From the NCBI GenBank assembly GCA_963765435.1, contig CAVXWK010000001.1, positions 699,294 through 763,293 on the forward strand: a stretch of DNA of 64,000 nucleotides, written 5' to 3'. The stretch is from an uncultured delta proteobacterium. GTDB lineage: Bacteria; Desulfobacterota; BSN033; UBA1163. Every line of letters starts with the position of its first letter. Within the stretch, counting starts at the first letter, position 1. Below are positions 1 through 64,000 of the stretch, piece by piece. Both the position numbers and the translations under genes were made by a program. The notes under the pieces were generated by a model. That model saw only the letters and a program-made list of their open reading frames with translations. It had not been told where the DNA came from and searched no databases.

Positions 1-116
1 TTCCCGGAAAGAATCATCTTCTTCAATTGATCGTAGACTCCTTCACTAAGCAAGGATCGCTTCACCTTCCTCGGGAATATCTCGCCAATGATTGTATCCG
101 GAATTTTATTCTTCAT
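1..116 (-). CDS. GntR-family transcriptional regulator, N-terminal part (partial, continues beyond window)
   Basis: rc translation MKNKIPDTIIGEIFPRKVKRSLLSEGVYDQLKKMILSG resembles GntR/FadR HTH N-terminus; ATG at 116-114. Confidence 0.45.
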   Translation of the reverse strand, partial: MKNKIPDTIIGEIFPRKVKRSLLSEGVYDQLKKMILSG

Positions 117-375
117 TCTTAAGTCCCCCTGTCTGACATAAGATCAGTCCGAATCTCTATTCTTCATACTGCCCTACCCTATTATTCCTTGGAACACCGT
201 ACAATGCAACCGCGTTCTGCTTCCGGAAGACACCAGAGTGTCCTGAAACAGCGTCCAAGTTTACTAAGATAGTAAGATGAAGTCAACGAAGATTTGGTAT
301 AAAAGACTCCCTTTAAGAACAAGAGAGTCGATGTGTATTGCAAAAACAGTTATTTTGGTGTAAAAAGCATCAAGA

Positions 376-1278
376 ATGGAAAGCAAAGATTTTTTGGATG
401 CAAAAGCTGTTGCCACGCTGACCATTGTGACTTTGCTTTGGGGGTTTAATTATGTTGCGATCAAATATTCAAACCAGGGTGTCTCCCCCATCTTTGCGTC
501 GACATTACGATCCGTCATTGCTTCCATTTGTGGGATATTCTACTGCTTCAGGCAGGAAGAGAAGCTATTCCACACGGATGTCATGCTCTTTCACGGAGTC
601 ATGGTGGGTCTTCTATTCGGAGCCGAGTTCGCTTGTATCTACTTGGGCCTGCTTTATACCAATGCGGCTCGCTCCGTCCTCTTTGTTTATCTGAGTCCCT
701 TTGTGGTAGCCATTGGGGCCCATTTCTTTCTTAAAGGGGATCGGTTGACCCTTCCAAAAATGGTAGGTCTTGTCTTGGCTTTTACGGGCATCTTCGTCGT
801 CTTCAGAGGTAGACCCAAAACAGCCAGGGCAGCCATGTTCCTGGGAGATGTTTTGCAGATCGCGGCCGCCGTCTTATGGGGAGCCACAACCCTTTACATC
901 AAGAGGTTCATGGCAAACAGGGTTGAACCTATTCACACCTTCCTCTATCAGCTTTTTTTCTCCATCCCCATCCTGCTCATCGTGAGTATCATCCTTGAGC
1001 CGAGGTGGATTGTCAAGATGGATCCTTATATCATCGCCTCTCTCCTCTATCAATCGATCATCATCGCCTTTATTACCTATTTGGTATGGTTTAAGCTCAT
1101 CCACAAATATCCGGTCAGCAGGCTCTCCGCTTTCACCTTTTTCACCCCTATCTTCGGGGTTCTTTTCGGTATTCTTCTTCTCCACGAAGAGCTCACCGTC
1201 TCTTTGATGATAGGCCTTCCCATGGTCTCCATGGGGATTTTTCTTGTGAACTGGAGAAAAAGAGGGATAGCCGTTTGA
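376..1278 (+). CDS. DMT/EamA-family membrane transporter
   Basis: 300-aa polytopic membrane protein with two EamA-like halves (WGFNYVAIK...). Confidence 0.8.
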   Translation: MESKDFLDAKAVATLTIVTLLWGFNYVAIKYSNQGVSPIFASTLRSVIASICGIFYCFRQEEKLFHTDVMLFHGVMVGLLFGAEFACIYLGLLYTNAARSVLFVYLSPFVVAIGAHFFLKGDRLTLPKMVGLVLAFTGIFVVFRGRPKTARAAMFLGDVLQIAAAVLWGATTLYIKRFMANRVEPIHTFLYQLFFSIPILLIVSIILEPRWIVKMDPYIIASLLYQSIIIAFITYLVWFKLIHKYPVSRLSAFTFFTPIFGVLFGILLLHEELTVSLMIGLPMVSMGIFLVNWRKRGIAV

Positions 1279-1292
1279 TGTGAGGTCCTCCT

Positions 1293-1907
1293 ATGCCCAC
1301 TGGAATATTTATTGCTCTCTTCGGTTATCTTTTAGGTTCGGTTCCTACGGGGCTTATTCTCACCAAGCTCTTCTCCAAGGTTGACCCGAGAAAGATAGGA
1401 AGCAAAAATATCGGTGCAACCAATATTTTCCGAACGGCGGGGGAGTTATTGGGCATCCTGACGCTGGTCGGAGATGTGTTAAAGGGGATGATCCCTGCCG
1501 TGATCGCCATGTATTGGGTTCTGGGGGATCAGTGGGGCCTTTCGCATCACACGTGGATAGCCATCGCCGGGTTGAGCGCATTTCTCGGCCATGTCTTCTC
1601 GATTTTTCTTGGATTTAAGGGAGGAAAAGGGGTGGCTACCGCTCTCGGGGTTTACCTCCCGATCTCAACCATCTCCGTTCTCATCGAATGCCTTCTCTTT
1701 GTGGGAATTGTGTGGAAGTGGAGGTTCATCTCGCTGGGGTCCATTGCTTGCGCAACAACTATCCCGATTCTGATTGCTTTTTTCAGAAACGATTCTCAGG
1801 CGTACTTCATCATAAGCGTTGTTATGGCCGGCGTGATTCTCTATCGGCACCAGTCAAATATCTCCAGGCTTCTGCAAGGGACGGAAAGCAAATGGAAAGC
1901 CAAATAG
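1293..1907 (+). CDS. plsY: glycerol-3-phosphate acyltransferase PlsY
   Basis: GSKNIGATN motif and PlsY-typical length (204 aa). Confidence 0.9.
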   Translation: MPTGIFIALFGYLLGSVPTGLILTKLFSKVDPRKIGSKNIGATNIFRTAGELLGILTLVGDVLKGMIPAVIAMYWVLGDQWGLSHHTWIAIAGLSAFLGHVFSIFLGFKGGKGVATALGVYLPISTISVLIECLLFVGIVWKWRFISLGSIACATTIPILIAFFRNDSQAYFIISVVMAGVILYRHQSNISRLLQGTESKWKAK

Positions 1908-1968
1908 AATGCGGATTGCGGAACTAAAGAAGACAGGATACTCTGATGTTCTGGTCCCCGCAGTTTCT

Positions 1969-2478
1969 TTACAGTTTCTTCAACGCGGCCCTGGTCCTTT
2001 TTTCCTTTTTTGAAAGTCTTCTTGCGAGTCCCTTTTTCTTAACTCCTTTCTCCTCTTCCTGCTCTTCTTCAATTCCCTCTTCGAATCTGCCAGAAGCGTG
2101 CTCCAGCTTCTCTTGAAATTGCTCCGATGGAATGACGGCGGCGCCCATTCGCTCTGCAAATTTTGATATATCCCGATCCGAAGTGATGACAATCGCGGCC
2201 GAACCTTTCTCTCTGACCAGCCGTTTGATCACCTCATCCGCCTTCTCCCCCATTCTGGAGTAGATGACCTCGATCCCTCGTTTGATCTCTCTTTGCTCCG
2301 TTGCCCAGCCTCCCAGCCATCCATCGAAAACCAACGTCATCGCGGAGGGTTTAAGTTTTTGGTAGCCTGAAAGTTGGTCGATAAGATGGTCGCGCTCCTG
2401 CCGGAGTTGAGCGGAATTGAGGCGGGTCAAGGAGTGAGCAACGTGGAGGAGATTATAGCCATCGATGAGGAGATGCAT
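1969..2478 (-). CDS. NYN-domain (YacP-like) predicted RNA-binding/ribonuclease protein
   Basis: N-terminus MHLLIDGYNLLH typical of YacP/NYN; Glu/Lys-rich tail. Confidence 0.7.
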   Translation of the reverse strand: MHLLIDGYNLLHVAHSLTRLNSAQLRQERDHLIDQLSGYQKLKPSAMTLVFDGWLGGWATEQREIKRGIEVIYSRMGEKADEVIKRLVREKGSAAIVITSDRDISKFAERMGAAVIPSEQFQEKLEHASGRFEEGIEEEQEEEKGVKKKGLARRLSKKEKRTRAALKKL

Positions 2479-2562
2479 GCCGATTGCGGATTGGCGATTG
2501 CGGAATGCGGAATAGATATTAGAAAATCCGAAATCCGCATTCCGAATTCCGTAATAGGGGTA

Positions 2563-3480
2563 TCAGAGATAATCCAGCCACTCCCGATAGTTCGGGTTTT
2601 TCCCTTTGACGATTTCAAAAAAGGCAGCTTGGAGCTCCTTGGTCACTGGGCCTGGCTTCCCATTTCCGATAAGACGATCATCGACCTCGCGGATGGGCGT
2701 CAACTCAGCGGCCGTCCCCGTAAAAAAGGCCTCCTCGGCCGTGTAAAGCTCATCTCGAGTAAATCGCTCCTCCAACAGGGTGATCTTCTTTGCCTTGGCG
2801 ATCTGAATCACAGAATCCCGGGTGATGCCGGAGAGAATGGAGGTGAGCGGCGTCGTTTTCACCATCCCGTTTTTTACCATGAAGATATTCTCTCCGCTGG
2901 CCTCGGAGACATAGCCCTCGGTATCGAGCATCAGAGCCTCGTCGTATCCCATCTTCGTGACTTCTCTCTTGGCCAGAACGGAGTTGACATAATTGCCGCA
3001 AATCTTCGCTTTGGTCATCATCACGTTGACATGGTGACGGGTGAAGGAGGAGACCTTTACCCGGATTCCCTTCTCTAAAGCTCCTTCTCCCAGATAGGCC
3101 CCCCATGACCATGTGATAATCGCCGCTTGGATCGGGTTATCCCCCGGATAAACCCCCATGAGCCCGTCTCCAATGAAGACGATTGGCCGGATATAACCTT
3201 CTCTCAATTGATTCACCCGCAATGTCTCTTTGCAAGCGTCTGAAATTTCTCTCTTGGAATAAGGGATTTTGATATCTCCGATCTGAGCCGAATCGAAGAG
3301 TCGATCGACATGCTCCCTTAATCTGAAGACTGCGGATTTCCCGTCATGACAGAGATAACATCGGATCCCTTCAAAGACAGCCAAGCCGTAATGAAGACTA
3401 TGCGTCAGGATGTGGACGTTGGCCTCTTCCCAAGGGATCAATTTCCCATTCATCCAGATTTTCGATACTTTCTCCACCAT
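2563..3480 (-). CDS. ilvE: branched-chain amino acid aminotransferase
   Basis: 305 aa; class IV aminotransferase motifs ([20 protein letters not shown]). Confidence 0.9.
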
Positions 3481-3674
3481 GAGCTGATCCCTCCATTAGA
3501 AATTACAAGTGCCGGGACGGTCTTTACGTTACGGCTAAGAAACCCGATCGATATAACCTCCAAGAAGTATCATTTTCTATCCTATTTTAGGTCAATTGTC
3601 AAAAGAAAGTTTACAAGTTCTCTCTACTATGTTAATTGTTAAGCCACTATCGAAGCACAGGCAGGAGGCCCAAA

Positions 3675-4619
3675 ATGGAAAGGACGTTGATTACAGGAGG
3701 AGCAGGATTTCTTGGCTCTCATCTCTGCGATTTTTTTATTGCTCAGGGACACGAGGTGATCTGTATGGATAACTTGATTAAGGCAGAAAACATTGAAAAT
3801 ATCGCTCCCCTCATGGGACATGAGAGATTCAAATTTATCAAATACGATGTAACCGAATATCTTCATGTGGAGGGGCGGCTCGACCATGTTCTCCACTTTG
3901 CATCCCTCGCCAGTCCAAAGGATTACCTGGATTATCCCATTCAGACGTTGAAAGTAGGGTCATTGGGCACTCATAAAGCACTCGGTTTGGCAAAGGAAAA
4001 GAAAGCAAATTTTCTCCTCGCCTCGACTTCTGAAGTCTATGGAGACCCCATGATCCATCCCCAGGCCGAATCGTATCCGGGAAACGTCGATCCTGTTGTG
4101 CCAAGAGGCGTCTATGACGAAGCCAAACGGTTTGCGGAAGCTATCACCATGGCCTACCATCGAACTCACGGTCTTCGAACTCGAATTGCGAGGATCTTCA
4201 ATACGTATGGTCCACGCATGAGGCTTGACGACGGAAGGGCCTTGCCCAACTTTATGGTTCAGTCATTGAAGGGAGAGGACCTCACGGTTTATGGAGCGGG
4301 CACGCAAACCCGAAGTTTCTGCTATGTGGACGACTTAATTGAGGGAATCAAAAGGCTTCTTGATTCCGACGAAGCAGAACCCGTCAACCTCGGAAACCCT
4401 GAGGAGATCACTGTGCTGGATTTCGCCAAAGAGATCATCCGCTTGACCGGAAGTAAGAGTCGGATCCTTTTCTGTCCCTTACCCCAGAATGACCCCAAAG
4501 TAAGACAGCCGGATATCACCAAGGCGAAGACGATATTAGGCTGGGAACCTAAAGTGAGCCGCCATGAAGGGTTGAAGAGGACGCTCCTTTATTTTAAGAA
4601 GAAGCTGCCTGGGGCTTAG
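3675..4619 (+). CDS. NAD-dependent epimerase/dehydratase (UDP-glucuronate decarboxylase/UDP-xylose synthase-like)
   Basis: [11 protein letters not shown] Rossmann motif; YDEAKR catalytic motif; RBS GGAGG upstream of ATG 3675. Confidence 0.85.
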
Positions 4620-5224
4620 ATTTTGGTCTCGGAACTGAGACGAAAAGTATCTCGCGCAGGAGGCAAGATGCTGATTTGAATCCTTTTTTGTAGGGTGGCC
4701 TTCGCAGTCTGAACTCCGGAAAGAATCTCCGAAAGATGCTCTTCTCCTTCAGCGAAACAAAACCTTAGCCTCTTGACCCATTCACCATGGAATGGGCTCC
4801 CACTGAGGTCCAAACAATTCGCGATCCCTTCGATGAGAACCTGGGCCATTTTGCCACAATTTACATTGGTGCCCTCTTCATAGGGTAGAGAAAGGCAGAC
4901 GTCAAATGCCTCGAGTCTCTTCACGATTTGCAAGAGGCGAGGAGGGACTTCCCTGAGGCGAAGATGGCCGTATTCCCTCATAGGCCCGAGGCCAAGTAGA
5001 AGGACCATCCGGGACATGACCCTTCCCTCCGAAGGGATCAAGATCGTTTCGTTCCAGTCACCGGACAGGTTCTTTTCAATCAAAAATCGGGAGAACTTTC
5101 CGTTGAACCTCCAATCGATCCAACCGCTCGAACCCCTAAGAGGCCTCTCATCCCTGAAGAATCCGCTGACAAGAAGATCGCACTCTTGAACATCAACCCT
5201 TTCTTTGGAGAGAATGATATCCAT
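4616..5224 (-). CDS. hypothetical protein, leucyl-aminopeptidase N-terminal-domain-like
   Basis: 202-aa ORF with pattern resembling Peptidase_M17_N stand-alone domain; weak. Confidence 0.45.
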
Positions 5225-5235
5225 CTTCCTTAACC

Positions 5236-5284
5236 TAACCCCCCTCTTTCCCCCCTTAATTTAACGGGGGATGAAGGGGGGTTA
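5236..5284. repeat. 48-bp double-hairpin palindromic element (copy A)
   Basis: TAACCCCCCTCTTTCCCCCCTTAATTTAACGGGGGATGAAGGGGGGTTA; near-identical copy at 16253-16302. Confidence 0.6.
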
Positions 5285-5324
5285 CATGAGAGAAAAACCG
5301 CCTCACCTTTCTCTTCTCCCCAGA

Positions 5325-5551
5325 GAGACTGTGTCACAATTTATAAAAGCCCGTCCCAAATAGGGCGGAAAAGGCGGTCGGGTGGAAAAGCTTTAGAGCG
5401 GCAACCTTTACGCGTGAAATTCAGACCTTGAAGATCCATGAGATGACTCCATTTTCCATAAGCACCCATTAGTCATTCCTAAAAGACCGCATTCTAAAGC
5501 ATTGAAACCCGACTGTCTCTTCCGCCAGGGCGGCGATTACGACACAGTCTC
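5325..5551. mobile_element. 227-bp MITE-like element with 11-bp terminal inverted repeats GAGACTGTGTC (copy 1)
   Basis: near-identical reverse-complement copy at 42061-42287; no ORF; flanked by CTCTCC...GGAGAG hairpin arms. Confidence 0.6.
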
Positions 5552-5564
5552 AGAGGAGAGGGAG

Positions 5565-6002
5565 TCAGGGTGAGGAGGATTTTGTGTCGATAGGTTTTTT
5601 GACAACCTCATTCTGTATTCGGTCCAAAATGCCGTTAATGAAATTTCCAGACTCCTCGGATCCATACCGTTTTCCGAGATCGATGGCTTCGTTGATGGTA
5701 ACTTTGGGAGGAATCTCTTCACAGTAGAGGAGTTCAAACAGAGCCATACGAAGGATATTTCGGTCGATCATGTTGATGCGATCTAAACGCCAATTTTCTA
5801 AGTATTGTTCGATCAGCCGATCTAACTCTCGACAGTGCTCCAAAACACCCAGGACAAGCCGTTTCAGAAAAGGATCCACCTCTTCTTGGGGTGAAAAATT
5901 TTCCTGAAATTGGGCGAGAGCCTTATTGGCATCTTCCTTCGTTATATTCAATTGATAAAGAACCTGGAGGGCAAACTCCCTCGATTTTCTTCTTCTCCCC
6001 AA
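5565..6002 (-). CDS. nusB: transcription antitermination factor NusB
   Basis: MGRRRKSREFALQVLYQ NusB N-terminus. Confidence 0.9.
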   Translation of the reverse strand: MGRRRKSREFALQVLYQLNITKEDANKALAQFQENFSPQEEVDPFLKRLVLGVLEHCRELDRLIEQYLENWRLDRINMIDRNILRMALFELLYCEEIPPKVTINEAIDLGKRYGSEESGNFINGILDRIQNEVVKKPIDTKSSSP

Positions 6003-6003
6003 A

Positions 6004-6483
6004 CTACCCTTTACCCTTTCCTATCTCCTTCAGGAGATTGGCCATTTCGATGGCTGACGTTGCCGCGTCAAAACCTTTGTTCCCGATTTTGGTCCCTGCC
6101 CTTTCAATCGCCTGTTCGATGGTATCGGTGATCAATACCCCGAAGGAGATGGGAACTTCACTTTCCAAGGTGAGACTGGCAATTCCTTTGGTGACTTCAT
6201 TAGCAATGTACCCAAAATGAGGGGTCGCTCCACGGATCACCGAACCCAAGCAGATGATGGCGTCGTATCCTCCGCTCTTGACCAACTTTTTGGCGGCAAG
6301 AGGAATCTCAAAGGCTCCTGGAACCCGAGCCACCGTGCAATCCCCCTCCTCTGCCCCGCTTCGCAGCAAGGCATCCATCGCCCCTTCAAGAAGTCGCTCG
6401 CCGATGAAGTCATTGAATCGGCTTAACACAATCCCGAATTTGAGTCCCTTTGCCGTCAGTTTTCCCTCGAAGGTCTTCACCAT
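6004..6483 (-). CDS. ribH: 6,7-dimethyl-8-ribityllumazine synthase
   Basis: [14 protein letters not shown] motifs. Confidence 0.9.
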
Positions 6484-6665
6484 TCGCTTCTCCTTTCAAC
6501 AACAAAATAACGTGACCGTGTCCCTGCCTACCGGCAGGCAGGCGTGCCGCGTGATTCGTGTCTCGTGACCCGCGAATCTTCCCCAACCCCTCCTGCGGGC
6601 TCCTTGTTTCATAATGCATAACTTGCAACTCAAAACTCATAACTCTTAATTCTTAACTCCCGGTT

Positions 6666-7877
6666 TTAGTCTCCCGATTTGATGGAAAGCAGATGCCCCA
6701 TCTTCTTCGCTTTGGCCTTGAGGTATTCAATATTTTCTTGATGGGGTTTTGTCTCGATGGCCACCCTCTCGACCACCTCGATGCCATATCCCTGCAGACC
6801 GATGATTTTTCGAGGATTGTTTGTCATCAGGCGAATCTTATGCAGACCAAGATCGGCGAGGATCTGAGCCCCGATTCCATAATCCCTCATATCGGCCTTG
6901 AATCCAAGAGCCTCATTCGCCTCCACCGTATCCTTACCCATGTCTTGGAGACAGTAGGCTCTCAGCTTATTGACCAGCCCGATTCCTCTGCCTTCCTGCC
7001 TCATATAGACGATGACCCCTTTTCCCTCTTTCTCCACCATGGCCATAGCTGTATGAAGTTGCTCCTCACAGTCACACCGCTTCGATCCGAACACATCCCC
7101 GGTCAGGCATTGCGAGTGAACTCTTACCAAGACAGTATCTTCAGGTTTGATGTCCCCCTTCACCAAGGCGATATGGTGATAGGGATCCACATCGTTCTCA
7201 TACGCGATGGCCGTAAATACACCCCCGTATTTTGTGGGGATGGTGGCTGTGACAATCCTCCGGACTAAGAACTCCTTACTCAGGCGATATTTGATCAAAT
7301 CGGCAATAGTGACGATCTTCAGTCCATGCTCTTCAGCAAAGGCCAGGAGGTCCGGCATCCTGGCCATGGTCCCGTCATCTTTCATGATCTCGCAGATCAC
7401 GCCTGCCGACTTCAACCCCGCCAATCTTGCTAAGTCGACCGATCCTTCGGTCTGGCCGGTTCGGACCAACACTCCACCCTGCATTGCTCTTAACGGAAAG
7501 ATGTGCCCGGGCGAGACCAAATCCTCGGGTTGGGTGCCTTCATCCACGGCCGTCAAGATAGTGGTTGCCCGGTCACCGGCCGAAATGCCCGTGGTCACGC
7601 CTTTGCGTGCATCGATCGAGACGGTGAACGCGGTCTGAAATCGTGAGGTGTTTTCAGAGACCATCATCGGGAGACGAAGCTCATTCAGCCTCTCGTCCGT
7701 CAATGAAAGACAGATCAGTCCCCTCCCGTATCTCGCCATGAAATTGATGGCCTCAGGCGTCACCTTCTCCGCTGCCATCGTGAGATCGCCTTCATTTTCC
7801 CGGTCTTCGTCGTCGACCAGGATCACCATCTTCCCGTGGCGAATGTCCTCTAACGCAGCTTCAATTCTATGAATCAT
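6666..7877 (-). CDS. ribBA: bifunctional 3,4-dihydroxy-2-butanone-4-phosphate synthase / GTP cyclohydrolase II
   Basis: [11 protein letters not shown] (DHBP synthase) and C-terminal GTP cyclohydrolase II domain. Confidence 0.9.
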
Positions 7878-7886
7878 TTGGACCTC

Positions 7887-8540
7887 TCAATCTCCTTTGA
7901 TAAAACCGTGCTCTATTAAGAAAGAACGATCCATTTCCCCCGATTTCTTATTTCCTTGGCCAATCAATTTTTCAACGTATTTTCCTAAGATGTCCGCTTC
8001 CAGGTTGACTCGATCCCCGGCTTTCTTATCCTTGAGCGTCGTTTTCTCAATCGTGTATGGAATCAAGGTTATTTGAACTTCCTCTCTCCAATGTTCATTC
8101 ACCGTCAGACTGATTCCGTCAATGGCGATGGATCCTTTTTGTACAACGTACCTTGATACGGGCTCGGGAATCTTTATCCTCAATTGAAAGAAATCCCTTT
8201 CCTTCCTCTTTTCAACAATCACCCCAATCCCATCAATGTGCCCGGTTACGATGTGACCTCCCAGGCGATCTGTCAGCCTCAGAGCCCTTTCAAGATTGAC
8301 TTGGTCCCCCTCCTTCAATTCTCCCAACACTGTTCTCTCAAGAGTCTCTTGGGAAAGATCAAGTTCGATCACCTGCTCCTTATTCCGAACGACGGTGAGA
8401 CAAACTCCATTTACATTAATACTATCACCGAGTTGCACTTCTGTCAAATGAGGTGGAAGTCCTATGGCCAACCTTTTTTCTTGCCCCTGGTATTCTACCC
8501 TCATCACTTTTCCTCTGCCCTCTATGATTCCGGTGAACAT
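7887..8540 (-). CDS. ribE: riboflavin synthase alpha subunit
   Basis: MFTGIIEG start; ATGA overlap with ribD stop; long upstream ORF extension judged non-coding. Confidence 0.85.
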   Translation of the reverse strand: MFTGIIEGRGKVMRVEYQGQEKRLAIGLPPHLTEVQLGDSINVNGVCLTVVRNKEQVIELDLSQETLERTVLGELKEGDQVNLERALRLTDRLGGHIVTGHIDGIGVIVEKRKERDFFQLRIKIPEPVSRYVVQKGSIAIDGISLTVNEHWREEVQITLIPYTIEKTTLKDKKAGDRVNLEADILGKYVEKLIGQGNKKSGEMDRSFLIEHGFIKGD

Positions 8541-9637
8541 TACTTTTTCCCCTGTTCTAAATAGCCCTCTAAGAGTATATCTTCTCCAATTCTTCTTGCT
8601 TTTATCTCCTTCAGAGGAATGGCTTCTTGAAGTTTGGATACACCTCTTCCTCCAAAGATTCCCGGTGCATGAGGGTCGCCGATCAGCTTGGGAGAAAGAA
8701 AGAGAAGAAGTTTGTCGATCAGACCTTCGTCGAGAAACGATCCATTGACCCGATTTCCTCCCTCGACCATAAGACTCACCATGCCGATCTCCCCCAATTT
8801 GGAAAGACATGACTTCAGATCGATTCTGCCCCCTTTGGATTCGAGGGTGAGGATCCGAACTCCTCTCTTTCCCAGTCTTTCTATTTTATCTTTAGGGGCT
8901 GACTCCGTTGCGACGATGATTACCTTTGTGGGAGAGTCTCCAAAGACTTTGGCCTCTTCCGGAACCTTCAATTGACTATCGAGAACAATCCGGTAGGGAT
9001 CTCTGCCCCCCTTGATTCGGGCTGTAAGCAACGGGTCATCTCCTAATATCGTCCCAATGCCCACAAGAACTCCATCGACCTGATCCCTCAATTTATGGAC
9101 GAAACGTCGTGAGGTCTCTCCGGAAATCCATTTGGAATTACCTTCCCGGGTTGCTATCTTTCCGTCCAGGGTAGCAGCGACCTTCAGAATCACAAAAGGC
9201 TCTTTTGCCGTGATATACTTACAGAAGGCTTCATTCAATTTCCGACATTCTTTCTCTAAAATTCCCACACGGACGCTGAGGCCCGCCTTTTTCAAAGTCT
9301 CGATCCCTTTTCCCTTTACCAACGGGTTGGGATCCTCGACGCCAATAGTCACGCTTTTGACACCCGCTTCAATCACTTGGGGAGCGCAGGGAGGAGTCTT
9401 TCCATAATGCGTGCACGGCTCCAGATTGATATAAAGGGTGGCTCCTTTCGCTTGTTCCCTTGCCCGTTGGAGTGCGATGATTTCGGCATGAGCCTCTCCT
9501 GCTCTCGCATGGTATCCTTCGCCGACCACGTTGCCATTTTTCACTAGAATGGCGCCGACCAAAGGATTGGGTGAAGTTCTTCCCCTCCCTTTCTCTGCGA
9601 GGCGGAGTGCTTTCCTCATCCAGTGTTCATCGTCCAT
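8540..9637 (-). CDS. ribD: bifunctional riboflavin deaminase/reductase RibD
   Basis: HAEIIAL...PCTHYGKTPPC deaminase motif plus reductase domain. Confidence 0.9.
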   Translation of the reverse strand: MDDEHWMRKALRLAEKGRGRTSPNPLVGAILVKNGNVVGEGYHARAGEAHAEIIALQRAREQAKGATLYINLEPCTHYGKTPPCAPQVIEAGVKSVTIGVEDPNPLVKGKGIETLKKAGLSVRVGILEKECRKLNEAFCKYITAKEPFVILKVAATLDGKIATREGNSKWISGETSRRFVHKLRDQVDGVLVGIGTILGDDPLLTARIKGGRDPYRIVLDSQLKVPEEAKVFGDSPTKVIIVATESAPKDKIERLGKRGVRILTLESKGGRIDLKSCLSKLGEIGMVSLMVEGGNRVNGSFLDEGLIDKLLLFLSPKLIGDPHAPGIFGGRGVSKLQEAIPLKEIKARRIGEDILLEGYLEQGKK

Positions 9638-9728
9638 ACATTTATTGAAAAAAATCGTGACAGTGGTTCGTGACTGTGACTGGTGCCTTAAATGATTTAC
9701 CCACCAGCCTCCTCACAAATCACCAACA

Positions 9729-10202
9729 CTATTTTTTCTTGGCCTCTTCCTTGTTCCCAAGCAGGTCCTTCAGCTCGTCAATAAATTCTTGAATATCCTT
9801 GAACTGCCTGTAGACAGAGGCAAAGCGCACATAAGCGACCCCGTCTAAACGATGGAGTTCCTCCATCACCCGCTCCCCGATCTCAGAGCTTTTTACTTCT
9901 CTTTCTCCTCTTTCCTGGAAATGAAGCTCCAGGCGATTAACAATCTTTTCGATCACGTTGATGCTGATCGGCCTCTTTTCGCAGGCCTTTTTTAGGCCGT
10001 TGAAGATTTTAAGGCGATTGAAAGGTTCTCTTCTCCCGTCCTTCTTGACGACCAGTGGTAGTGCGTCCTCCGCTCTCTCGCTGGTCGTGAACCGTTTATG
10101 GCAGCCGAGACACTCCCTCCTTCGTCGAATGGAGTCTTTGTCTTTTCCCAATCGGGAATCGACCACTTTGCTCTCAGGATGATTACAAAAAGGACATTTC
10201 AT
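9729..10202 (-). CDS. nrdR: transcriptional repressor NrdR
   Basis: MKCPFCNH...CLGC zinc ribbon and ATP-cone. Confidence 0.9.
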
Positions 10203-10738
10203 ATTTTTCGCCTAAACTTCTCAATTTTAATCCCTGACTCTTTTAGCATCTCTCTGGCCAGGGCATCCGCATAGCCGTCCTCATAAACGACGCTCTCAAT
10301 CCCGGCATTAATGATCATCTTCGAGCAAATCATACAAGGGTGGTTTGTGCAATAAAGGGTTGCTCCGCGGATTCCCACTCCATGGTAGGCCGCTTGGACA
10401 ATCGCATTCTGCTCGGCATGGAGGCCGCGGCAGAGTTCGTGTCGTTCCCCGGATGGGATTCCCTGCTTCTCGCGGAGGCAACCGATGTCTAGACAATGTT
10501 CCAGTCGGGAAGGAGCTCCATTGTAGCCGGTGGCCAAAATCTTCTTGTCTTTGACGAGAACAGCCCCTACCTGCCTTCGCAGGCAGGTTGACCGCTTGGC
10601 AACGAGATGGGTAATATCCATGAAATATTCTTCCCAGGAGGGTCGACGAAAGGAAAGCCTTTTTTTCTCTTTTGCTTTCAAGGGTGAGCCATTAGCGGAC
10701 GCTATACAGCCTTTCACGCATCCTGAAATCCGAAGCAC
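10199..10738 (-). CDS. dCMP deaminase (ComEB-like cytidine/deoxycytidylate deaminase)
   Basis: [11 protein letters not shown]...HAEQNAI...PCMICSK motifs; exact start uncertain (about 40-aa possible N-terminal extension). Confidence 0.8.
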
Positions 10739-10921
10739 GAAATCCTAAATTCGAAACAAATTCAAATAACCCAAGCATGAAGCCCAAGACTGGAAGGAGA
10801 GGGGGGTTGGAAATTTGGTCATTTGCATTTCGGACTTGTTTCGGATTGGTCCGAGACGGACGCTTTGCCCAATATTCGAATTTCGAATTTAACAAATCAC
10901 ATTGGGGAATATTGTTCAAAA

Positions 10922-11374
10922 TTACTCCTTAAACTTTTCTTTCTCAAGGGCCTCGATTTTTTCTAACCGTCTCTTGTGCCTGCCCCCGGCAAACGGGGTT
11001 TCCAACCAAACCTTCACGATTTCCTTTGCCAATTCCTTCCCGACGATTCGGCCACCGACGATGAGTATATTGGCGTCGTTATGCTCTCGACTACAACGGG
11101 AAGAGTAAAGATCGTTCGCCAGAGCCGCTCTGGTTCTCGGAAATTTATTGGCTACAATGGACATACCAATGCCGGTGCCGCAGACCAGGATCCCCTTTTC
11201 CAAATCCCCCCGAGAGACCTTCTCTGCTACCAGAACCCCAAAATCCGGATAATCCACTGAATCTTCGTTGAAGGTACCCATGTCGATGGGTTTGAAACCG
11301 AGGGATTTCAAAAAGGCCTTCAGCTCTTCCTTGAGCTCGAAGCCCCCATGGTCACAGGCCAAACCGATCTGCAT
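10922..11374 (-). CDS. rpiB: ribose-5-phosphate isomerase B
   Basis: MQIGLACDHGGFELK, LVCGTGIGMSIVANK. Confidence 0.85.
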   Translation of the reverse strand: MQIGLACDHGGFELKEELKAFLKSLGFKPIDMGTFNEDSVDYPDFGVLVAEKVSRGDLEKGILVCGTGIGMSIVANKFPRTRAALANDLYSSRCSREHNDANILIVGGRIVGKELAKEIVKVWLETPFAGGRHKRRLEKIEALEKEKFKE

Positions 11375-11377
11375 GCG

Positions 11378-12619
11378 TTATCCTTCAAATTTCTTGAAGA
11401 CGAGGGCGGCATTGGTGCCGCCAAACCCGAAGGCGTTGGACATGGCAATTCTCAATGGTTTTCGCCTTGCCACGTTGGGGACATAATCTAAATCACATTG
11501 TGGGTCGGGCTCCTCGTGGTTGAGGGTGGGCGGCATGATGCCATCCCGAATGGATAAAATGGTGAAAATGGCTTCAGTGCTTCCGGCCGCCCCTAAGAGA
11601 TGGCCGGTCATCGATTTGGTTGCACTCACGGGAACCTTTTTTGCATGGTCACCGAATACCTTTTTAATGGCAATCGTCTCGGTCAAGTCATTGAGCGGAG
11701 TGGAGGTCCCGTGGGCATTGATGTAGTCCACGTCCTCCGGCTTCAGCCCGGCATCCTTGATCGCCATCTTCATGCATCGTACTGCCCCATCGCCATCCGG
11801 GGATGGGGCAGTGATATGATAAGCGTCGCCTGTGTAGCCATAGCCTACCAGCTCCGCATAGATCTTTGCTTTCCGATTTAAGGCAAACTGTAATTCTTCT
11901 AAGACAAGAATTCCTGCACCCTCTGCTATCACAAAACCGTCGCGATTCTTCTCAAATGGCCGGCTGGCCTTCTGCGGTTCGTCGTTTCTCGTAGAAAGCG
12001 CCTTCATCGCATTGAACCCGCCGACGGTGAGTGGGGTGATGTTGGCTTCGGTCCCGCCTGCAATCATCGCCTCCGCATCCCCGTAAACAATGGCGCGAAA
12101 CGCATCTCCAATACAATGAGCTCCCGTCGCACAGGCGGTGACCACACACGTATTCGGCCCCTTGGGGCCAAACAGGATCGCAATCTGCCCAGAGGCCAAA
12201 TTGGCAATGAGCATCGGGATGAAGAATGGAGTAATTCGGCTCGGTCCTTTTTCCATAAGGACTTTGTGATATTTTTCGATGCTGGGCAATCCTCCCAAAC
12301 CCGTCCCCACGATCACGCCGATCTGTTCGGAGTTCTCGGGAGTGATAGCCAACCGGGCGTCGCCCAGGGCCTCCTTCGTGGCTGCAATGGCATAATGAAT
12401 GAAGAGATCCATTTTCTTGATCTCTTTCTTATCGATGTACAGTTCTGGGTTGAAGTTTCGCACCTCCCCCGCGATCTTCGTCTCAAATCCGTTTGAGTCG
12501 AACCGCGTGAGAGGACCGATGCCTGATTTTCCCTCACAGACATTCTTCCACGCCGTTTCGACTCCGATCCCGATGGGGATCACCAACCCTATTCCGGTGA
12601 CGACAACCCTTCTTCCCAA
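11378..12619 (-). CDS. fabF: 3-oxoacyl-[ACP] synthase II
   Basis: [11 protein letters not shown], active-site Cys context [22 protein letters not shown]. Confidence 0.9.
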
Positions 12620-12657
12620 AACCTCACACCTCCTTCGGCATGTGCCCGCCGAAACCC

Positions 12658-12894
12658 TTACTGCGTCACGTGGGCCTGAATATATTCAATGGCATCTCCA
12701 ACGGTGAGGATCTTCTCTGCCTCTTCGTCGGAGATCTCTATATTGTATTCCTCCTCCAGAGCCATGACCAATTCCACCAAATCGAGAGAATCCGCTCCTA
12801 AGTCGTCAACGAATTTGGCCTCTGGAGCCACCTCGTTTTCATTGACACCCAACTGCTCTACGATAATCTCTTTCACTCTCTTGTCAATAGACAT
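12658..12894 (-). CDS. acpP: acyl carrier protein
   Basis: LGADSLD phosphopantetheine-attachment motif; start at MSIDKRV (internal M of longer ORF). Confidence 0.9.
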
Positions 12895-12919
12895 GGAATC
12901 ACCTCCTTGTTTTGATTCG

Positions 12920-13675
12920 TCACATATAGATGCCACCGTTCACATTCAATACCTGACCGGTAATATAACTCGATTCTTCGCAAACGAGGAAAAGCACGGC
13001 TTCGGCTACGTCTTCGGGCTTCCCCAACCGCTCCATGGGGATGAGCTTCTTTAATTCCTCCTTCGCCTTTTCCGGAAGGGCATCGGTCATCGGCGTTTCG
13101 ATATATCCGGGCGCAATGGCATTGACGTTGATCCCTCTTTGCGCGTACTCCCTCGCAATGGTTTTGGTCAAACCGATGACGCCGGCCTTTGAGGCGGAGT
13201 AGTTCGCCTGTCCTGCATTCCCCATCTCCCCGACCACGGAGGCGATATTGACGATCTTGCCGCTTCGCTGTTTCGCCATGTGTCGAATGACCGTCTTGGT
13301 ACAGTTGAACGTTCCCTTCAGATTCACGCCAAGAACGGCATCCCAATCCTCCTCTGTCATTCTGAGGATGAGTTTGTCACGAGTAATGCCAGCATTATTC
13401 ACTAAAATATCGATCTTGGCAAGCTTTTCTATGATGGCCTCCACCATCCGCTCCACATCGCTCAGATTGGAGACGTCCACTCTGACCGCCGTCGCTTTTG
13501 GGCCAATCGCCCTAATCTCTTTTGCCGTCTCCTCGGCCTTCTCAAGATTGATGTCGGAGACAACGATATCGGCCCCGTTTCGAGCAAGAAGCAGGGCAAT
13601 CGCTCTCCCGATCCCCTGAGCCGCACCCGTCACCAAAGCCACTTTCCCCGTCAGCTTCAACCCTTCCTCCGTCAA
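12920..13675 (-). CDS. fabG: 3-oxoacyl-[ACP] reductase
   Basis: [27 protein letters not shown] motifs. Confidence 0.9.
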
Positions 13676-13928
13676 TCAAAAAATCGCAAAGGGCTCGCCG
13701 CATAGCGCAAAGCGTCAAACGGCGCTCAACTTGTTTGTCATCATATCATAATATGAAGAACCGTTGGATGCGCCACACTAGCGCAGTAAATCTAACACTT
13801 CTTTACAACAATAAAAGTTGTCCTTCCCGCGAAGGCGGGAATCCAGCTTATAAAGACTGGATTCCGGATCAAGTCCGGAATGACGGCGTCTGTAAAGCAA
13901 TTTACGGGCGCCACTTTAGCGCTGTGCG

Positions 13929-14849
13929 CTATGCTATGCTCTTTAGAGTCTTGAGGTCTTCTATGTTCTTCGTCTCCACACGACTATCGATCCGTTTCAT
14001 CAGACCTGAGAGAACTTTTCCAGGGCCCACTTCCAAGATCTGCTCAATCCCTTTTTCGATCATCTTCCTCATGGACTCTTCCCAGCGAACAGGGCTTGAT
14101 ACCTGAGCTATCAACAATTCCTTCACCCTATCTTTCGAGGTATTGGCCTCTGCCTCTACGTTCGTCACCACCGGGATCTTCAGATCGTTAACAGAAATCT
14201 CTTCCAACGCCTTCTCCAGACGCTCCGCTGCCGGTTTCATCAGAGGAGAATGAAACGGGGCGCTGACCGGAAGCAGGACCGCTTTCTTTCCATCCTGTTT
14301 TATTCTCTCAATGGCCCGCTCGACCGCTTTCGAATGACCGGCGATGACGATCTGACCCGGGCTATTAAAATTCGCAGGAGTGAGAACCTCGCCGGAGGAA
14401 ATCTCTTCGCAAAGTTTTTCTACCTGTTCCCTCTCCATACCGAGGACAGCTGCCATGGCCCCTTCTCCCACCGGCACGGCCTCCTGCATAAACTTCCCGC
14501 GGAGACGGACAATCTTCACGGCCTGCGAGAAGGCGAGCGCTTCGGAGGCGACCAAAGCGCTGTATTCTCCGAGGCTGTGCCCCGCTGCGAGCTGCGGGGC
14601 TACGCCTTTCTCCGCCTGAAGCACCTTGAGCGCGGCAACACTCGTTGTCAGCACGGCGGGTTGGGTATTTTCGGTCAGCCTTAGCGCTTCTTCAGGGCCC
14701 TTAAAACAGAGATCGGTTATGGAGAAATGAAGGGCATCATCCGCCTCCTCAAAAATCTCTCTCGCCACACTGAAATTTTCGAAGAGTTCCCTTCCCATTC
14801 CCACATATTGGGACCCTTGTCCAGGAAAGGTCAAAGCTGTCTTTTTCAT
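13929..14849 (-). CDS. fabD: malonyl CoA-ACP transacylase
   Basis: FPGQGSQYVGMG, GHSLGEYSAL motifs. Confidence 0.9.
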   Translation of the reverse strand: MKKTALTFPGQGSQYVGMGRELFENFSVAREIFEEADDALHFSITDLCFKGPEEALRLTENTQPAVLTTSVAALKVLQAEKGVAPQLAAGHSLGEYSALVASEALAFSQAVKIVRLRGKFMQEAVPVGEGAMAAVLGMEREQVEKLCEEISSGEVLTPANFNSPGQIVIAGHSKAVERAIERIKQDGKKAVLLPVSAPFHSPLMKPAAERLEKALEEISVNDLKIPVVTNVEAEANTSKDRVKELLIAQVSSPVRWEESMRKMIEKGIEQILEVGPGKVLSGLMKRIDSRVETKNIEDLKTLKSIA

Positions 14850-14976
14850 ATAGGATTTCTCGGTTAAGGTTAGGGTTAAGAAGCCCGTTTGGTCGAGAGG
14901 TTAAGTCATTTGTGCTGAACCTTTTACACTTAACCCCTTCACCAAGAACGAAACCGGCTTCCTCGCCCTCGCCGAC

Positions 14977-16146
14977 CTACGTTCCCTTCTTCCCTGCATA
15001 TTCCTTGCTCAATTCCAAACCGATGACATTCCGCTGGATCTGATTCGTCCCTTCGTAGATCTGGAGAATTTTTGCATCCCGCATCATCTTCTCCACGGGA
15101 TAATCCCTCATATACCCGTAGCCTCCGAAGACTTGAACCGCGTCGGTGGTCACTTTCATAGCCACATCACTGGCAAAGACTTTAGCCATTCCGGAGACCT
15201 TCGAAATCTCTTTGGGGTTTTCCGATTGATCGACATAGCGGGCGACCGAATAGACCAAGGCCCTCGCGGCCTCTACGAGAGTCGCCATATCGGCTAACAT
15301 GTGCTGAACCGCCTGGAAAGAAATGATCTTCTTTTCAAACTGCTCTCGTTCTCTGGCGTAACGGACCGCTTCATCGAGTGCCCCCTGGGCCAACCCGACA
15401 CCCTGAGCGCCCACCCCGGGTCGGGTCCGATCAAACGTCCTCATGGTGACGATAAATCCCATTCCTTCTTTTCCAATCAGATTTTCCTTGGGAACAAAAC
15501 AGTCCTGGAAGACGAGCTCCCGCGTCGCAGACGACCGGATCCCCATCTTCTTCTCTTTCTTCCCAAAATTGAAGCCCGGGGTTCCCTTCTCCACAATCAA
15601 AGCGCTCGCGCCTCTGGGACCTTTCGACCGGTCGGTCATCGCGATTACCGAGTAGGTTTCCGCCTCACCGCCGTTGGTAATCCACTGCTTCGTTCCGTTC
15701 AAAACATATCCTTCTCCCTTTCGCGTAGCAATGGTTCGGATAGAACCTGCGTCACTTCCCGCATCCGCTTCGGTCAACCCGAATGCAGCCAATTTCTTCC
15801 CTTTGGCAATGTCCGGCAGGTATTTTTTCTTCTGTTCAGGGCTTCCAAAAAGCAGGATGGGCATCGCGCCCAATCCGCTTGCGACGATACTGGTTGCGAT
15901 CCCGAGACAGACACGGCTCAATTCCTCTGCAACCAAACAATATTCTAAGATACCTCCTCCAAAACCGTCGTACTCCTCCGGCATGGAGACGCCCATGAGG
16001 CCCGCTTCCGCGCTGATCTTAACGATCTCCCACGGAAATTCCTCCTTCTCGTCCAATTCGGCGCGCGCGGGCAGCATTTTTTCCTGGGCGACCTTCCTTG
16101 CTAAATCCCGAATCATTTTTTGTTCTGGTGTGAGAAAATAATCCAA
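14977..16146 (-). CDS. acyl-CoA dehydrogenase (short-chain/butyryl-CoA dehydrogenase-like)
   Basis: full ACAD three-domain architecture (TEADAGSDAGS, QVFGGYGYMRDYPVEKMMRDAKILQIYEGTNQIQR). Confidence 0.85.
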   Translation of the reverse strand: MDYFLTPEQKMIRDLARKVAQEKMLPARAELDEKEEFPWEIVKISAEAGLMGVSMPEEYDGFGGGILEYCLVAEELSRVCLGIATSIVASGLGAMPILLFGSPEQKKKYLPDIAKGKKLAAFGLTEADAGSDAGSIRTIATRKGEGYVLNGTKQWITNGGEAETYSVIAMTDRSKGPRGASALIVEKGTPGFNFGKKEKKMGIRSSATRELVFQDCFVPKENLIGKEGMGFIVTMRTFDRTRPGVGAQGVGLAQGALDEAVRYAREREQFEKKIISFQAVQHMLADMATLVEAARALVYSVARYVDQSENPKEISKVSGMAKVFASDVAMKVTTDAVQVFGGYGYMRDYPVEKMMRDAKILQIYEGTNQIQRNVIGLELSKEYAGKKGT

Positions 16147-16252
16147 TCTTTTACCCTCTCTTTTCTATTTGAATTAAGCGAATCAAACCCCGCCCGTTAG
16201 GGCCACCGGGCCCAAAGCTTTCAATATATTGTGTGTGTCGCACCTTTCCTTG

Positions 16253-16302
16253 TAACCCCCCTCTGTTCCCCCCTTAAATTAAGGGGGGATGAAGGAGGGT
16301 TA
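16253..16302. repeat. 48-bp double-hairpin palindromic element (copy B)
   Basis: overlaps plsX stop codon, about 105 bp upstream of the acyl-CoA dehydrogenase start. Confidence 0.6.
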
Positions 16303-17355
16303 ACGTATCGATTTAACCTCCCCGTTCACCCGATCCGGTCGTTTTTGCCCCAGACGAAACAGATCCTCTTTCTCCTTAAGCTCTTCAATGACATGCTCGT
16401 TCAGTCTATTCTTGGCCAAGTTTGAGGCCAAGAGAATGGCATTCATGATCGCCTTGCCATTCGACGAACCATGGCAGATGAGGCAGTTGCCGTTAATCCC
16501 CAAGAGGGGCGCTCCTCCAACTTCTGCATAGTCAAGCCTCTTTTCCAGGCGACGAATCGCCCGCCCCATCAGGAAATAGGCCGCTTTCGCTCTAATATTA
16601 TCCTCTGCTTCCTGCTTGAGAATCGCGTGGATGGTCTCCCAGAGCCCTTCGCTTACCTTTAACGCCACATTTCCAACGAAACCGTCGCATACCATGACAT
16701 CCACTTCTCCGTTGTTGAGATCCCGGCCCTCCACGTAACCGACATAGTTCAAATCGGTCTCCGACAAAATATCATGCACCTCTCGCGTCAGCTCATTTCC
16801 TTTCCCTTCTTCCTCTCCGTTGCTCAACACGCCAATTCGAGGGCTTTCCTTTCCCAGGATATATTTTGCATAGGCATCCCCCATCATTGCAAACTGGACA
16901 AGATGAAAGGGTTTGCAATCCACCGTGCCGCCGGAATCAATGAGGACCGTGCTGCCTTTGGTGGTGGGATGGATCGTGGCAATAGCAGGCCGTTCCACGC
17001 CTTCCAATTTTTTCAAGATATACATCGCCAAACCCATGGCCGCTCCTGAATTTCCGGCGGAGACCACGCCGCTGGCCTGACCCTCTTTTGCCAGATCGAG
17101 GGCAACCTTGATCGAGGTATCTTTCATCCTCCGGATGACCGTCGACGGAGAGTCATGCATGGCAACCACGAATGGAGCATGGTGGATGTAGATCGCGAGT
17201 TTTGAGGTAGGGTATTTGGACAGTTCCTTGCTTACTTGATCCTCGTCCCCCACCAAAACCACCTTGACCCCGTATTCCTTTGCCGCTAAGACGGCTCCCT
17301 CCACAATCCCTTGAGGGGCAAAATCCCCTCCCATCGCATCGACCGCAATCTTCAT
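16300..17355 (-). CDS. plsX: phosphate acyltransferase PlsX
   Basis: MKIAVDAMGGD start, PlsX family. Confidence 0.9.
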   Translation of the reverse strand: MKIAVDAMGGDFAPQGIVEGAVLAAKEYGVKVVLVGDEDQVSKELSKYPTSKLAIYIHHAPFVVAMHDSPSTVIRRMKDTSIKVALDLAKEGQASGVVSAGNSGAAMGLAMYILKKLEGVERPAIATIHPTTKGSTVLIDSGGTVDCKPFHLVQFAMMGDAYAKYILGKESPRIGVLSNGEEEGKGNELTREVHDILSETDLNYVGYVEGRDLNNGEVDVMVCDGFVGNVALKVSEGLWETIHAILKQEAEDNIRAKAAYFLMGRAIRRLEKRLDYAEVGGAPLLGINGNCLICHGSSNGKAIMNAILLASNLAKNRLNEHVIEELKEKEDLFRLGQKRPDRVNGEVKSIR

Positions 17356-17510
17356 CTTACGTTTTCTCCTAACACCATCCTCTATGCCTTCCCCCGTTAG
17401 AAAGCCCCGCTATTCATAGCAGATCAATCCGGCTCCAGACCGAGGATGATATCAAAAAGACTTCGATTCCTCCTTAAAAGGTTGGGCATTTCCATCCTCT
17501 CTAACGGGGA

Positions 17511-17696
17511 TTACTTCTCTTCTTCCACCTTGATCACCTCTCTCCCTTTGTAAGTCCCACAATGGGGACAGACATGATGGGGGAGTAAAGGCTCATGACA
17601 TTGAGGACACAGAGAGACATTAGGAGCAGCCAGTTTATCATGGGCTCGACGTTGACCCCTTTTGGATGCTGATGTTCTCCTTTTCGGAACTCCCAT
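17511..17696 (-). CDS. rpmF: 50S ribosomal protein L32
   Basis: MGVPKRRTS...CPQCHE...CPHCG. Confidence 0.9.
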
Positions 17697-17797
17697 TCGA
17701 ACGTATCCTTTCTCATCCGTTGAAATTATTTTCAGATGTTAAATTAAGACTTTGGTCTAACGACCTTATCTTTTCCACATAACAGATTATGACGGCA

Positions 17798-18349
17798 TTA
17801 ATCAAGCTTTAATTTCTTAAGAGCCGAAAACCCTGATCCAAATTCCTCCTTTACGCATTCACAGGAAGAGAGATTTAGATCTTTTCCACATTTCGGGCAA
17901 AGCCCTTTGCATCCCTCCTGACAGACGGGCTGGTAGGGGATTTCCAAAAAAATCTGTTCGCAGGCGATCTCGGAAAGCTGAATTTCTCCTCCCTCGAAGA
18001 AACTCGACTCCATCTCCTCGCTCCCGACTTCGGTCTCTTCCTCAGAGGGAGCCTCTTTTAAGGGATGGAGCGTGAGCTCAAAGGTAGTGGCGAGAGGATA
18101 GGAGAATTCCTTCAAGCATCTTACACATTGGAATCGAAGAGTGACCTCGACCTTCCCCGTAATCAAGACCGATTGCCCCGCCTTCTGGATCTTTACCTCT
18201 GCCTGAAGCGGGGTCTCGAAGTCGAAGTCGATCCTTGAAAAGCCTTTCAGGTAGGCCAACAAGGTGGCCTTTTCTTCCTTCCACTGTAGATCCAGACCCT
18301 GTTCAGGAATTTCATCCAATTTCAAAGCAAACATTTGGTTTCCGCTCAT
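17798..18349 (-). CDS. yceD: DUF177/YceD-family protein (large-subunit accumulation protein)
   Basis: located upstream of rpmF; C-terminal CxxC...CxxC. Confidence 0.8.
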   Translation of the reverse strand: MSGNQMFALKLDEIPEQGLDLQWKEEKATLLAYLKGFSRIDFDFETPLQAEVKIQKAGQSVLITGKVEVTLRFQCVRCLKEFSYPLATTFELTLHPLKEAPSEEETEVGSEEMESSFFEGGEIQLSEIACEQIFLEIPYQPVCQEGCKGLCPKCGKDLNLSSCECVKEEFGSGFSALKKLKLD

Positions 18350-18542
18350 TTACGTCAAATTAAACAAATAAATATATAAAAAAAATTTTGTTTGTCAAGA
18401 GAAATTGGGATTTGGCGGAGTGCGAAGGTTTTGGTTTGAAAAAAAAACCTCAGTATGTTAACAAATTTGCAGATAGTCTCGCAAGGGTTTGTGGAAAAAA
18501 CTCACCGAGTTGGCCCAAAAGGTCTGTTGAGGAGGGAAAAAG

Positions 18543-20036
18543 ATGGAAGGAATGGATAAGATACCGAAAAAACCAATCAAGATAACGGATACGACCCTTC
18601 GGGATGGGCATCAGTCGACCTTGGCCACCCGGATGAGGACAGAGGATATGGTCCCTATAGCCGAGGGGCTCGACAAAGTGGGCTTCCATTCAGTAGAGAT
18701 GTGGGGAGGGGCTACCTTTGATGTCGCCCACCGGTTTTTGGGAGAGGATCCCTGGGAAAGGGTGAAAGTCCTGAAGAAACTCATGCCGCGAACTCCCTTC
18801 CAGATGCTTCTTCGGGGCCAGAATCTGGTCGCTTACCGGAACCACCCGGACGATCTGGTAGAGGCATTCGTCGAGAAATCGGCCGAGGTGGGCATTGACA
18901 TCTTCCGTTGTTTTGATGCGGTTAACGACGAGCGAAACTTTGAGACGGCCTTCAAGGTGATCAAGAAGGTCCGAAAGCATATTCAAGGGACGATCTGTTA
19001 TTCATTGACTGAGAGACGGATGGGAGGGCCGGTTTATAATCTCAGCTATTATCTGGAGAAGGCAAAGATATTGGAAGGATTGGGGGCGGATTCCCTCTGT
19101 ATCAAGGATATGGCAGGCTTGCTGGCTCCTTATGATGCTTACGAATTGGTTAAGGCTTTGAAGAAAACGATAAAGCTTCCTATTCAACTGCATACCCATT
19201 ATACGAGCGGGATGGCATCGATGACCTATCTAAAGGCGATTGAGGCGGGGGTGGATATCATCGATACGGCCCTGGCGCCTTTTGCACTCAGGTCTTCACA
19301 GCCTGCGGTGGAGCCGATTGTCGTGGCGTTGGAGGGGACGCCCTGGGATTCGAAGCTGGACCTGGACAAGCTCCTGAACCTCGGGAATTACATCGAAAGC
19401 ATTGCGCCAAAGTATCGGGAGTTCTTGGATACGACGAAGATGGCGGTGATTGATACGAGCGTGCTGAAACATCAGATACCCGGCGGGATGATCTCGAACA
19501 TGGTGAGCCAGCTCAAACAGCAGAAGGCCCTGAATCGGTTGGATGAGGTCTATTCCGAGCTTCCTCAAACGAGAAAAGACCTGGGTTATCCTCCGCTGGT
19601 CACCCCGACTTCCCAGATCGTGGGAGTCCAGGCGGTTCTCAATGTTCTGTTTGGACGCTATAAGATGGTCTCGAAGGAGACGCAGGACTACGTCTATGGC
19701 CTTTACGGAAGACCGCCGGTATCTATCCCTGATGAGATCAAAAAGTTAGTGCTTAAAGGTTATAAGAGGGGAAAGGAGCCTATTTCGTGCCGCCCTGCAG
19801 ATTTGATAGAGCCGGAGATGGAGAAAGTGAAAAAGGAGACAGAAGGCCTGGCGAAGGGTGTTTGTGATACGCTGATTTATGCGCTGTTTCCCCAAACCGG
19901 AAAAGAGTTCTTGAAATGGAAGTATGGGTTGGAGCCCATGCCGGACAAGGTGAAACCCAAAACCTTGGAAGATGTGAAAAAAGAAGACGAGGCTCTGGCC
20001 AAAGCTAAGGCAGAAACCCAGAAAAAGACAGGTTAG
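18543..20036 (+). CDS. carboxyltransferase subunit (pyruvate carboxylase subunit B / oxaloacetate decarboxylase alpha / transcarboxylase 5S-like), no biotinyl domain
   Basis: ITDTTLRDGHQS TIM-barrel carboxyltransferase motif; 497 aa ends without AMKM biotin-attachment motif. Confidence 0.8.
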   Translation: MEGMDKIPKKPIKITDTTLRDGHQSTLATRMRTEDMVPIAEGLDKVGFHSVEMWGGATFDVAHRFLGEDPWERVKVLKKLMPRTPFQMLLRGQNLVAYRNHPDDLVEAFVEKSAEVGIDIFRCFDAVNDERNFETAFKVIKKVRKHIQGTICYSLTERRMGGPVYNLSYYLEKAKILEGLGADSLCIKDMAGLLAPYDAYELVKALKKTIKLPIQLHTHYTSGMASMTYLKAIEAGVDIIDTALAPFALRSSQPAVEPIVVALEGTPWDSKLDLDKLLNLGNYIESIAPKYREFLDTTKMAVIDTSVLKHQIPGGMISNMVSQLKQQKALNRLDEVYSELPQTRKDLGYPPLVTPTSQIVGVQAVLNVLFGRYKMVSKETQDYVYGLYGRPPVSIPDEIKKLVLKGYKRGKEPISCRPADLIEPEMEKVKKETEGLAKGVCDTLIYALFPQTGKEFLKWKYGLEPMPDKVKPKTLEDVKKEDEALAKAKAETQKKTG

Positions 20037-20105
20037 AATTACTAGGGACCGTCATTCCGGACTTGATCCGGAATCCAGTCCTTTCAACCGAATTCCCGGT
20101 TTAGG

Positions 20106-20792
20106 TCAGGATGTGCTTATAGCAGCAGCCTGACTTTCTTCCTCGATATATTTTATTAAAATCTCGTAGATCTTGTCGTCAATCAGGCCAACTTTGTGAA
20201 GCCACGCCATGGCATCTGAAATCTTAAACAGGACATGCGGCTCAATCCGGGATGACCGGAGCCTCTGCTGACCCCCCTGCTCCCTATCCAAGAGTACGAC
20301 CAGCTCGTTCACCACACCTCCCTGGTCTCTGATCACCTCTGCCGTTTCAATGACGCTTTCACCCGTGGTGATGAGATCATCGATCACCAGGACCCGATCA
20401 TTACGTTCCAGAATTCCCTCAACCTTCTTCCTTACCCCGTGTTCTTTCCTGGCCTGCCGGTAGTAAATCAGGGGAATGCCTAATTTCTGGCTCACCACTG
20501 TTGCAAAAGGAACCCCCGCTGTCGGAACGCCCAGAATCTTATCGATTTTATCCTTCCCGATCTCGTTGAGAATGATTCGGGTCAAAGAATTGGCAATCCA
20601 GTCCATGGTGGTCGGGCTGGAAATAGTTTGCCTCAGATCGATATAGTATGGGCTTTTCTTCCCGGAAGCCAGGATGTAGTCACCAAACTTGATCGCATTG
20701 TTCTTGATCAGGAGAATCCCCACCTGCTTCATGAGGAAAAGCTTTTCCTCCGTCCAAACCATCTTTTCGATCTCTTCGAGTCGTAGAATCAT
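20106..20792 (-). CDS. pyrE: orotate phosphoribosyltransferase
   Basis: FGDYILASGKKSPYYIDLR and VLVIDDLITTG PRTase motifs; start at MILRL (an upstream M at 20828 also possible). Confidence 0.7.
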   Translation of the reverse strand: MILRLEEIEKMVWTEEKLFLMKQVGILLIKNNAIKFGDYILASGKKSPYYIDLRQTISSPTTMDWIANSLTRIILNEIGKDKIDKILGVPTAGVPFATVVSQKLGIPLIYYRQARKEHGVRKKVEGILERNDRVLVIDDLITTGESVIETAEVIRDQGGVVNELVVLLDREQGGQQRLRSSRIEPHVLFKISDAMAWLHKVGLIDDKIYEILIKYIEEESQAAAISTS

Positions 20793-20879
20793 GATTGATC
20801 TTTTATTAAACTTTTTTATGAAAGTCAAGAAAAATTAAGTGAGATTTCTGAAAAAGTGCAGAAATCTCTGATTACACTG

Positions 20880-21070
20880 ATTAGGAAACGATTACACCGA
20901 TCTAGTCCCCTTTCATCCCCTTTGTCAAAAGTGGGAAACCTCTCTCCTATTGGCAAACGGGAGAAGTCTCTCCACTCTCTTTACCGATACGGAGAAACCT
21001 CTCTCCCCCCTTCAGCAGAGGGGAAAAACCCCTCTCCTCCCTTTGGAAAAGGGAGGCTGGGAGGGATTTT
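20880..21070. repeat. cluster of 4-5 tandem degenerate 30-bp stem-loops (CCTCTCTCC-N-GGGAGAA type)
   Basis: gggaaacctctctcc / gggagaagtctctcc / ggagaaacctctctcc / ggggaaaaacccctctcctcc seen directly. Confidence 0.5.
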
Positions 21071-21105
21071 ACAAGATCGTTTCAAACGGTTAGGTTGACC
21101 AGAAA

Positions 21106-21276
21106 TCACTTGTCAAGAGGACCCCTTACACCGAGCACGTTCTTTGAGGCAACATGAGTGTAGATCATGGTGGTCTGGAGTTTTTGATAGCCGAGCAGTT
21201 CTTGACTCGTCCTGAAATCATATCCATTTTCAAGCAGGTATCCCGCAAACCGCTGTTCCAATGTATGGACAGAAAC
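21106..21276 (-). pseudogene. intI: integron-integrase (IntI-like tyrosine recombinase) C-terminal remnant B
   Basis: rc translation [56 protein letters not shown]; stop immediately upstream, no start codon. Confidence 0.6.
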
Positions 21277-21347
21277 CTATTTTGTTATCCCCGTTTGCTG
21301 CACTGCAGGCCTAAATGCCCGCTTTGACAGGGGGGGAAGTATTATGG

Positions 21348-21755
21348 TTAAAGCGGCTTTTTCATGTAAAGATTGTCAAGGGGGCTTTTTGGAATACTTA
21401 CCATATCTCTTATCACATGGGTGTAGATCATTGTGGTTTCAAGATGCTTATGACCCAGTAAACTCTGGATCTCCCTGATATTCACTCCGTTCATTAAAAG
21501 ATGTGTTGCGAAACTGTGTCTGAGGGTATGCACGGATGCGTGTTTCACAATGCCTGCCTTTTTCAGGGCCTCTTTTACAGCATTCTGAATCGCCTTCTCG
21601 CTTACATGGTGGCGTCTTATCTTTCCGCTTCTTGGGTCAACCGAGCGTTTTGATGAGGGGAAAACATACTGCCAGCCCCATTCTTTTGCGGCATTTGGAT
21701 ATTTGCGTTCCAGAGCATCTGGAAGGTAGACCTCCCCATGTCCTTCTGAATAGAC
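21348..21755 (-). pseudogene. intI: integron-integrase (IntI) C-terminal remnant A (N-terminal ~200 aa missing)
   Basis: [41 protein letters not shown] (IntI-specific patch) ...[12 protein letters not shown]...TTMIYTHV...SPLD; in-frame stop at 21756-58. Confidence 0.7.
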
Positions 21756-22171
21756 CTATTGTGAAAAAAAGGGGCTGATTTTAGGCTTAGAAGAGCAGTT
21801 TTGGGGTTGAAATCCCCCTGAGCAGGAATTCTATGGATGGCCATGGATACACGCAGAGTACCTGGAATTCCCTATAGCCCTAATTTTACCGATGAAAGTG
21901 GCGATTTAAGCCCAAAAAACACCTATTCCTGGAGCATATCTGATTGAATTTCAATAAGTTAGCTTGGTCCGACCCGAGCCGCAGAGCGGGGCATAAATAT
22001 TATTAGTCAATAGAAATACTTACTGAGGTTTCCACCATAAACACCACATCGCCGGGAATTGAGACTGGCCGATAAAAGCGAGACTGATGCAGTCCTCGGG
22101 TATGCCAAAGTGTCTGTCGGGACAGGCGTTACAAAGCACGATAAATTACTACTTGACAAGTTAGTTTACTA

Positions 22172-22939
22172 TTGGTATGTACTTTACCAATGGTAAACCA
22201 ACTTTTTATGAGTGTAGTCTTAAAACAAAAACATCAATCCCCTGGCCATTACAAGGAGGAACTTACATTGCTTCAGCAGGATAAACATAAAGCGGTCTGC
22301 CGTCAGAGAAGAGAAAGGGAAAAGAATCAACGTATTCAGAGTATCATTGACGCCGCCAGAAAAGTGTTCTCTTCAAAAGGTTATCTTAAATCGACCATGG
22401 ACGAAATCGCCATGGCCGCCGAGATAACCAAACCCACCATCTATTTACACTTTAAAACCAAGGACGATCTTTTATTAAGCCTCATGCAACCTTTGATTGA
22501 CGATATTCGGAACAGGCTGAAAATCGTTGAAGCAAAACTTCTGTCCGGGAAGATCAAAGACGGCCGCGGCCTGATCACCGGTATCTTCAGCGCCTTCTAT
22601 CACGGATATGAATCCTTGCCTGAAACATTTCGCATCGTTCAATTATTTCAGCAACGGGACCTGATAAGTGAACTAAGACCGGAAATCCGTTCTGCTTTGG
22701 ATGACAGGGGCCGGATCAACTTCGCTCTGTGCCGCCGTCTGCTGACAAAGGGCATGGAGAGGGGGTTGATCAAAAAGGTTGATATCTATGCGATGGCGGA
22801 TGTGATCTGGGCGTTGATGGTTGGCGTGATTCAACTGGAAGATTTTAAAGTCGATGACCAGAAGGGTCATAGATTGAAAAAAAACACGCTGGGTCTGGCA
22901 CAACGCCTGATTGTGGAAGCGCTGACCTGCGATACATAG
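22172..22939 (+). CDS. TetR/AcrR-family transcriptional regulator
   Basis: HTH region KSTMDEIAMAAEITKPTIYLHFKTKDDLL; start uncertain. Confidence 0.8.
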   Translation: MVCTLPMVNQLFMSVVLKQKHQSPGHYKEELTLLQQDKHKAVCRQRREREKNQRIQSIIDAARKVFSSKGYLKSTMDEIAMAAEITKPTIYLHFKTKDDLLLSLMQPLIDDIRNRLKIVEAKLLSGKIKDGRGLITGIFSAFYHGYESLPETFRIVQLFQQRDLISELRPEIRSALDDRGRINFALCRRLLTKGMERGLIKKVDIYAMADVIWALMVGVIQLEDFKVDDQKGHRLKKNTLGLAQRLIVEALTCDT

Positions 22940-22987
22940 AAAATATCATTTGAACAGGAAACAGGAGAAACAGAAAGGGAGAAACGA

Positions 22988-23086
22988 GGGGACGTTGTTG
23001 AAAGTTTACACTTTAGAATTTACTGAAATTCGATATTAGGTATGTTAGGCTAAGGCTGAAAAGGTGAACGTTTTCAACAACGTCCC
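22988..23086. repeat. 99-bp imperfect palindrome (16-bp perfect arms GGGACGTTGTTGAAA / TTTCAACAACGTCCC), possible attC-like site
   Basis: arms seen directly; right arm resembles 3' part of cassette repeats (TTTTTCAACAGTCCC at 28165). Confidence 0.4.
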
Positions 23087-23139
23087 TTTTTTCCTCTTCT
23101 CTACTACGGGTAATCAACGAAATAATAGGGAGAAGATCC

Positions 23140-23562
23140 GTGCTTATGAACTATAATGACACATTAAAAGAGCGTAGCCCATTTGTTAAATTTCTTGGAT
23201 TGCAAATAATCAAATTTGATAATGGATATTGCCACTCTAATTTGGAAATAAAAGACAATTTTTTGAATATCCATAAAGCTGTACATGGCGGGGTTATATA
23301 CTCCCTGGGAGATGTTGGGATGGGTGCTGCCCTGTATTCCACACTCAAAAAAGATGAAGAAGCATCAACCATCGAAATAAAAATAAACTATTTAAAACCA
23401 GCCTATAGCAAGATACTCGTCTGCGATGCAAAAGTCATTCAAAAAGGTAAAAGCATCGCCGTATTGGAGGCGGAAATACGAGCTGATGATATTTTAGTTG
23501 CAAAGGCCCTCGGTACTTATTCAATATTCAAAGCTAAAGATGATCCAAATATGCCACTTTAA
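23140..23562 (+). CDS. PaaI-family hotdog thioesterase
   Basis: VHGGVIYSLGDVGMGAA motif; very AT-rich gene. Confidence 0.75.
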   Translation: MLMNYNDTLKERSPFVKFLGLQIIKFDNGYCHSNLEIKDNFLNIHKAVHGGVIYSLGDVGMGAALYSTLKKDEEASTIEIKINYLKPAYSKILVCDAKVIQKGKSIAVLEAEIRADDILVAKALGTYSIFKAKDDPNMPL

Positions 23563-23637
23563 TAATTAATTTGGTTGCAATTTTAAAAAAAATAAAACAA
23601 GCTCTGATTTAGACAATAAATCGTTTACGAGCACAGC

Positions 23638-23830
23638 ATGACCCGTCCTCTTCGCATAGAACACCCTGGTGTCGTGTATCATGCTACCTCTCGCGGCAAC
23701 GAAAAGAAGAAAAGAAGGCCGTCGAGAGATATGCGTGCAGGCAGAGCGAGATTGCCCGGCACCTGAGTCTGCACGTCTCTCCTGTGAGCAATATTCTCCG
23801 TGTTAGAAATTGGCACCATAACAAAAGACC
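23638..23830 (+). pseudogene. remnant of IS200-like Y1 (REP-associated-type) transposase
   Basis: MTRPLRIEHPGVVYHATSRGN N-terminus then premature stop; downstream frame has EIARHLSLHVSPVSNILRV HTH-like piece. Confidence 0.45.
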
Positions 23831-23908
23831 TGTCCCAACTATACTATTATTTTTATCTTGGGTGAGCATTTGAAATAAAAAAAACTTGGAAAAAAGAGGA
23901 GGCCAGAC

Positions 23909-24373
23909 GTGGAGATTAAGAAGATATGCGTGTTAGGTGCGGGATTAATGGGTAACGGTATTGCTCAGGTTTGTGCTCAGGCGGGCTATGAAGTCAGCCT
24001 ACGGGATATCGAAAAGATGTTCCTCGATAACGGGATGAATACGATCAAGAAAAATCTGAGCCGCGAGGTTGCAAAAGGAAAGCGAACCCAAGAAGACGCA
24101 GATGCGATTCTGGGCAGAATAAAACCAACGCTCGATCTCAAGGAAGCCGCAAAAGATGCAGACATCATTATGGAAGTCGTGATTGAAGTCATGGATATCA
24201 AGAAAAAAGTCTATCAGGAACTGAAAGGAATTGTAAAACCTGATGGCCTTATTTTTAGCAATACATCCAGCTTGAGCATCACGGCGATGGCTGCAGCAAC
24301 GGACAGACCAGATAGATTCTATTGCAAAGAGTACAAAAGACGGGCTCTTGATCTCCGGGACAAAATGCTATAA
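23909..24373 (+). pseudogene. 3-hydroxyacyl-CoA (3-hydroxybutyryl-CoA) dehydrogenase, 3'-truncated
   Basis: ICVLGAGLMGNGIAQV NAD-binding N-terminal domain; sequence departs from family after SNTSSLSIT and stops; C-terminal domain absent. Confidence 0.6.
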
Positions 24374-25127
24374 CACGAATGCACCAAAGTCTAAATATAC
24401 CGTCCTTTATGGGACCGAGGATCCAACCGCCGATGATGCAGAAAATCCAATGTCTCAAAGCCTCATTCCTTTAAAAGATCCGACGATCACTGTAGAACGG
24501 GTTTTTATCCCAACCGTTCCAAAGGTTCATATTGGTAAAGAGACTTTCAAGGAAACACTTGTTCCCAATAAAAGAATACTCTGCGATGTGGGCAAGGGGA
24601 AATTCGGCCTGTTTGAAGGGCTTGCTGTCGAAAGGATAGGTATTGCCATATCCGCCGTCTGCCAGTGCTGGAGCTCTCTGATGCACGCTACAATCTATTC
24701 GAATTTGAGAAAACAGTTTGGCCAAGAGGTAAGCAGATTCCAGGGTGTAGGCTTCTTGCTGGCTGAATATTATGCAAAGGTTTCGACTATAACATTTGCT
24801 ACCCTTGCCTTCGCCCGGGGTTATGATGAAGCCGTTAAAAAGCACAAGGGCCATCTGCCTGATATACTCACTCAACAATATGTAATGGCTGCCTCGCAGA
24901 TGAAATATCAAGCAACACATCTTTCTGAACGATGCTGCTATGAGATGTGTAATATTATGGGCGGGAACGGCCTTAATGATAATACCTTAATGGATGACCT
25001 GATGGGTTTATCGCGAATCCAGGAGATAATAGGCGGATTCAGAGAGATTCAGCTTTCATATCATGATGGGCGCCATAAAAAAGATGTGGAGATTGATATA
25101 AACTATCCTTTGCTTATCCTATTCTAA
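24348..25127 (+). pseudogene. acyl-CoA dehydrogenase C-terminal fragment (N-terminal domain missing, degenerate)
   Basis: RIGIAISAV...FGQEVSRFQGVGFLLAEYYAKV ... GGNGLNDNTLMD resembles ACAD middle/C-terminal domains only. Confidence 0.5.
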
Positions 25128-25140
25128 GGAGGTTGATTCT

Positions 25141-26607
25141 ATGGCTTTAAAAACTAAGGAAGCATATTTTGAAAGTATCAGGCAATTGAATCTGCCCGTT
25201 TATGTAATGGGAGAGAAAGTTACAAACGTGGATCATCCCATGATCTGGCCTTCCATCAATAGCGTGGGAGTTACCTACGATCTTGCCCAGGATCCGCAAT
25301 ATGATGATCTGGCAACAGCCACATCGCATATCACGGGCAAAAAGATTAACCGTTTCTGTCATATCCATCAAAGTACGGAAGACCTGAGAAAGAAAATAAA
25401 ACTCCTCCGCCTGATGGGTCAAAAGACGGCGTCCTGCTTTCAGCGTTGTGCGGGTCTTGATGTGATGAATGCCCTCAATGCGACAACCTACGAAATGGAT
25501 GCGGATCTGAAAACGGAATATCATCAGAGATTTCTGAATTTTTTAAAGATCATACAGGAAGAGGATCTGGTCTGCGATGCGGCCATGACCGATGCGAAAG
25601 GAGATCGCTCCCTGCCTCCGAGCCAGCAGGCGGATCCTGACATGTATTTACATATCGTCAAGAAAGACGCCAAGGGCATTGTCGTGCGTGGTTGCAAAGC
25701 CCATCAAACCGGCGCTACCAATTCCCATTGGATAGCGGTGGTTCCCACCACAGCAATGAAAGAGGCGGATAAGGATTATACTGTTGCCTTTGTTACACCC
25801 TCTAACACTAAGGGGATCACCTATGTTTATGGCCGTCAGTCCTGCGACACGCGGAAGATAGAGGATGGTACCATCGATGTGGGAAACCTCAATTTTGGAG
25901 GACAAGAGGCATACATAATTTTTGATGATGTTTTCGTCCCCTGGGAGAATGTTCTCATGTGCGGCGAGACTGAGTATTCGGGGCGACTTGTTGAAATATT
26001 CGCTAATTACCACCGTACCAGCTATGGAGGTTGCAAGGTCGGCGTTGCCGATGTCCTAATCGGAGCTGCATCATTGATGACAGTATACAATGGTACGGCC
26101 AAAGCCTCCCATGTCAAGGACAAGCTGACAGAAATGGTTCACCTCGCCGAAACATGCCATGCGTGTGCGCTTGCCGCTCAATCCGAAGGAAGCCGTCACA
26201 GTTCCGGAGGCTATCTCGTGAACGGGTTATTGGCCAATGTCTGTAAACTCAATATTACCAGATTCCCTGCGGAGATTTCGCGTCTAACTCAGGATCTGGC
26301 GGGAGCTGTTATTGGGACAACTCCCTCGGAAAAGGATTTTGAGATACCCGGTGATGTCGGTAAACTCATGAAGAAGTATTTGAAAGGTCTGGCGGATGTT
26401 TCCTGGGAGGACAGGGTTCGCTGCATTCGGCTGATTGAGAACATCACGATGGGAACAGGAGCCGTAGCATTCTTTACGGAGTCGATTCATGGGGCTGGTT
26501 CCCCGCAGGCACAGAAAGTGATGATTTCCCGCTATAGCAATGTGAACATGAAAGAGAAAATGGCCAAAAAGATCGCGGGAATTCCAGACGACTCGGATAG
26601 TAAATAA
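25141..26607 (+). CDS. 4-hydroxybutyryl-CoA dehydratase/vinylacetyl-CoA isomerase-family (HpaB-like) protein
   Basis: 488 aa; family-typical length and motifs (recalled AbfD/HpaB fold). Confidence 0.7.
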   Translation: MALKTKEAYFESIRQLNLPVYVMGEKVTNVDHPMIWPSINSVGVTYDLAQDPQYDDLATATSHITGKKINRFCHIHQSTEDLRKKIKLLRLMGQKTASCFQRCAGLDVMNALNATTYEMDADLKTEYHQRFLNFLKIIQEEDLVCDAAMTDAKGDRSLPPSQQADPDMYLHIVKKDAKGIVVRGCKAHQTGATNSHWIAVVPTTAMKEADKDYTVAFVTPSNTKGITYVYGRQSCDTRKIEDGTIDVGNLNFGGQEAYIIFDDVFVPWENVLMCGETEYSGRLVEIFANYHRTSYGGCKVGVADVLIGAASLMTVYNGTAKASHVKDKLTEMVHLAETCHACALAAQSEGSRHSSGGYLVNGLLANVCKLNITRFPAEISRLTQDLAGAVIGTTPSEKDFEIPGDVGKLMKKYLKGLADVSWEDRVRCIRLIENITMGTGAVAFFTESIHGAGSPQAQKVMISRYSNVNMKEKMAKKIAGIPDDSDSK

Positions 26608-26787
26608 GAGGCAATCCGATTAAAAATTTTGGCCCGCACATAAAGATCAATCCCGCGACTTGGAATCCCCCGGCTCCGGCCGGAGGAGGAAAGCGCCGTG
26701 ACCCGCGGGAGGTCGCGATGTTTTAGGGAGCCTCCGGCTCCTGCCTGAGGGGGGCTCCACTTATAAATTAAGAGGAGGATTAGATAA

Positions 26788-27978
26788 ATGTCTAATGACG
26801 TAGTTGTGGCGGAAATGGGTAGGACAGCGGTGGGAAGGATGGGAGGTGGACTTGCCAATGTGCCATCCATCGAACTGGCCACCTTTATTATCTCTTCGAT
26901 TATGAAGAGGGTCAACTTCGATCCGGCGGAGATCAACGAAGTTATCCTGGGTAATGTGGAGAACCGGAGCAACGAAGCGTGTCTGGCCCGCTGGGCAGGT
27001 CAGCTGACCGGGTTGCCCGTCTCGGTAGTCGGATACGGCATCAACAAACTGTGCGGATCCAGTCTGAAGGCTTTGCATAATGCAGCGGATTCAATATTGG
27101 TCGGACGTAATGACGTAGTTCTGGCAGGCGGCGTGGAAAACATGTCCCAATACCGCTACGCCCTGAATAAAGCCAGGTTCGGGTACCGCATGGGAGACGA
27201 CATTCTGATAGATACCCTGATGCAGGTACTGGCGGATAATCCTGATCCGCAAAAACGGCCGGCGGCGCAAACAGCAGAAAATCTGGCTAAAATGTACAAA
27301 ATTACCCGGGAGGATCAGGATATTTTTGCCTACACAAGTCAGCAGAGAGCCATATCGGCGATCAAGGAAGGTAAGTTCAGAGAAGAGATCATTCCCATTG
27401 AGGCGAAAGTCAGCAAGAAAGAAACAAAAATCATTGATACGGATGAGCACCCCCGTGCGGAAACCACAGTGGAAGGACTCGCCAAGTTGTCCCCCATTAT
27501 TCCGAGCGGGACAGTTACGGCCGGCAATGCCTGCGGCATCAATGACGGGGCATCCCTCATGATGCTCATGAGTGAGAAGAAGGCCCAGGAGCTAAAGATG
27601 AAACCGATTGCCAAGATCAGAGGGTATGCGTCGGCTGGTGTCCCAATGCACATCTTCGGCATCGGTCCAGCCCCGGCTATAAGGGCTTCATTGAAAAGAG
27701 CGAACTTGAATCTGGGTGATATGGGGCTAATTGAGATCAATGAAGCGTTTGCCGCCCAGGTTATTGCCTGTGAAAAAGAACTGGGGCTGGACCACAACAT
27801 AGTCAACGCGGATGGCGGTGCCATCGCCTTGGGCCATGCCTTGGGCAACACGGGCACAAGGATCAGCATTACCCTTCTGAAAGAAATGGTCCGCAGAAAA
27901 TGCAAATACGGCGTCAGCAGTGCCTGCATCGGATCGGGATTGGGCATCGCCGTCGTTTGGGAGAACCTGAAATTATAG
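26788..27978 (+). CDS. acetyl-CoA C-acetyltransferase (thiolase)
   Basis: thiolase active-site contexts (NKLCGSSLKA, GNACGINDGAS, C-terminal CIGSGLG). Confidence 0.9.
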   Translation: MSNDVVVAEMGRTAVGRMGGGLANVPSIELATFIISSIMKRVNFDPAEINEVILGNVENRSNEACLARWAGQLTGLPVSVVGYGINKLCGSSLKALHNAADSILVGRNDVVLAGGVENMSQYRYALNKARFGYRMGDDILIDTLMQVLADNPDPQKRPAAQTAENLAKMYKITREDQDIFAYTSQQRAISAIKEGKFREEIIPIEAKVSKKETKIIDTDEHPRAETTVEGLAKLSPIIPSGTVTAGNACGINDGASLMMLMSEKKAQELKMKPIAKIRGYASAGVPMHIFGIGPAPAIRASLKRANLNLGDMGLIEINEAFAAQVIACEKELGLDHNIVNADGGAIALGHALGNTGTRISITLLKEMVRRKCKYGVSSACIGSGLGIAVVWENLKL

Positions 27979-28031
27979 AACAGTTCGCTAAAGGGAGTGA
28001 ACGGGTATTTGCAGGAATGGATGCAATGTAG

Positions 28032-28196
28032 AACTAACAGGGTCAGGTCTCAACAATCAACAAGGCTTTTTCACAAGTTAAGACCAGGCCAATTTCCAGA
28101 CCCCAAAGCCTTCACTGACAGAAAATAATTTTCTATTTTCGAACCGGCAGAAGAAGCGATTCTGAAAAGGCGACTTTTTCAACAGTCCCTTTACAT
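28032..28196. repeat. attC-like cassette-boundary repeat, family 1, copy 1
   Basis: about 150-bp imperfect repeat shared with 28785-28965 and 29575-29718; ends near GTTAAAA. Confidence 0.55.
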
Positions 28197-28212
28197 GTTA
28201 AAATAGATCTCC

Positions 28213-28386
28213 ATGAGTCTTACTGTCTTCAGAGAAAAAGGGTATAGATTTTATTTTCTTTCAAATGAAGAGAATAGAATCCATATCCACGTCACGTGCG
28301 AGGACGGAGAAGCTAAATTTAACATTGTTGAGGAGCATAGAGATGAAATCATTAAGGCGTCGCAAAAGCATTTCGGTAAGCGTTGA
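28213..28386 (+). CDS. DUF4160-family small protein
   Basis: MSLTVFREKGYRFYFLSNEENRIHIHVTCEDGEAKF matches DUF4160 pattern. Confidence 0.7.
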   Translation: MSLTVFREKGYRFYFLSNEENRIHIHVTCEDGEAKFNIVEEHRDEIIKASQKHFGKR

Positions 28387-28654
28387 AAATATAACCCCTC
28401 TTGGCATCTGGCTTTTTGTAAAAGAAACGGAATACTTTTTGAGCTATAAAGATTATCCTTATTTTATGGATCAAAGGTTGCGTTCCATACAAAATGTTCA
28501 GTTGCTTCACGGTTATCATTTATATTGGCCAGAATTGGATATTGATTTAGAAATTGATAACCTCGTAAATCCTCAAAAATACCCTCTGAAATCAAGCGCT
28601 ACAAAAAAGCGTCCGGCAACTCATTCAATGGGACGGCGAATAGCCTCCCGTTGA
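28343..28654 (+). CDS. DUF2442-family small protein (partner of DUF4160)
   Basis: MKSLRRRKSISVSVENITPLGIWLFVKETEYFLSY...LYWPELDIDLEID; overlaps upstream gene by 44 nt. Confidence 0.7.
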   Translation: MKSLRRRKSISVSVENITPLGIWLFVKETEYFLSYKDYPYFMDQRLRSIQNVQLLHGYHLYWPELDIDLEIDNLVNPQKYPLKSSATKKRPATHSMGRRIASR

Positions 28655-28784
28655 TTCTGTCGTTATACAATGGTTTGAAGGTCTTGGCAAACGGTGGTCT
28701 TCGCTACCATGAGCTGGCCGATGTCCAGCGCTGGGCGGAGTTTGTTAGGGTGAGGGGTCAGCCCTTGACGCAGGACAAATGGAA

Positions 28785-28965
28785 GCAAACAGGGTCAGGC
28801 CTCAAAAATCAACAAAGCTTCTTCAAAAGTTGAAACCAGGTCTTGGTACCAGACCCAAACATTTTCAACGACAGAGAATCATTTCCTATTTTTGATCCGG
28901 CAGAAGAAGCACTTCTTTAAAAAGCACCAATTTCTACAAGCTTGTTGCAAGGAAAATAGGTTGTT
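28785..28965. repeat. attC-like cassette-boundary repeat, family 1, copy 2
   Basis: shared core ...CATTTCCTATTTTTGATCCGGCAGAAGAAGCAC... Confidence 0.55.
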
Positions 28966-28982
28966 TCCAAAATGCACACAAT

Positions 28983-29282
28983 GTGCTACTATATAAGCGG
29001 ATGAAGTATATAAATTGGAATACGGAAAAAAGCCTGAGACTCAAGGAACTGAGAGGAATTTGTTTTGAGGATGTAGTGTACCATATTGAAAAAGGCGACG
29101 TTCTCGATGATTATGAGCATCCGAATCAAAAGCGATATTCAGGACAGCGGATAATGGTGATCGGCATAGACAACTATGCATACCTTGTCCCCTACGTTGA
29201 GGACATAGAAGAAATATTTCTGAAGACTATTATCCCGAGCGGGAAGGCTGCTGAAATTTATTTTGGGGGAAAAGCGAAATGA
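28983..29282 (+). CDS. BrnT-like (DUF497) type II toxin
   Basis: INWNTEKSLRLKELRGICFEDVV...DDYEH...QRIMVIGI pattern; followed by BrnA-like gene with 4-nt overlap. Confidence 0.6.
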   Translation: MLLYKRMKYINWNTEKSLRLKELRGICFEDVVYHIEKGDVLDDYEHPNQKRYSGQRIMVIGIDNYAYLVPYVEDIEEIFLKTIIPSGKAAEIYFGGKAK

Positions 29283-29557
29283 AAAACAGATTGGCGGAAG
29301 AAGAACAGGCAATATTGGACAGTTTTGAAAGAGGGGAATGGGTCCCAGTAAAGGCTCTTGCAAAACGGAAAAGAGAGCTAATCCGATACGCGAGAAACAC
29401 TTTAAAGAAAGATAAGAGATTGAACATCCGGATTTCCGAAAGAGACTTGAATGAACTGCAAAAAAAGGCAGTGAGCGAGGGATTGCCCTATCAGACATTT
29501 GTTTCCAGTATCATTCATAAATATGTTAACGGCAAACTAGTAGAGGCCAAGCGCTGA
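29279..29557 (+). CDS. BrnA-like ribbon-helix-helix antitoxin
   Basis: LNIRISERDLNELQKKAVSEGLPYQTFVSSIIHKYVNGKL typical BrnA/CopG antitoxin C-terminus. Confidence 0.7.
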   Translation: MKNRLAEEEQAILDSFERGEWVPVKALAKRKRELIRYARNTLKKDKRLNIRISERDLNELQKKAVSEGLPYQTFVSSIIHKYVNGKLVEAKR

Positions 29558-29574
29558 TTAAGAAGATCAAGTCC

Positions 29575-29718
29575 CGAAGATCAAGGTTCTTCAAAAGTTG
29601 AGACCAAGTTTCGTGACCAGACCCGGGGACTTCCAATGACAGAGAATCATTTCCTATTTTTGATCCGGCAGAAGAAGCACCTTTTAAAAAAGTGACCTTT
29701 TCTACAAGCTCGTTGGAT
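29575..29718. repeat. attC-like cassette-boundary repeat, family 1, copy 3 (ends in GTTGGAT core)
   Basis: GTTGGAT at 29712-29718 fits GTTRRRY 6 bp before the SDR start codon. Confidence 0.55.
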
Positions 29719-29723
29719 GGCCC

Positions 29724-30596
29724 TTGCGTAGAAACTGGATGGTGCACACCGTGCAAACACTTAGGAATCAGGTGATTTTAGTTACAGGTGCCACCGATGG
29801 CCTGGGGAAGCGAGTTGCCCGCGACTTGGCTGCGCGAGGGGCGACAGTTCTCCTGCACGGGCGCAGCCGGGAGAAGGGAGAAGCCACCCTTCAGGAAATC
29901 CGGGAAGCCACCGGTAACCAGAAGCTCAATTACTACAACGCCGACTTCTCCTCACTCGATGCAGTCCGACAGCTCTCCGAGGAGATACAGACTGACCAGG
30001 AGCGTCTCGATGTGCTCATTAATAATGCTGGCATTGGAGCGGGGTTGCGTCAGTCCCGGCGAGAGAAAAGTGCGGACGGCTACGAGTTACGCTTCGCTGT
30101 CAACTACTTAGCCCCCTTCCTCCTGACGCAACGGCTGCTGCCTTTGCTCCGCCGGTCGGCCCCTGCCCGTATCGTCAACGTCGCTTCAGCCGGCCAGCGG
30201 CCCATTGACTTTGACAATGTGATGCTGGAGGATGGGTACGATGGTCTGAGGGCATACCGACAGACCAAACTTGCGCTAGTGATGTTCACGTTCGATCTCG
30301 CTGAGGACTTGAGGAAAACCGGCATTACGGTCAACAGTCTTCACCCTGCAACCCTCATGAGCACAAGAATGGTGCTTGAGACCGATTACTTCGGGGGCCC
30401 GATCAGCACCGTAGAGGAGGGGGCGCATGCGGTAGAATACCTTGCTACGTCGTCCGAGCTCACTGGTGTGACTGGCGAATACTTTGACGGGAAGCAGCGG
30501 ACGCGTGCTAACGCTCAGGCCTATGACAAGGAGGCACGGCGGCGGTTGCGGATATTGAGCGAGCAACTTACTATAGCGAACGACATAGAAAAGTAG
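29724..30596 (+). CDS. short-chain dehydrogenase/reductase (SDR) family oxidoreductase
   Basis: VTGATDGLGK, NNAGI, Y...K SDR motifs; GC-rich relative to neighbours. Confidence 0.8.
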   Translation: MRRNWMVHTVQTLRNQVILVTGATDGLGKRVARDLAARGATVLLHGRSREKGEATLQEIREATGNQKLNYYNADFSSLDAVRQLSEEIQTDQERLDVLINNAGIGAGLRQSRREKSADGYELRFAVNYLAPFLLTQRLLPLLRRSAPARIVNVASAGQRPIDFDNVMLEDGYDGLRAYRQTKLALVMFTFDLAEDLRKTGITVNSLHPATLMSTRMVLETDYFGGPISTVEEGAHAVEYLATSSELTGVTGEYFDGKQRTRANAQAYDKEARRRLRILSEQLTIANDIEK

Positions 30597-30600
30597 TCAT

Positions 30601-30665
30601 TGCGAGGAGCGAAGCGACGTGGCAATCCCGCGAGATTGCTTCACTTCGTTCGCAATGACATGTTG
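30601..30665. repeat. imperfect palindrome (attC-like) downstream of the SDR cassette
   Basis: GTCATTGCGA...TCGCAATGAC outer arms with inner GCAATC-CCGCG-AGATTGC palindrome. Confidence 0.4.
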
Positions 30666-30723
30666 AGGATGTCAACTTATTTTTGTCGTTCGTTATAAGC
30701 TCAGGGAAAAGTGGAAGGAATAT

Positions 30724-30939
30724 ATGAAATATATGGTGGTTATTGAAAAAGGGAAGTCAAGTTTCGGTGCTCATGTTCCCGATCTGCCTGGATGTATAGC
30801 GGTAGGAAAAAGCCGAGAAGAAGTCCTCGAGCTTATCAAAGAGGCGATAGAGTTACATATCGAATCTCTTCGAGAATCGGGGAAGGAAATACCTTCTCCG
30901 TCGTCAGTTGGTGAATACGTGGAAGTAAAGGCAGCTTAG
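30724..30939 (+). CDS. HicB-family antitoxin (UPF0150), no adjacent HicA
   Basis: MKYMVVIEKGKSSFGAHVPDLPGCIAVGKSREE typical HicB N-terminus. Confidence 0.7.
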   Translation: MKYMVVIEKGKSSFGAHVPDLPGCIAVGKSREEVLELIKEAIELHIESLRESGKEIPSPSSVGEYVEVKAA

Positions 30940-30946
30940 TACACCA

Positions 30947-30989
30947 TTACAACGGACGCTGTACCTCCCGGTGAGCCATACCGTTGGGC
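30947..30989. repeat. short attC-like site (TTACAAC ... GTTGGGC)
   Basis: inverse-core-like TTACAAC and core-like GTTGGGC bracket a CAACGG/CCGTTG stem. Confidence 0.45.
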
Positions 30990-31058
30990 TATCAAGCTCG
31001 CTGGAGCAGGCAGCCTAAACCCAAAGGGTGTTGAGAATAAAAAAGGAGGGGAAATACG

Positions 31059-32942
31059 ATGATGATGTTAGAAACGATAGAATGGTTTGCTTCAATTGTC
31101 GGTGGTTTTATTGCTCTGATACTTTTTCTTCGCGGCTTTTGTTTGATCAGGGCCTATCAAGTCGGCATCCTGACTAAAAACATGTTCGGCAAAAAAATGC
31201 CCGAAGGACAAATCATCGCGCGTCATGGGCAAGTAGGGATTCAGGCGAAGACGTTGATGCCGGGGCTCTACTGGAGGCTGCCTATCATCTGGTCATTTAG
31301 AAAAGTTCCGGTCGTGACGATAGATATCGGCAGTATCGGTATTGTCGAATCGATTGACGGAGAAGCACTTCCTAAAGGGAGAGTGTTAGCCGACGAAGCC
31401 GAGTGTAATCAATTTCAAGATGCAGAGATGTTCTTAGCCAACCATGGGAAGAAGGGACCGCAAGTTGGAATTCTGCGTCCGGGTACCTACCGGATCAACA
31501 CGATACTGTTCAATATTGCCAAAGCCCCTGCAGTAAAAATAGCTGAGAATACCATTGGTGTCGCCGTTGCTAAAGATGGCATTCCCCTACCGACAGGCTA
31601 TATCATCGCTCCGAAGGCTAAAAATGATGACGGTACCGAAGCAGACCACAAATCTTATCAAAATGGCCAGCTCTTTATCGACAGCAAAGGATACCGGGGA
31701 CCACAGTTGGATACCCTGCAGCCGGGGATATATTACATCAATCCGAACTTATTTGATATTAAAATTGAAGAGGTAGCCGAGGTCCTTCCGGGATATGTCA
31801 CAGTGATCAGGTCGAACGTGGGACTAGAGCTTGAGAGGGCACCCGAAGGTCCCGATCGATCTACCGGGGAAGGAAAACTCTGTGGTCCGATCCATGAAGA
31901 TGTTGAGAAAATACTGATAACCGACAAATATACTCGCGGCATTTGGAGAGAGCCGATAGCACCAGGAAAATATAATCTGAATGCGATTGCTTTCACAGCC
32001 TATCAAGTACCTACTTCCGCCGTGACCATCGATTGGGCATCCGAGGGAAGAATCGGGACGGAGGTAAAGGGAATTAAACCAACCGAGGCTAAGGCTGCCG
32101 GGGTCCTGTACAGTTTCGATCCCTTGAAGGTGACTTCTAAAGATGGCTTTCAACTGGAAGTCAATGTCCGAATGGTGATTCGAATTCAACCGGGCAATGC
32201 GGCCTACATCATCGCGAGATTCGGGTCCGTGGCCAATCTGATTGATCAAATCGTACATCCGTTGATTGATTCATCTTTCAGGAATAAAGCCGGCGAGAAG
32301 AAAGCGATTGACTTTTTCCAGAGCCGGACGGACTTACAGACCGAAGCGCTGTTACACGCCAAAGAAAGATTTTCCGAGTACAACGTAGAGGCTCAAAACT
32401 TACTCATTGCCTATATCGATATCCCTAAGGATTTGCTGGACACTCAAACCAAGAAGGAGATTGCCAATCAGCAGCAAGCCCAGTATGACCAGGAGGCACT
32501 CGCTCAGGAAAAACGCATTGCGGTCATGGAGAAATCGTCCCGGGCGGATAAGCAGAAAGATGTTATTGATGCAAAATTATCTATCGATATCAATAATGAC
32601 AGGGCTGAGGCCAGAGTTAAGGAAGCCGACGGCATCAGGCGCTCTGTGATTCTCCAGGCTCAAGGGACTAAAGAATCCACGATACTGGTGGCTGACGGCA
32701 ATTCTTACAAAAGCAAGATTGAGGGCGACGGTGTCGCCGCTGCCTACAATGTCCAGAAAGAGGCCATTGGTCAGCAGAATGTAGCGATCATCAAACTCAT
32801 TCAGGAGATAGCGGCCGGTAAAATTCAGATCGTGCCACAGATTCTGGTTGGGGGTGGGGATGCTTCAGCGGGCGGCAACCTGTTCAATGCATGGTTAGCT
32901 CAAATGCTTTCACAAAAAGTACCGAAACAGGAGGGAAAATAG
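31059..32942 (+). CDS. flotillin-like SPFH/band-7 membrane protein (YqiK/FloT-like)
   Basis: N-terminal TM helix, SPFH-like core, coiled-coil Q/E/A-rich region and flotillin-type C-terminus (KIQIVPQILVGGGDAS...NLFNAWLAQM). Confidence 0.6.
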   Translation: MMMLETIEWFASIVGGFIALILFLRGFCLIRAYQVGILTKNMFGKKMPEGQIIARHGQVGIQAKTLMPGLYWRLPIIWSFRKVPVVTIDIGSIGIVESIDGEALPKGRVLADEAECNQFQDAEMFLANHGKKGPQVGILRPGTYRINTILFNIAKAPAVKIAENTIGVAVAKDGIPLPTGYIIAPKAKNDDGTEADHKSYQNGQLFIDSKGYRGPQLDTLQPGIYYINPNLFDIKIEEVAEVLPGYVTVIRSNVGLELERAPEGPDRSTGEGKLCGPIHEDVEKILITDKYTRGIWREPIAPGKYNLNAIAFTAYQVPTSAVTIDWASEGRIGTEVKGIKPTEAKAAGVLYSFDPLKVTSKDGFQLEVNVRMVIRIQPGNAAYIIARFGSVANLIDQIVHPLIDSSFRNKAGEKKAIDFFQSRTDLQTEALLHAKERFSEYNVEAQNLLIAYIDIPKDLLDTQTKKEIANQQQAQYDQEALAQEKRIAVMEKSSRADKQKDVIDAKLSIDINNDRAEARVKEADGIRRSVILQAQGTKESTILVADGNSYKSKIEGDGVAAAYNVQKEAIGQQNVAIIKLIQEIAAGKIQIVPQILVGGGDASAGGNLFNAWLAQMLSQKVPKQEGK

Positions 32943-32948
32943 ATAAAA

Positions 32949-33275
32949 ATGAAAAAGTGTCCCTTCTGCGCTGAAGTTATTCAAGACGCCGCGATAAAGT
33001 GTAAACACTGCGGTGAGTTTCTGGATGCTTCCACCCCCCGGCGCTTTGCAGAAAAAAAGATGCAATGGTATTTCCGAAAATCCTTTATTATCATTGCAGT
33101 CCTCTCAGTGGGGCCTCTGGCCTTGCCCCTGATTTGGTGGCGGCCACAAACGACGCGGGCATGGAAGATCGGACTCACGATAGGAATCCTTGTTCTCAGT
33201 TGGATATTGTTCCAAACGACGATGGAATCCCTTCGCACAATCAAGGAGTATTACAAGCTAATCCAAGGACTATGA
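32949..33275 (+). CDS. zinc-ribbon (CPFC...CKHC) membrane protein, hypothetical
   Basis: N-terminal C4 zinc ribbon then two predicted TM helices; 7 nt after the flotillin stop. Confidence 0.5.
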   Translation: MKKCPFCAEVIQDAAIKCKHCGEFLDASTPRRFAEKKMQWYFRKSFIIIAVLSVGPLALPLIWWRPQTTRAWKIGLTIGILVLSWILFQTTMESLRTIKEYYKLIQGL

Positions 33276-33405
33276 AATGATCTACCGGTAGAACAAGTCA
33301 GTAAACACCGACCGGGCTTACGTCGCGGCTTTATGTAAGTGTGCATGGTCTTGTAATTTATTACAAATTGGTAGTTCTTCGGGTATGACGCCCGGCGGGT
33401 TACCT

Positions 33406-33469
33406 CCGCGTTGAGGCTGTAGAAAAAGCCAATCTCGACCGAATCCGGTGAGTTGGATGAAAACGCGCC
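33406..33469. repeat. repeat family 2, copy a (CGCGTTGAGGCTGTAGAAAAA...GGTGAGTTGGATGAAAACGCG)
   Basis: about 65 bp, 85-90% identical to 34292-34358; CGCGTT...AACGCG termini. Confidence 0.55.
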
Positions 33470-33583
33470 GTCTCAGGATGCTTTATATATGAGCATCTCA
33501 TACCGGGAGGGGTCAAGATCCCCCAAAAACCACCCCCTCATTGTAACGGTGAGCTTTCTCTAAAGGCTCTTATCATTTTGCTC

Positions 33584-33616
33584 TTGACAATAGTAAACAA
33601 ATTGTTTACTATTGTC
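33584..33616. promoter_or_regulatory. sigma70-like promoter inside a 15-bp-arm perfect palindrome (putative HigA operator)
   Basis: TTGACA-17nt-TACTAT; GACAATAGTAAACAA|TTGTTTACTATTGTC ends 2 bp before higB ATG. Confidence 0.5.
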
Positions 33617-33618
33617 CA

Positions 33619-33900
33619 ATGATCAAGTCGTTCCGTTGTCGTGAAACCCAAAAAATATTTCATCGACAATTTTCCAGAAAGTTTCCACAGGACATCCAGC
33701 AACGTGCTTTTATGAAACTTAATGCGATTGATGCGGCAACTCGGCTTGAAGATTTAGGTCTACCGTCACCAAACCGACTTCAGGCTTTGAAAGGGGAACG
33801 TAAAGGGCAATGGAGCATTCGTATTAACGATCAGTGGCGTATTTGTTTTGAATGGCGTAATGGTAATGCAGAAATGGTGGAAATCGTCGATTATCACTGA
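33619..33900 (+). CDS. higB: HigB-like (RelE/ParE superfamily) killer toxin
   Basis: MIKSFRCRETQKIFHRQFSRKFP...ALKGERKGQWSIRINDQWRICFEW typical HigB. Confidence 0.75.
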   Translation: MIKSFRCRETQKIFHRQFSRKFPQDIQQRAFMKLNAIDAATRLEDLGLPSPNRLQALKGERKGQWSIRINDQWRICFEWRNGNAEMVEIVDYH

Positions 33901-33910
33901 GGAGGTTGAC

Positions 33911-34213
33911 ATGAACAAGAAGCGTATTTCTCCAGTACACCCTGGGTTATATCTAAAAGAGTTGCTTGACGAGTTGAAGTTGTCGCAATACCGACTCGCC
34001 CGGGAGTTGGGTGTGCCCGCTATGCGTATCAATCACGTTGTGAATGGTAAACGTCCGGTAACAGCGGAGCTTGCTTTGCGCCTGGGGCGCTATTTCGGGC
34101 AAAACCCGCGTTATTGGATAAACCTACAAAGTCGGTATGATATGGATATTGCCGAAGATGCGCTGTCCGAACAGGTAGCGCGTGAAGTACGTCCCATGAT
34201 GGCAGCCGTTTGA
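33911..34213 (+). CDS. higA: HigA antitoxin (XRE-family HTH)
   Basis: ISPVHPGLYLKELLDELKLSQYRLARELGVPAMRINHVVNGKRPVTAELALRLGRYFG; RBS GGAGG before ATG 33911. Confidence 0.75.
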   Translation: MNKKRISPVHPGLYLKELLDELKLSQYRLARELGVPAMRINHVVNGKRPVTAELALRLGRYFGQNPRYWINLQSRYDMDIAEDALSEQVAREVRPMMAAV

Positions 34214-34291
34214 TCTCAATAACAATGTTCATTGCTTCATTCGAATGGCATGGCCTAACATGGCGCGCCGAACATTCCGGCTCTGGGTGAC

Positions 34292-34358
34292 CCGCGTCGT
34301 TGAGGCTGTAGAAAAATTCAATCTGGTCCGAATCCGGTGAGTTGGATGAAACCGCGCC
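34292..34358. repeat. repeat family 2, copy b
   Basis: see 33406-33469. Confidence 0.55.
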
Positions 34359-34443
34359 CTCAATTCGATGCTTCTGAGTTAAAAACAGGTTGACACCTTC
34401 CTTTCACGTACATATAATCCTTTCATCTATAGAACAAACTTAA

Positions 34444-35729
34444 GGCAACCTCTAAAAATGTGAATTTTGAAAGTTAGAAATTCGTTGAATCGAATTCAGA
34501 GAAAATGTTAAGCACAAAACCCAATCGTTCATCTTACGAAACCTATTTGAACCGATCTTTTGATCGCTTGTTAACGATCCTACCGGGTCATTTTGCCCGG
34601 TGGATATACTCGGGGGACTCATGTCCCCACCACCACGCAGTAGCGATCCAAATTGTAAGCCAGATTCCTCAAACCAACCTTGGCCTTGACCCGGACCAGG
34701 CCAATGGCCCGTACAATCAGCCTTCCCGCTCGCTTCGCCTGCACCCCAAAGACATGTTCCACACGACTCCGAATTCGGGAACGCGTTCGGTTCCCCTGAG
34801 CCTCTCGGTCCGTCAGTGTCTTGTGCCTGCATCCTTTACGCTGAAGATGCTCCCGATACTTCCGTTTCTTCAACTCCTTGAGCTTTTCCTCCGAACGGTA
34901 CGCCGAGTCTGTCCACACATCTCGACTGCTGTTATCCTCATCCAGAAGATCCTCAAAGACCTGACTGTCATGAACCGACGCGGGCGTCACTTCATAACTG
35001 CGAATCAGTTTATGTTTCACATCCACATCGATATGATTCTTATAACCGTAGTAGTTCTGGCCATTCTTCTTGGTCCAGCGGGCATCCGTATCCTTCTGCC
35101 GCTTCTTCTGTTCGCTCCAGTCTTCTGGAATCTCTCCTTGCTTGATTCGCTTATTCTCTTCCCGACTGTTCCGCTGTTTCGGCACAGCAACGATACTGGC
35201 GTCCACAATCTGCCCTTTCCGGGCCGAGAAGCCTTGTTCGCAAAGATACGTTTCAAATTGCTCAAAGGCTTTCTCAATCACCCCGGCTTCGGTCAATTGC
35301 TCCCGAAACAACCAGATGGTCTTAGCGTCCGGAACGTCATCTCCCAAAGACAAATCCAAGAATCGCATAAACGAGAGACGATCCCGAATCTGAAACTCTG
35401 CTTGCTCGTCCGACAGATTGTACAGCGATTGAAGAATCAGCACCTTGAACATCAACACAACCTCAAAGGGTTTTCGACCCGCACTGGATTTGCGCTCTTT
35501 GTCTCGCACCGCTTCCAGCAGAGGTCGAAATCGGCCCCAGTCCACCATTGTCTGAATCCTGGGGAGCGGGTCACCGCCCTTGTCCAACTGTTTAAAACGT
35601 ATCTGCCAATCCAACAAACCGGTCTGCATCATCTGTTTTCCTCCTGCCTCGTTTTTGGTGACCGTAACATACTGGTTGTTAGATTGGTAGAGTGTTGATA
35701 GTAAATTTAGCTAATTTTTAGAGGAACCC
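34444..35729 (-). mobile_element. IS5-family insertion sequence (IS5 group), 16-bp imperfect IRs GGCAACCTCTAAAAAT, 4-bp TSD TTAA
   Basis: IRs and flanking TTAA at 34440-43 and 35730-33 seen directly. Confidence 0.8.
34619..35632 (-). CDS. IS5-family DDE transposase
   Basis: 337 aa, KKNGQNYYGYKNHIDVD...TPASVHDSQ motif. Confidence 0.85.
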   Translation of the reverse strand: MMQTGLLDWQIRFKQLDKGGDPLPRIQTMVDWGRFRPLLEAVRDKERKSSAGRKPFEVVLMFKVLILQSLYNLSDEQAEFQIRDRLSFMRFLDLSLGDDVPDAKTIWLFREQLTEAGVIEKAFEQFETYLCEQGFSARKGQIVDASIVAVPKQRNSREENKRIKQGEIPEDWSEQKKRQKDTDARWTKKNGQNYYGYKNHIDVDVKHKLIRSYEVTPASVHDSQVFEDLLDEDNSSRDVWTDSAYRSEEKLKELKKRKYREHLQRKGCRHKTLTDREAQGNRTRSRIRSRVEHVFGVQAKRAGRLIVRAIGLVRVKAKVGLRNLAYNLDRYCVVVGT

Positions 35730-35762
35730 TTAAGAAGGATTTTAGCTGTAAAAGAAAGACGA

Positions 35763-36017
35763 ATGATGGAAGGCAACCATGAAAGAATTCTTAACCCCTG
35801 GATATTCATCTGGACTAAACCACGAGCAACAATTCAACAGATAGTCGACACGAATCCAGGGAAATTGGTTGTACTCTTGGCCGCCATCGACGGTTTCTCG
35901 GGAGTACTGAACAATGCGAGCCTGAGGAATCTTGGAGACAAATATGACTGGCCCATCATCTTTGCCATCGCCGCAGTTGCTGGGGCAATTGGGGGAATAA
36001 TAGGTTTGTATGACCCC
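35763..36017 (+). pseudogene. Yip1-family membrane protein, 5' part (gene interrupted by IS3 element)
   Basis: ILNPWIFIWTKPRATIQQIVDTNP...; reading frame resumes at 37282 after removal of IS plus one CCC copy. Confidence 0.6.
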
Positions 36018-36047
36018 TGATGTCAATAGTGGACACGAAGCGCTCTC

Positions 36048-36908
36048 TCATGCTGCAAGTTGCCTTGTATAGAACTGCCGCTCATAGACAACCGGAGAAA
36101 GGTACCCCAGCCGTGCTTGCCGTCTTTGCCGATTGTAGAATACCTCGATGTATTCCGTGATCTCCCGGATGGCCTGCTCTCTCGTCTTGAAGCGACAGTG
36201 ATGGACAAGCTCATTCTTGAGCGTACCCCAGAAGCTCTCCATGGGAGCATTGTCGTAGCAGTCGCCCTTCCTGCTCATAGATGCTCTCATCTTGAACTGA
36301 TCCACCAGCTTCCGGTATTCATGGGCGCAGTACTGACTCCCACGATCCGAATGGTGAATCAGGCCTGCTCCGGGCCGTTTGGCTGCCACGGCTCTGAACA
36401 GAGACTGGCTCACCAGGTTCTTGGTGAGACGATTGCCCATGGCATATCCAACGATTTCTCCCGTGCAGAGGTCCTTATGCCCTGCCAGATAGAGCCAGCC
36501 TTCTTCTGTGGGGATATAGGTAATGTCGCTGACCCAAACCTCGTTCGGCGTCGTTGCCTTAAACTGCTGATTGAGCAGATTCTGTGCCACAGGCAGAGCA
36601 TGCTTCGAATCCGTGGTGGCCTTGAACTTCCTCTTCTGCTTACACCGTAACCCAAGCTTCTTCCTGATCCGTCTGATCCGGCAGATCCCGACCTTTACAC
36701 CCTGTTCTTTGAGCTCATGCTGTAATCTCTCTGGACCGCACGTCTCACGGGTCCTCTTGTGGGCGGCTTTTATCTCTACTTCCAGCCTTCCCTCTTCCAG
36801 GACACGTTTGGAAGGCTTGCGCCTGAACCATTGGTAATAACCGCTCTTGGATACACGCAGAATACGGCACATCATCCCAATACAATACTTGAATCGCATT
36901 GCTTTCAT
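36048..36908 (-). CDS. IS3-family transposase OrfB (DDE integrase core)
   Basis: SDITYI...HSDRGSQY...DNAPMESFWGTLK motifs. Confidence 0.85.
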   Translation of the reverse strand: MKAMRFKYCIGMMCRILRVSKSGYYQWFRRKPSKRVLEEGRLEVEIKAAHKRTRETCGPERLQHELKEQGVKVGICRIRRIRKKLGLRCKQKRKFKATTDSKHALPVAQNLLNQQFKATTPNEVWVSDITYIPTEEGWLYLAGHKDLCTGEIVGYAMGNRLTKNLVSQSLFRAVAAKRPGAGLIHHSDRGSQYCAHEYRKLVDQFKMRASMSRKGDCYDNAPMESFWGTLKNELVHHCRFKTREQAIREITEYIEVFYNRQRRQARLGYLSPVVYERQFYTRQLAA

Positions 36909-37222
36909 GATCGCGTACCTGGCAGCGACTCCTTCGCAAAGTACACGGCCGCTTTTTTTAATATGTCTCGCTCCATCCTGGCTTCTGCCAGTTCACGCTT
37001 CACCCGGGCAAGCTCCATCTCTATTTCCGTAAGCGGCCTCTGGTGCTTTCCAACCTCCTTAAGCTTGCCTTCTCTGCTCGCCTTAACCCAGTACCGTATT
37101 GTCGAGGCCGCAACCGATAACCGACGCCCCACCTCCGGTATCTTTAATCCGCCTTCTGTTACGAGCTTCACTGCTTCCTCTCGAAGTTCCTTCGTGTAGA
37201 TTGCTCTCGGAATCCTTTCCAT
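36905..37222 (-). CDS. IS3-family transposase OrfA (HTH)
   Basis: 105 aa helix-turn-helix, overlaps orfB start; frameshift site likely. Confidence 0.8.
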   Translation of the reverse strand: MERIPRAIYTKELREEAVKLVTEGGLKIPEVGRRLSVAASTIRYWVKASREGKLKEVGKHQRPLTEIEMELARVKRELAEARMERDILKKAAVYFAKESLPGTRS

Positions 37223-37281
37223 TCTGACACCTCCGTCTTTAGTATTTTACCTCAACTTTGGTGTCCACAAAAGTCATCTTA

Positions 37282-37680
37282 CCCCAGTACTTAGCTGGTG
37301 CGCTGATTCGTTGGACAGGAAAGTGGATTGGTGGACAAGCCCCTTCCCAAAACATTCGGGCTGCGATTGCGTGGTCTAGTGTCCCAACAATATGGGCATT
37401 AATACTCTGGATACCTCAACTTGTACTATTTGGTCAGGAACTGTTCACAACTGAGACACCAAGAATACATGCGAGCCCGTCTCTGGGGTTTATATCGCTA
37501 GGTTTTGTTGCGATTCAATTAATAATTGCGATATGGGCAATCGTTGTATTTCTGAAGTGCTTAGGGCAAGTTCAAGGATTTTCAGCCTGGAGAGCGCTTG
37601 GGAATACAACTCTGGGGGCTCTGGTTATCGTGGTCCCGATTGCAATAATTGCAATTATTGTCGTGTGTATAGCTCGATAA
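37282..37680 (+). pseudogene. Yip1-family membrane protein, 3' part
   Basis: continues ...QYLAGALIRWTGKW... in frame with 35763-36017 when IS3 is excised. Confidence 0.6.
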
Positions 37681-37821
37681 TTTTTCGTTATATACGACTC
37701 TTCGGCTAGCGACAGCTTCCAGTTGACAGTTGATCCGCTTCGGTCCACGGCATAAACGGAACCTGGCCGATAGGCATCTATCTATCACAATATTAGCACT
37801 AACAAACTATGGAGGTCTGAG

Positions 37822-38454
37822 ATGACACAAGCTGCTACGGAAGCCCTGAGGATACTTCGCGACGGAAGTTTGTTCCAATGGTACCTTATTACTCTATTCG
37901 CCCTAACGGTGTACGTCTATGCGGCGGAGGTTGAACGGAAAAATTGGAGCCTCGTATTCGCCGGATTAGCTTTTTGGGGAATGGACTGGTTCAACGAGAT
38001 CTGGAACGGCCTGGTATTCCACTTCACCCAGTACGCCCCTGTATGGGGCGCTCCGGGCAAAACAGCCTTCCTAATCCTGATCGGGCTGAACATCGAAATC
38101 TGCTTCATGTTCGCGATTGCAGGAATCGCCTTTTCAAAGATGCTTCCTGCCGACAAGAAACTCAAAATTCTGGGACTTCCGAACCGTCTGGCCTTCGCTA
38201 TCGTTAACTCGATCTTTTGCGTCCTCGTGGAGATGGTGCTGCATTCAGTTGGTGCATTGACCTGGGATTACTCATGGTGGGGTGTGAGAGCACCGTGGCT
38301 GATATTTTTGATCGGCTATTTGCCATTTTTTCTGGTCGCGTTCTGGGTGTTTGATATGGACAGTTTCCGGAAGAAGGCTACCACGGTGGGTGTTATCTAT
38401 GCTTTCGACATTATCTGTCTTATCGTATTTCTGGGAATATTGAAGTGGATCTGA
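37822..38454 (+). CDS. hypothetical polytopic membrane protein
   Basis: 210 aa, 5-6 predicted TM helices, no recognised family. Confidence 0.5.
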   Translation: MTQAATEALRILRDGSLFQWYLITLFALTVYVYAAEVERKNWSLVFAGLAFWGMDWFNEIWNGLVFHFTQYAPVWGAPGKTAFLILIGLNIEICFMFAIAGIAFSKMLPADKKLKILGLPNRLAFAIVNSIFCVLVEMVLHSVGALTWDYSWWGVRAPWLIFLIGYLPFFLVAFWVFDMDSFRKKATTVGVIYAFDIICLIVFLGILKWI

Positions 38455-38567
38455 TGAATTAGGGAACGATCTGCGTTCCTCCCCTTCCCTCTAATGCGTC
38501 GTCAGCGCACTCAAGACAGGTGATAATCGCCTTCTCTCCGAGGGCGATCACCATTTTTTTCATCAGA

Positions 38568-39497
38568 TCATCGTTTCCCCAAGATCATGGCGAGCAAAGC
38601 CATTCTTACAAAGACACCGTTTTTCACCTGCCTGAAATAGGCTGCTCCTGGATAGGCATCCACTTCCGGCCTGATCTCGTCCACTCTTGGAAGCGGGTGA
38701 AGAATGGTGATCTTCTTTTTAAGCTCTTTCAGGAATTTTTCATCGATGACGTAATAGCCCTTCACCCGCTCGTATTCGGAAAGATTCTCAAAACGCTCCT
38801 TTTGAATCCGCGTCATGTAGACGAGAGCGCTTTCAGAGGCTGCTTTCCGGAAATCCTCTGTCTCTTCGATCTCAATCCCTTTTTGTTTGAGACTGGAGAC
38901 GATTTCCTCCGGCATCCGAAGGCTGTTGGGTGAAACAAAATAGAGCCGCGCTTGAAAGAGGGACAAAAGCTCGACCAGTGCGTGGACCGTCCGGCCGTTC
39001 TTTAAATCGCCCACCATGGAGACTGCCAAATTCTTGAGCGAGCCCAATTCTTTATGAATCGTATAAATATCAAGGAGGGCTTGAGTGGGGTGCTGCCCTG
39101 CCCCATCGCCTGCATTGATGACAGGAATCGGAGCTGCCTCGGCTGCTTCTTTGGCCGATCCGATGCGCGGATGGCGGATGACGATGGCATCTGCATACTG
39201 GGAGACCGTCCTGGCTGTATCCGCAACGGTCTCACCTTTCGCCGCCGACGAGCTCTCTGCCGATGCCATGCTGATCACCCCTCCGCCCAAACGCTGCATG
39301 GCCGTCTCAAAGGAGAGTCGGGTCCGGGTGCTTGGCTCGAAGAAAAGCGTCGCCAAAATCTTCCCTTTCAAAAGAGTTAAAGAGTCCTTTTTCTTGAGTT
39401 CCTTCTCAAAATCGGACGCAATTCTAATGATCCCTTCGACATCCTTCTTTGAAAATTGATTTCCATGAAGGATATCCTTTCCTTTAAGGCTACCCAT
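38568..39497 (-). CDS. pyrB: aspartate carbamoyltransferase catalytic subunit
   Basis: STRTRLSFE, HPLPR motifs. Confidence 0.9.
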   Translation of the reverse strand: MGSLKGKDILHGNQFSKKDVEGIIRIASDFEKELKKKDSLTLLKGKILATLFFEPSTRTRLSFETAMQRLGGGVISMASAESSSAAKGETVADTARTVSQYADAIVIRHPRIGSAKEAAEAAPIPVINAGDGAGQHPTQALLDIYTIHKELGSLKNLAVSMVGDLKNGRTVHALVELLSLFQARLYFVSPNSLRMPEEIVSSLKQKGIEIEETEDFRKAASESALVYMTRIQKERFENLSEYERVKGYYVIDEKFLKELKKKITILHPLPRVDEIRPEVDAYPGAAYFRQVKNGVFVRMALLAMILGKR

Positions 39498-39603
39498 CTT
39501 GTCCCCCTTCCGCTTTCTTGATTACATTCAAAATTTTTATCACCCTCTCCCTCACCCTCCCCCGTCGAGGGGGAGGGATTGGGTGTGTCCTGCCCATCGA
39601 ATT

Positions 39604-40911
39604 TTAGGAATTTTCGCCTGTGATGATTCCATCTCTTGCCACAATTCGTCCTGCGACAATTGTCAGTATTGCTTTTCCTTGAAGCTCCCAGCCATTAAAA
39701 GGACAATTTCTACCCTTGGAATAAAAGCGATTGACGTCCACCCTCCATTTCCAATCCAGATCGATCAAGGTCAGGTCCGCTTTAGCTCCTGGTCTGAGGC
39801 TGCCAACTCCCAGTACCTCGAGCCCAAAAATCTCGGCTGGGATGATCGTCATCTTTGCAATTGCTTGATTCAATGTCAAGATACCCGGATGCACCAGATA
39901 AGTTAAGACCAGGCCCAGCGTTGTCTCCAGGCCGATCACGCCGAAGGGAGCTTGATCCCAGGATCTGTTCTTCTCTTCGGGCGAATGAGGGGCATGGTCG
40001 CTCGCAATAATGTCAATAGTGCCGTTGGCAAGCCCTGCCCTCAAAGCCTCCACATCTCCTTCCGATCTCAATGGTGGATTTACTTTTGCGTTCGGTCCGA
40101 TTTCCTGGGCCATTTTCTCCGTCAGCAGAAGATGCTGCGGGGTCGCCTCTGCTGTCACATTGACTCCCCGTTTTTTCGCATCGGCAATGAGCTCTACCGA
40201 CCTGGCAAGGCTCACATGTGAGATGTGAAGCCGTGCTCCCGTTTTCTCGGCCAATTCGATATCTCGCTCGATAAACCCGGCTTCGGAGGTATAAGGATTC
40301 GCGCCCGGTGAAGCATACGGCATTTGGGGAGAGGAGGAGAGGATTCTTTGCCTGTAGAGTGAAGATTCTTCACAGTGTGGACTGACCAGGATTCCGCATT
40401 CCTTGCCTTTGACAAGTGCGCTTCGCATGAGCCTCCGGCTTGGAACGGGATTCCCATCGTCAGAAATCGCTCTGGCCCCGGCTTCTTTCAGTTTGGCAAT
40501 ATCCGTCAGCCTGTAGCCCATCGTTCCCTTAGTAATGGCTGACTTCGAGTAGAAATTAATGACGCTGTTCTTCTCTGCAATATTCAGTAAACGACAAAGC
40601 CGCGCAGGCGTATCTATCGGAGGAGCGGTGTTGGGCTCTGCTATGACGCTGGTGAATCCGCCGGCTGCGGCGGCCGATGAGCCGGTGTGAAGGTCTTCTT
40701 TATACTCCTGACCGGGCTCTCTGAAGTGGACGTGAGCGTCCACTAAGCCCGGTACAAGCAGCTTTCCGCTTGCGTCAATTATCGTAGCATCCGGAGCTAT
40801 AATATTCTCAGCAATCTCACTTATTTTCCCGTCATCAATCAAGACGTTGGATACCCGAGGGCCCGCTAACTCCGCAGCGATTAAGCTGGCTTTCTTAATA
40901 AGGAGTTTCAT
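39604..40911 (-). CDS. pyrC: dihydroorotase
   Basis: VDAHVHFREPG metal-binding motif, 435 aa. Confidence 0.85.
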   Translation of the reverse strand: MKLLIKKASLIAAELAGPRVSNVLIDDGKISEIAENIIAPDATIIDASGKLLVPGLVDAHVHFREPGQEYKEDLHTGSSAAAAGGFTSVIAEPNTAPPIDTPARLCRLLNIAEKNSVINFYSKSAITKGTMGYRLTDIAKLKEAGARAISDDGNPVPSRRLMRSALVKGKECGILVSPHCEESSLYRQRILSSSPQMPYASPGANPYTSEAGFIERDIELAEKTGARLHISHVSLARSVELIADAKKRGVNVTAEATPQHLLLTEKMAQEIGPNAKVNPPLRSEGDVEALRAGLANGTIDIIASDHAPHSPEEKNRSWDQAPFGVIGLETTLGLVLTYLVHPGILTLNQAIAKMTIIPAEIFGLEVLGVGSLRPGAKADLTLIDLDWKWRVDVNRFYSKGRNCPFNGWELQGKAILTIVAGRIVARDGIITGENS

Positions 40912-41016
40912 AGGTTAACTCAAGGGTTCCAGGGTTCGAGGGTTCTAGGGTACGAGTGGAATTTCATGAATTTATGCCTTCGCTTGGCCACTTGATTCCT
41001 TGACCCCTTGAACCCT

Positions 41017-41949
41017 CTACATAATCAGCGCCAAAAGGGCTTTTTGGGCATGGAGCCTGTTCTCTGCCTGGTCGAAGATAACGCTATTTTGCGAATCGGC
41101 CACTTCGTCCGTCACCTCTTCTCCCCGGTGGGCCGGCAAACAGTGCATGAAAAGATAATCCTCTCTTGCTTCTTTGACTAGCTTGGCGTTGACCTGGTAG
41201 GGTTTTAAAATTTTCACCCTTTTTTCGCGCTCCTTTTCCTTACCCATACTGGTCCATACATCCGTATAAACAATATCGGCTCCTCTCACAGCCTCCTTCG
41301 GATCATTCGTTACCTTCACCTTGCAACCGCTTCTTTTCCCCTCTTCCCTCGCCTCGGAGACCACCTGTGAATTAGGCTCATATCCTTTCGGACATCCAAG
41401 GGCGATATCCATTCCTACCTTGGAGCAGCCGTAGAGCAGGGAGTGGGCTACATTGTTGGCGTCGCCGACATAGGCAAGCCTCAATCCTGAAAACCGTCTC
41501 TTCTTCTCGTAAATGGTGAAAAGGTCAGATAAGCCTTGGCAGGGATGCGTGAAGTCTGAAAGCCCGTTGATCACTGGCACTTTGGAATATCTTACCAGAT
41601 CGATGATGGTCTGATGAGCAAAGACCCTTGCCATAATTCCGTTCACATAACGGGAGAGAACTTGAGCTGTATCAGCAACGGTCTCCCCGCGGCCTAATTG
41701 CAGATCGCTGGCATTCAGATAGAGCGCATAACCTCCGAGTTGCCACATTCCCACTTCAAAGGAAACCCTTGTTCGCGTGGACGGCTTCTCAAAGATCATC
41801 GCCAGCGTTTTCCCCTTTAAAAGAGGATGTTCCTCTCCGCGAAGCAATTGAGATTTCAATAGTTCCGCCGTCTTTAGGATCTGCTCAATTTCCTCCCTGG
41901 TTAAATGGAAAAGGCTATCTAACGATCTTCCTTTTAAGTTTACTGCCAT
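41017..41949 (-). CDS. argF: ornithine carbamoyltransferase
   Basis: STRTRVSFE, HCLPAHRGEE motifs. Confidence 0.9.
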   Translation of the reverse strand: MAVNLKGRSLDSLFHLTREEIEQILKTAELLKSQLLRGEEHPLLKGKTLAMIFEKPSTRTRVSFEVGMWQLGGYALYLNASDLQLGRGETVADTAQVLSRYVNGIMARVFAHQTIIDLVRYSKVPVINGLSDFTHPCQGLSDLFTIYEKKRRFSGLRLAYVGDANNVAHSLLYGCSKVGMDIALGCPKGYEPNSQVVSEAREEGKRSGCKVKVTNDPKEAVRGADIVYTDVWTSMGKEKEREKRVKILKPYQVNAKLVKEAREDYLFMHCLPAHRGEEVTDEVADSQNSVIFDQAENRLHAQKALLALIM

Positions 41950-42060
41950 GCTTCCCTATTCGACCTCCTCCACTATTAATCAAACATTTCCATTCATAAT
42001 ACCTTAACGCCTTTGTCCTGTCCATAATGAATCCACCCTCACCCCGGCCCTCTCCATCAA

Positions 42061-42287
42061 GAGACTGTGTCGTAATCGCCGCCCTGGCGGAAGAGACAGT
42101 CGGGTTTCAATGCTTTCGAATGCGGTCTTTTAGGAATGACTAATCGGTGCTTATGGAAAATGGAGTCATCTCATGGATCTTCAACGTCTGAATTTCACGC
42201 GTAAAAGGTTGCCGCTCTAAAGCTTTTCCACCCGACCGCCTTTTCCGCCCTATTTGGGACGGGCTTTTATAATTGTGACACAGTCTC
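42061..42287. mobile_element. 227-bp MITE-like element (copy 2, inverted relative to copy 1)
   Basis: reverse complement of 5325-5551 with only a few mismatches. Confidence 0.6.
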
Positions 42288-42375
42288 CAAGGGAGAGGGA
42301 GAACCGGATCGAGTCAATTCTATTTTTGGGATTAAAATTTGGGATTAAAATTGGCCTTGACTTCTACTCATTGAT

Positions 42376-42651
42376 TTGATAGTTATCACTGTCAATAAGA
42401 ACTATTCAAAGGGGGTGATGATGGTGTCGAATATACTCGGGATCATTGTTGGAGTTGTGGTGATCATCATTGGTTTGATCTTACTGATCACCTGGTGGGG
42501 CATGTTCATCAAGGGGCTGATGGCAGTCGTCCCCATCCTGCTGGTTTTGATCGGTCTCGGTGTTCTCGTCTATTTCATCAGTGAGATCAAGTCAAAATTG
42601 GAAGTGGGGAAAGAAGAAGCTGCAGCTTCGGGTGAGAAAAAACCCGAATAG
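42376..42651 (+). CDS. small hypothetical membrane protein
   Basis: two TM helices; start could be MMVSNIL at 42418. Confidence 0.4.
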   Translation: MIVITVNKNYSKGVMMVSNILGIIVGVVVIIIGLILLITWWGMFIKGLMAVVPILLVLIGLGVLVYFISEIKSKLEVGKEEAAASGEKKPE

Positions 42652-42880
42652 AACGGAATAATACATTGAAACGGATCATGGAAGACGGATTCGGAGAGGT
42701 GCTCCGAATCCGTCTTTCGTTTTTCATCCCTTCAGGTTGCCTTTCCTCCACTGCCAAAGTTATTTTGAGATTCTCCCCTGGCAGCTTAAGAAAGCACATC
42801 CTTGCGTTGAAATCCTGCACCAGCGGTTCGAACCCGTTTTACCCAACCCGGAAATTTCGCGAATCTTTCCGATTTTTCCT

Positions 42881-43921
42881 TTAGGCCTTTACATGGAGAA
42901 TAAGTTTCTTGCCGCATTCACAGCAGTAGTTTGAATAGATGCCATTTTCCGTCCGGCAATGTTTGCAGATATTCACTTGATTCAGCGAAATAGTATTGAT
43001 CAAGTGGAAGACCATATAGGTAACTAATGCAGAAAAGGTCCACACGGCAACGAATATCCAGGCCAGCTCAGAAGTGATAAAGTTTTGGATCAAAAAAGAC
43101 ACAAAGTAAGAAAAGATTGTTCCCGTCAAGAACAGGGTCAGGAATATTTTAGTAAATCGTCTTCCCTTGAACCACATGTACGGAATCGTAAAGCTCGCCA
43201 GGGAGATGAGAAAGGACGTGATGCACCAGGTTTGAAATTGGTTTCTAAAACTTGTGAGCAAGGTCCCCAATGTTGTTAACATTTCCTCAAAGTTGACTTT
43301 TAGGTCGACAAGGGACGCAGATTCTCTCTCAAAGTAACGGAAAATCGGTAACAGCCTCTCCAGGGAGAAGAACCATAGGCAAACAGTCCCTATGATTAGG
43401 GCCATTCCGAGGGTTATGTATGAGATGTTCTCGAGGTATTTACTCAACAGATAAACTTCAAGGCCCCGATTGTAGACTTCGAATTTTTTCGTCTCCCTTA
43501 TGAAAACCAAAGATGAGATAATAGATGCCGAGACCCCGAACCCGAGAAAAATTAATCCGATAGATAGAAACATCCAAGGAAGATCCTCCCTGAAAAATAC
43601 GCCAGCCGCGTCGCCATGATAAAAAACGTACGGCCAGACCGTCTTCAAAATAACGGCGATGCATAAAATAAGCGCAATATAAGCAAGTGGTTTTGCAACC
43701 TTATTCCCTTTTTCTTCAGCCGACCGGCCCACCTGTTCATGGAATTCCCTTGCAAATGCGTTTTTCTCGTAAACAAGTCTTGTAAAAATTCTATTGATCC
43801 ATTTTTGTCGAATGAGACGCCATGCAAAGAATCCCAGGACCGATATCAAGATGAAGGGGAGTGTAACCTCGGCCAGCAGGAGGACAGCAATGATCAGAGA
43901 CATTACAAAATGATATACCAT
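42881..43921 (-). CDS. hypothetical polytopic membrane protein with C-terminal C4 zinc ribbon
   Basis: 346 aa, multiple TM helices, CKHC...CCECG at C-terminus. Confidence 0.5.
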   Translation of the reverse strand: MVYHFVMSLIIAVLLLAEVTLPFILISVLGFFAWRLIRQKWINRIFTRLVYEKNAFAREFHEQVGRSAEEKGNKVAKPLAYIALILCIAVILKTVWPYVFYHGDAAGVFFREDLPWMFLSIGLIFLGFGVSASIISSLVFIRETKKFEVYNRGLEVYLLSKYLENISYITLGMALIIGTVCLWFFSLERLLPIFRYFERESASLVDLKVNFEEMLTTLGTLLTSFRNQFQTWCITSFLISLASFTIPYMWFKGRRFTKIFLTLFLTGTIFSYFVSFLIQNFITSELAWIFVAVWTFSALVTYMVFHLINTISLNQVNICKHCRTENGIYSNYCCECGKKLILHVKA

Positions 43922-44809
43922 TTGAACTGCTCACAATGGATTTAGCGCATACCTATGGTTAAACATGCATAAGGTAAGGAGCATTTTTTGTGCCAGAAAT
44001 AATCCGCCTATCACCACTTGATTTTATTGAGTAATTCAATTGTAATGGTTGGAAGGAGAAGGCCGGATTTTGAACAATATGTCGCTTTCATTTACATTTT
44101 TGGGATACCGGAAAACTGTTGAATTTTAATGGCATCGGGGAAACGGTGGCTCCGTTCTATCGCCAATTGTTCTTGTCTCTCGAAATTCAATGCTTCCTGG
44201 TATTCAGACCTCTGGATGTGATTACTCTGAGGTTTCGCCCTGAGGCCTTCTCACCGGGTGTCCGTGCAGCGCCTGTGCCGCGCCGTCTCGCCCAAGCTTA
44301 CCGGGAGGACGAGGGATTCGGGATGATATCATTTATAAAATTCGTTATTATTGAGACATGAAAAAACTGCAACCGGGTGACAAGATCATCAAGGTTGATA
44401 AAGAGTTGGGAATTGCCTGGATCCTGCTTCCTCCTGATGCAACCCTGGGAGGATTTCAAGGCATCTCACCCCGGATCATAGATGAAAAAAAATTCGTTTC
44501 TGCGAAGAAGAAGTCGGAGGAAAAAGAATCCTGATGTTCGGCTGCCCTACTTTTCTTTCTTTCCAATGACGGCCTCGCATCCCCATTTACAATCTTCTCT
44601 TCCAAATTCGGTCAACTGAGGGTGGTGACAATCGATCTGCCGTAAATTTCTCTTTAGGATTCGACCTTTCTGTGAAACAATGTCCCATTCTACCATGACG
44701 GCCGTCTTTTCTCCCCTTCCGGGACACTTGATCGACTTCCATTCTCTCTCTATTTTCTGTTCCAAGCCTTCCTCCTTTCCCCGACTGGAGACCCTTCGAG
44801 ACCCCTCGT

Positions 44810-45466
44810 CTAATGCTTTAATCTCTCCTCCTTCTTCTCTTGGGCCCCGCTGTCCAAAACACCTCCATGAATAACAATTCCGTCGGGATCGGTACTGATC
44901 GCTTTGAGATAACAACGCTCTGCCTTCGCCGCTTCTCCTATTTGCTCGTAGCACTCTCCCATTAAATTAAGGGCATCTTTAAAAGTCGGCAAAAATTGGA
45001 TGACCTCTTCCAGGGTGTTGATGGCAGCATGATATCGCTGCAATTTCCAAAAACACATTGCCAGCCAGTAGTGACCTTGGTAATGCTTCGGGTTCGCCCG
45101 GATTACCTTTTCATAATAGGGGATAGCGATTTCAAACATGGACCGGCGATAATAAAGCCCTCCCAAGTTTAAGAAAACGGGAATGCTATTCGGATCTCTT
45201 CTCAATATCTCTTTATACGCCCTGACCGCCCTCCTCAAAAAATCGGCCCGGTCATAAGCATTAGCCTTCCCAAAAAGGTAATTGGTCTTAATCTCTCGCG
45301 GGGAGAGGGGCTCCCATGCCAGATCCTTAAGGAGAATCCAAAGAACCGGAACCATGTAAAGAAAATATTTTAGCCTCTTTAGCACGCTCTTTCCCTCTGC
45401 GGATACAAATGTAACAGATAAAATCGCAATTACCAAATCCCGATTTTCAAATCCCCTCATTACCAA
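44810..45466 (-). CDS. TPR-repeat protein
   Basis: tetratricopeptide repeat pattern (AIPYYEKVIRANPKHYQGHYWLAMCFWKLQRYHAAI...). Confidence 0.6.
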   Translation of the reverse strand: MVMRGFENRDLVIAILSVTFVSAEGKSVLKRLKYFLYMVPVLWILLKDLAWEPLSPREIKTNYLFGKANAYDRADFLRRAVRAYKEILRRDPNSIPVFLNLGGLYYRRSMFEIAIPYYEKVIRANPKHYQGHYWLAMCFWKLQRYHAAINTLEEVIQFLPTFKDALNLMGECYEQIGEAAKAERCYLKAISTDPDGIVIHGGVLDSGAQEKKEERLKH

Positions 45467-45599
45467 AGGGGGAATCCGACTCTGATCCCCATTTCCCCTG
45501 CCTTCGCGCCTCCCCTTAACCGTACTGGTACAGAGCAGGCCCTGAACCTAGCATGGTACAGGGCAGGCAGGCACCAGGGGAGAGTGCTGTGAAAGGGGG

Positions 45600-46694
45600 T
45601 TATACATTAAAGCGGAAATGGACGATATCCCCGTCTCGGATGAGATAATCTTTTCCCTCAGAACGAAGGAGTCCCTTTTCTCTCGCCGTATGCTCAGAGC
45701 CACAGGTCACGAAATCGGGAAAGGAAATGACTTCTGCGCGAATGAACCCTCTTTCCATGTCCGTGTGGATCTTGCCGGCGGCCTTAGGGGCCGGAGTTCC
45801 TTTGGGCACGGTCCAGGCCCTGAGCTCAGAGCTAACCGTTGTGTAAAACGTGACGAGGGATAAGATCTCATATCCGACTTCAATTAATCGTTCAAGGCTT
45901 GAGCCCTCCAGACCCAGCTCTTTTCTGAACTCCTCTCTCTCCTCCTCTTTCAATTCTGCAACCTCCGCCTCGAGATCACCGCAGATGACGACCACTTTAT
46001 TTCCTTCTTTTTGTGCCCAGTCCGTGATCGTCTTCAAACAGGTCCCCTCCCCCTTGAGCTCTTTTTGGTCAACATTGGCAACGTAAAAAACCGGTTTTGC
46101 AGTGAGAAGGTGGAGATCAAAGAAGATCGTCTCTTTTTCTCCGGCCATGTGGAGGGTCCCCGCCCTCCGGCCCTGGTTCAAAACGGTTTGAACCTCTTGG
46201 TAAACCTCCAACTCCAAAGTGGCCTCCTTGGCACCCACCCTATGCATCTTCTCCGTTTTCGTCATTTTCTTCTCTAAAGTCTGAAGGTCTGCTAAAATAA
46301 GCTCGGTATTAACGACTTCGATATCCCTCACCGGGTCGATCGAACCGAAGTCATGGGCCACATTTTCGTTGTTGAAGCAACGAACGGTGTGGGCAACGGC
46401 ATCCACATTTCGTATGTGATCCAGAAACTGATTGCCCAGCCCCTCTCCTTTGCTTGCCCCTTTGACCAATCCAGCAATATCGAAAAACTCAAGGGTGGTG
46501 GGAATCGTTTTTTTAGGGTGGATCAGCTTGGCAATCCTTTCCAGCCTTTGATCCGGCACGGGGACAATGCCAATGTTCGGGTTGATCGTGCAGAAACGGT
46601 AACTCGCTACCTCTGCGCCGGCCGCAGTCAGCGCATTGAATAACGTGGACTTCCCCACGTTTGGAAGACCCACAATGCCGCACCGAAAACCCAT
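45600..46694 (-). CDS. ychF: ribosome-binding ATPase YchF
   Basis: GIVGLPNVGKST P-loop, TGS C-terminus; start at MGFRCGIVG. Confidence 0.9.
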   Translation of the reverse strand: MGFRCGIVGLPNVGKSTLFNALTAAGAEVASYRFCTINPNIGIVPVPDQRLERIAKLIHPKKTIPTTLEFFDIAGLVKGASKGEGLGNQFLDHIRNVDAVAHTVRCFNNENVAHDFGSIDPVRDIEVVNTELILADLQTLEKKMTKTEKMHRVGAKEATLELEVYQEVQTVLNQGRRAGTLHMAGEKETIFFDLHLLTAKPVFYVANVDQKELKGEGTCLKTITDWAQKEGNKVVVICGDLEAEVAELKEEEREEFRKELGLEGSSLERLIEVGYEILSLVTFYTTVSSELRAWTVPKGTPAPKAAGKIHTDMERGFIRAEVISFPDFVTCGSEHTAREKGLLRSEGKDYLIRDGDIVHFRFNV

Positions 46695-46996
46695 TGACAC
46701 CCCTCTTTTTGAACCCCAAACCCGAAACCCTAAGCTCTAGATAAACTCAAATATCCCTGCCTACCGCACCCTCTTCTACTGAAGTGGGCAAGGGCGTTTG
46801 TGATTTTGATGGTTCGCCAGTGACCAACCCGTTATGCAAAATTTATTTAGAATTTGCAGTTTATCGTTTCGAGTTTAAGTTTCTTATGGATTTCCGCCTT
46901 TATATTTGTATAATAAAACTGAGAGGAAATAAAGCATTTAATGGGTTGAGCATTCCTGCCGGCAGGGAGGTCAACGTGAAGCAGCAAAATCGTATC

Positions 46997-47851
46997 ATGA
47001 TAGAGACAGCCTGCGTCATCGCGAGAAAAACCCGTTCGAAGGGGGTCTTGCTTTATGCGGATATGATCGAAGACTATGAAGCCTTGGCCAAGATCGGCCA
47101 GGAAAAACGGGTTGATCTGATTCTCGCCATCAAGGATGAATCCTATTTTCGGGAAGCTGCCTCGGTTTTTGAGAAAGTACTTCAGATCCCCGATGTCCCC
47201 CTGGGTCGAATCAATCAAATGAAAATGGCCATCATCCAAGCCCTCTCAAAGGGTCTGGTCAAAAAGGGAGATAAATGGGTCTGCCTCTCCGGAATCCCTC
47301 AAACGAAAGTCCTGGATAACCTCATCATCCTCGAATTCGGAAAAGAGTTCGAACTCGTCTCTTCCGCCGATCTTCCTGTGATTTCAGAGATTGTGAGGCC
47401 GGAAGTTTTCGAGACTGTTTTACGCCTCGCTTTGGAAATCTCTATAGAAGGAAAAGAAGGGAGAAAACCTGTTGGGACGATCTTTGTCCTCGGGAAGCAT
47501 GAAGAGGTTCTCAAATTCTCACACCCCATGGTGATCAATCCCTTTCAGGGATATCCCGAAGAAGAACGAAATATTTTGGATCACCGGCTGAAAGAAACCG
47601 TCAAGGAATTTTCCTCCATCGACGGGGCATTCATTCTCCGCGAAGACGGGATCATCTTGGCAGCAGGCCGCCATCTGGATGCCTCGGGGGAAAATATCGA
47701 AATTCCCCTGGGTCTTGGAAGTCGGCATCGAGCCGCCGCCGGGATTACCAGTCTGACCGACGCCCTTGCCATCGTCATTTCTGAGGAGACGGGAGGAGTA
47801 CGCATCTTTCACCATGGAAAAATCTTTATGGAGATTGAAAAAGGTGAATGA
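46997..47851 (+). CDS. DAC (diadenylate cyclase)-domain protein with unknown N-terminal domain
   Basis: DGAFILREDGIILAAGRHL...RHRAAAGITSLTDALAIVISEETGGVRIFHHGK DAC motifs; no TM segment; start uncertain (ORF opens at 46784). Confidence 0.6.
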   Translation: MIETACVIARKTRSKGVLLYADMIEDYEALAKIGQEKRVDLILAIKDESYFREAASVFEKVLQIPDVPLGRINQMKMAIIQALSKGLVKKGDKWVCLSGIPQTKVLDNLIILEFGKEFELVSSADLPVISEIVRPEVFETVLRLALEISIEGKEGRKPVGTIFVLGKHEEVLKFSHPMVINPFQGYPEEERNILDHRLKETVKEFSSIDGAFILREDGIILAAGRHLDASGENIEIPLGLGSRHRAAAGITSLTDALAIVISEETGGVRIFHHGKIFMEIEKGE

Positions 47852-47858
47852 TCCCGTC

Positions 47859-48443
47859 TTAGGAAACGGGGGAGAGGGGAATTTTTTTCTGAAACTGATT
47901 CATCGCCTTTTCAAGCCCTTCCAAGAGCATGGTCCTCAGACCTTCTGCTGCCCGGCAAAGGACTTGATCTAAATGGGACTGCTCAACGTCATCAAAGACA
48001 TCCAGGACATACTCGGCGGGGTCCATCCCTTCGGGAGGTCTGCCAATGCCAACCTTCAGCCTTAGAAAGTTATTTCCACCCATGCACTCAATGACGGAAC
48101 GTACCCCCTGATGTCCTCCATCCCCTCCTCTTCGTTTAAAACGAAGCCTTCCAAAGGGAAGGTCCAAATCGTCGTGAACGACAACCAGATCCTCCACATG
48201 AAGGTGGAAGAAATCCGCTGCCTTTTTGACCGCTTCTCCACTCCGATTCATGAAGGTCATTGGCTTAGCCAGGACAACCTTCTCAGAATCGATACAGCCT
48301 GTTTCATAGAGGGATCTGAAGCGTTTGGTACGGATAGAAAGGTGGCTTATTTTGGCGAGACGATCCACTACCTGAAACCCAATATTGTGCCTGCTCGTTC
48401 GATACGCAGTTCCAGGATTGCCCAGTCCTACGATGATCTTCAC
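47859..48443 (-). CDS. pth: peptidyl-tRNA hydrolase
   Basis: MKIIVGLGNPG...HNIGF motifs. Confidence 0.9.
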   Translation of the reverse strand: MKIIVGLGNPGTAYRTSRHNIGFQVVDRLAKISHLSIRTKRFRSLYETGCIDSEKVVLAKPMTFMNRSGEAVKKAADFFHLHVEDLVVVHDDLDLPFGRLRFKRRGGDGGHQGVRSVIECMGGNNFLRLKVGIGRPPEGMDPAEYVLDVFDDVEQSHLDQVLCRAAEGLRTMLLEGLEKAMNQFQKKIPLSPVS

Positions 48444-48449
48444 ATTCGG

Positions 48450-49106
48450 TTATTCTTTTTCCTCCTCTCCCTCCTCCTTCTTTTCCTCTACCTCAGCCCC
48501 TTCAACAGCCTCCGGAGCCACTGCTTCCACAACCTTCTCCTCCGCCACAGGGGGTACGACTGTGGCGATGGTAAAGTTAGTCTCCGAAATAATTTTCGCT
48601 TTCTCCACTCTAATATCTTCGACATGAATCGAATCACCAATCTTCAGGAGGCTCACGTCAACATCAATGCTCTTAGGAATATCACCGGGGAGGCACTGAA
48701 CTTGGATCTCCCTTCGGACCTGCTCAAGGATCCCTCCCACCTTGGTCCCCTCAGGTTTCCCGACCAGATGAACCGGGACCTCCACGGTGACCATCTCGTC
48801 CATAGCCACCTCGTAAAAATCCGTGTGCAAGGTCGCCCTTTGGAGAGGATCGATTTGAATGTCTTTCAGCATCACCACCTTGCGATCCGACTGAGCTCCC
48901 TTTCGGATGTCAAGGTCAATCAAGACATTCTCCCCTGCCTCTGTTTGAAGAGCCTTCGTCAATTCCTTAGAATCGATCACCAAAGGGATGGTTTGGGATC
49001 GCGGTCCATAAAATATGGCAGGGATCATGCCCTTCGACCGGAGTTTCTTTGCCTTTTCCTTTCCAACCCCTTCTCGAATCTCAGCTGTCAGCACGGGTCT
49101 TTCCAT
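48450..49106 (-). CDS. rplY: 50S ribosomal protein L25/general stress protein Ctc
   Basis: L25 N-terminal beta-barrel plus acidic/Glu-rich C-terminal tail. Confidence 0.85.
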   Translation of the reverse strand: MERPVLTAEIREGVGKEKAKKLRSKGMIPAIFYGPRSQTIPLVIDSKELTKALQTEAGENVLIDLDIRKGAQSDRKVVMLKDIQIDPLQRATLHTDFYEVAMDEMVTVEVPVHLVGKPEGTKVGGILEQVRREIQVQCLPGDIPKSIDVDVSLLKIGDSIHVEDIRVEKAKIISETNFTIATVVPPVAEEKVVEAVAPEAVEGAEVEEKKEEGEEEKE

Positions 49107-49128
49107 GGGTCACTCCTTATCCTGTGAT

Positions 49129-50103
49129 TTAAACAAAAAGACAACTTACTGATTCATCTTCATAAATTCTGCGAATAGCGTCAGCCAGGAGACTGGAGAT
49201 CGAGACGACTTTAATTTTTGGACATGCCTTGGCTTCCCCCCGGAGGGGAATGGTATCCGTGACGATCATTTCGACAATGGGTGATTCAGAGATGATCTTC
49301 ACAGCCTTTCCCGAGAGGACAGGATGCGTGCAGCAGGCATAGACGGCCTTCGCCCCGTTCTCGATCAGGGCATAGGCCGCCCGCACCAATGTCCCCCCTG
49401 TATCCACCATGTCGTCAACCAAGAAGGCTGTCATACCGCTCACATCTCCGATGATATTCATCACCTGCGAGACATTGGGAGAATCTCTTCGTTTGTCGAT
49501 GATCGCCAAGGAAGCGTCTAACCTTTTTGCAAAAGCGCGAGCCCTTTCCACTCCTCCTGCATCCGGCGATACCATGACGATATCGTTTCTGACCTGCTTC
49601 ATATGTTCTAACAGCACCGGGGCAGCAAATAAGTGGTCCACCGGAATATTGAAAAAGCCCTGGATTTGACCGGCGTGAAGGTCAACGGTAAGAATTCGAG
49701 AAGCTCCTGCGGTCGTGATCAAATCTGCAACCAGTTTGGCAGAGATGGGGGCTCGAGGAAGAACTTTACGATCCTGCCTCGCATAACCGTAGTAAGGCAC
49801 CACGGCGGTAATTCTTTCCGCAGAGGCTCTCTTCAGGGCGTCGATTAAGATAAGAAGCTCCATGAGATTGTCATTCACAGGAGACGAAATGGACTGGATC
49901 ACGAAAACGTCCATTCCTCGGACGCTCTCATCAATCTCAACATGAATCTCTCCGTCGCTGAAAGTGCTCACCACAGATTTGCCAAGGGGGGTCCCCAACT
50001 GGTCACAAATCTTCGTCACCAATTCATTATTCGAATTCCCCGTGAATATCTTCAACCAGCTCAAATCCTGGCCGGTGGCGGCCACGGACTTATTCTTGCT
50101 CAT
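49129..50103 (-). CDS. prs: ribose-phosphate pyrophosphokinase
   Basis: PRPP synthase motifs ([18 protein letters not shown]). Confidence 0.9.
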
Positions 50104-50202
50104 ATGAGCCTCAGTGCCTCGAAGGTGGAAAGTCGAAGGTGGTAGGTCGTTTTACAATTTTCCATAACCACCATCTACCTGCAATTCTCCACGCTCTAAA
50201 TG

Positions 50203-50277
50203 TGGCTGGGGTGGGAGGATTCGAACCTCCGAGTCCAGGTTCCAAAGACCTGTGTCTTACCGCTTGACGACACCCCA
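50203..50277 (-). tRNA. tRNA-Gln (anticodon TTG)
   Basis: rc folds as cloverleaf: acceptor UGGGGUG/CACCCCA, anticodon loop CUUUGGA, T-arm GGUUCGAAUCC, 3' GCCA. Confidence 0.8.
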
Positions 50278-50560
50278 ATCTTTGAACAAACAATGTCAAA
50301 TTTCAAAGGCCAAATTTCAAATGAAATCCGAAGTTCAAAGGACAAAGAAGAAAGCTTCCTGCACGTTATTCAGTCATTCCGAAAATCCGTTACTCAAAAA
50401 TATCTTTGAGGCCTTGAGCTTTGACATTCATTTGACATTCGAATTTTGAAATTTGAACTTTAAGATTAAAATTAGGTTACTTGCTCTTCTGAATCTCCTT
50501 CTGCTTAAACGACGGATTCGATCCTCTTCCGGGTTCGGCTATTCAGAGAGCCAGCAGTCG

Positions 50561-51526
50561 TCATACAGTGAGGCTATGTGTTCTAAAAACGGCCCAGCCT
50601 TTCTTCTCGGCCATTCTTCTTATCTTTTCATAGGCCGCCGTTGAAATACTCTCCCTCTCGAAAAGGCCAAAAACCGTGGGGCCACTCCCCGTCATCAAAG
50701 CGCCCAGGGCTCCCGCAGAAAAAAGAATTTTTTTCATGATTCCAATCTGAGGATATTTTTTGCCAACCACTGTTTCTAAGTGATTCAGAAGAATGCGAGA
50801 AATTCCTTCAGGATTTTTCAAAAACCTATGAAGACTAAGATGAAATTGCCGATTTGTCAACCTTTCGGCTACCCAGCCTGAGGGCTGGTCCTTGCTCAAG
50901 GTTGACCCTGAGCGGCGCTTCTCCATCCCATTATGAAAACTGAGGTTTTCCGCGGTCGAACGGGTCAATACGAAATTTTGGTAAGCCCATCGCGTTGAGA
51001 CCTCAAAATTCGGATAGATAAGAACATACCATAGATCGGGAAGCTCTACCTTTTTCAACTGTTCGCCGATCCCTGAACCAATAGCCGGGCCCTTCGAAAG
51101 GAAAAAAGGAACATCTGCCCCGATTTCCAGTCCCATTGCCAACAAGTCCTTTTTAGGGAGGCCCATTTCTAAAAGTTGATTCAATGCCTTCAACGTCGTG
51201 GCTGCGTTACTACTTCCGCCTCCGAGCCCAGCACCAAGAGGAATTCTTTTCTCAATCTCAATATGAATACCCTCTTTATAAGTGGATGCTTTAAGCATAG
51301 ACTGAGCGGCCTTGTAGACCAGATTGTTTTTTCCGGTGGGGAGCTTGGGATGATCTGTCGCAATCGAAACCCCTCTTTTTTTTCTCAGGGAGAAATGGAG
51401 GGTATCGTGGAGACTGATCTTTTGGAAGATTGTCCTCAGCTCGTGATAACCATCTTCCCGTCTTCTCAGGATTTCCAATCTTAGGTTGACCTTTGCCGGA
51501 GATTCCAAACTGAGCGAATTATTCAT
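50561..51526 (-). CDS. ispE: 4-diphosphocytidyl-2-C-methyl-D-erythritol kinase
   Basis: KVNLRLEILRRREDGYHEL, PLGAGLGGGSSNAA GHMP-kinase motif. Confidence 0.8.
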   Translation of the reverse strand: MNNSLSLESPAKVNLRLEILRRREDGYHELRTIFQKISLHDTLHFSLRKKRGVSIATDHPKLPTGKNNLVYKAAQSMLKASTYKEGIHIEIEKRIPLGAGLGGGSSNAATTLKALNQLLEMGLPKKDLLAMGLEIGADVPFFLSKGPAIGSGIGEQLKKVELPDLWYVLIYPNFEVSTRWAYQNFVLTRSTAENLSFHNGMEKRRSGSTLSKDQPSGWVAERLTNRQFHLSLHRFLKNPEGISRILLNHLETVVGKKYPQIGIMKKILFSAGALGALMTGSGPTVFGLFERESISTAAYEKIRRMAEKKGWAVFRTHSLTV

Positions 51527-51673
51527 ATCGACCCAATTCCATGATAGGAAAGTCCTTCTTTTTTTTCAAGTGGTTTTTGAGGGTTAAATTTGAGGACAAA
51601 ATATGCAGGATGTCGCTCGTTCGATGCCTCGGCTCAGGAGATAACTCTGGACCGCTTGGCGCGACCGAATGGA

Positions 51674-51874
51674 TCAATCGTCATGCAGTTGGATGGATTC
51701 TGTCGGGCATTGGTTCACGCAGGCCCAGCACTCGATACAATCTTCAGGGTGGATAGGGGTTGATCTATCCTCTTCGACTTCATAGACTTCGCTTGGACAG
51801 ATCTCAATGCAGTTTCCACAGCCATTGCATTTGTCTCGATCAACGATAGGATACATGATTGCTTCAAACTCCAA
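51674..51874 (-). CDS. 4Fe-4S ferredoxin
   Basis: two CxxCxxCxxxCP motifs (CNGCGNCIEICP, CIECWACVNQCP). Confidence 0.65.
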   Translation of the reverse strand: MEFEAIMYPIVDRDKCNGCGNCIEICPSEVYEVEEDRSTPIHPEDCIECWACVNQCPTESIQLHDD

Positions 51875-52019
51875 ATTTCAAATTACAAATCCCAAGTAAA
51901 TTCAAGACACAAATGCCACCCCTCTCCCCCGAATTGAGAGAGAGGAAGTGGCAAGGCTTGTTCGAAACTCCGCTGGTGAGGTCTTGACAAAAAGAGGAAC
52001 CGGTTTTCTTTGAGGCTTC

Positions 52020-52256
52020 TTAAACCGTCTCTACGCTTTTTACCTCTGGGACCTGCTGTTTGAGCACTTTCTCAACACCCATCTTCAAAGTCATCTGGGA
52101 CATGGGACAACCACCGCAAGCACCGGTCAATCTGACCCGAACCACTCCATCCACCACATCGATCAATTCGATGTCCCCGCCATCGGCTTGAAGCGCCGGC
52201 CGGATCTTCTGTAACGCCTTTTCGACATTCTCTTTCATTCCGTTTTCACCTCCCAT
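52020..52256 (-). CDS. NifU-like (Nfu-type) Fe-S cluster assembly protein
   Basis: DGGDIELIDV...GACGGCP motif. Confidence 0.75.
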   Translation of the reverse strand: MGGENGMKENVEKALQKIRPALQADGGDIELIDVVDGVVRVRLTGACGGCPMSQMTLKMGVEKVLKQQVPEVKSVETV

Positions 52257-52283
52257 TCATTGTTCTGTAATTATAACATATTA

Positions 52284-53828
52284 CCTGAAAAAAGCGTGAA
52301 AAGTGATGCTTCAGATTGAGAAACCTTTAAACACTGGGGATTGTGCCCACCCATTTCTGAAAAAATTTACAAATTGGTTGAAATTTATAATGGTTTCATC
52401 TCTCTTATCTTCTGGAGGATATGATCCAAAGTTTGTTTTGAGATATACTCGCTGGGTAATTTGAGAACGTTCCGGTGCTGCGACTTTACCAATCTCGCAG
52501 GTAGGACTAAAAATTCTGTCCGAATGGTCTCCAAGGTTGCATTCTGAAATCTTGAAGGTAGACAGAGTCTCTTGAACCAATTGACCAGATTGTAGGCAAA
52601 CAGTAAGAGATGGAAATAGAACTGATTGGCCTGAAAACTGTTTGTAGGAATCTTGGCCAAAGCATAACTTTCTTTGAGCTCCCTGATAGTGACTTCGATC
52701 GCTGCCCTGGGCCGATAAAAATACCAAATCTCTTCTGCCCTGAGAGGGAGATTGGTGACAAAGACCTGATAGCTGTAACGCTTCAAAGTGAAAAGCGTCA
52801 GTTGTTCGGAGTCTTTCTCGGGAAGGGGACGGCGGATGACCACAAAACGATGAGACTCCTTCCACCGGAAAGGTTTGTAGAAGAACTCGGCTGCTCCCCA
52901 GTTTCTCTTGAACCGGTAATAACGAAGATTCCCTATTTTGTTTTTGATCGGTCGGGTCATCTTGGCTACGATGACATAGCCAATGCCCTCTTGATCCAGA
53001 GGCTCGATAAATTTGTGATCGAAAAAACCGGAATCGGCTCGTACTCGAATTCGATAGATACCAGGGGGAACCTTTCGGAGACATTGTTTGAAGAATTCTG
53101 TTGCACCTGAAGAGGTATAAGCGTTTCCAGGTCTTAAGAGACCATGCCAAAAGTCTCTGGAATGATATTCGAAACAAAGCAATGGATGGTAAGAACGAGC
53201 CCCTCTTTTGTGAGGATTGTAGCCGACTTCGGCTCCTTCGATAAGCTTGCCATAAAGAGTGAGGACGGAGGAATCCAAATCGAACAGAAGGCTGGTCCGA
53301 GGTTTGGGTAGATAGAACATTTTCAGCCTTAAGTGGTCGTGGACTTTGGTGATGCTCTGAACGACCTGAGGATTGACTCGTTTGAGGAATCGCCTTAAAC
53401 TGCTGGCATAAGGAAATTTCTTTAAGCCGATGATCTGTTGAAACGCGCCATTGCCTTGCAGGATTTTGGTTTTGCTTAGGCGATGGATTCCAGCAATCAA
53501 AGCATAAAGGATGGCTAGGATTAACTCTACAGGATGATAATAACTGGAACGCTGGAGGAAAGAGACCTGTTTTTGCAAATACCATTTTAATCTCAGTTTT
53601 TTGCAAAACTGATGAATAAGGAAGATACCCCCAAAGTGAGTCAGGTTGCGCTCTCCAAGGGAGATATGTAAAATTCTCAGACCTTTTGGCATCGGGCACA
53701 ATGTTCCCTTTTAGGGAAGGTTCTGCCGTAGAAGCTTTATCAAGATTATATAGCGTCTCCATAAGGTTTTAAAGGCCTATCCGCTTGTATGGTGGTAAAG
53801 GAAATATCATTTTCACGCTTTTTTCAGG
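52284..53828 (-). mobile_element. IS1380-family insertion sequence with about 22-bp IRs and 5-bp TSD TATTA
   Basis: CCTGAAAAAAGCGTGAAAAG ... CTTTTCACGCTTTTTTCAGG termini; TATTA at 52279-83 and 53829-33. Confidence 0.8.
52385..53701 (-). CDS. IS1380-family DDE transposase
   Basis: 438 aa; GYNPHKRGARSYHPLL, RADSGFFD, VFVTNLPL blocks like ISEcp1/IS1380 transposases. Confidence 0.8.
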   Translation of the reverse strand: MCPMPKGLRILHISLGERNLTHFGGIFLIHQFCKKLRLKWYLQKQVSFLQRSSYYHPVELILAILYALIAGIHRLSKTKILQGNGAFQQIIGLKKFPYASSLRRFLKRVNPQVVQSITKVHDHLRLKMFYLPKPRTSLLFDLDSSVLTLYGKLIEGAEVGYNPHKRGARSYHPLLCFEYHSRDFWHGLLRPGNAYTSSGATEFFKQCLRKVPPGIYRIRVRADSGFFDHKFIEPLDQEGIGYVIVAKMTRPIKNKIGNLRYYRFKRNWGAAEFFYKPFRWKESHRFVVIRRPLPEKDSEQLTLFTLKRYSYQVFVTNLPLRAEEIWYFYRPRAAIEVTIRELKESYALAKIPTNSFQANQFYFHLLLFAYNLVNWFKRLCLPSRFQNATLETIRTEFLVLPARLVKSQHRNVLKLPSEYISKQTLDHILQKIREMKPL

Positions 53829-53961
53829 TATTACTCTCTGCTAACAAACAAAATTATTGATTTTATTGACTTTTACAATGGAGGGTGGGGAATTTAATCC
53901 GTCTGCCAGTCGTATAGGTCTCCGAGTTCGGTTTCGGATTCCCAACTTCAAACTTTAACCT

Positions 53962-54897
53962 TTATCCTTTCAACTCCAAATATTTCTCGACAGCACAGGC
54001 AGCGGTCGCTCCGTCTCCCACTGCCGTGGCGATTTGACGCACCAACTTTTTCCTGCAATCGCCGGCGGCGAAAATACCTTTCACAGAGGTTTCTCCATTC
54101 CCAGCAGTAAGAACGTATCCCTCCTCATCCGTTTCGACCAGACCTTTCAAAAACTGGGTTCTGGGCAAAAGCCCAACAAATAGAAAAACACCTTGTATAT
54201 CGTGCTCGGTTACTTCTCCAGATTTTAGATTTTTTACACGAATCGACTGAACGGTTTGACCTCCTTTTATCTCTTGTATGACTGAATTCCAGAGCATTTT
54301 GATCTTTGGATTTGCAAATACTCTCTCCTGATAAATTTTTGTTCCTCGAAGCGCTTCCCTTCGATGGATAATGGTCACCTCCTTGACGAACTTCGTGAGA
54401 TAAAGGGCCTCCGTAAGCGCAGAATCCCCTCCTCCCACAACAACGATTTGGTTGCCTTGGAAAAAAGCCCCATCACACGTGGCACAATAAGAGACGCCTT
54501 TGCCGGCGAACTCTTTTTCCCCGGGAACCCCCAAGTTCCGGTATTCTGTCCCGGTACAAATAATGAGAGCATCAGCAAGATAGGTTCCCTCTTCGGTCTT
54601 AATAACCTTCTTATCCCCTTCCAGCTTGACCTCCACAACATATTGGGAAACGATTTCTAACCCAAACCGCTTTGCCTGCTCCTCCATCAAACGACTTAGC
54701 TCATCTCCTGCGATCCCGTGCGGGAAGCCAGGATAGTTCTCTACGAGCTCTGTGGTGGTCATCTGACCTCCCAAAAGACCGTTATCGATGAGGACGCTAC
54801 GCAGCCTTGACCTGGATGTGTAGAGACCCGCCGTGAGGCCTGCAGGTCCCCCCCCAACGATAATAACATCATAAGTCTTTCTCGCTCCCCCCTCCAT
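53962..54897 (-). CDS. trxB: thioredoxin-disulfide reductase
   Basis: VIIVGGGPAGLTA, CATCDG redox-active motif; start at MEGGARK. Confidence 0.85.
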   Translation of the reverse strand: MEGGARKTYDVIIVGGGPAGLTAGLYTSRSRLRSVLIDNGLLGGQMTTTELVENYPGFPHGIAGDELSRLMEEQAKRFGLEIVSQYVVEVKLEGDKKVIKTEEGTYLADALIICTGTEYRNLGVPGEKEFAGKGVSYCATCDGAFFQGNQIVVVGGGDSALTEALYLTKFVKEVTIIHRREALRGTKIYQERVFANPKIKMLWNSVIQEIKGGQTVQSIRVKNLKSGEVTEHDIQGVFLFVGLLPRTQFLKGLVETDEEGYVLTAGNGETSVKGIFAAGDCRKKLVRQIATAVGDGATAACAVEKYLELKG

Positions 54898-55084
54898 CCA
54901 TGCCTCCTTATTTGTAGGATAAATGCAGGATAGGACATCGATGGCTGCTTTGTCAATGAATAGGAAGGAGATTTGAGAATTAGTACTTGACATGCAAGGG
55001 GGGCTTGCTATATTCTCACGAAATTAGCGGCCTCTTATGGTGAATGGAGACGCTAAAATACCATAAAAGCAGAGGAGGCAAATT

Positions 55085-55621
55085 ATGAGCAAAAGAGTAC
55101 GGCATGGGAGTGTAGTGGCAATGTTGCTTGTGGCAGGGGCATGTATGATTTCCCTCGTATTTTCTCCGTCTATCACTTTAGCGAAAGATAAGGAATTCGT
55201 CTATGATAAGGCTCCCGCTTTCTCCGTTACCTATCCTTCGAGTTGGTCAGTGGATCGCGAAAACCCCTGGAAGGTAATGTTCCGAGTAGAAGCGTCTGCG
55301 AAAATCCCTGTAATGGATATTCAGGTCCTCGATATTCCTAAGGGGGTGGCTCTGGCGGATATTGGAAAATATTACAAGAAGGCGATATTGGACAAGGAAC
55401 AGAAGGTAGATTCTGAAATCGTCTCGGATCAGATGAAAGCCCTGAAGGACGGGACTAAAGTTAATGAAATTGTACTGAAATATAAATATCAAGGGTGGCT
55501 GGATTTGCAGGCTACCATTGTATCCGCCTATAAGGATAATAAGTGGGTATACGTTTGTATTAACGATTCATCATACAACGACCCCTTGAGAAATGTTCTT
55601 TACAGTCTGAAGTTTAAATAG
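55085..55621 (+). CDS. hypothetical secreted protein
   Basis: N-terminal signal peptide; no recognised domain. Confidence 0.5.
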   Translation: MSKRVRHGSVVAMLLVAGACMISLVFSPSITLAKDKEFVYDKAPAFSVTYPSSWSVDRENPWKVMFRVEASAKIPVMDIQVLDIPKGVALADIGKYYKKAILDKEQKVDSEIVSDQMKALKDGTKVNEIVLKYKYQGWLDLQATIVSAYKDNKWVYVCINDSSYNDPLRNVLYSLKFK

Positions 55622-55872
55622 TCGATTAAGGCCATGAATATCGGGCCTGACTTGCAAACCCGATATTCACGGCCTTGAGAATAAGACGTCCTCCTTCTCC
55701 GTAGATCGGTCATTCTGCCTTTCTTTTTATTCCCAACCCATTAATAATTTACCCACACCCGGGTCGGTCCATTTTCCACCAAGAATGCCTTACCAGGAAA
55801 CCATGAGCTTGACAATTAGGAATTGTGAAAGATAGATTAAACCCTTATAATTTAAGTCGAAGGGAGGAAGAT

Positions 55873-56292
55873 ATGGAAAGGACACTGTCTATTGTGAAGC
55901 CGGATGGCATCCAGAAACATCTGATCGGTGAGGTCATTAAACGCTTTGAAAATAGTGGGCTGAAGGTGATCGGTCTCAAAATGATTTCGATGAATAGGAA
56001 AGAGGCGGAGGGATTTTACGCCGTCCACCGAGGCAAACCTTTTTTCGAAAGCCTGACCACTTTCATGTCTTCGGGACCTTCGGTGGTCATGGTCCTTCAA
56101 GGGGAGGGGGCGATTTCAAAGACACGGGAGTTGATGGGTGCCACTGATCCTAAACAAGCAAAGGAAGGAACTCTGCGGCGCCAGTTTGCTACCAATATTG
56201 AAAAAAACGTGGTGCACGGTTCCGATGCGCCTGAAACAGCTGCCTTTGAAATCAAATACTTCTTTAATTCTCTGGAGATCTTTGATTATTGA
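55873..56292 (+). CDS. ndk: nucleoside diphosphate kinase
   Basis: MERTLSIVKPDG..., NVVHGSD motifs. Confidence 0.9.
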   Translation: MERTLSIVKPDGIQKHLIGEVIKRFENSGLKVIGLKMISMNRKEAEGFYAVHRGKPFFESLTTFMSSGPSVVMVLQGEGAISKTRELMGATDPKQAKEGTLRRQFATNIEKNVVHGSDAPETAAFEIKYFFNSLEIFDY

Positions 56293-57321
56293 ATGGAAAA
56301 AGTTGATTTAAAGAATTTAAGCCCCTCTGAACTCAATGAATTCCTTAAATCCTTTGGCAAAGAACGCTACCGAAGTATCCAGATTCTGAGGTGGCTCTAC
56401 CAGAAGGGTGTTCAATCCTTCGATGAGATGACCAATCTTTCCAAAAGATTCCGCCGGGAGTTGAGCCAGGCCAGCTTTATTTCAACCCTCTGCCCGCTGC
56501 GCGTAGAACAGGCCAGCGATGGAACAAGAAAATTCTTATTTCAACTCGAAGACGGAAACCGAATCGAAAGCGTTCTGATTCCCGATAAGGCACGCCTCAC
56601 CCTTTGCCTTTCGACTCAGGTGGGATGTGCCTTCGGGTGTCGATTCTGTCTGACCGGAAAGATAGGATTGAAACGAGATCTCAGTGTCCCAGAGATCGTC
56701 AATCAAATTCTGGCGGTCAGAAGAACGCTGCCTCAAAAAAGAGCCATAACCAATATCGTCTTGATGGGAATGGGGGAACCCCTTGCCAATTACGATCATT
56801 CATTGAAGGCGATCGCGCTGATGACCCACCCTGATGCGTTTAAGTTCTCCTCGAGAAGAGTCACCCTTTCAACCGTCGGTCCCCTTCCCCAGTTGGAACG
56901 GCTGTCGAAAGAAAAGATCTCATTTCGTCTCGCCATCTCCCTCAACGCGACAGAGGAAGAGACTCGAAGTTATCTCATGCCCGTCAACCGTCTTTACCCG
57001 TTGCGTAAGGTGTTAGCATTATGCAAGCGTTTTCCTCTCACGCCAAGAACTCGCATTACCTTTGAATATGTCCTCGTGGAAGGGATGAATGATTCTTCCC
57101 AGGATGCCAAAAGACTATTAAGAATATTAAAAGGCATTCCCTCCAAGGTCAATCTCATCCCGCTCAATGAAGCCCCAGAAATCCCTTTTAAAAAGCCTTC
57201 GGAAGAAAGCGTCAAACGGTTTCAGGAAATTTTAATGGAGGGAGGGATCACAGCCATTGTCCGAACGAGCAAAGGGAGAGAGATTTCAGCGGCTTGCGGT
57301 CAACTCCACGGAAAGGGGTGA
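56293..57321 (+). CDS. rlmN: 23S rRNA/tRNA (adenine-C2)-methyltransferase RlmN (radical SAM)
   Basis: CAFGCRFCLTG radical-SAM motif, RlmN length. Confidence 0.9.
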   Translation: MEKVDLKNLSPSELNEFLKSFGKERYRSIQILRWLYQKGVQSFDEMTNLSKRFRRELSQASFISTLCPLRVEQASDGTRKFLFQLEDGNRIESVLIPDKARLTLCLSTQVGCAFGCRFCLTGKIGLKRDLSVPEIVNQILAVRRTLPQKRAITNIVLMGMGEPLANYDHSLKAIALMTHPDAFKFSSRRVTLSTVGPLPQLERLSKEKISFRLAISLNATEEETRSYLMPVNRLYPLRKVLALCKRFPLTPRTRITFEYVLVEGMNDSSQDAKRLLRILKGIPSKVNLIPLNEAPEIPFKKPSEESVKRFQEILMEGGITAIVRTSKGREISAACGQLHGKG

Positions 57322-57376
57322 TGATTGATTTTTGGCCGGCGTAGGGTTAACATGAACCTTAATTTGATCGAGGAGG

Positions 57377-58246
57377 ATGCGAATGTCAGAAAAGATCGTT
57401 GGGGTGATTGGCGGATCAGGTCTCTACGAAATGGAGGGTCTTGAAAAGGTCCAAACCGTTGCCATAAAGACCCCGTTCGGAGACCCGTCGGATTCGTTCG
57501 TTGTGGGGGTTCTCGAAGGGGTTAGAGTCGCCTTTTTGCCGAGGCATGGAAAAGGCCATCGCATCCAGCCCTCTTCGCTAAACTTTAGGGCAAATATCTA
57601 CGGAATGAAAAAGCTGGGTGCTCAGTGGATCGTCGGCGTCAGTGCGGTGGGATCTATGAAGGAATCGATTCACCCCGGAGATATGGTGATCCCGAATCAA
57701 TTCATCGATCAGACAAAGGGTCGTCCGAGCACCTTCTTCAGCGGCGGGATCGTGGCTCACATCAGTTTTGCCGATCCGGTTTGTCCCGTTCTAAGCCAGA
57801 TCCTGTGCGACGCCGGAAAGGGGGTCGGCGCGACCGTCCATAAAGATGGAACGTATCTTTGTATTGAGGGACCCCAATTTTCAACGCGCGCTGAATCGAG
57901 GCTTTTCCGGACTTGGGGTGTGGACGTCATCGGCATGACCAACCTCCCCGAGGCGAAACTGGCTCGGGAAGCTGAAATCTGTTATTCCACCATCGCCTTT
58001 GCAACCGATTACGATTGCTGGCACGAGGCGGCGGGAGACGTTTCCATTGGTGAGGTCTTGAGAATTCTATCCCAGAGCACGAAGATAGCAAAAAACGCGA
58101 TTCGACAGGCAATCAAACATCTTCCTGACAAAAGAGAATGTGTTTGTGCCAGTGCTTTACAACATGCCCTGATCACCGGCAAAAAGTATATCCCCGAGAA
58201 AACAAAAAAAGATTTAGAACCAATTATAGGAAAATATATCCGTTGA
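57377..58246 (+). CDS. mtnP: S-methyl-5'-thioadenosine phosphorylase
   Basis: IGVIGGSGLY, PNP/MTAP family motifs. Confidence 0.85.
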   Translation: MRMSEKIVGVIGGSGLYEMEGLEKVQTVAIKTPFGDPSDSFVVGVLEGVRVAFLPRHGKGHRIQPSSLNFRANIYGMKKLGAQWIVGVSAVGSMKESIHPGDMVIPNQFIDQTKGRPSTFFSGGIVAHISFADPVCPVLSQILCDAGKGVGATVHKDGTYLCIEGPQFSTRAESRLFRTWGVDVIGMTNLPEAKLAREAEICYSTIAFATDYDCWHEAAGDVSIGEVLRILSQSTKIAKNAIRQAIKHLPDKRECVCASALQHALITGKKYIPEKTKKDLEPIIGKYIR

Positions 58247-58305
58247 GGACGAAACCCCCTCACCCCATCCCTCTCCCCCGATGGGGAGAGGGGAGGGTAA
58301 GGGGA

Positions 58306-58800
58306 ATGAATTTTGTTGCAGATCGCATGCTGGGAAAATTGGCCAAGCAGTTGAGGATGCTTGGCTATGATACGATTTATTATCGAGGAGAAGAGGCCTA
58401 TCGTTTGATAAAATTGGCGCGCGGGGAAGGTCGAGTCATCCTGACCCGAAACACCAAACTTCTCCCCAAGACATCGGAGGACCGGATCGTCAGAATCACA
58501 GAGGATAGACCTTCTCTTCAGATAAGGGAGCTCATTCAAAAGGGTTATATTTCACTGAGCGAGGACAACCTTCTTTCCAGGTGCCTTTTGTGCAACGTCC
58601 TTCTCGATGACATCCCGCGGGAGGAAGCCGAGGGGAAGGTCCCGGACTTTATCTTTTACCAACAGAAGGAATTTTACCGATGTCCACGATGTCTCAGAAT
58701 CTACTGGCAAGGTTCCCATCAGGAGAATATGCTAAAGAGAATTGAGGAATTGAGAAATTTGGGAACAAGCACCAAATCACAAGCACCAAGCATCAAATAA
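58306..58800 (+). CDS. Mut7-C RNase-domain (DUF82) protein
   Basis: MNFVADRMLGKLAKQLRMLGYDT...ILTRNTKL pattern plus C-terminal CxxC...CPRC. Confidence 0.6.
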   Translation: MNFVADRMLGKLAKQLRMLGYDTIYYRGEEAYRLIKLARGEGRVILTRNTKLLPKTSEDRIVRITEDRPSLQIRELIQKGYISLSEDNLLSRCLLCNVLLDDIPREEAEGKVPDFIFYQQKEFYRCPRCLRIYWQGSHQENMLKRIEELRNLGTSTKSQAPSIK

Positions 58801-58912
58801 ATTCCAATGACCAAAATTCGAAACTACGAACAAAACAGTTTTGGCCATTTGGAAATTGGAGATTGAAGTTTGTTTGGGATTTGGGATTTGTAATCTGGAA
58901 ATTAAATAGGCG

Positions 58913-59500
58913 ATGCGCATTATCAGTGGGACATCGAGGGGACGGAAATTAGTGACGCCGAGGGACCAGTCCCTTCGCCCTACCTCTGATCGGGTGAAGG
59001 AATCCATCTTTGACATCCTTCAAGACGACCTGGAGGGAAAAATCGTTCTCGATCTTTTCGCGGGCACAGGAAATTTAGGGATCGAAGCCCTGAGCCGAGG
59101 GGCGAGGAGGGCCATCTTTGTAGAAAAGGGACGGCAGGCCTTACGACTCATTCAAAGAAATCTCACCCAAGTCGGATTGGAAGAAAGATCAGAAATCCTT
59201 CCAAAAGATGTGAGCAGGGCGATTGGAATCCTCAAACAGAGAGGAGAATGTTTCGATTTGATCATGATGGACCCTCCGTATGAGAGGGGGCTGATCCAGA
59301 GCACCTTGATGAAATTAAATTTCAATCCGATTTATCACTCGGATTCCATCCTGGTCATCGAGCACAACCGGCGTGAGCCCCTTCCCCACGTCCTGGACGG
59401 ATGGAATCTCGTTCGCCAGCGGCGGATTGCAGACACCATGATCTCTATTCTAACCCCTCAGAAAGGGGATCATAAAACCGAGGTCGCTACGGAATCCTAA
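58913..59500 (+). CDS. rsmD: 16S rRNA (guanine966-N2)-methyltransferase
   Basis: MRIISGTSRGRKL, DLFAGTGNLGIEALSRGA, DPPY motifs. Confidence 0.85.
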   Translation: MRIISGTSRGRKLVTPRDQSLRPTSDRVKESIFDILQDDLEGKIVLDLFAGTGNLGIEALSRGARRAIFVEKGRQALRLIQRNLTQVGLEERSEILPKDVSRAIGILKQRGECFDLIMMDPPYERGLIQSTLMKLNFNPIYHSDSILVIEHNRREPLPHVLDGWNLVRQRRIADTMISILTPQKGDHKTEVATES

Positions 59501-59548
59501 ACCCCCTTCCTACCTAACGACAGGTCGTCACCCATGAGGAGGTGTGAA

Positions 59549-60100
59549 ATGGCGAGGAACAAGAAAGAAGAGTTTAAGAATACGGCAAACGTGGCCATCT
59601 ATCCAGGCTCCTTTGACCCCATCACCTACGGTCATATCGACATCGTCGAAAGAGCTCTTGTGATCTTTGACAAAGTGATCATTGCCATCGCAGAAAATGA
59701 AGAAAAACGTCCGCTCTTCTCCGTTGAAGAACGCCTTGAAATGGTGAAAGAGATCTTTAAAGATACGCCTAATGTCATCGTGGATAGTTTCAAGGGCCTT
59801 CTCGTCAACTACGTGGCGAAGACCAATGCCAAGGTGAGCTTACGGGGTCTCCGTGCGACCTCCGACTTCGAATATGAATTTCACATGGCCTCGATGAATC
59901 GAAGCCTCAGCACCCAACTGGATACCCTTTTCATGATGACCAGCAAGGACTATTTCTTCGTCTCCTCCAGAACCATCAAAGAGGTCGCCAGATTAGGGGG
60001 CGGCGTGGAAGGATTGGTTCCAGACCTCGTCGTCACGCGATTAAGAGAAAAGTTCAGACTCCCGGTCACAAAAAGAAAACAAATCGGCTGGGACGATTAG
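59549..60100 (+). CDS. coaD: phosphopantetheine adenylyltransferase
   Basis: AIYPGSFDPITYGHIDI motif. Confidence 0.9.
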   Translation: MARNKKEEFKNTANVAIYPGSFDPITYGHIDIVERALVIFDKVIIAIAENEEKRPLFSVEERLEMVKEIFKDTPNVIVDSFKGLLVNYVAKTNAKVSLRGLRATSDFEYEFHMASMNRSLSTQLDTLFMMTSKDYFFVSSRTIKEVARLGGGVEGLVPDLVVTRLREKFRLPVTKRKQIGWDD

Positions 60101-60125
60101 AGCAGGACGGGGTTTTTGGGTGGGC

Positions 60126-61598
60126 TCAGGAATATTTCTTTAAAATATGTTGGGCCGCTGCTAATCCGCTAAAGACCTCTCCTCCCAAACCCAGATAGGG
60201 GAAATTCTCCTTTCCAACGAAGTAAACGCCTTTCGACATTCTCACTGGAACCACTCCCTGCCTCCAATTAAAATTGGAAGTGGCCTCGTAAAGAAAGTGT
60301 GGATAAGACCACCTGGGAACATGGTCACTGGCCCATTGGAAATCAACAAACTCGGTGTAATCCTCAAGGTAGGGAAAGAGATGGTATAAATGTCTCATTA
60401 CTCCTTGTTGGTAATCAGCCAGAGGGGTTTGTCCCCATTTTCCCACATCCATCAAGCTTTCAACAGTAAGGGCTCTCTTCCCCTCCGGCGCCCTAGTTTT
60501 GTCCCCTTTTGGGCTAAGGGAAAGGAGCACGACATTGCCATCCTCGTAGGGTTTTCCAAGGTCCAAAATGGAGATAACAAGATTTTCCATGCCAACCGGA
60601 ATCACTTTCTCATGGACCCCTAGGAATAACGGAATCGTCTTATATAACGGTCTGATTTTCTTCTCCCATTTTATGAATTCCTTCCTTCTTTTCCCAAGAA
60701 AGGGTGAACTGCGATGAAGAGGAAAATTAATGACAAGGAATTGAGATCGAAATACGGCAGGGTTTCCTTCCAAGGTCAGGGTGCACTCCTTCCGCCAGCC
60801 GAAATCTATCTGCTTCACTCTGTCGATTTCCTCAACCCTTCCTCCGGCTCGCAAAAATTGATTTAAAATTTCTTTTTCAAGCTTCTCTGCATCGATATCC
60901 GAATTCAATTCGCTCGTCCCATCGAATAAAACCTGAGTGGCTAAGGAGAGAGGAAATCGGTCTGAATAAAAATTCCCCCGGGAGATCAGCTGAAGTTGAA
61001 TGAATTCTCTAAACTCCCTCGAAAACAGACAGAGCTTCTTGTCAACTCCTTCCTCTGGTAGGGGGTCGAATGGAAAAACCTTTGCGATTAAAGAACGCTG
61101 CCGAAACGGGAAAAAGGCGGGCGAATTTTTCTTCCAATTCTCCTTTTGCAAAAGGTGCTGGATTTGACCCAGCTCATCATAAAATGCCTCAATCTGAACG
61201 ACCTCTCCTGGAAATTCCCTCTTCCATTCCCTTTGGCACAAGGAGCGCTGAGGGAAAATGTCAACCCTCGCCTTGGGGAGAACGACTTGAAAGGTGGGCC
61301 TCTGCCTTGATTTGCCTGAAGGTGCCTTGGCCTCCTTGCCATCTTCTCGGGTTCCCATCAACAAAGAGAGGTTTAATGCCTGAGAAATTTTTCTAACCAG
61401 GTTCGGCTTTAAAGAGTTTTCTGAAAAGTTTGAGAAAGGGATGAAATGGTATCCCCTTGTCGAATAGGAGGGTTGGTATCCTTTTTCTCTGATCAATAAC
61501 ACAGAACGATTATTTTTTGAGAGGAGGGTTCCGGCCACCAGACCAGCCAACCCGGAGCCTAATACGATCACCTCTCGCTCATTTCCCAACCATTTCAC
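60126..61598 (-). CDS. NAD(P)/FAD-dependent oxidoreductase (phytoene-dehydrogenase-like), function unknown
   Basis: N-terminal VIVLGSGLAGLVAG Rossmann motif; 490 aa. Confidence 0.55.
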   Translation of the reverse strand: MKWLGNEREVIVLGSGLAGLVAGTLLSKNNRSVLLIREKGYQPSYSTRGYHFIPFSNFSENSLKPNLVRKISQALNLSLLMGTREDGKEAKAPSGKSRQRPTFQVVLPKARVDIFPQRSLCQREWKREFPGEVVQIEAFYDELGQIQHLLQKENWKKNSPAFFPFRQRSLIAKVFPFDPLPEEGVDKKLCLFSREFREFIQLQLISRGNFYSDRFPLSLATQVLFDGTSELNSDIDAEKLEKEILNQFLRAGGRVEEIDRVKQIDFGWRKECTLTLEGNPAVFRSQFLVINFPLHRSSPFLGKRRKEFIKWEKKIRPLYKTIPLFLGVHEKVIPVGMENLVISILDLGKPYEDGNVVLLSLSPKGDKTRAPEGKRALTVESLMDVGKWGQTPLADYQQGVMRHLYHLFPYLEDYTEFVDFQWASDHVPRWSYPHFLYEATSNFNWRQGVVPVRMSKGVYFVGKENFPYLGLGGEVFSGLAAAQHILKKYS

Positions 61599-61721
61599 CG
61601 GGCCTTAAACCCCTCTCCTCGTGACATTGGCCAATACCAATGGACGAATGGTCATGTTAACGGAACAAAACATCATGAGAATGGTGGAGATGACGAAAGC
61701 TAAAACGTTGGAAAATGAAGG

Positions 61722-62774
61722 TCAGGCAAATTCAATCGTCTCTTGTTCCCTTTCTGCTCTTCCCACTTCGCCGATGATAAAGGCTTTCTCGCCAAAGGAA
61801 CGAACCCTGGCTATGATGTCATCGACTTCTTTCGATCGGACGATGAGGATCATTCCAATCCCGTTATTAAAGGTACGGAGCATCTCCTCCTCAGAAATGT
61901 TTCCCATTTCCTTTAGAAAGGAGAAGATTGGAGGGATATCCCATGATCCTTTTCGGACAATCGCCTTGCAGCCCTTAGGGATGATTCGCGGAAGGTTCCC
62001 GGTGATGCCTCCACCCGTGATGTGGGCAATGCCAACAACATTGAAATCTCGTGCGAGGTTGAGGACGGCCTTGACGTAAATTCGAGTCGGTCGGAGCAGC
62101 TCTTCACCCAAAACCTCTCCGATCTCTTCCACGCGTTTTTCCAAGTCTAATTTAAGCTGATCCAGAACCAATTTTCTAACCAACGAAAACCCGTTGCTGT
62201 GAAGACCGCTGGAGGCGATTCCAATCAATCTGTCCCCCACGGTCACCCCCGATCCGTCAATCACTTGGGAATCCTCTACAATGCCTACGGCGAAACCAGC
62301 CAGATCGTATTCTCCTTTTTTATAGAATCCCGGCATTTCAGCCGTCTCACCGCCAATGAGAGAGCATTCGGCCTCAATGCATCCTTTGACAATACCCGAG
62401 ACCACCTTCATCGTTTTTTCAGGGTCCAGTTGAGAGGAAGCAAAATAATCGAGGAGGAAAAGGGGTTTTGCCCCGCTCACCACGATATCATTGACACACA
62501 TGGCCACCAGATCAATCCCGACCGTATCATGGCGATCCATCAAGAAGGCGATCTTCAGCTTCGTCCCTACCCCGTCGGTCGAGGAGACGAGAATCGGCTT
62601 CTTATAGCGTTCCAAATTGAGAGAGACACACCCCGCAAAACCGCCAATCTTGGTCAATACCTCAGGCCGGAATGTAGATTCCACCATCGGTTTGATCGCC
62701 TGAACAAAGGCATCTCCCTTTTCAATATCAACCCCTGCGTCTCGATAGGACCACTTCTTCATCGTTCTCCTCAT
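61722..62774 (-). CDS. purM: phosphoribosylformylglycinamidine cyclo-ligase
   Basis: YRDAGVDIEKG, AIR-synthase N/C domains. Confidence 0.9.
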   Translation of the reverse strand: MRRTMKKWSYRDAGVDIEKGDAFVQAIKPMVESTFRPEVLTKIGGFAGCVSLNLERYKKPILVSSTDGVGTKLKIAFLMDRHDTVGIDLVAMCVNDIVVSGAKPLFLLDYFASSQLDPEKTMKVVSGIVKGCIEAECSLIGGETAEMPGFYKKGEYDLAGFAVGIVEDSQVIDGSGVTVGDRLIGIASSGLHSNGFSLVRKLVLDQLKLDLEKRVEEIGEVLGEELLRPTRIYVKAVLNLARDFNVVGIAHITGGGITGNLPRIIPKGCKAIVRKGSWDIPPIFSFLKEMGNISEEEMLRTFNNGIGMILIVRSKEVDDIIARVRSFGEKAFIIGEVGRAEREQETIEFA

Positions 62775-63362
62775 CAGAAGCAGAATGTTTTTACATTAAT
62801 CGATACCCTCTAAAATGTCAACCCTTTGACCTGAGCGTGTTGACCTAAGCCCTTTGACCTAAGCGAGAGAGGGTCTTAATCCATTTGCCTCCGTTTCGGA
62901 AGAGCCTGCCCTTCTCTCCGGAAAGGGGCAGAGTCGAGGGATTATCGGATAGCATGCGTTTTGAGCGTGCCTATGGAGAACCTTGCCGCGGTTCTTAAAG
63001 TTGCTTGCACAAAAGAACTATTGGGGTTTATTCATCTTTTATATTTTTTAAGACAGATTTTCTCTTGACAAAAAATCAATGTTTTGTTATTTGATAAAAA
63101 TAGCATTGGGTGGGATTTCGTTCTAATTTAAAATCCTCTCCTCATTCACAAAAAATTGGAAAAATTATCGTTCGGACTCTTTGCCAAGAGACGGAAACAA
63201 ATCCCATAAGGGTGAGGGTATTCATTCTTTGTTTAGTAAACGAACGGCCACAAACTGGAAAACCGCCCTTCCCTCCATCTATTTTTTCTTCCCTCTTAGG
63301 ATCAAGAAAATCTCTCAGGAACCGCCGGGCACAAGCCGCACCGCATCGGCAAGGAGCGCTTA

Positions 63363-64000
63363 ATGGTCGTCGCCAAAGAAGTTCAACTTCAAGTCAAAAA
63401 CCTTTATATGGCTTTCGGAGGTATCCAGGCCCTGACGGATGTAAACCTGGAGGTAAAGAAAGGTGAGATTTTTTCCATCATTGGACCTAATGGAGCTGGC
63501 AAGACAGTCCTCCTGAATTGCATCAATGGCCTTTACCATCCCCAAAGAGGCCGAATTGAATTTGAAGGAAAGGATATCACTCGATTGAGGCCCTATCAAA
63601 GGGCGAAGATGGGAATCTCAAGGACGTTCCAAAAGCTTGAACTCTTTAAAGGGGCAACCGTGCTCGATAACATCCGACTGGGTCGTCATATTCATCTCAC
63701 GTCAGGATTGATCAGCAGTTCCATTTATTTTGGGAAAACGGCTCGGGAGGAAATTGAGCATCGGGATTTCATTGAGAGGGAGATCATCGATCTTCTGGAG
63801 ATAGAGTCTATCCGCGATAAGATGGTGGGGATGCTTCCCTACGGACTTCAAAAGCGGGTCGAATTGGCACGTGCCCTGGCACTCAACCCTAAGATCATTC
63901 TACTGGATGAACCGCTTGCAGGTCTGAATTTAGAAGAAGTTGAGGATATGGCTCGATTTATTTTGGATATTAACGAAGAAGAGCGCTGGCAGGCGACCTG
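63363..64000 (+). CDS. ABC transporter ATP-binding protein (LivG-like), 3'-partial
   Basis: Walker A GPNGAGKT, ABC signature LPYGLQKRVELARAL, Walker B ILLDEP; runs off window end. Confidence 0.8.
   Translation, partial: MVVAKEVQLQVKNLYMAFGGIQALTDVNLEVKKGEIFSIIGPNGAGKTVLLNCINGLYHPQRGRIEFEGKDITRLRPYQRAKMGISRTFQKLELFKGATVLDNIRLGRHIHLTSGLISSSIYFGKTAREEIEHRDFIEREIIDLLEIESIRDKMVGMLPYGLQKRVELARALALNPKIILLDEPLAGLNLEEVEDMARFILDINEEERWQAT

What the first reader, a model, noticed from the sequence alone, without database searches (positions are those of the whole stretch)
27990..34440. Integron-cassette-like array: same-strand small genes separated by long attC-like imperfect repeats
Three ~150-bp related repeats lie at 28032-28196, 28785-28965 and 29575-29718. 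Shorter palindromic sites follow at 30601-30665 and 30947-30989, the latter bracketed by TTACAAC and GTTGGGC. A second ~65-bp repeat family sits at 33406-33469 and 34292-34358. Together they delimit at least six plus-strand gene modules typical of chromosomal-integron cargo: DUF4160/DUF2442, BrnT/BrnA-like, an SDR, a lone HicB, flotillin plus zinc-ribbon protein, and HigB/HigA. Several repeats end in GTTRRRY-like cores immediately before the next gene (GTTGGAT at 29712, GTTGGGC at 30983, GTTAAAA at 28178). The cassettes point away from the decayed intI remnants at 21.1-21.8 kb, as in a canonical integron, although about 6 kb of other DNA intervenes. This fits a chromosomal cassette array lacking a functional integrase (CALIN-like).
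Basis: partly seen in the sequence, partly recalled or inferred. Interest (0 to 1): 0.8.

Follow-up and report, generated by a model that had tools for sequence, protein, structure and literature searches.

The report
Integron remnant invaded by attC-targeting MITEs
This is a decayed integron gene-cassette array, but its conspicuous repeats are not the recombination sites: they are miniature relics of an IS1182-family transposon that inserts exactly into those sites, a habit I found no report of.

Summary
The repeats, the gene modules and the intI remnants are all real. The region is a degenerate integron cassette array, running from about 28.0 to 37.8 kb. It has same-strand toxin-antitoxin cargo and a pseudogenised intI at 21.1-21.7 kb.

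The five conspicuous repeats are not attC sites. They do not fold as attC and get no hit from two attC covariance models. They match the ends of a 1.8-kb IS1182-family insertion sequence, of which a full copy lies in locus L012. The 33.4/34.3-kb pair are MITEs carrying its terminal inverted repeats. The three ~150-bp repeats carry its last ~90 nt fused to a second small element.

In more than 120 metagenome loci this IS and its MITEs sit between '...C GTT' and 'GTT AGGC'. Removing them in silico restores canonical attC sites. Orientation is fixed, in the sense of the cassette genes.

The real attC sites in the window are shorter sequences at 28611-28668, 30939-30989, 33288-33412 and 34253-34301. 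Two of them are split by MITEs at the GTT core.

The known attC-targeting elements are the IS1111-attC group and the group IIC-attC introns. Both are reported to insert near the 5' end of attC, antisense. I found no report of an IS1182-family one.

The parts
21354..21743 (-). intI pseudogene, C-terminal ~130 codons, including the IntI-specific extra domain. The N-terminal half and attI are missing.
   Evidence: Frame translation. TIGR02249 gives 190.8 bits at model positions 191-315 of 315. It is 76-77% identical to the IntI genes of L013 and L014.
21100..21324 (-). Second, shorter intI C-terminal fragment.
   Evidence: Pfam Phage_integrase. tblastn with IntI queries gives 45-55% identity.
28039..28189 (+). 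rep1, a composite non-autonomous repeat. About 67 nt of a second small element (GGGTCAGGTCT...) is fused to the last ~90 nt of the IS1182-family right end. The IRR is degenerate (CTTTTTCAACAGTCCC) and the flanking GTT has decayed to TTT.
   Evidence: The same composite is found in L005, L018, L117, L118 and L074.
28213..28654 (+). Cassette genes DUF4160 (28213-28386, with a 23-codon in-frame deletion relative to L074) and DUF2442 (28343-28654).
   Evidence: Pfam. Gene calls of L011. L074 comparison.
28611..28668 (+). attC of the DUF4160/DUF2442 cassette. R'' is decayed and R' is GTTATAC. It is uninterrupted.
   Evidence: R1 17.9 bits (E 0.1). R2 14.9 bits. It is conserved in L074, where R1 gives 20.4 bits.
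28790..28943 (+). rep2, the same composite repeat, followed by GTTGCAA (28944-28950).
28983..29557 (+). Cassette genes: a BrnT/DUF4258-like toxin (weak match) and a CopG-type antitoxin.
   Evidence: Pfam. L074 has a different TA pair, plus attC and a 240-nt MITE, at this position.
29583..29711 (+). rep3, a 5'-truncated copy of the composite. The IRR is CCTTTTCTACAAGCTC. It is followed by GTTGGAT (29712-29718).
   Evidence: It is 85-91% identical to the right ends in L008, L010 and L012.
29739..30596 (+). SDR gene.
   Evidence: Pfam adh_short 1.1e-38.
30597..30659 (.). 63-nt near-perfect palindrome. It is not attC-like. It is followed by GTT and a 38-nt degenerate IRL/IRR-like stub (30665-30702).
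   Evidence: Fold z -5.3. No hit from either model. Unique in the window and in all fetched loci.
30724..30939 (+). Lone HicB antitoxin gene. It is absent from the related strain L074.
   Evidence: Pfam 8.8e-16..
30939..30989 (+). Uninterrupted short attC. L''-like TTACAACGGAC, L' CCGGTGAGC, R' GTTGGGC. R'' is degenerate.
   Evidence: R1 9.2 bits and R2 10.9 bits, both weak. Its 3' half matches the consensus left flank of the IS insertion sites.
31059..33275 (+). Cassette with a Band_7/flotillin-like protein and a zinc-ribbon membrane protein.
   Evidence: Pfam.
33288..33412 (+). 125-nt attC, split from its R' tail by MITE-A exactly after GTT (33410-33412).
   Evidence: R2 29.2 bits, E 1.3e-4. 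R1 18.5 bits.
33413..33569 (+). MITE-A, a complete 157-nt MITE. IRL is GAGGCTGTAGAAAAAG and IRR is CTTTCTCTAAAGGCTC.
   Evidence: It aligns over its full length with the 146-160-nt MITE class from metagenomes, 75% identical over 160 nt to the L132 copy.
33619..34213 (+). HigB/HigA cassette. It is absent from L074.
   Evidence: Pfam..
34253..34301 (+). attC with canonical R'' GCCTAAC, split by MITE-B after GTT (34299-34301).
   Evidence: R2 16.3 bits (E 0.13). R1 10.1 bits.
34302..34438 (+). MITE-B, the 5' part of a MITE of the same family (IRL GAGGCTGTAGAAAAAT). It is truncated by an IS5-family insertion.
34439..35734 (-). IS5-family insertion sequence (21-nt inverted repeats, 337-aa transposase). 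It is unrelated to the attC-targeting family.
   Evidence: Inverted repeat I11. Pfam and NCBIfam NF033581 at 291 bits.

Best explanation
The locus is a fossil chromosomal integron. The integrase gene is reduced to two C-terminal fragments. A plus-strand array of cassettes, mostly toxin-antitoxin pairs, survives from about 28.0 to 37.8 kb.

The repeats that catch the eye are not the integron's attC sites. They derive from a 1.8-kb IS1182-family insertion sequence with a DDE transposase of 517 aa and terminal inverted repeats GAGGCTGTAGAAAAAG / CTTTTTCTACAGGCTC. Its non-autonomous derivatives (MITEs) are 96-413 nt long.

This element family inserts into attC sites immediately after the GTT of the R' core. 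That is the triplet where the integron integrase makes its crossover. GTT is present on both sides of the element, consistent with a 3-bp target duplication. Orientation is always the same, with the transposase co-directional with the cassette genes.

In the window, two attC sites (33288-33412 and 34253-34301) carry such MITEs. Three further junctions carry a composite repeat, whose 3' ~90 nt is the IS right end fused to a second small element. Two attC sites (28611-28668 and 30939-30989) are uninterrupted.

Shown by computation: the homology of the repeats to the IS ends; the flanks; the restoration of attC on in-silico excision; the fixed orientation; and cassette differences between strains.

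Inferred: transposition by the DDE enzyme, with MITEs mobilised in trans (no transposase of this family lies in the window); recognition of the attC, as a hairpin or as its L'-spacer-CGTT sequence; and use of the repeated MITEs as homology for recombination that reshuffles or deletes cassettes.
For: 1. Repeats match the IS ends.
- rep1-3 and the fam2 5' ends flank a full-length IS1182-type element in L012. The left end is ...ATC GTT|GAGGCTGTAGAAAAAG, followed by a 517-aa transposase. The right end is ...CTTTTTCTACAGGCTC|GTT ATGC.
- The transposase scores 253.6 bits on NCBIfam NF033551, covering model positions 33-486 of 488.
- L008 units are internal-deletion derivatives that keep the first 10 and last 8 codons of the transposase.

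2. Metagenome flanks.
- 55 unique elements had both ends: MITEs of 96-413 nt and about 15 copies of about 1.8 kb.
- The right flank reads GTT A(80%) G(77%) G(59%) C(53%). 60 of 124 unique flanks fit GTTRRRY, against 1 in 16 expected once GTT is fixed.
- The left flank is ...CCGCTGA-n-C-n5-C GTT, which is the L'-spacer part of attC.

3. Excision restores attC.
- In-silico excision gives canonical 50-93-nt attC sites. One example is GCCTAACCGGTTGCAGCGGACGGCGCTTCACGCCGCCGCTGAACCGGGACGTTAGGC.
- AAC...GTT-closed hairpins are far stronger at these sites than at random CGTT sites in the same loci. The medians are -0.336 and -0.159 kcal/mol/nt (Mann-Whitney p = 3e-15).
- The R''/R' and L''/L' pairs covary: 84.8% of cells are paired, with a covariation score of 0.253 against 0.119 for shuffles (0 of 500 shuffles reach it).

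4. Orientation.
- Of 25 right ends that did not match the selection 20-mer, 21 are followed by GTT and none by AAC.
- attC-profile hits in those loci are 72 on the element's strand and 2 on the other.

5. The model is a real attC model.
- It was built only from the excised flanks. It still finds attC sites beside intI genes in L013 and L014, which were fetched independently, and in the canonical divergent orientation.
- In the window it hits only short sites right after cassette genes. It never hits rep1-3 or the fam2 repeats.

6. Breadth.
- Full-length transposases in attC flanks are 55-93% identical to the L012 copy.
- A 45%-identical relative in Pseudoalteromonas piscicida has the same inverted-repeat core and GTT/GTT flanks inside an attC array.

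7. Strain comparison.
- L074 is 88-95% identical to the window. It has other cassettes at the same slots, and a full 240-nt MITE behind an attC where the window has rep3.
Against: - Only one window attC (33288-33416) reaches a significant E-value. The other three are weak, at 9-18 bits, and are accepted mainly on position and strand.
- rep1-3 have no recognisable left inverted repeat. Their left junctions are not at an attC GTT, so how this composite multiplied is unexplained.
- The 20-mer used to fish loci contained GTT. The GTT on the right side is therefore independent only for the 25 extra ends and for all the left ends.
- No empty-site/filled-site pair was found. The 3-bp duplication is therefore inferred from flanks only.
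- The transposase scores just under NCBIfam's IS1182 cutoff (253.6 against 270).
- IntegronFinder itself was not run.
- Six kb of metabolic genes, two of them truncated, separate the intI remnants from the array. The link between the two is therefore positional only.
Confidence: 0.85

Rival explanations
1. One reading: the ~150-bp and ~65-bp repeats are themselves unusually long, lineage-specific attC sites, like the VCR repeats of Vibrio, and IntI recombines at their GTTRRRY ends.
For: The repeats sit between same-strand cassettes. They end in GTTGGAT or GTTGCAA and are preceded by AACTAAC or AGCAAAC. In rep2, CAACAAAGCTT can pair with AAGCTTGTTG (centroid structure).
Against: Folding is no better than shuffles. 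Neither attC model gives a hit at E<=10 with filters off. The 3' ~90 nt aligns with the right end of a transposase-carrying IS. The fam2 repeats start with that IS's left inverted repeat and belong to a 157-nt MITE. The AAC-like box is part of the repeated element and not an independent R''. Real attC sites lie immediately upstream of the fam2 repeats.
Confidence: 0.04
2. The repeats are generic genome-wide REP or MITE elements that happen to sit in this region and have no specific relationship to integron sites.
For: They are MITE-like. Thousands of related transposases exist in metagenomes. The host genome outside the window could not be scanned.
Against: In 55 unique insertions the flanks are attC halves with CGTT / GTTRRRY. 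The hairpin test against random CGTT sites gives p = 3e-15. Orientation is fixed. There are no copies elsewhere in the 64-kb window.
Confidence: 0.04
3. The attC-like flanks belong to the mobile element itself, so that the element carries half-attC ends, rather than being a pre-existing target.
For: No empty-site allele was recovered. The left inverted repeat begins GAGGC, which resembles the AGGC of the R' core.
Against: The left flanks differ widely in sequence and in length (50-148 nt) between copies, while the element ends stay constant. Uninterrupted attC sites of the same types occur in the same arrays. Tandem MITE-GTT-MITE junctions occur. The flanking cassette genes differ from copy to copy.
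Confidence: 0.03
4. The repeats are cis-regulatory or non-coding RNA modules (promoters, 5' leaders) that serve the downstream toxin-antitoxin genes.
For: They lie directly upstream of genes. Group IIC-attC introns are known to carry outward promoters (PMC3001079).
Against: There is no Rfam hit. Promoter-like sites are no more frequent than in shuffles, and none recurs in the three copies. RNA folds are not better than shuffles. The homology to the IS ends explains their conservation.
Confidence: 0.04

Closest known systems
IS1111-attC group (ISPa21, ISPst6, ISKpn4; IS110/IS1111 family)
   Same: These are insertion sequences that insert specifically, and in one orientation, into attC sites of integron cassettes.
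   Different: They use a DEDD transposase guided by a seekRNA (PMC11187229), not a DDE IS1182-type enzyme. They are reported to insert near the 5' end of attC and antisense to cassette transcription (PMC3001079). The elements here insert at the 3' R' core GTT, in the sense orientation, and have spawned abundant MITEs.
Group IIC-attC introns
   Same: These are mobile elements specialised on attC sites. Their orientation is fixed. They can separate a cassette gene from part of its attC.
   Different: They are retroelements that insert into the bottom strand, opposite to cassette transcription (PMC3001079). They have no inverted repeats, no transposase, and no GTT duplication.
IS1272 / TnSha1 and other IS1182-family members that target hairpins or palindromes
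   Same: They belong to the same IS family by transposase (NF033551 is the best hit). That family has a documented preference for inverted-repeat or hairpin targets (PMC4923244, PMC5678879).
   Different: IS1272 shows no primary-sequence specificity. It inserts in either orientation, makes no target duplication, and deletes part of the hairpin. The elements here choose one triplet of one class of hairpin, keep the target intact, have GTT on both sides, and take one orientation.
CALIN / decayed sedentary chromosomal integron
   Same: It is a cluster of attC sites with promoterless same-strand cassettes, rich in toxin-antitoxin genes, and without a working integrase.
   Different: Most attC sites here are interrupted or replaced by transposon debris. 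The intI remnants are separated from the array by about 6 kb of unrelated, partly pseudogenised metabolic genes.

Membership tests
attC site (applied to the five long repeats: rep1-3, and 33409-33472 / 34298-34361) | Single-strand hairpin with R''(RYYYAAC)/R'(GTTRRRY) and L''/L' pairing, detectable by an attC covariance model. | tested here: not met
   Bottom-strand folds give z -0.9, -1.75, +0.7, -1.1 and +0.7. R1 and R2 give no hit at E<=10 with filters off. The fam2 repeats begin with GTTGAGG rather than an AAC box.
attC site (applied to 33288-33412) | Covariance-model match with R'', bulged L'', L', and R' GTT, on the strand of the cassette genes and directly after a gene. | tested here: met
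   R2 gives 29.2 bits at E 1.3e-4, and R1 gives 18.5 bits. The site begins 13 nt after the stop codon of the zinc-ribbon gene.
attC site (applied to 28611-28668, 30939-30989 and 34253-34301) | The same feature as for 33288-33412. | tested here: inconclusive
   Scores are 9-18 bits with E 0.1-9.5. All are on the + strand, at gene ends, with L'/spacer/CGTT matching the consensus. 34253 has a canonical GCCTAAC. 28611 is conserved in L074.
Integron | An intI gene carrying the IntI-specific additional domain. | tested here: met
   It is present only as a pseudogene. TIGR02249 gives 190.8 bits over model positions 191-315 of 315, with the motif [21 protein letters not shown]. The N-terminal half is absent.
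Integron | attI site and Pc promoter adjacent to intI, followed directly by the cassettes. | tested here: not met
   The 5' half of intI and whatever lay upstream of it are gone. A TetR gene and a partly truncated butyrate-type operon (22.1-28.0 kb) lie between the remnant and the first repeat.
CALIN | Two or more attC sites without a nearby functional integrase, as called by IntegronFinder. | not testable with these tools
   IntegronFinder is not available. My own models give four same-strand sites in 5.7 kb and no intact intI in the window.
IS1182 family (the autonomous element, L012 4304-6104) | Transposase matching the family model over its full length. | tested here: inconclusive
   NF033551 gives 253.6 bits against a cutoff of 270, covering 33-486 of 488. 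The next family, IS5, scores only 32 bits. The precomputed Pfam domains are DUF772 + DDE_Tnp_1 + DDE_Tnp_1_6.
IS1182 family (the autonomous element) | Terminal inverted repeats bounding a single transposase gene. | tested here: met
   The 16-nt inverted repeats differ at one position. About 15 copies measure 1764-1875 nt.
MITE of that IS (window 33413-33569 and 34302-34438) | Small, non-coding, with the same terminal inverted repeats and target as the autonomous element, and in many copies. | tested here: met
   IRL has 0 and 1 mismatches, and the IRR of MITE-A has 2 mismatches. MITE-A aligns over its full length with the 146-160-nt class from 20 other loci. The left flank is CGTT.
MITE of that IS (window rep1-3) | Both terminal inverted repeats present. 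| tested here: not met
   Only the right ~90 nt is IS-derived. The left part is another element and no IRL is found. These are best described as a composite derivative.
IS1111-attC group | DEDD (IS110/IS1111) transposase. | tested here: not met
   The transposase is of the DDE_Tnp_1 / IS1182 type.

The most novel reading that the evidence does not exclude
A previously undescribed, ancient and very abundant clade of IS1182-family DDE transposons is specialised on integron attC sites. Its transposases are 45-93% identical to the L012 copy. It is found from uncultured Thermodesulfobacteriota-type bacteria to Pseudoalteromonas. It comes with a swarm of 96-413-nt MITEs.

The elements insert in the sense orientation exactly at the GTT where IntI makes its crossover. 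The left end (GTT|GAGGC) re-creates a near-consensus R' core. The attC upstream may therefore stay recombinogenic, while the element rides along as the 5' end of the next cassette.
Probability: 0.5. Interest if true: 0.72.

Novelty: new variant of a known kind. Interest (0 to 1): 0.6.

Why it matters
The array itself is ordinary. What the repeats turned out to be is not.

- They add a third class of attC-specific mobile element. It uses a DDE transposase and has many MITE derivatives. It hits the opposite end of attC, in the opposite orientation, compared with what is reported for the two known classes.
- Such insertions split attC sites at the integrase's crossover triplet. They could therefore freeze cassettes, create hitch-hiking 'cassette leaders', or supply portable homology that reshuffles arrays.
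- They are common enough in sediment, soil and wetland metagenomes to break assemblies.
- Because they are conserved repeats sitting between cassettes, a reader can mistake them for attC sites, as happened here.
- They also offer a natural example of a DDE transposase that reads a structured recombination site. That could be tested directly with a cloned attC.

Tried and rejected
- Rfam scan of the window found only a tRNA.
- Folding the repeats as DNA bottom strands or as RNA showed no excess structure, except for the 30.6-kb palindrome.
- I first tried to read L008 and L010 units as 300-nt attC sites with GTT at both ends. I rejected this once the 17-codon mini-ORF (MARYK.YDYS...RYGLEFA*) proved to be the fused first and last codons of the L012 transposase.
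- The IntI homologue search returned only fragments of 229 aa or fewer. L013 and L014 gave split intI genes with canonical cassettes but none of the repeats.
- A sequence-only attC profile (nhmmer) on excised sites outside the training loci was too insensitive, at 3 of 24 against 10 of 500 controls. I replaced it with the constrained-hairpin test.
- The search for empty-site alleles among fetched loci found none.
- The promoter and terminator scan gave nothing above shuffles, and nothing recurrent in the repeats.
- tblastn found no IS1182-type transposase in the window.
- The R1 hit at 35609-35684 lies inside the IS5 element. I take it as chance, because it is not recovered by R2.
- Literature searches for IS1182 with attC, integron or cassette, and for MITE with attC, found no report of this targeting. 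The Tetu & Holmes 2008 paper itself is not held.

Full report
**Observation.**
- The three ~150-nt repeats are 75-87% identical in blocks. Their 25-nt core occurs only three times in the window, against none expected.
- The second family (33409-33472 and 34298-34361) is 91% identical and equally local.
- Pfam confirms every gene call.
- The intI remnants are genuine. Minus strand 21354-21743 encodes the IntI-specific extra domain and the catalytic C-terminus. TIGR02249 gives 190.8 bits on model positions 191-315 of 315. A second C-terminal fragment follows at 21100-21324.
- One coordinate is off: GTTAAAA is at 28197, not 28178.
- The same gene order occurs on an NCBI MAG contig, GCA_052143695.1 JBKQSF010000056.1 (L011).

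**The repeats are not attC sites.**
- Folded as bottom-strand DNA, the five long repeats are no more stable than shuffles (z -0.9, -1.75, +0.7, -1.1, +0.7). Only the 30597-30659 palindrome stands out (z -5.3).
- A scan of one genome per species with the repeat core found the same repeat in arrays between small same-strand genes in two Desulfobacterota-type MAGs and one short contig (L005, L008, L010).
- In L008 the units begin with the first 20 nt of the window's '65-bp' family and end with the last ~90 nt of the '150-bp' family. The two ends are inverted repeats of each other. The units contain a 17-codon ORF, MARYK.YDYS...RYGLEFA*.

**What they are.** An IntI-homologue search led to L012. 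There an intI fragment lies next to a complete 1.8-kb element.
- Its left end reads GTT|GAGGCTGTAGAAAAAG. A 517-aa transposase follows, beginning MARYKDYDYS and ending HRYGLALA*. The right end reads ...CTTTTTCTACAGGCTC|GTT.
- The transposase is IS1182-type. NF033551 gives 253.6 bits over 33-486 of 488, just under the cutoff of 270.
- The L008 units are therefore internal-deletion derivatives, that is, MITEs.
- In the window, 33413-33569 is a complete 157-nt MITE. It aligns end to end with a 146-160-nt class from 20 other loci.
- 34302-34438 is the left part of another MITE, cut by an IS5-family element (34439-35734).
- rep1-3 share their last ~90 nt with the IS right end. Their first ~67 nt belong to a different small element with GGGGTCAGGTCT-type ends. 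The same composite recurs in L005, L018, L117, L118 and L074.

- Among 55 unique elements with both ends, sizes cluster at about 97, 137, 147, 159 and 217 nt and at about 1.8 kb.
- The right flank reads GTT-A-G-G-C. 60 of 124 unique flanks fit GTTRRRY, against 1 in 16 expected.
- The left flank reads ...CCGCTGA-n-C-n5-C-GTT.
- Removing the element and one GTT restores textbook attC sites. These have R'' GCCTAAC-like boxes, a bulged L'' (TCCAGCGGAC), L', a spacer and R' GTTAGGC, and are mostly 50-93 nt long.
- Hairpins closed by AAC...GTT are much stronger there than at random CGTT sites of the same loci (p = 3e-15). The pairs covary.
- Twenty-five additional right ends that did not match the fishing 20-mer are followed by GTT in 21 cases and never by AAC. 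attC-profile hits are 72 to 2 on the element's strand. Orientation is therefore fixed, with the transposase in the sense of the cassette genes.
- Full-length copies in such flanks are 55-93% identical in protein to the L012 copy.
- A 45%-identical relative in Pseudoalteromonas piscicida 2515 has the same inverted-repeat core (GAGGCTGTAGAA / TTCTACAGGCTC) and GTT on both sides, inside an attC array.
- More than 7,900 transposases score E<=1e-30 in public data, mostly on 2-kb contigs.

**The real attC sites of the window.** I built a covariance model (R1) from 28 excised flanks, and a second (R2) from 68 R1 hits.
- The model is not circular for the window. It also finds attC sites beside intI in L013 and L014, which were fetched independently through IntI, and in the canonical orientation.
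- With filters off, the window hits that make positional sense are 33288-33416 (R2 29.2 bits, E 1.3e-4), 34253-34305 (16.3 bits), 28611-28668 (14.9-17.9 bits) and 30939-30989 (9-11 bits). All are on the + strand and directly after cassette genes.
- The first two end in the GTT that abuts a MITE. The other two are uninterrupted.
- Only the first is significant on its own. The rest rest on position, strand and motif.
- No hit falls on rep1-3 or on the fam2 repeats.

**The array is, or was, dynamic.** L074 is a metagenome contig from a strain 88-95% identical to the window. It differs from the window in these ways:
- It lacks the HicB gene and the whole 33277-37778 block: attC, MITE-A, HigBA, attC, MITE-B, IS5, IS3 and the membrane ORFs.
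- It carries a RelE-type TA pair plus an attC and a full 240-nt MITE where the window has BrnT/CopG plus rep3.
- It has two other cassettes where the window has the thiolase operon.

The array thus extends to about 37.8 kb. The MITE copies are plausible substrates for homologous exchange.

**Comparison with what is known.**
- attC-targeting elements on record are the IS1111-attC group and the group IIC-attC introns. Both are reported near the 5' end of attC and antisense to the cassettes (PMC3001079, PMC11187229).
- A 2025 integron paper still cites only the IS1111 work for attC-targeting ISs (PMC12444791).
- IS1182-family members such as IS1272 are known to prefer hairpins. They do so without sequence specificity, in both orientations, without duplication, and with partial target deletion (PMC4923244, PMC5678879).
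- I found no paper linking IS1182 to attC.
- ISfinder could not be consulted, so the novelty is probable and not established.

**Verdict.** The array is an ordinary decayed integron, a new member of a known kind. They reveal an attC-specific IS1182-type transposon and MITE family, which is a new variant of known kinds of behaviour.

**Open points.**
- How the composite rep1-3, which lacks a left inverted repeat, multiplied.
- Whether recognition is of sequence or of structure.
- Whether MITE-bearing attC sites still recombine.

Noticed in passing
window 28039-28105, 28790-28858, fragment 28752-28770; L121, L118, L100, L071, L122: There is a second small repeat family with inverted ends like GGGGTCAGGTCTnAAnAAT. 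A full copy in L121 reads GGGCTCAGACTTGAATATTGA...TCAATAATTGAGTCTGACCC. It lives in the same cassette arrays in either orientation. In rep1-3 it is fused to the IS1182 right end. Its parent element is unknown.
   Followed up: partly
L074 (Ga0208821_1001463) versus window 28.0-42.0 kb: A related strain (88-95% identical) has a different cassette complement. It has no HicB, no HigBA/IS5/IS3 block, a RelE-type TA pair instead of BrnT/CopG, and two extra cassettes instead of the thiolase operon. Its DUF4160 is 80 aa, against 57 aa in the window (a 23-codon in-frame deletion).
   Followed up: yes
window 23909-25127: The 3-hydroxyacyl-CoA dehydrogenase gene has only its N-terminal domain, and the acyl-CoA dehydrogenase gene only its C-terminal domain. 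They overlap, which looks like a deletion fusing two genes. This lies in the block that separates the intI remnants from the array.
   Followed up: no
window 21100-21324 and 21354-21743: Two different intI C-terminal fragments lie in tandem on the minus strand. They are only about 45% identical to each other in protein, which suggests remnants of two integrases rather than a recent duplication.
   Followed up: partly
window 30597-30702: A 63-nt near-perfect palindrome (z -5.3) is unique in the window and in all fetched loci. It is followed by GTT and a 38-nt stub that weakly resembles the IS inverted repeats (GAGGATGTCAAC...TTATAAGCTC). Its origin is unexplained.
   Followed up: partly
window 34390-34418: There is a perfect sigma-70 consensus (TTGACA, 17 nt, TATAAT) pointing rightwards, just before the IS5 insertion point.
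   Followed up: no
window 36030-37250 and 35763-36020 / 37258-37680: An IS3-family element (orfA 36905-37222, orfB 36048-36908, minus strand) appears to split a small membrane-protein gene into two ORFs inside the distal part of the array.
   Followed up: no
L135 (Pseudoalteromonas piscicida 2515, NZ_CP074588.1, 757895-765416), element at locus 2880-4718: A cultured gammaproteobacterium carries a 45%-identical IS1182-type element with the same inverted-repeat core and GTT/GTT flanks, in an attC array. R1 hits lie at 1557-1611, 5268-5376 and 6657-6770. The PLSDB gene table held here lists no features in this stretch.
   Followed up: partly
L074 reverse complement 171-205; L075; L091: MITE-GTT-MITE tandem junctions occur (CTTTTTCTACAGGCTC GTT GAGGCTGTAGA...). 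They show repeated insertion at the same attC GTT.
   Followed up: no
window 20900-21040: Three 28-nt direct repeats rich in CCCCTCTCC lie between the orotate phosphoribosyltransferase gene and the intI fragments (family D6).
   Followed up: no

What the first reader, a model, noticed from the sequence alone, without database searches (positions are those of the whole stretch)
35763..37680. IS3-family element inserted in-frame into a Yip1-family membrane-protein gene
The 5' part (…GIIGLYDP) and 3' part (QYLAGALIRW…) of a Yip1-like gene flank a 1264-bp IS3 element. Removing the IS plus one copy of the 3-bp duplication CCC restores a continuous ORF of about 215 aa. This indicates a recent insertion with the 3-bp target-site duplication typical of the IS3 family. 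An IS5 element with a TTAA duplication lies immediately upstream at 34444-35729, so this spot is an IS hotspot at the edge of the cassette array.
Basis: seen in the sequence. Interest (0 to 1): 0.5.

Follow-up and report, generated by a model that had tools for sequence, protein, structure and literature searches.

The report
IS3 element splitting a Yip1 gene

Summary
The core observation holds. A complete IS3-family insertion sequence lies on the minus strand inside a Yip1-domain (PF04893) gene spanning 35763-37680. An IS5-family element sits 29 bp upstream of that gene's start.

The element is 36011-37286 (1276 bp), not 36018-37281 (1264 bp). It has the canonical TG...CA ends and in-register inverted repeats. 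Its 3-bp target duplication is GTA (36008-36010 and 37287-37289), not CCC. The CCCC runs belong to the element's own ends.

The revised excision gives 212 aa and aligns without a gap.
- The Pfam Yip1 score rises from 50.0 to 59.6 bits.
- Copies 90-92% identical in unrelated contexts, a stand-alone 1276-bp contig, more distant relatives and E. coli IS600 all start and end at exactly these bases.

The element looks intact, with orfA, orfB, an A AAA AAA G frameshift site and a D-D-35-E triad. TTAA flanks every identical IS5 copy. One other assembly joins the same IS5 to different genes. The "cassette array" could not be confirmed. This is routine biology.

The parts
35763..36010 (+). 5' fragment of the Yip1-family gene (codons 1-82 plus the first two bases of Tyr83). 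Its last 3 bases are the left copy of the target duplication.
   Evidence: ORF list. The alignment with homologues runs gapless up to ...GIIGL-Y.
36008..36010 (.). Left copy of the 3-bp target-site duplication, GTA.
   Evidence: The boundary scan finds only one model with TG..CA ends, the best inverted-repeat match and an open restored frame.
36011..37286 (-). Complete IS3-family insertion sequence of 1276 bp (IS600-like). On the + strand it reads TGACCCCTGATGTC...GACATCTTACCCCA.
   Evidence: blastn of 90-92% identical copies (L091, L092, L093) aligns exactly to 36011-37286, and L093 is a stand-alone 1276-bp contig. End alignments with relatives and IS600 agree.
36011..36036 (-). Right inverted repeat (IRR, next to the orfB end). 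It carries an outward-facing TTGACA at 36021-36026.
   Evidence: 16 of 26 bases match IRL in register. TTGACA was flagged on the minus strand. L002 has an identical 29-nt IRR in an unrelated flank.
36048..36908 (-). orfB, 286 aa, the catalytic part of the transposase: D128, D188 and E224 (35 residues between D188 and E224), with K231.
   Evidence: Pfam rve, rve_2, rve_3 and HTH_21. NF033516 scores 339 bits. Motif positions.
36952..36959 (-). Slippery sequence A AAA AAA G in orfA, the predicted site of programmed -1 frameshifting that gives a 391-aa OrfAB.
   Evidence: The fusion read-through has no stops and is followed by a predicted stem-loop. The fusion carries HTH_Tnp_1 + HTH_21 + rve colinearly.
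36905..37222 (-). orfA, 105 aa, the helix-turn-helix DNA-binding part.
   Evidence: Pfam HTH_Tnp_1 at 46.9 bits. It matches NF033516 profile positions 1-85.
37261..37286 (-). Left inverted repeat (IRL, upstream of orfA): TGGGGTAAGATGACTTTTGTGGACAC in transposase orientation.
37287..37289 (.). Right copy of the target-site duplication, GTA.
37287..37680 (+). 3' fragment of the Yip1-family gene (from the last base of Tyr83 to the stop codon). It has no native start or promoter.
   Evidence: The public 139-aa annotation of this fragment (P0051) starts inside the IS.
34444..35729 (-). IS5-family element of 1286 bp, with its transposase at 34619-35632 (337 aa). TTAA lies on each side (34440-34443 and 35730-35733). 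The element sits 29 bp upstream of the Yip1 ATG.
   Evidence: Terminal inverted repeats. NF033581 scores 291 bits, and Pfam finds DUF772 + DDE_Tnp_1. Identical copies occur in at least 4 contexts.
34390..34418 (+). Perfect sigma-70 consensus (TTGACA, 17 nt, TATAAT) pointing at the Yip1 gene. The IS5 insertion now separates the two.
   Evidence: 12 of 12 consensus matches. Function is inferred only.

Best explanation
A 1276-bp insertion sequence of the IS3 family (IS600-like lineage, unnamed) transposed into codon 83 of a 212-codon Yip1-domain membrane-protein gene, within the first strongly hydrophobic segment. The 3-bp target GTA was duplicated.

The gene is now a pseudogene. Its 5' fragment ends at a stop codon just inside the element. 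Its 3' fragment has no start of its own.

The element looks transposition-competent. It has intact orfA and orfB, an A7G -1 frameshift site that would give a 391-aa OrfAB, a D-D-35-E catalytic triad and TG...CA ends.

By analogy with IS911, IS2 and IS3, it would move by copy-out-paste-in through a circle. The abutted ends of that circle would form a junction promoter: TTGACA in IRR, 18 nt assuming a 3-bp spacer, then TAAGAT in IRL.

A second, unrelated IS5-family element lies between the gene and a consensus promoter upstream.

Shown: the anatomy, the boundaries, the duplication and the colinear restoration. Inferred: frameshifting, circle formation, activity and order of events.
For: **Boundaries**
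- The only model with TG..CA ends, inverted repeats in register (18 of 30) and an open restored frame is 36011-37286 with GTA.
- Copies 92% identical in an unrelated locus (L091, L092; flanked by a CAA duplication) and a stand-alone 1276-bp contig (L093) align exactly to 36011-37286.
- Eight relatives at 63-74% OrfB identity, and E. coli IS600, lose similarity to each other exactly at these TG and CA bases. Duplications of 3-4 bp lie at those points in L002, L007, L008 and L013.

**Gene restoration**
- The 212-aa product is gapless against 119 of 119 homologues.

**Family**
- NF033516 scores 339 bits against a cut-off of 160.
- The frameshift fusion is open.
- The catalytic residues are D128, D188, E224 and K231.
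- Family features are taken from PMC5771124 and PMC3219604.

**Same junction in a second assembly**
- A MAG contig from GCA_052143695.1 ends 125 bp inside the element and is 99.86% identical onward.
Against: - No empty-site allele was found. The best full-length homologue is only 75-76% identical, depending on the alignment, and an exact search for the empty-site 28-mer in the metagenome collection found nothing.
- No identical second copy of this IS3 was found, so current activity is not demonstrated.
- The inverted repeats are imperfect: positions 3-8 do not match.
- The predicted junction-promoter spacer is 18 nt rather than the optimal 17.
Confidence: 0.93

Rival explanations
1. One reading: the element is 36018-37281 (1264 bp) with a CCC duplication, and this Yip1 lineage has a genuine 4-residue insertion (YDPQ) at that point.
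For: CCC is present on both sides, and excision gives an open 216-aa frame that still passes the Pfam threshold at 50 bits.
Against: - With those ends the inverted repeats are out of register (10 of 30 matches), and the right end is TA rather than CA.
- TGACCCC and TACCCCA are conserved parts of related elements that sit in unrelated flanks.
- 119 of 119 homologues lack the four residues.
Confidence: 0.03
2. The juxtaposition is an assembly artefact: a repeated IS was placed between two contig ends by the assembler.
For: - Short-read assemblies break at this IS. The MAG contig ends 125 bp inside it.
- The neighbouring IS5 is joined to different flanks in different assemblies.
Against: - The two flanks are the two halves of one gene, and they meet at a perfect 3-bp duplication. 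A random mis-join would not produce that.
- An independent assembly has the same right junction.
Confidence: 0.03
3. For the IS5 only: it is not a simple insertion upstream of the Yip1 gene. Its present pair of flanks arose by recombination between two IS5 copies, so the gene and the consensus promoter were not originally neighbours.
For: - L086 (GCA_052916125.1) is 100% identical to the window over 4115 bp (31619-35733), covering the Band_7 and HigBA genes and the IS5. It then continues into dienelactone-hydrolase and SnoaL genes instead of the Yip1 gene.
- TTAA flanks every copy, so it does not identify the original pair of flanks.
Against: - L086 may itself be a chimeric short-read join across a 1.3-kb repeat.
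- The window has TTAA on both sides, which also fits a simple insertion.
Confidence: 0.3

Closest known systems
IS600 (IS3 family; Shigella and E. coli)
   Same: - It has the same orfA/orfB layout.
- Its ends align in register: TGAGGTAGCCTGAG...GGACAC against TGGGGTAAGATGAC...GGACAC on the left, and ...GTGTCCGCTATTGCC..CCTCA against ...GTGTCCACTATTGACATCAGGGGTCA on the right.
- It is the closest well-studied named relative found.
   Different: OrfB is only about 60% identical. By the usual ISfinder naming thresholds, as I recall them, this is a different and unnamed IS.
ISBvi4 (Burkholderia) and ISGlo1 (Trichlorobacter lovleyi), as named in RefSeq annotation
   Same: These are the highest-scoring named relatives in the plasmid collection: 67.8% and 63.3% OrfB identity over the full length.
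   Different: They are well below same-element identity. Their ends were not examined here.
IS911 / IS2 / IS3 copy-out-paste-in pathway with a circle-junction promoter
   Same: - CA-3' ends.
- An AnG frameshift window.
- A D-D-35-E transposase.
- An outward -35 (TTGACA) in the right end and a -10-like TAAGAT in the left end (family features from PMC3219604 and PMC5771124).
   Different: Nothing about circle formation or promoter activity was tested. The predicted spacer is 18 nt, assuming a 3-bp junction.
Integron gene cassettes carrying Yip1-family genes (L082, GCA_900175145.1)
   Same: A 70%-identical homologue (P0003) is a single-gene cassette between two clear attC hairpins. It lies downstream of an integron integrase (TIGR02249, 404 bits).
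   Different: - In the window no integrase was found among the ORFs scanned.
- No attC-like site follows the Yip1 gene.
- Only one convincing attC-like hairpin (34253-34306) lies upstream.

Membership tests
IS3 family of insertion sequences | Two consecutive, partly overlapping reading frames (orfA, then orfB in the -1 phase) with an AnG slippery motif | tested here: met
   orfA is at 36905-37222 and orfB at 36048-36908, both on the minus strand. A AAA AAA G lies at 36952-36959, and the -1 fusion is open for 391 aa. Frameshifting itself was not testable.
IS3 family of insertion sequences | DDE transposase of the retroviral-integrase type with D-(57-60)-D-35-E and K/R seven residues after E | tested here: met
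   Pfam rve scores 82 bits. The residues are D128, D188, E224 and K231. NF033516 scores 339 bits against a cut-off of 160.
IS3 family of insertion sequences | Imperfect terminal inverted repeats ending 5'-TG...CA-3' | tested here: met
   This holds for 36011-37286 only. It is confirmed by homologous ends in L002-L013, L091, L093 and IS600.
IS3 family of insertion sequences | Short target duplication (3-5 bp) and a length of about 1.2-1.5 kb | tested here: met
   The GTA duplication and the 1276-bp length. Relatives show duplications of 3-4 bp.
IS3 family of insertion sequences | Transposition through a circular intermediate with a junction promoter | not testable with these tools
   Only the sequence motifs are present: TTGACA in IRR and TAAGAT in IRL, with an 18-nt spacer if the junction is 3 bp.
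Yip1 domain family (PF04893) | Match to the family profile above the curated threshold, over the whole domain | tested here: met
   The restored 212-aa protein scores 59.6 bits against a cut-off of 28.6, covering profile positions 3-169 of 173. The 3' half alone scores 32.9 bits and the 5' half alone gives no hit.
Yip1 domain family (PF04893) | Small multi-pass membrane protein | tested here: met
   A hydropathy scan finds four strongly hydrophobic stretches (about residues 61-90, 107-135, 144-180 and 184-212). No dedicated topology predictor was available.
IS5 family (upstream element) | DDE_Tnp_1 transposase matching the IS5 family model, short terminal inverted repeats and a 4-bp target duplication | tested here: met
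   NF033581 scores 291 bits against a cut-off of 140. The inverted repeats are GG(C/G)(A/T)(A/T)CCTCTAAAAAT. TTAA lies on both sides in every copy. Whether TTAA is a duplication or part of the element was not resolved, because no empty site was found.
Integron cassette array | Integron integrase next to the array | tested here: not met
   None of the 36 ORFs scanned against Pfam across the window has a tyrosine-recombinase domain. Not all ORFs were scanned.
Integron cassette array | attC recombination sites (R''-L''...L'-R' hairpins) after each cassette | tested here: inconclusive
   There is one good candidate at 34253-34306 (GCCTAAC...GTTGAGGC). Other gene boundaries carry repeats of a different kind at 28036-29720. 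My scan was crude, and no attC covariance model was available.

The most novel reading that the evidence does not exclude
The Yip1 gene is, or was, the last cassette of an integrase-less attC array and was driven by a consensus promoter at 34390-34418. The multi-copy, 100%-identical IS5 is actively reshuffling what lies downstream of that promoter among co-existing strains: the Yip1 gene here, and hydrolase and SnoaL genes in L086. On this reading the doubly hit Yip1 gene is a snapshot of IS-driven turnover at the end of a cassette array.
Probability: 0.2. Interest if true: 0.3.

Novelty: new member of a known kind. Interest (0 to 1): 0.12.

Why it matters
Mostly for annotation accuracy.
- The element's ends contain same-strand CCCC runs that mimic a target duplication. 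A sequence-only reading mis-sets the boundaries by 12 bases in total and yields a 'restored' protein with four spurious residues.
- The public annotation of the 3' fragment as a 139-aa 'YIP1 family protein' starts inside the IS, so it describes a pseudogene fragment.
- Biologically this is a routine gene inactivation by an IS in accessory DNA.
- The only mildly interesting side points are that this Yip1 subfamily occurs as an integron cassette elsewhere, and that the neighbouring IS5 is multi-copy and linked to alternative flanks.

Tried and rejected
**Searches that found nothing**
- Exact-match searches for the IS3 end and for the predicted empty site in the genome and metagenome collections gave no hits.
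- Exact-protein look-ups of OrfB, OrfA and the 85-aa 5' fragment are not on record.

**attC scans**
- The first scan found nothing relevant: none on the + strand and one - strand hit, inside an ORF, at 7410-7535.
- The second scan was unspecific, with many hits inside coding regions. I therefore do not claim an integron array.

**Models and calls set aside**
- I considered and rejected a 4-bp CCCC duplication because it puts the restored gene out of frame.
- I rejected the other boundary and duplication combinations within ±15 bp.
- One search was a mistaken placeholder alignment and carries no information.
- Searches were malformed literature queries.
- ARAGORN's 100-nt 'tRNA-Ser' at 33498-33597 was not supported by Rfam.

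Full report
**What is in the sequence**

The + strand carries an ORF from the ATG at 35763 that ends at a TGA at 36018-36020. A second ORF, in another frame, runs to a stop at 37678-37680.

Between them, on the minus strand, are two overlapping ORFs.
- orfA is at 36905-37222 (105 aa) and matches Pfam HTH_Tnp_1.
- orfB is at 36048-36908 (286 aa) and matches HTH_21, rve, rve_2 and rve_3.
- orfB scores 339 bits on NCBIfam NF033516 'IS3 family transposase', against a cut-off of 160. orfA matches the N-terminal 85 positions of the same model.

**The two halves are one Yip1 gene**

The rejoined protein matches Pfam Yip1 (PF04893) colinearly over profile positions 3-169 of 173. The 3' half alone matches positions 74-169, and the 5' half alone gives no hit.

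A search of the large protein collection found 459 relatives. Many are about 210 aa long, 60-75% identical and cover the full length. The only roughly 100% match is P0051, a 139-aa NCBI entry that is just the 3' fragment.

With all 119 listed homologues, none has these residues.

Only one model had TG...CA termini, the best inverted-repeat match (18 of 30, in register) and an open restored frame. That model is 36011-37286 (1276 bp) with the duplication GTA at 36008-36010 and 37287-37289.

The repeat finder had already placed the conserved core of the inverted repeats (36019-36039 and 37258-37278) 8 bases from each of these ends.

Excising 36011-37289 gives a 212-aa protein reading ...GIIGLYLAGALIRW..., which is gapless against all homologues.

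**Independent confirmation of the ends**

Relatives of OrfB were fetched from the species-representative genomes. In eight elements with 63-74% OrfB identity, similarity between elements begins at TG(A/G)GGTA... and stops at ...(G/C)(G/C)TCA, with unrelated flanks beyond.
- L002 has the 29-nt right end TGACCCCTGATGTCAATAGTGGACACGAA, identical to the window's, in a different flank. Its element is also 1276 bp.
- At these boundaries L002 (GTT) and L008 (GGA) have 3-bp duplications, and L007 (TAAC) and L013 (GTAG) have 4-bp duplications.

The protein collection holds many OrfB relatives at about 90% identity. Several lie on stand-alone contigs of 1271-1278 bp, which is typical of collapsed repeats.
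- One such contig (L093, 1276 bp) aligns end to end with window 36011-37286 at 90.3% with no gaps.
- Two 92%-identical copies in an unrelated locus (L091 and L092, next to an aminotransferase gene) align to exactly the same span and are flanked by a CAA duplication.
- The ends of E. coli IS600 (about 60% OrfB identity) also align in register, with the terminal TG and CA invariant.

Both ends carry a C4 run on the same strand, and that mimics a CCC direct repeat.

**State of the element and likely mechanism**

orfA contains TTA AAA AAA GCG. A -1 slip on A AAA AAA G joins it to the orfB frame without stops, giving a 391-aa OrfAB. A stable stem-loop is predicted just downstream. The fusion carries HTH_Tnp_1, HTH_21 and rve in order.

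The catalytic residues are D128, D188 and E224, with 35 residues between the last two and K at E+7. This matches the family description in PMC5771124.

The right end holds an outward TTGACA. In a circle with a 3-bp junction it would lie 18 nt from TAAGAT in the left end. This resembles the junction promoter described for IS2 and IS911 (PMC3219604).

I infer, but have not shown, that the element is competent for copy-out-paste-in transposition.

The insertion falls in the first strongly hydrophobic segment of the protein, about residues 61-90. The 5' fragment gains two foreign codons and a stop. The 3' fragment has no native start. The first nine residues of the public 139-aa annotation, MSTKVILPQ, are encoded by the IS end and the duplication.

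**How recent, and how widespread**

Evidence consistent with a recent event:
- the duplication is perfect;
- the IS reading frames are intact;
- the restored gene keeps the invariant family residues.

A contig of MAG GCA_052143695.1 is 99.86% identical to window 37162-42298 and ends 125 bp inside the element. The same insertion is therefore present in a second assembly.

No uninterrupted allele and no identical second copy of the IS3 were found.

**The IS5 element**

The element at 34444-35729 has 16-nt terminal inverted repeats. Its 337-aa transposase matches NF033581 at 291 bits, and TTAA lies on both sides. It sits 29 bp upstream of the Yip1 ATG and 25 bp downstream of a perfect TTGACA-17-TATAAT consensus at 34390-34418.

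The identical transposase is on five other contigs. Each copy is 99.9-100% identical to the window across the element, and TTAA is present at every end that the contig reaches. At least four different flanks are represented.

One contig (L086) shares 4.1 kb with the window on the HigA side and then continues into hydrolase and SnoaL genes rather than the Yip1 gene. Either IS5 copies have recombined in one lineage, or one assembly is chimeric across the repeat. In both cases TTAA does not prove a simple insertion here.

**Hotspot and cassette array**

Upstream (28-34.4 kb) are small modules: a DUF2442 protein, a CopG-like antitoxin pair, a short-chain dehydrogenase, an SPFH protein and HigBA. 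Repeated elements lie at the gene boundaries, and one attC-like hairpin is at 34253-34306.

None of the 36 ORFs scanned against Pfam across the window has a tyrosine-recombinase domain. My attC scans were not specific, so an integron-type array is not established.

A 70%-identical Yip1 homologue (P0003) is a single-gene cassette between clear attC sites, next to an integron integrase, in another genome. A cassette origin for this gene is therefore plausible.

Two insertions within 300 bp are as well explained by relaxed selection on a dispensable, already-broken gene as by targeting.

**Verdict**

This is a correct catch of an ordinary event, with corrected coordinates (36011-37286, GTA duplication, 212-aa restored protein). 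The element is an unnamed member of the IS600-like branch of the IS3 family. Interest is low.

Noticed in passing
window 5315-5575 and 42037-42296: A 264-bp inverted repeat (94% identical) with its copies 36.5 kb apart, bracketing the whole region. The MAG contig L001 matches the window at 99.86% up to 42298 and diverges exactly where this repeat ends. The window then has low-GC DNA (0.44) and a 346-aa ORF (42881-43921, minus strand) with no Pfam hit. This may be a strain-specific insertion or rearrangement point.
   Followed up: partly
window 28036-28184, 28788-28952, 29582-29720; also 33397-33472 and 34285-34361: Two families of intergenic repeats sit at the boundaries of small accessory gene modules. 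The first is about 130-150 nt long and 73-83% identical. The second is a 77-nt pair, 87-91% identical. An attC-like hairpin (GCCTAAC...GTTGAGGC) lies at 34253-34306 after HigA. Whether these are integron recombination sites was not settled.
   Followed up: partly
L086 (GCA_052916125.1, JBLFKT010174781.1) against window 31619-35733: The two sequences are 100% identical over 4115 bp, from the Band_7 gene through HigBA and the IS5. Beyond the IS5 the flanks differ: dienelactone-hydrolase and SnoaL genes in L086 instead of the Yip1 gene. This reflects either IS5-mediated rearrangement or a chimeric assembly.
   Followed up: partly
L082 (GCA_900175145.1, FWWM01000747.1) 731-6420: A genuine integron. 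The integron integrase is split into 75-aa and 257-aa ORFs (TIGR02249, 404 bits). It is followed by same-strand cassettes with clear attC hairpins. One cassette is a 70%-identical Yip1 homologue, between attC sites at 4927-4984 and 5656-5728.
   Followed up: yes
window 34390-34418 (+): A 12-of-12 match to the sigma-70 consensus (TTGACA, 17 nt, TATAAT) just after the attC-like site and 25 nt before the IS5. It points towards the Yip1 gene.
   Followed up: no
window 37261-37680 / P0051: The NCBI entry 'MAG: YIP1 family protein', 139 aa, annotates the 3' gene fragment with a start codon inside the IS3 end. Its first nine residues are not Yip1 sequence.
   Followed up: yes
window 23909-25127: A 154-aa ORF with only the N-terminal NAD-binding domain of 3-hydroxyacyl-CoA dehydrogenase overlaps a 259-aa ORF that has only the C-terminal domain of an acyl-CoA dehydrogenase. 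These may be truncated genes, a frameshift or a fusion remnant.
   Followed up: no
window 33498-33597 (-): ARAGORN calls a 100-nt tRNA-Ser (anticodon aga) between the zinc-ribbon ORF and higB. Rfam's tRNA model does not find it at the gathering threshold, so it is probably a false positive.
   Followed up: partly
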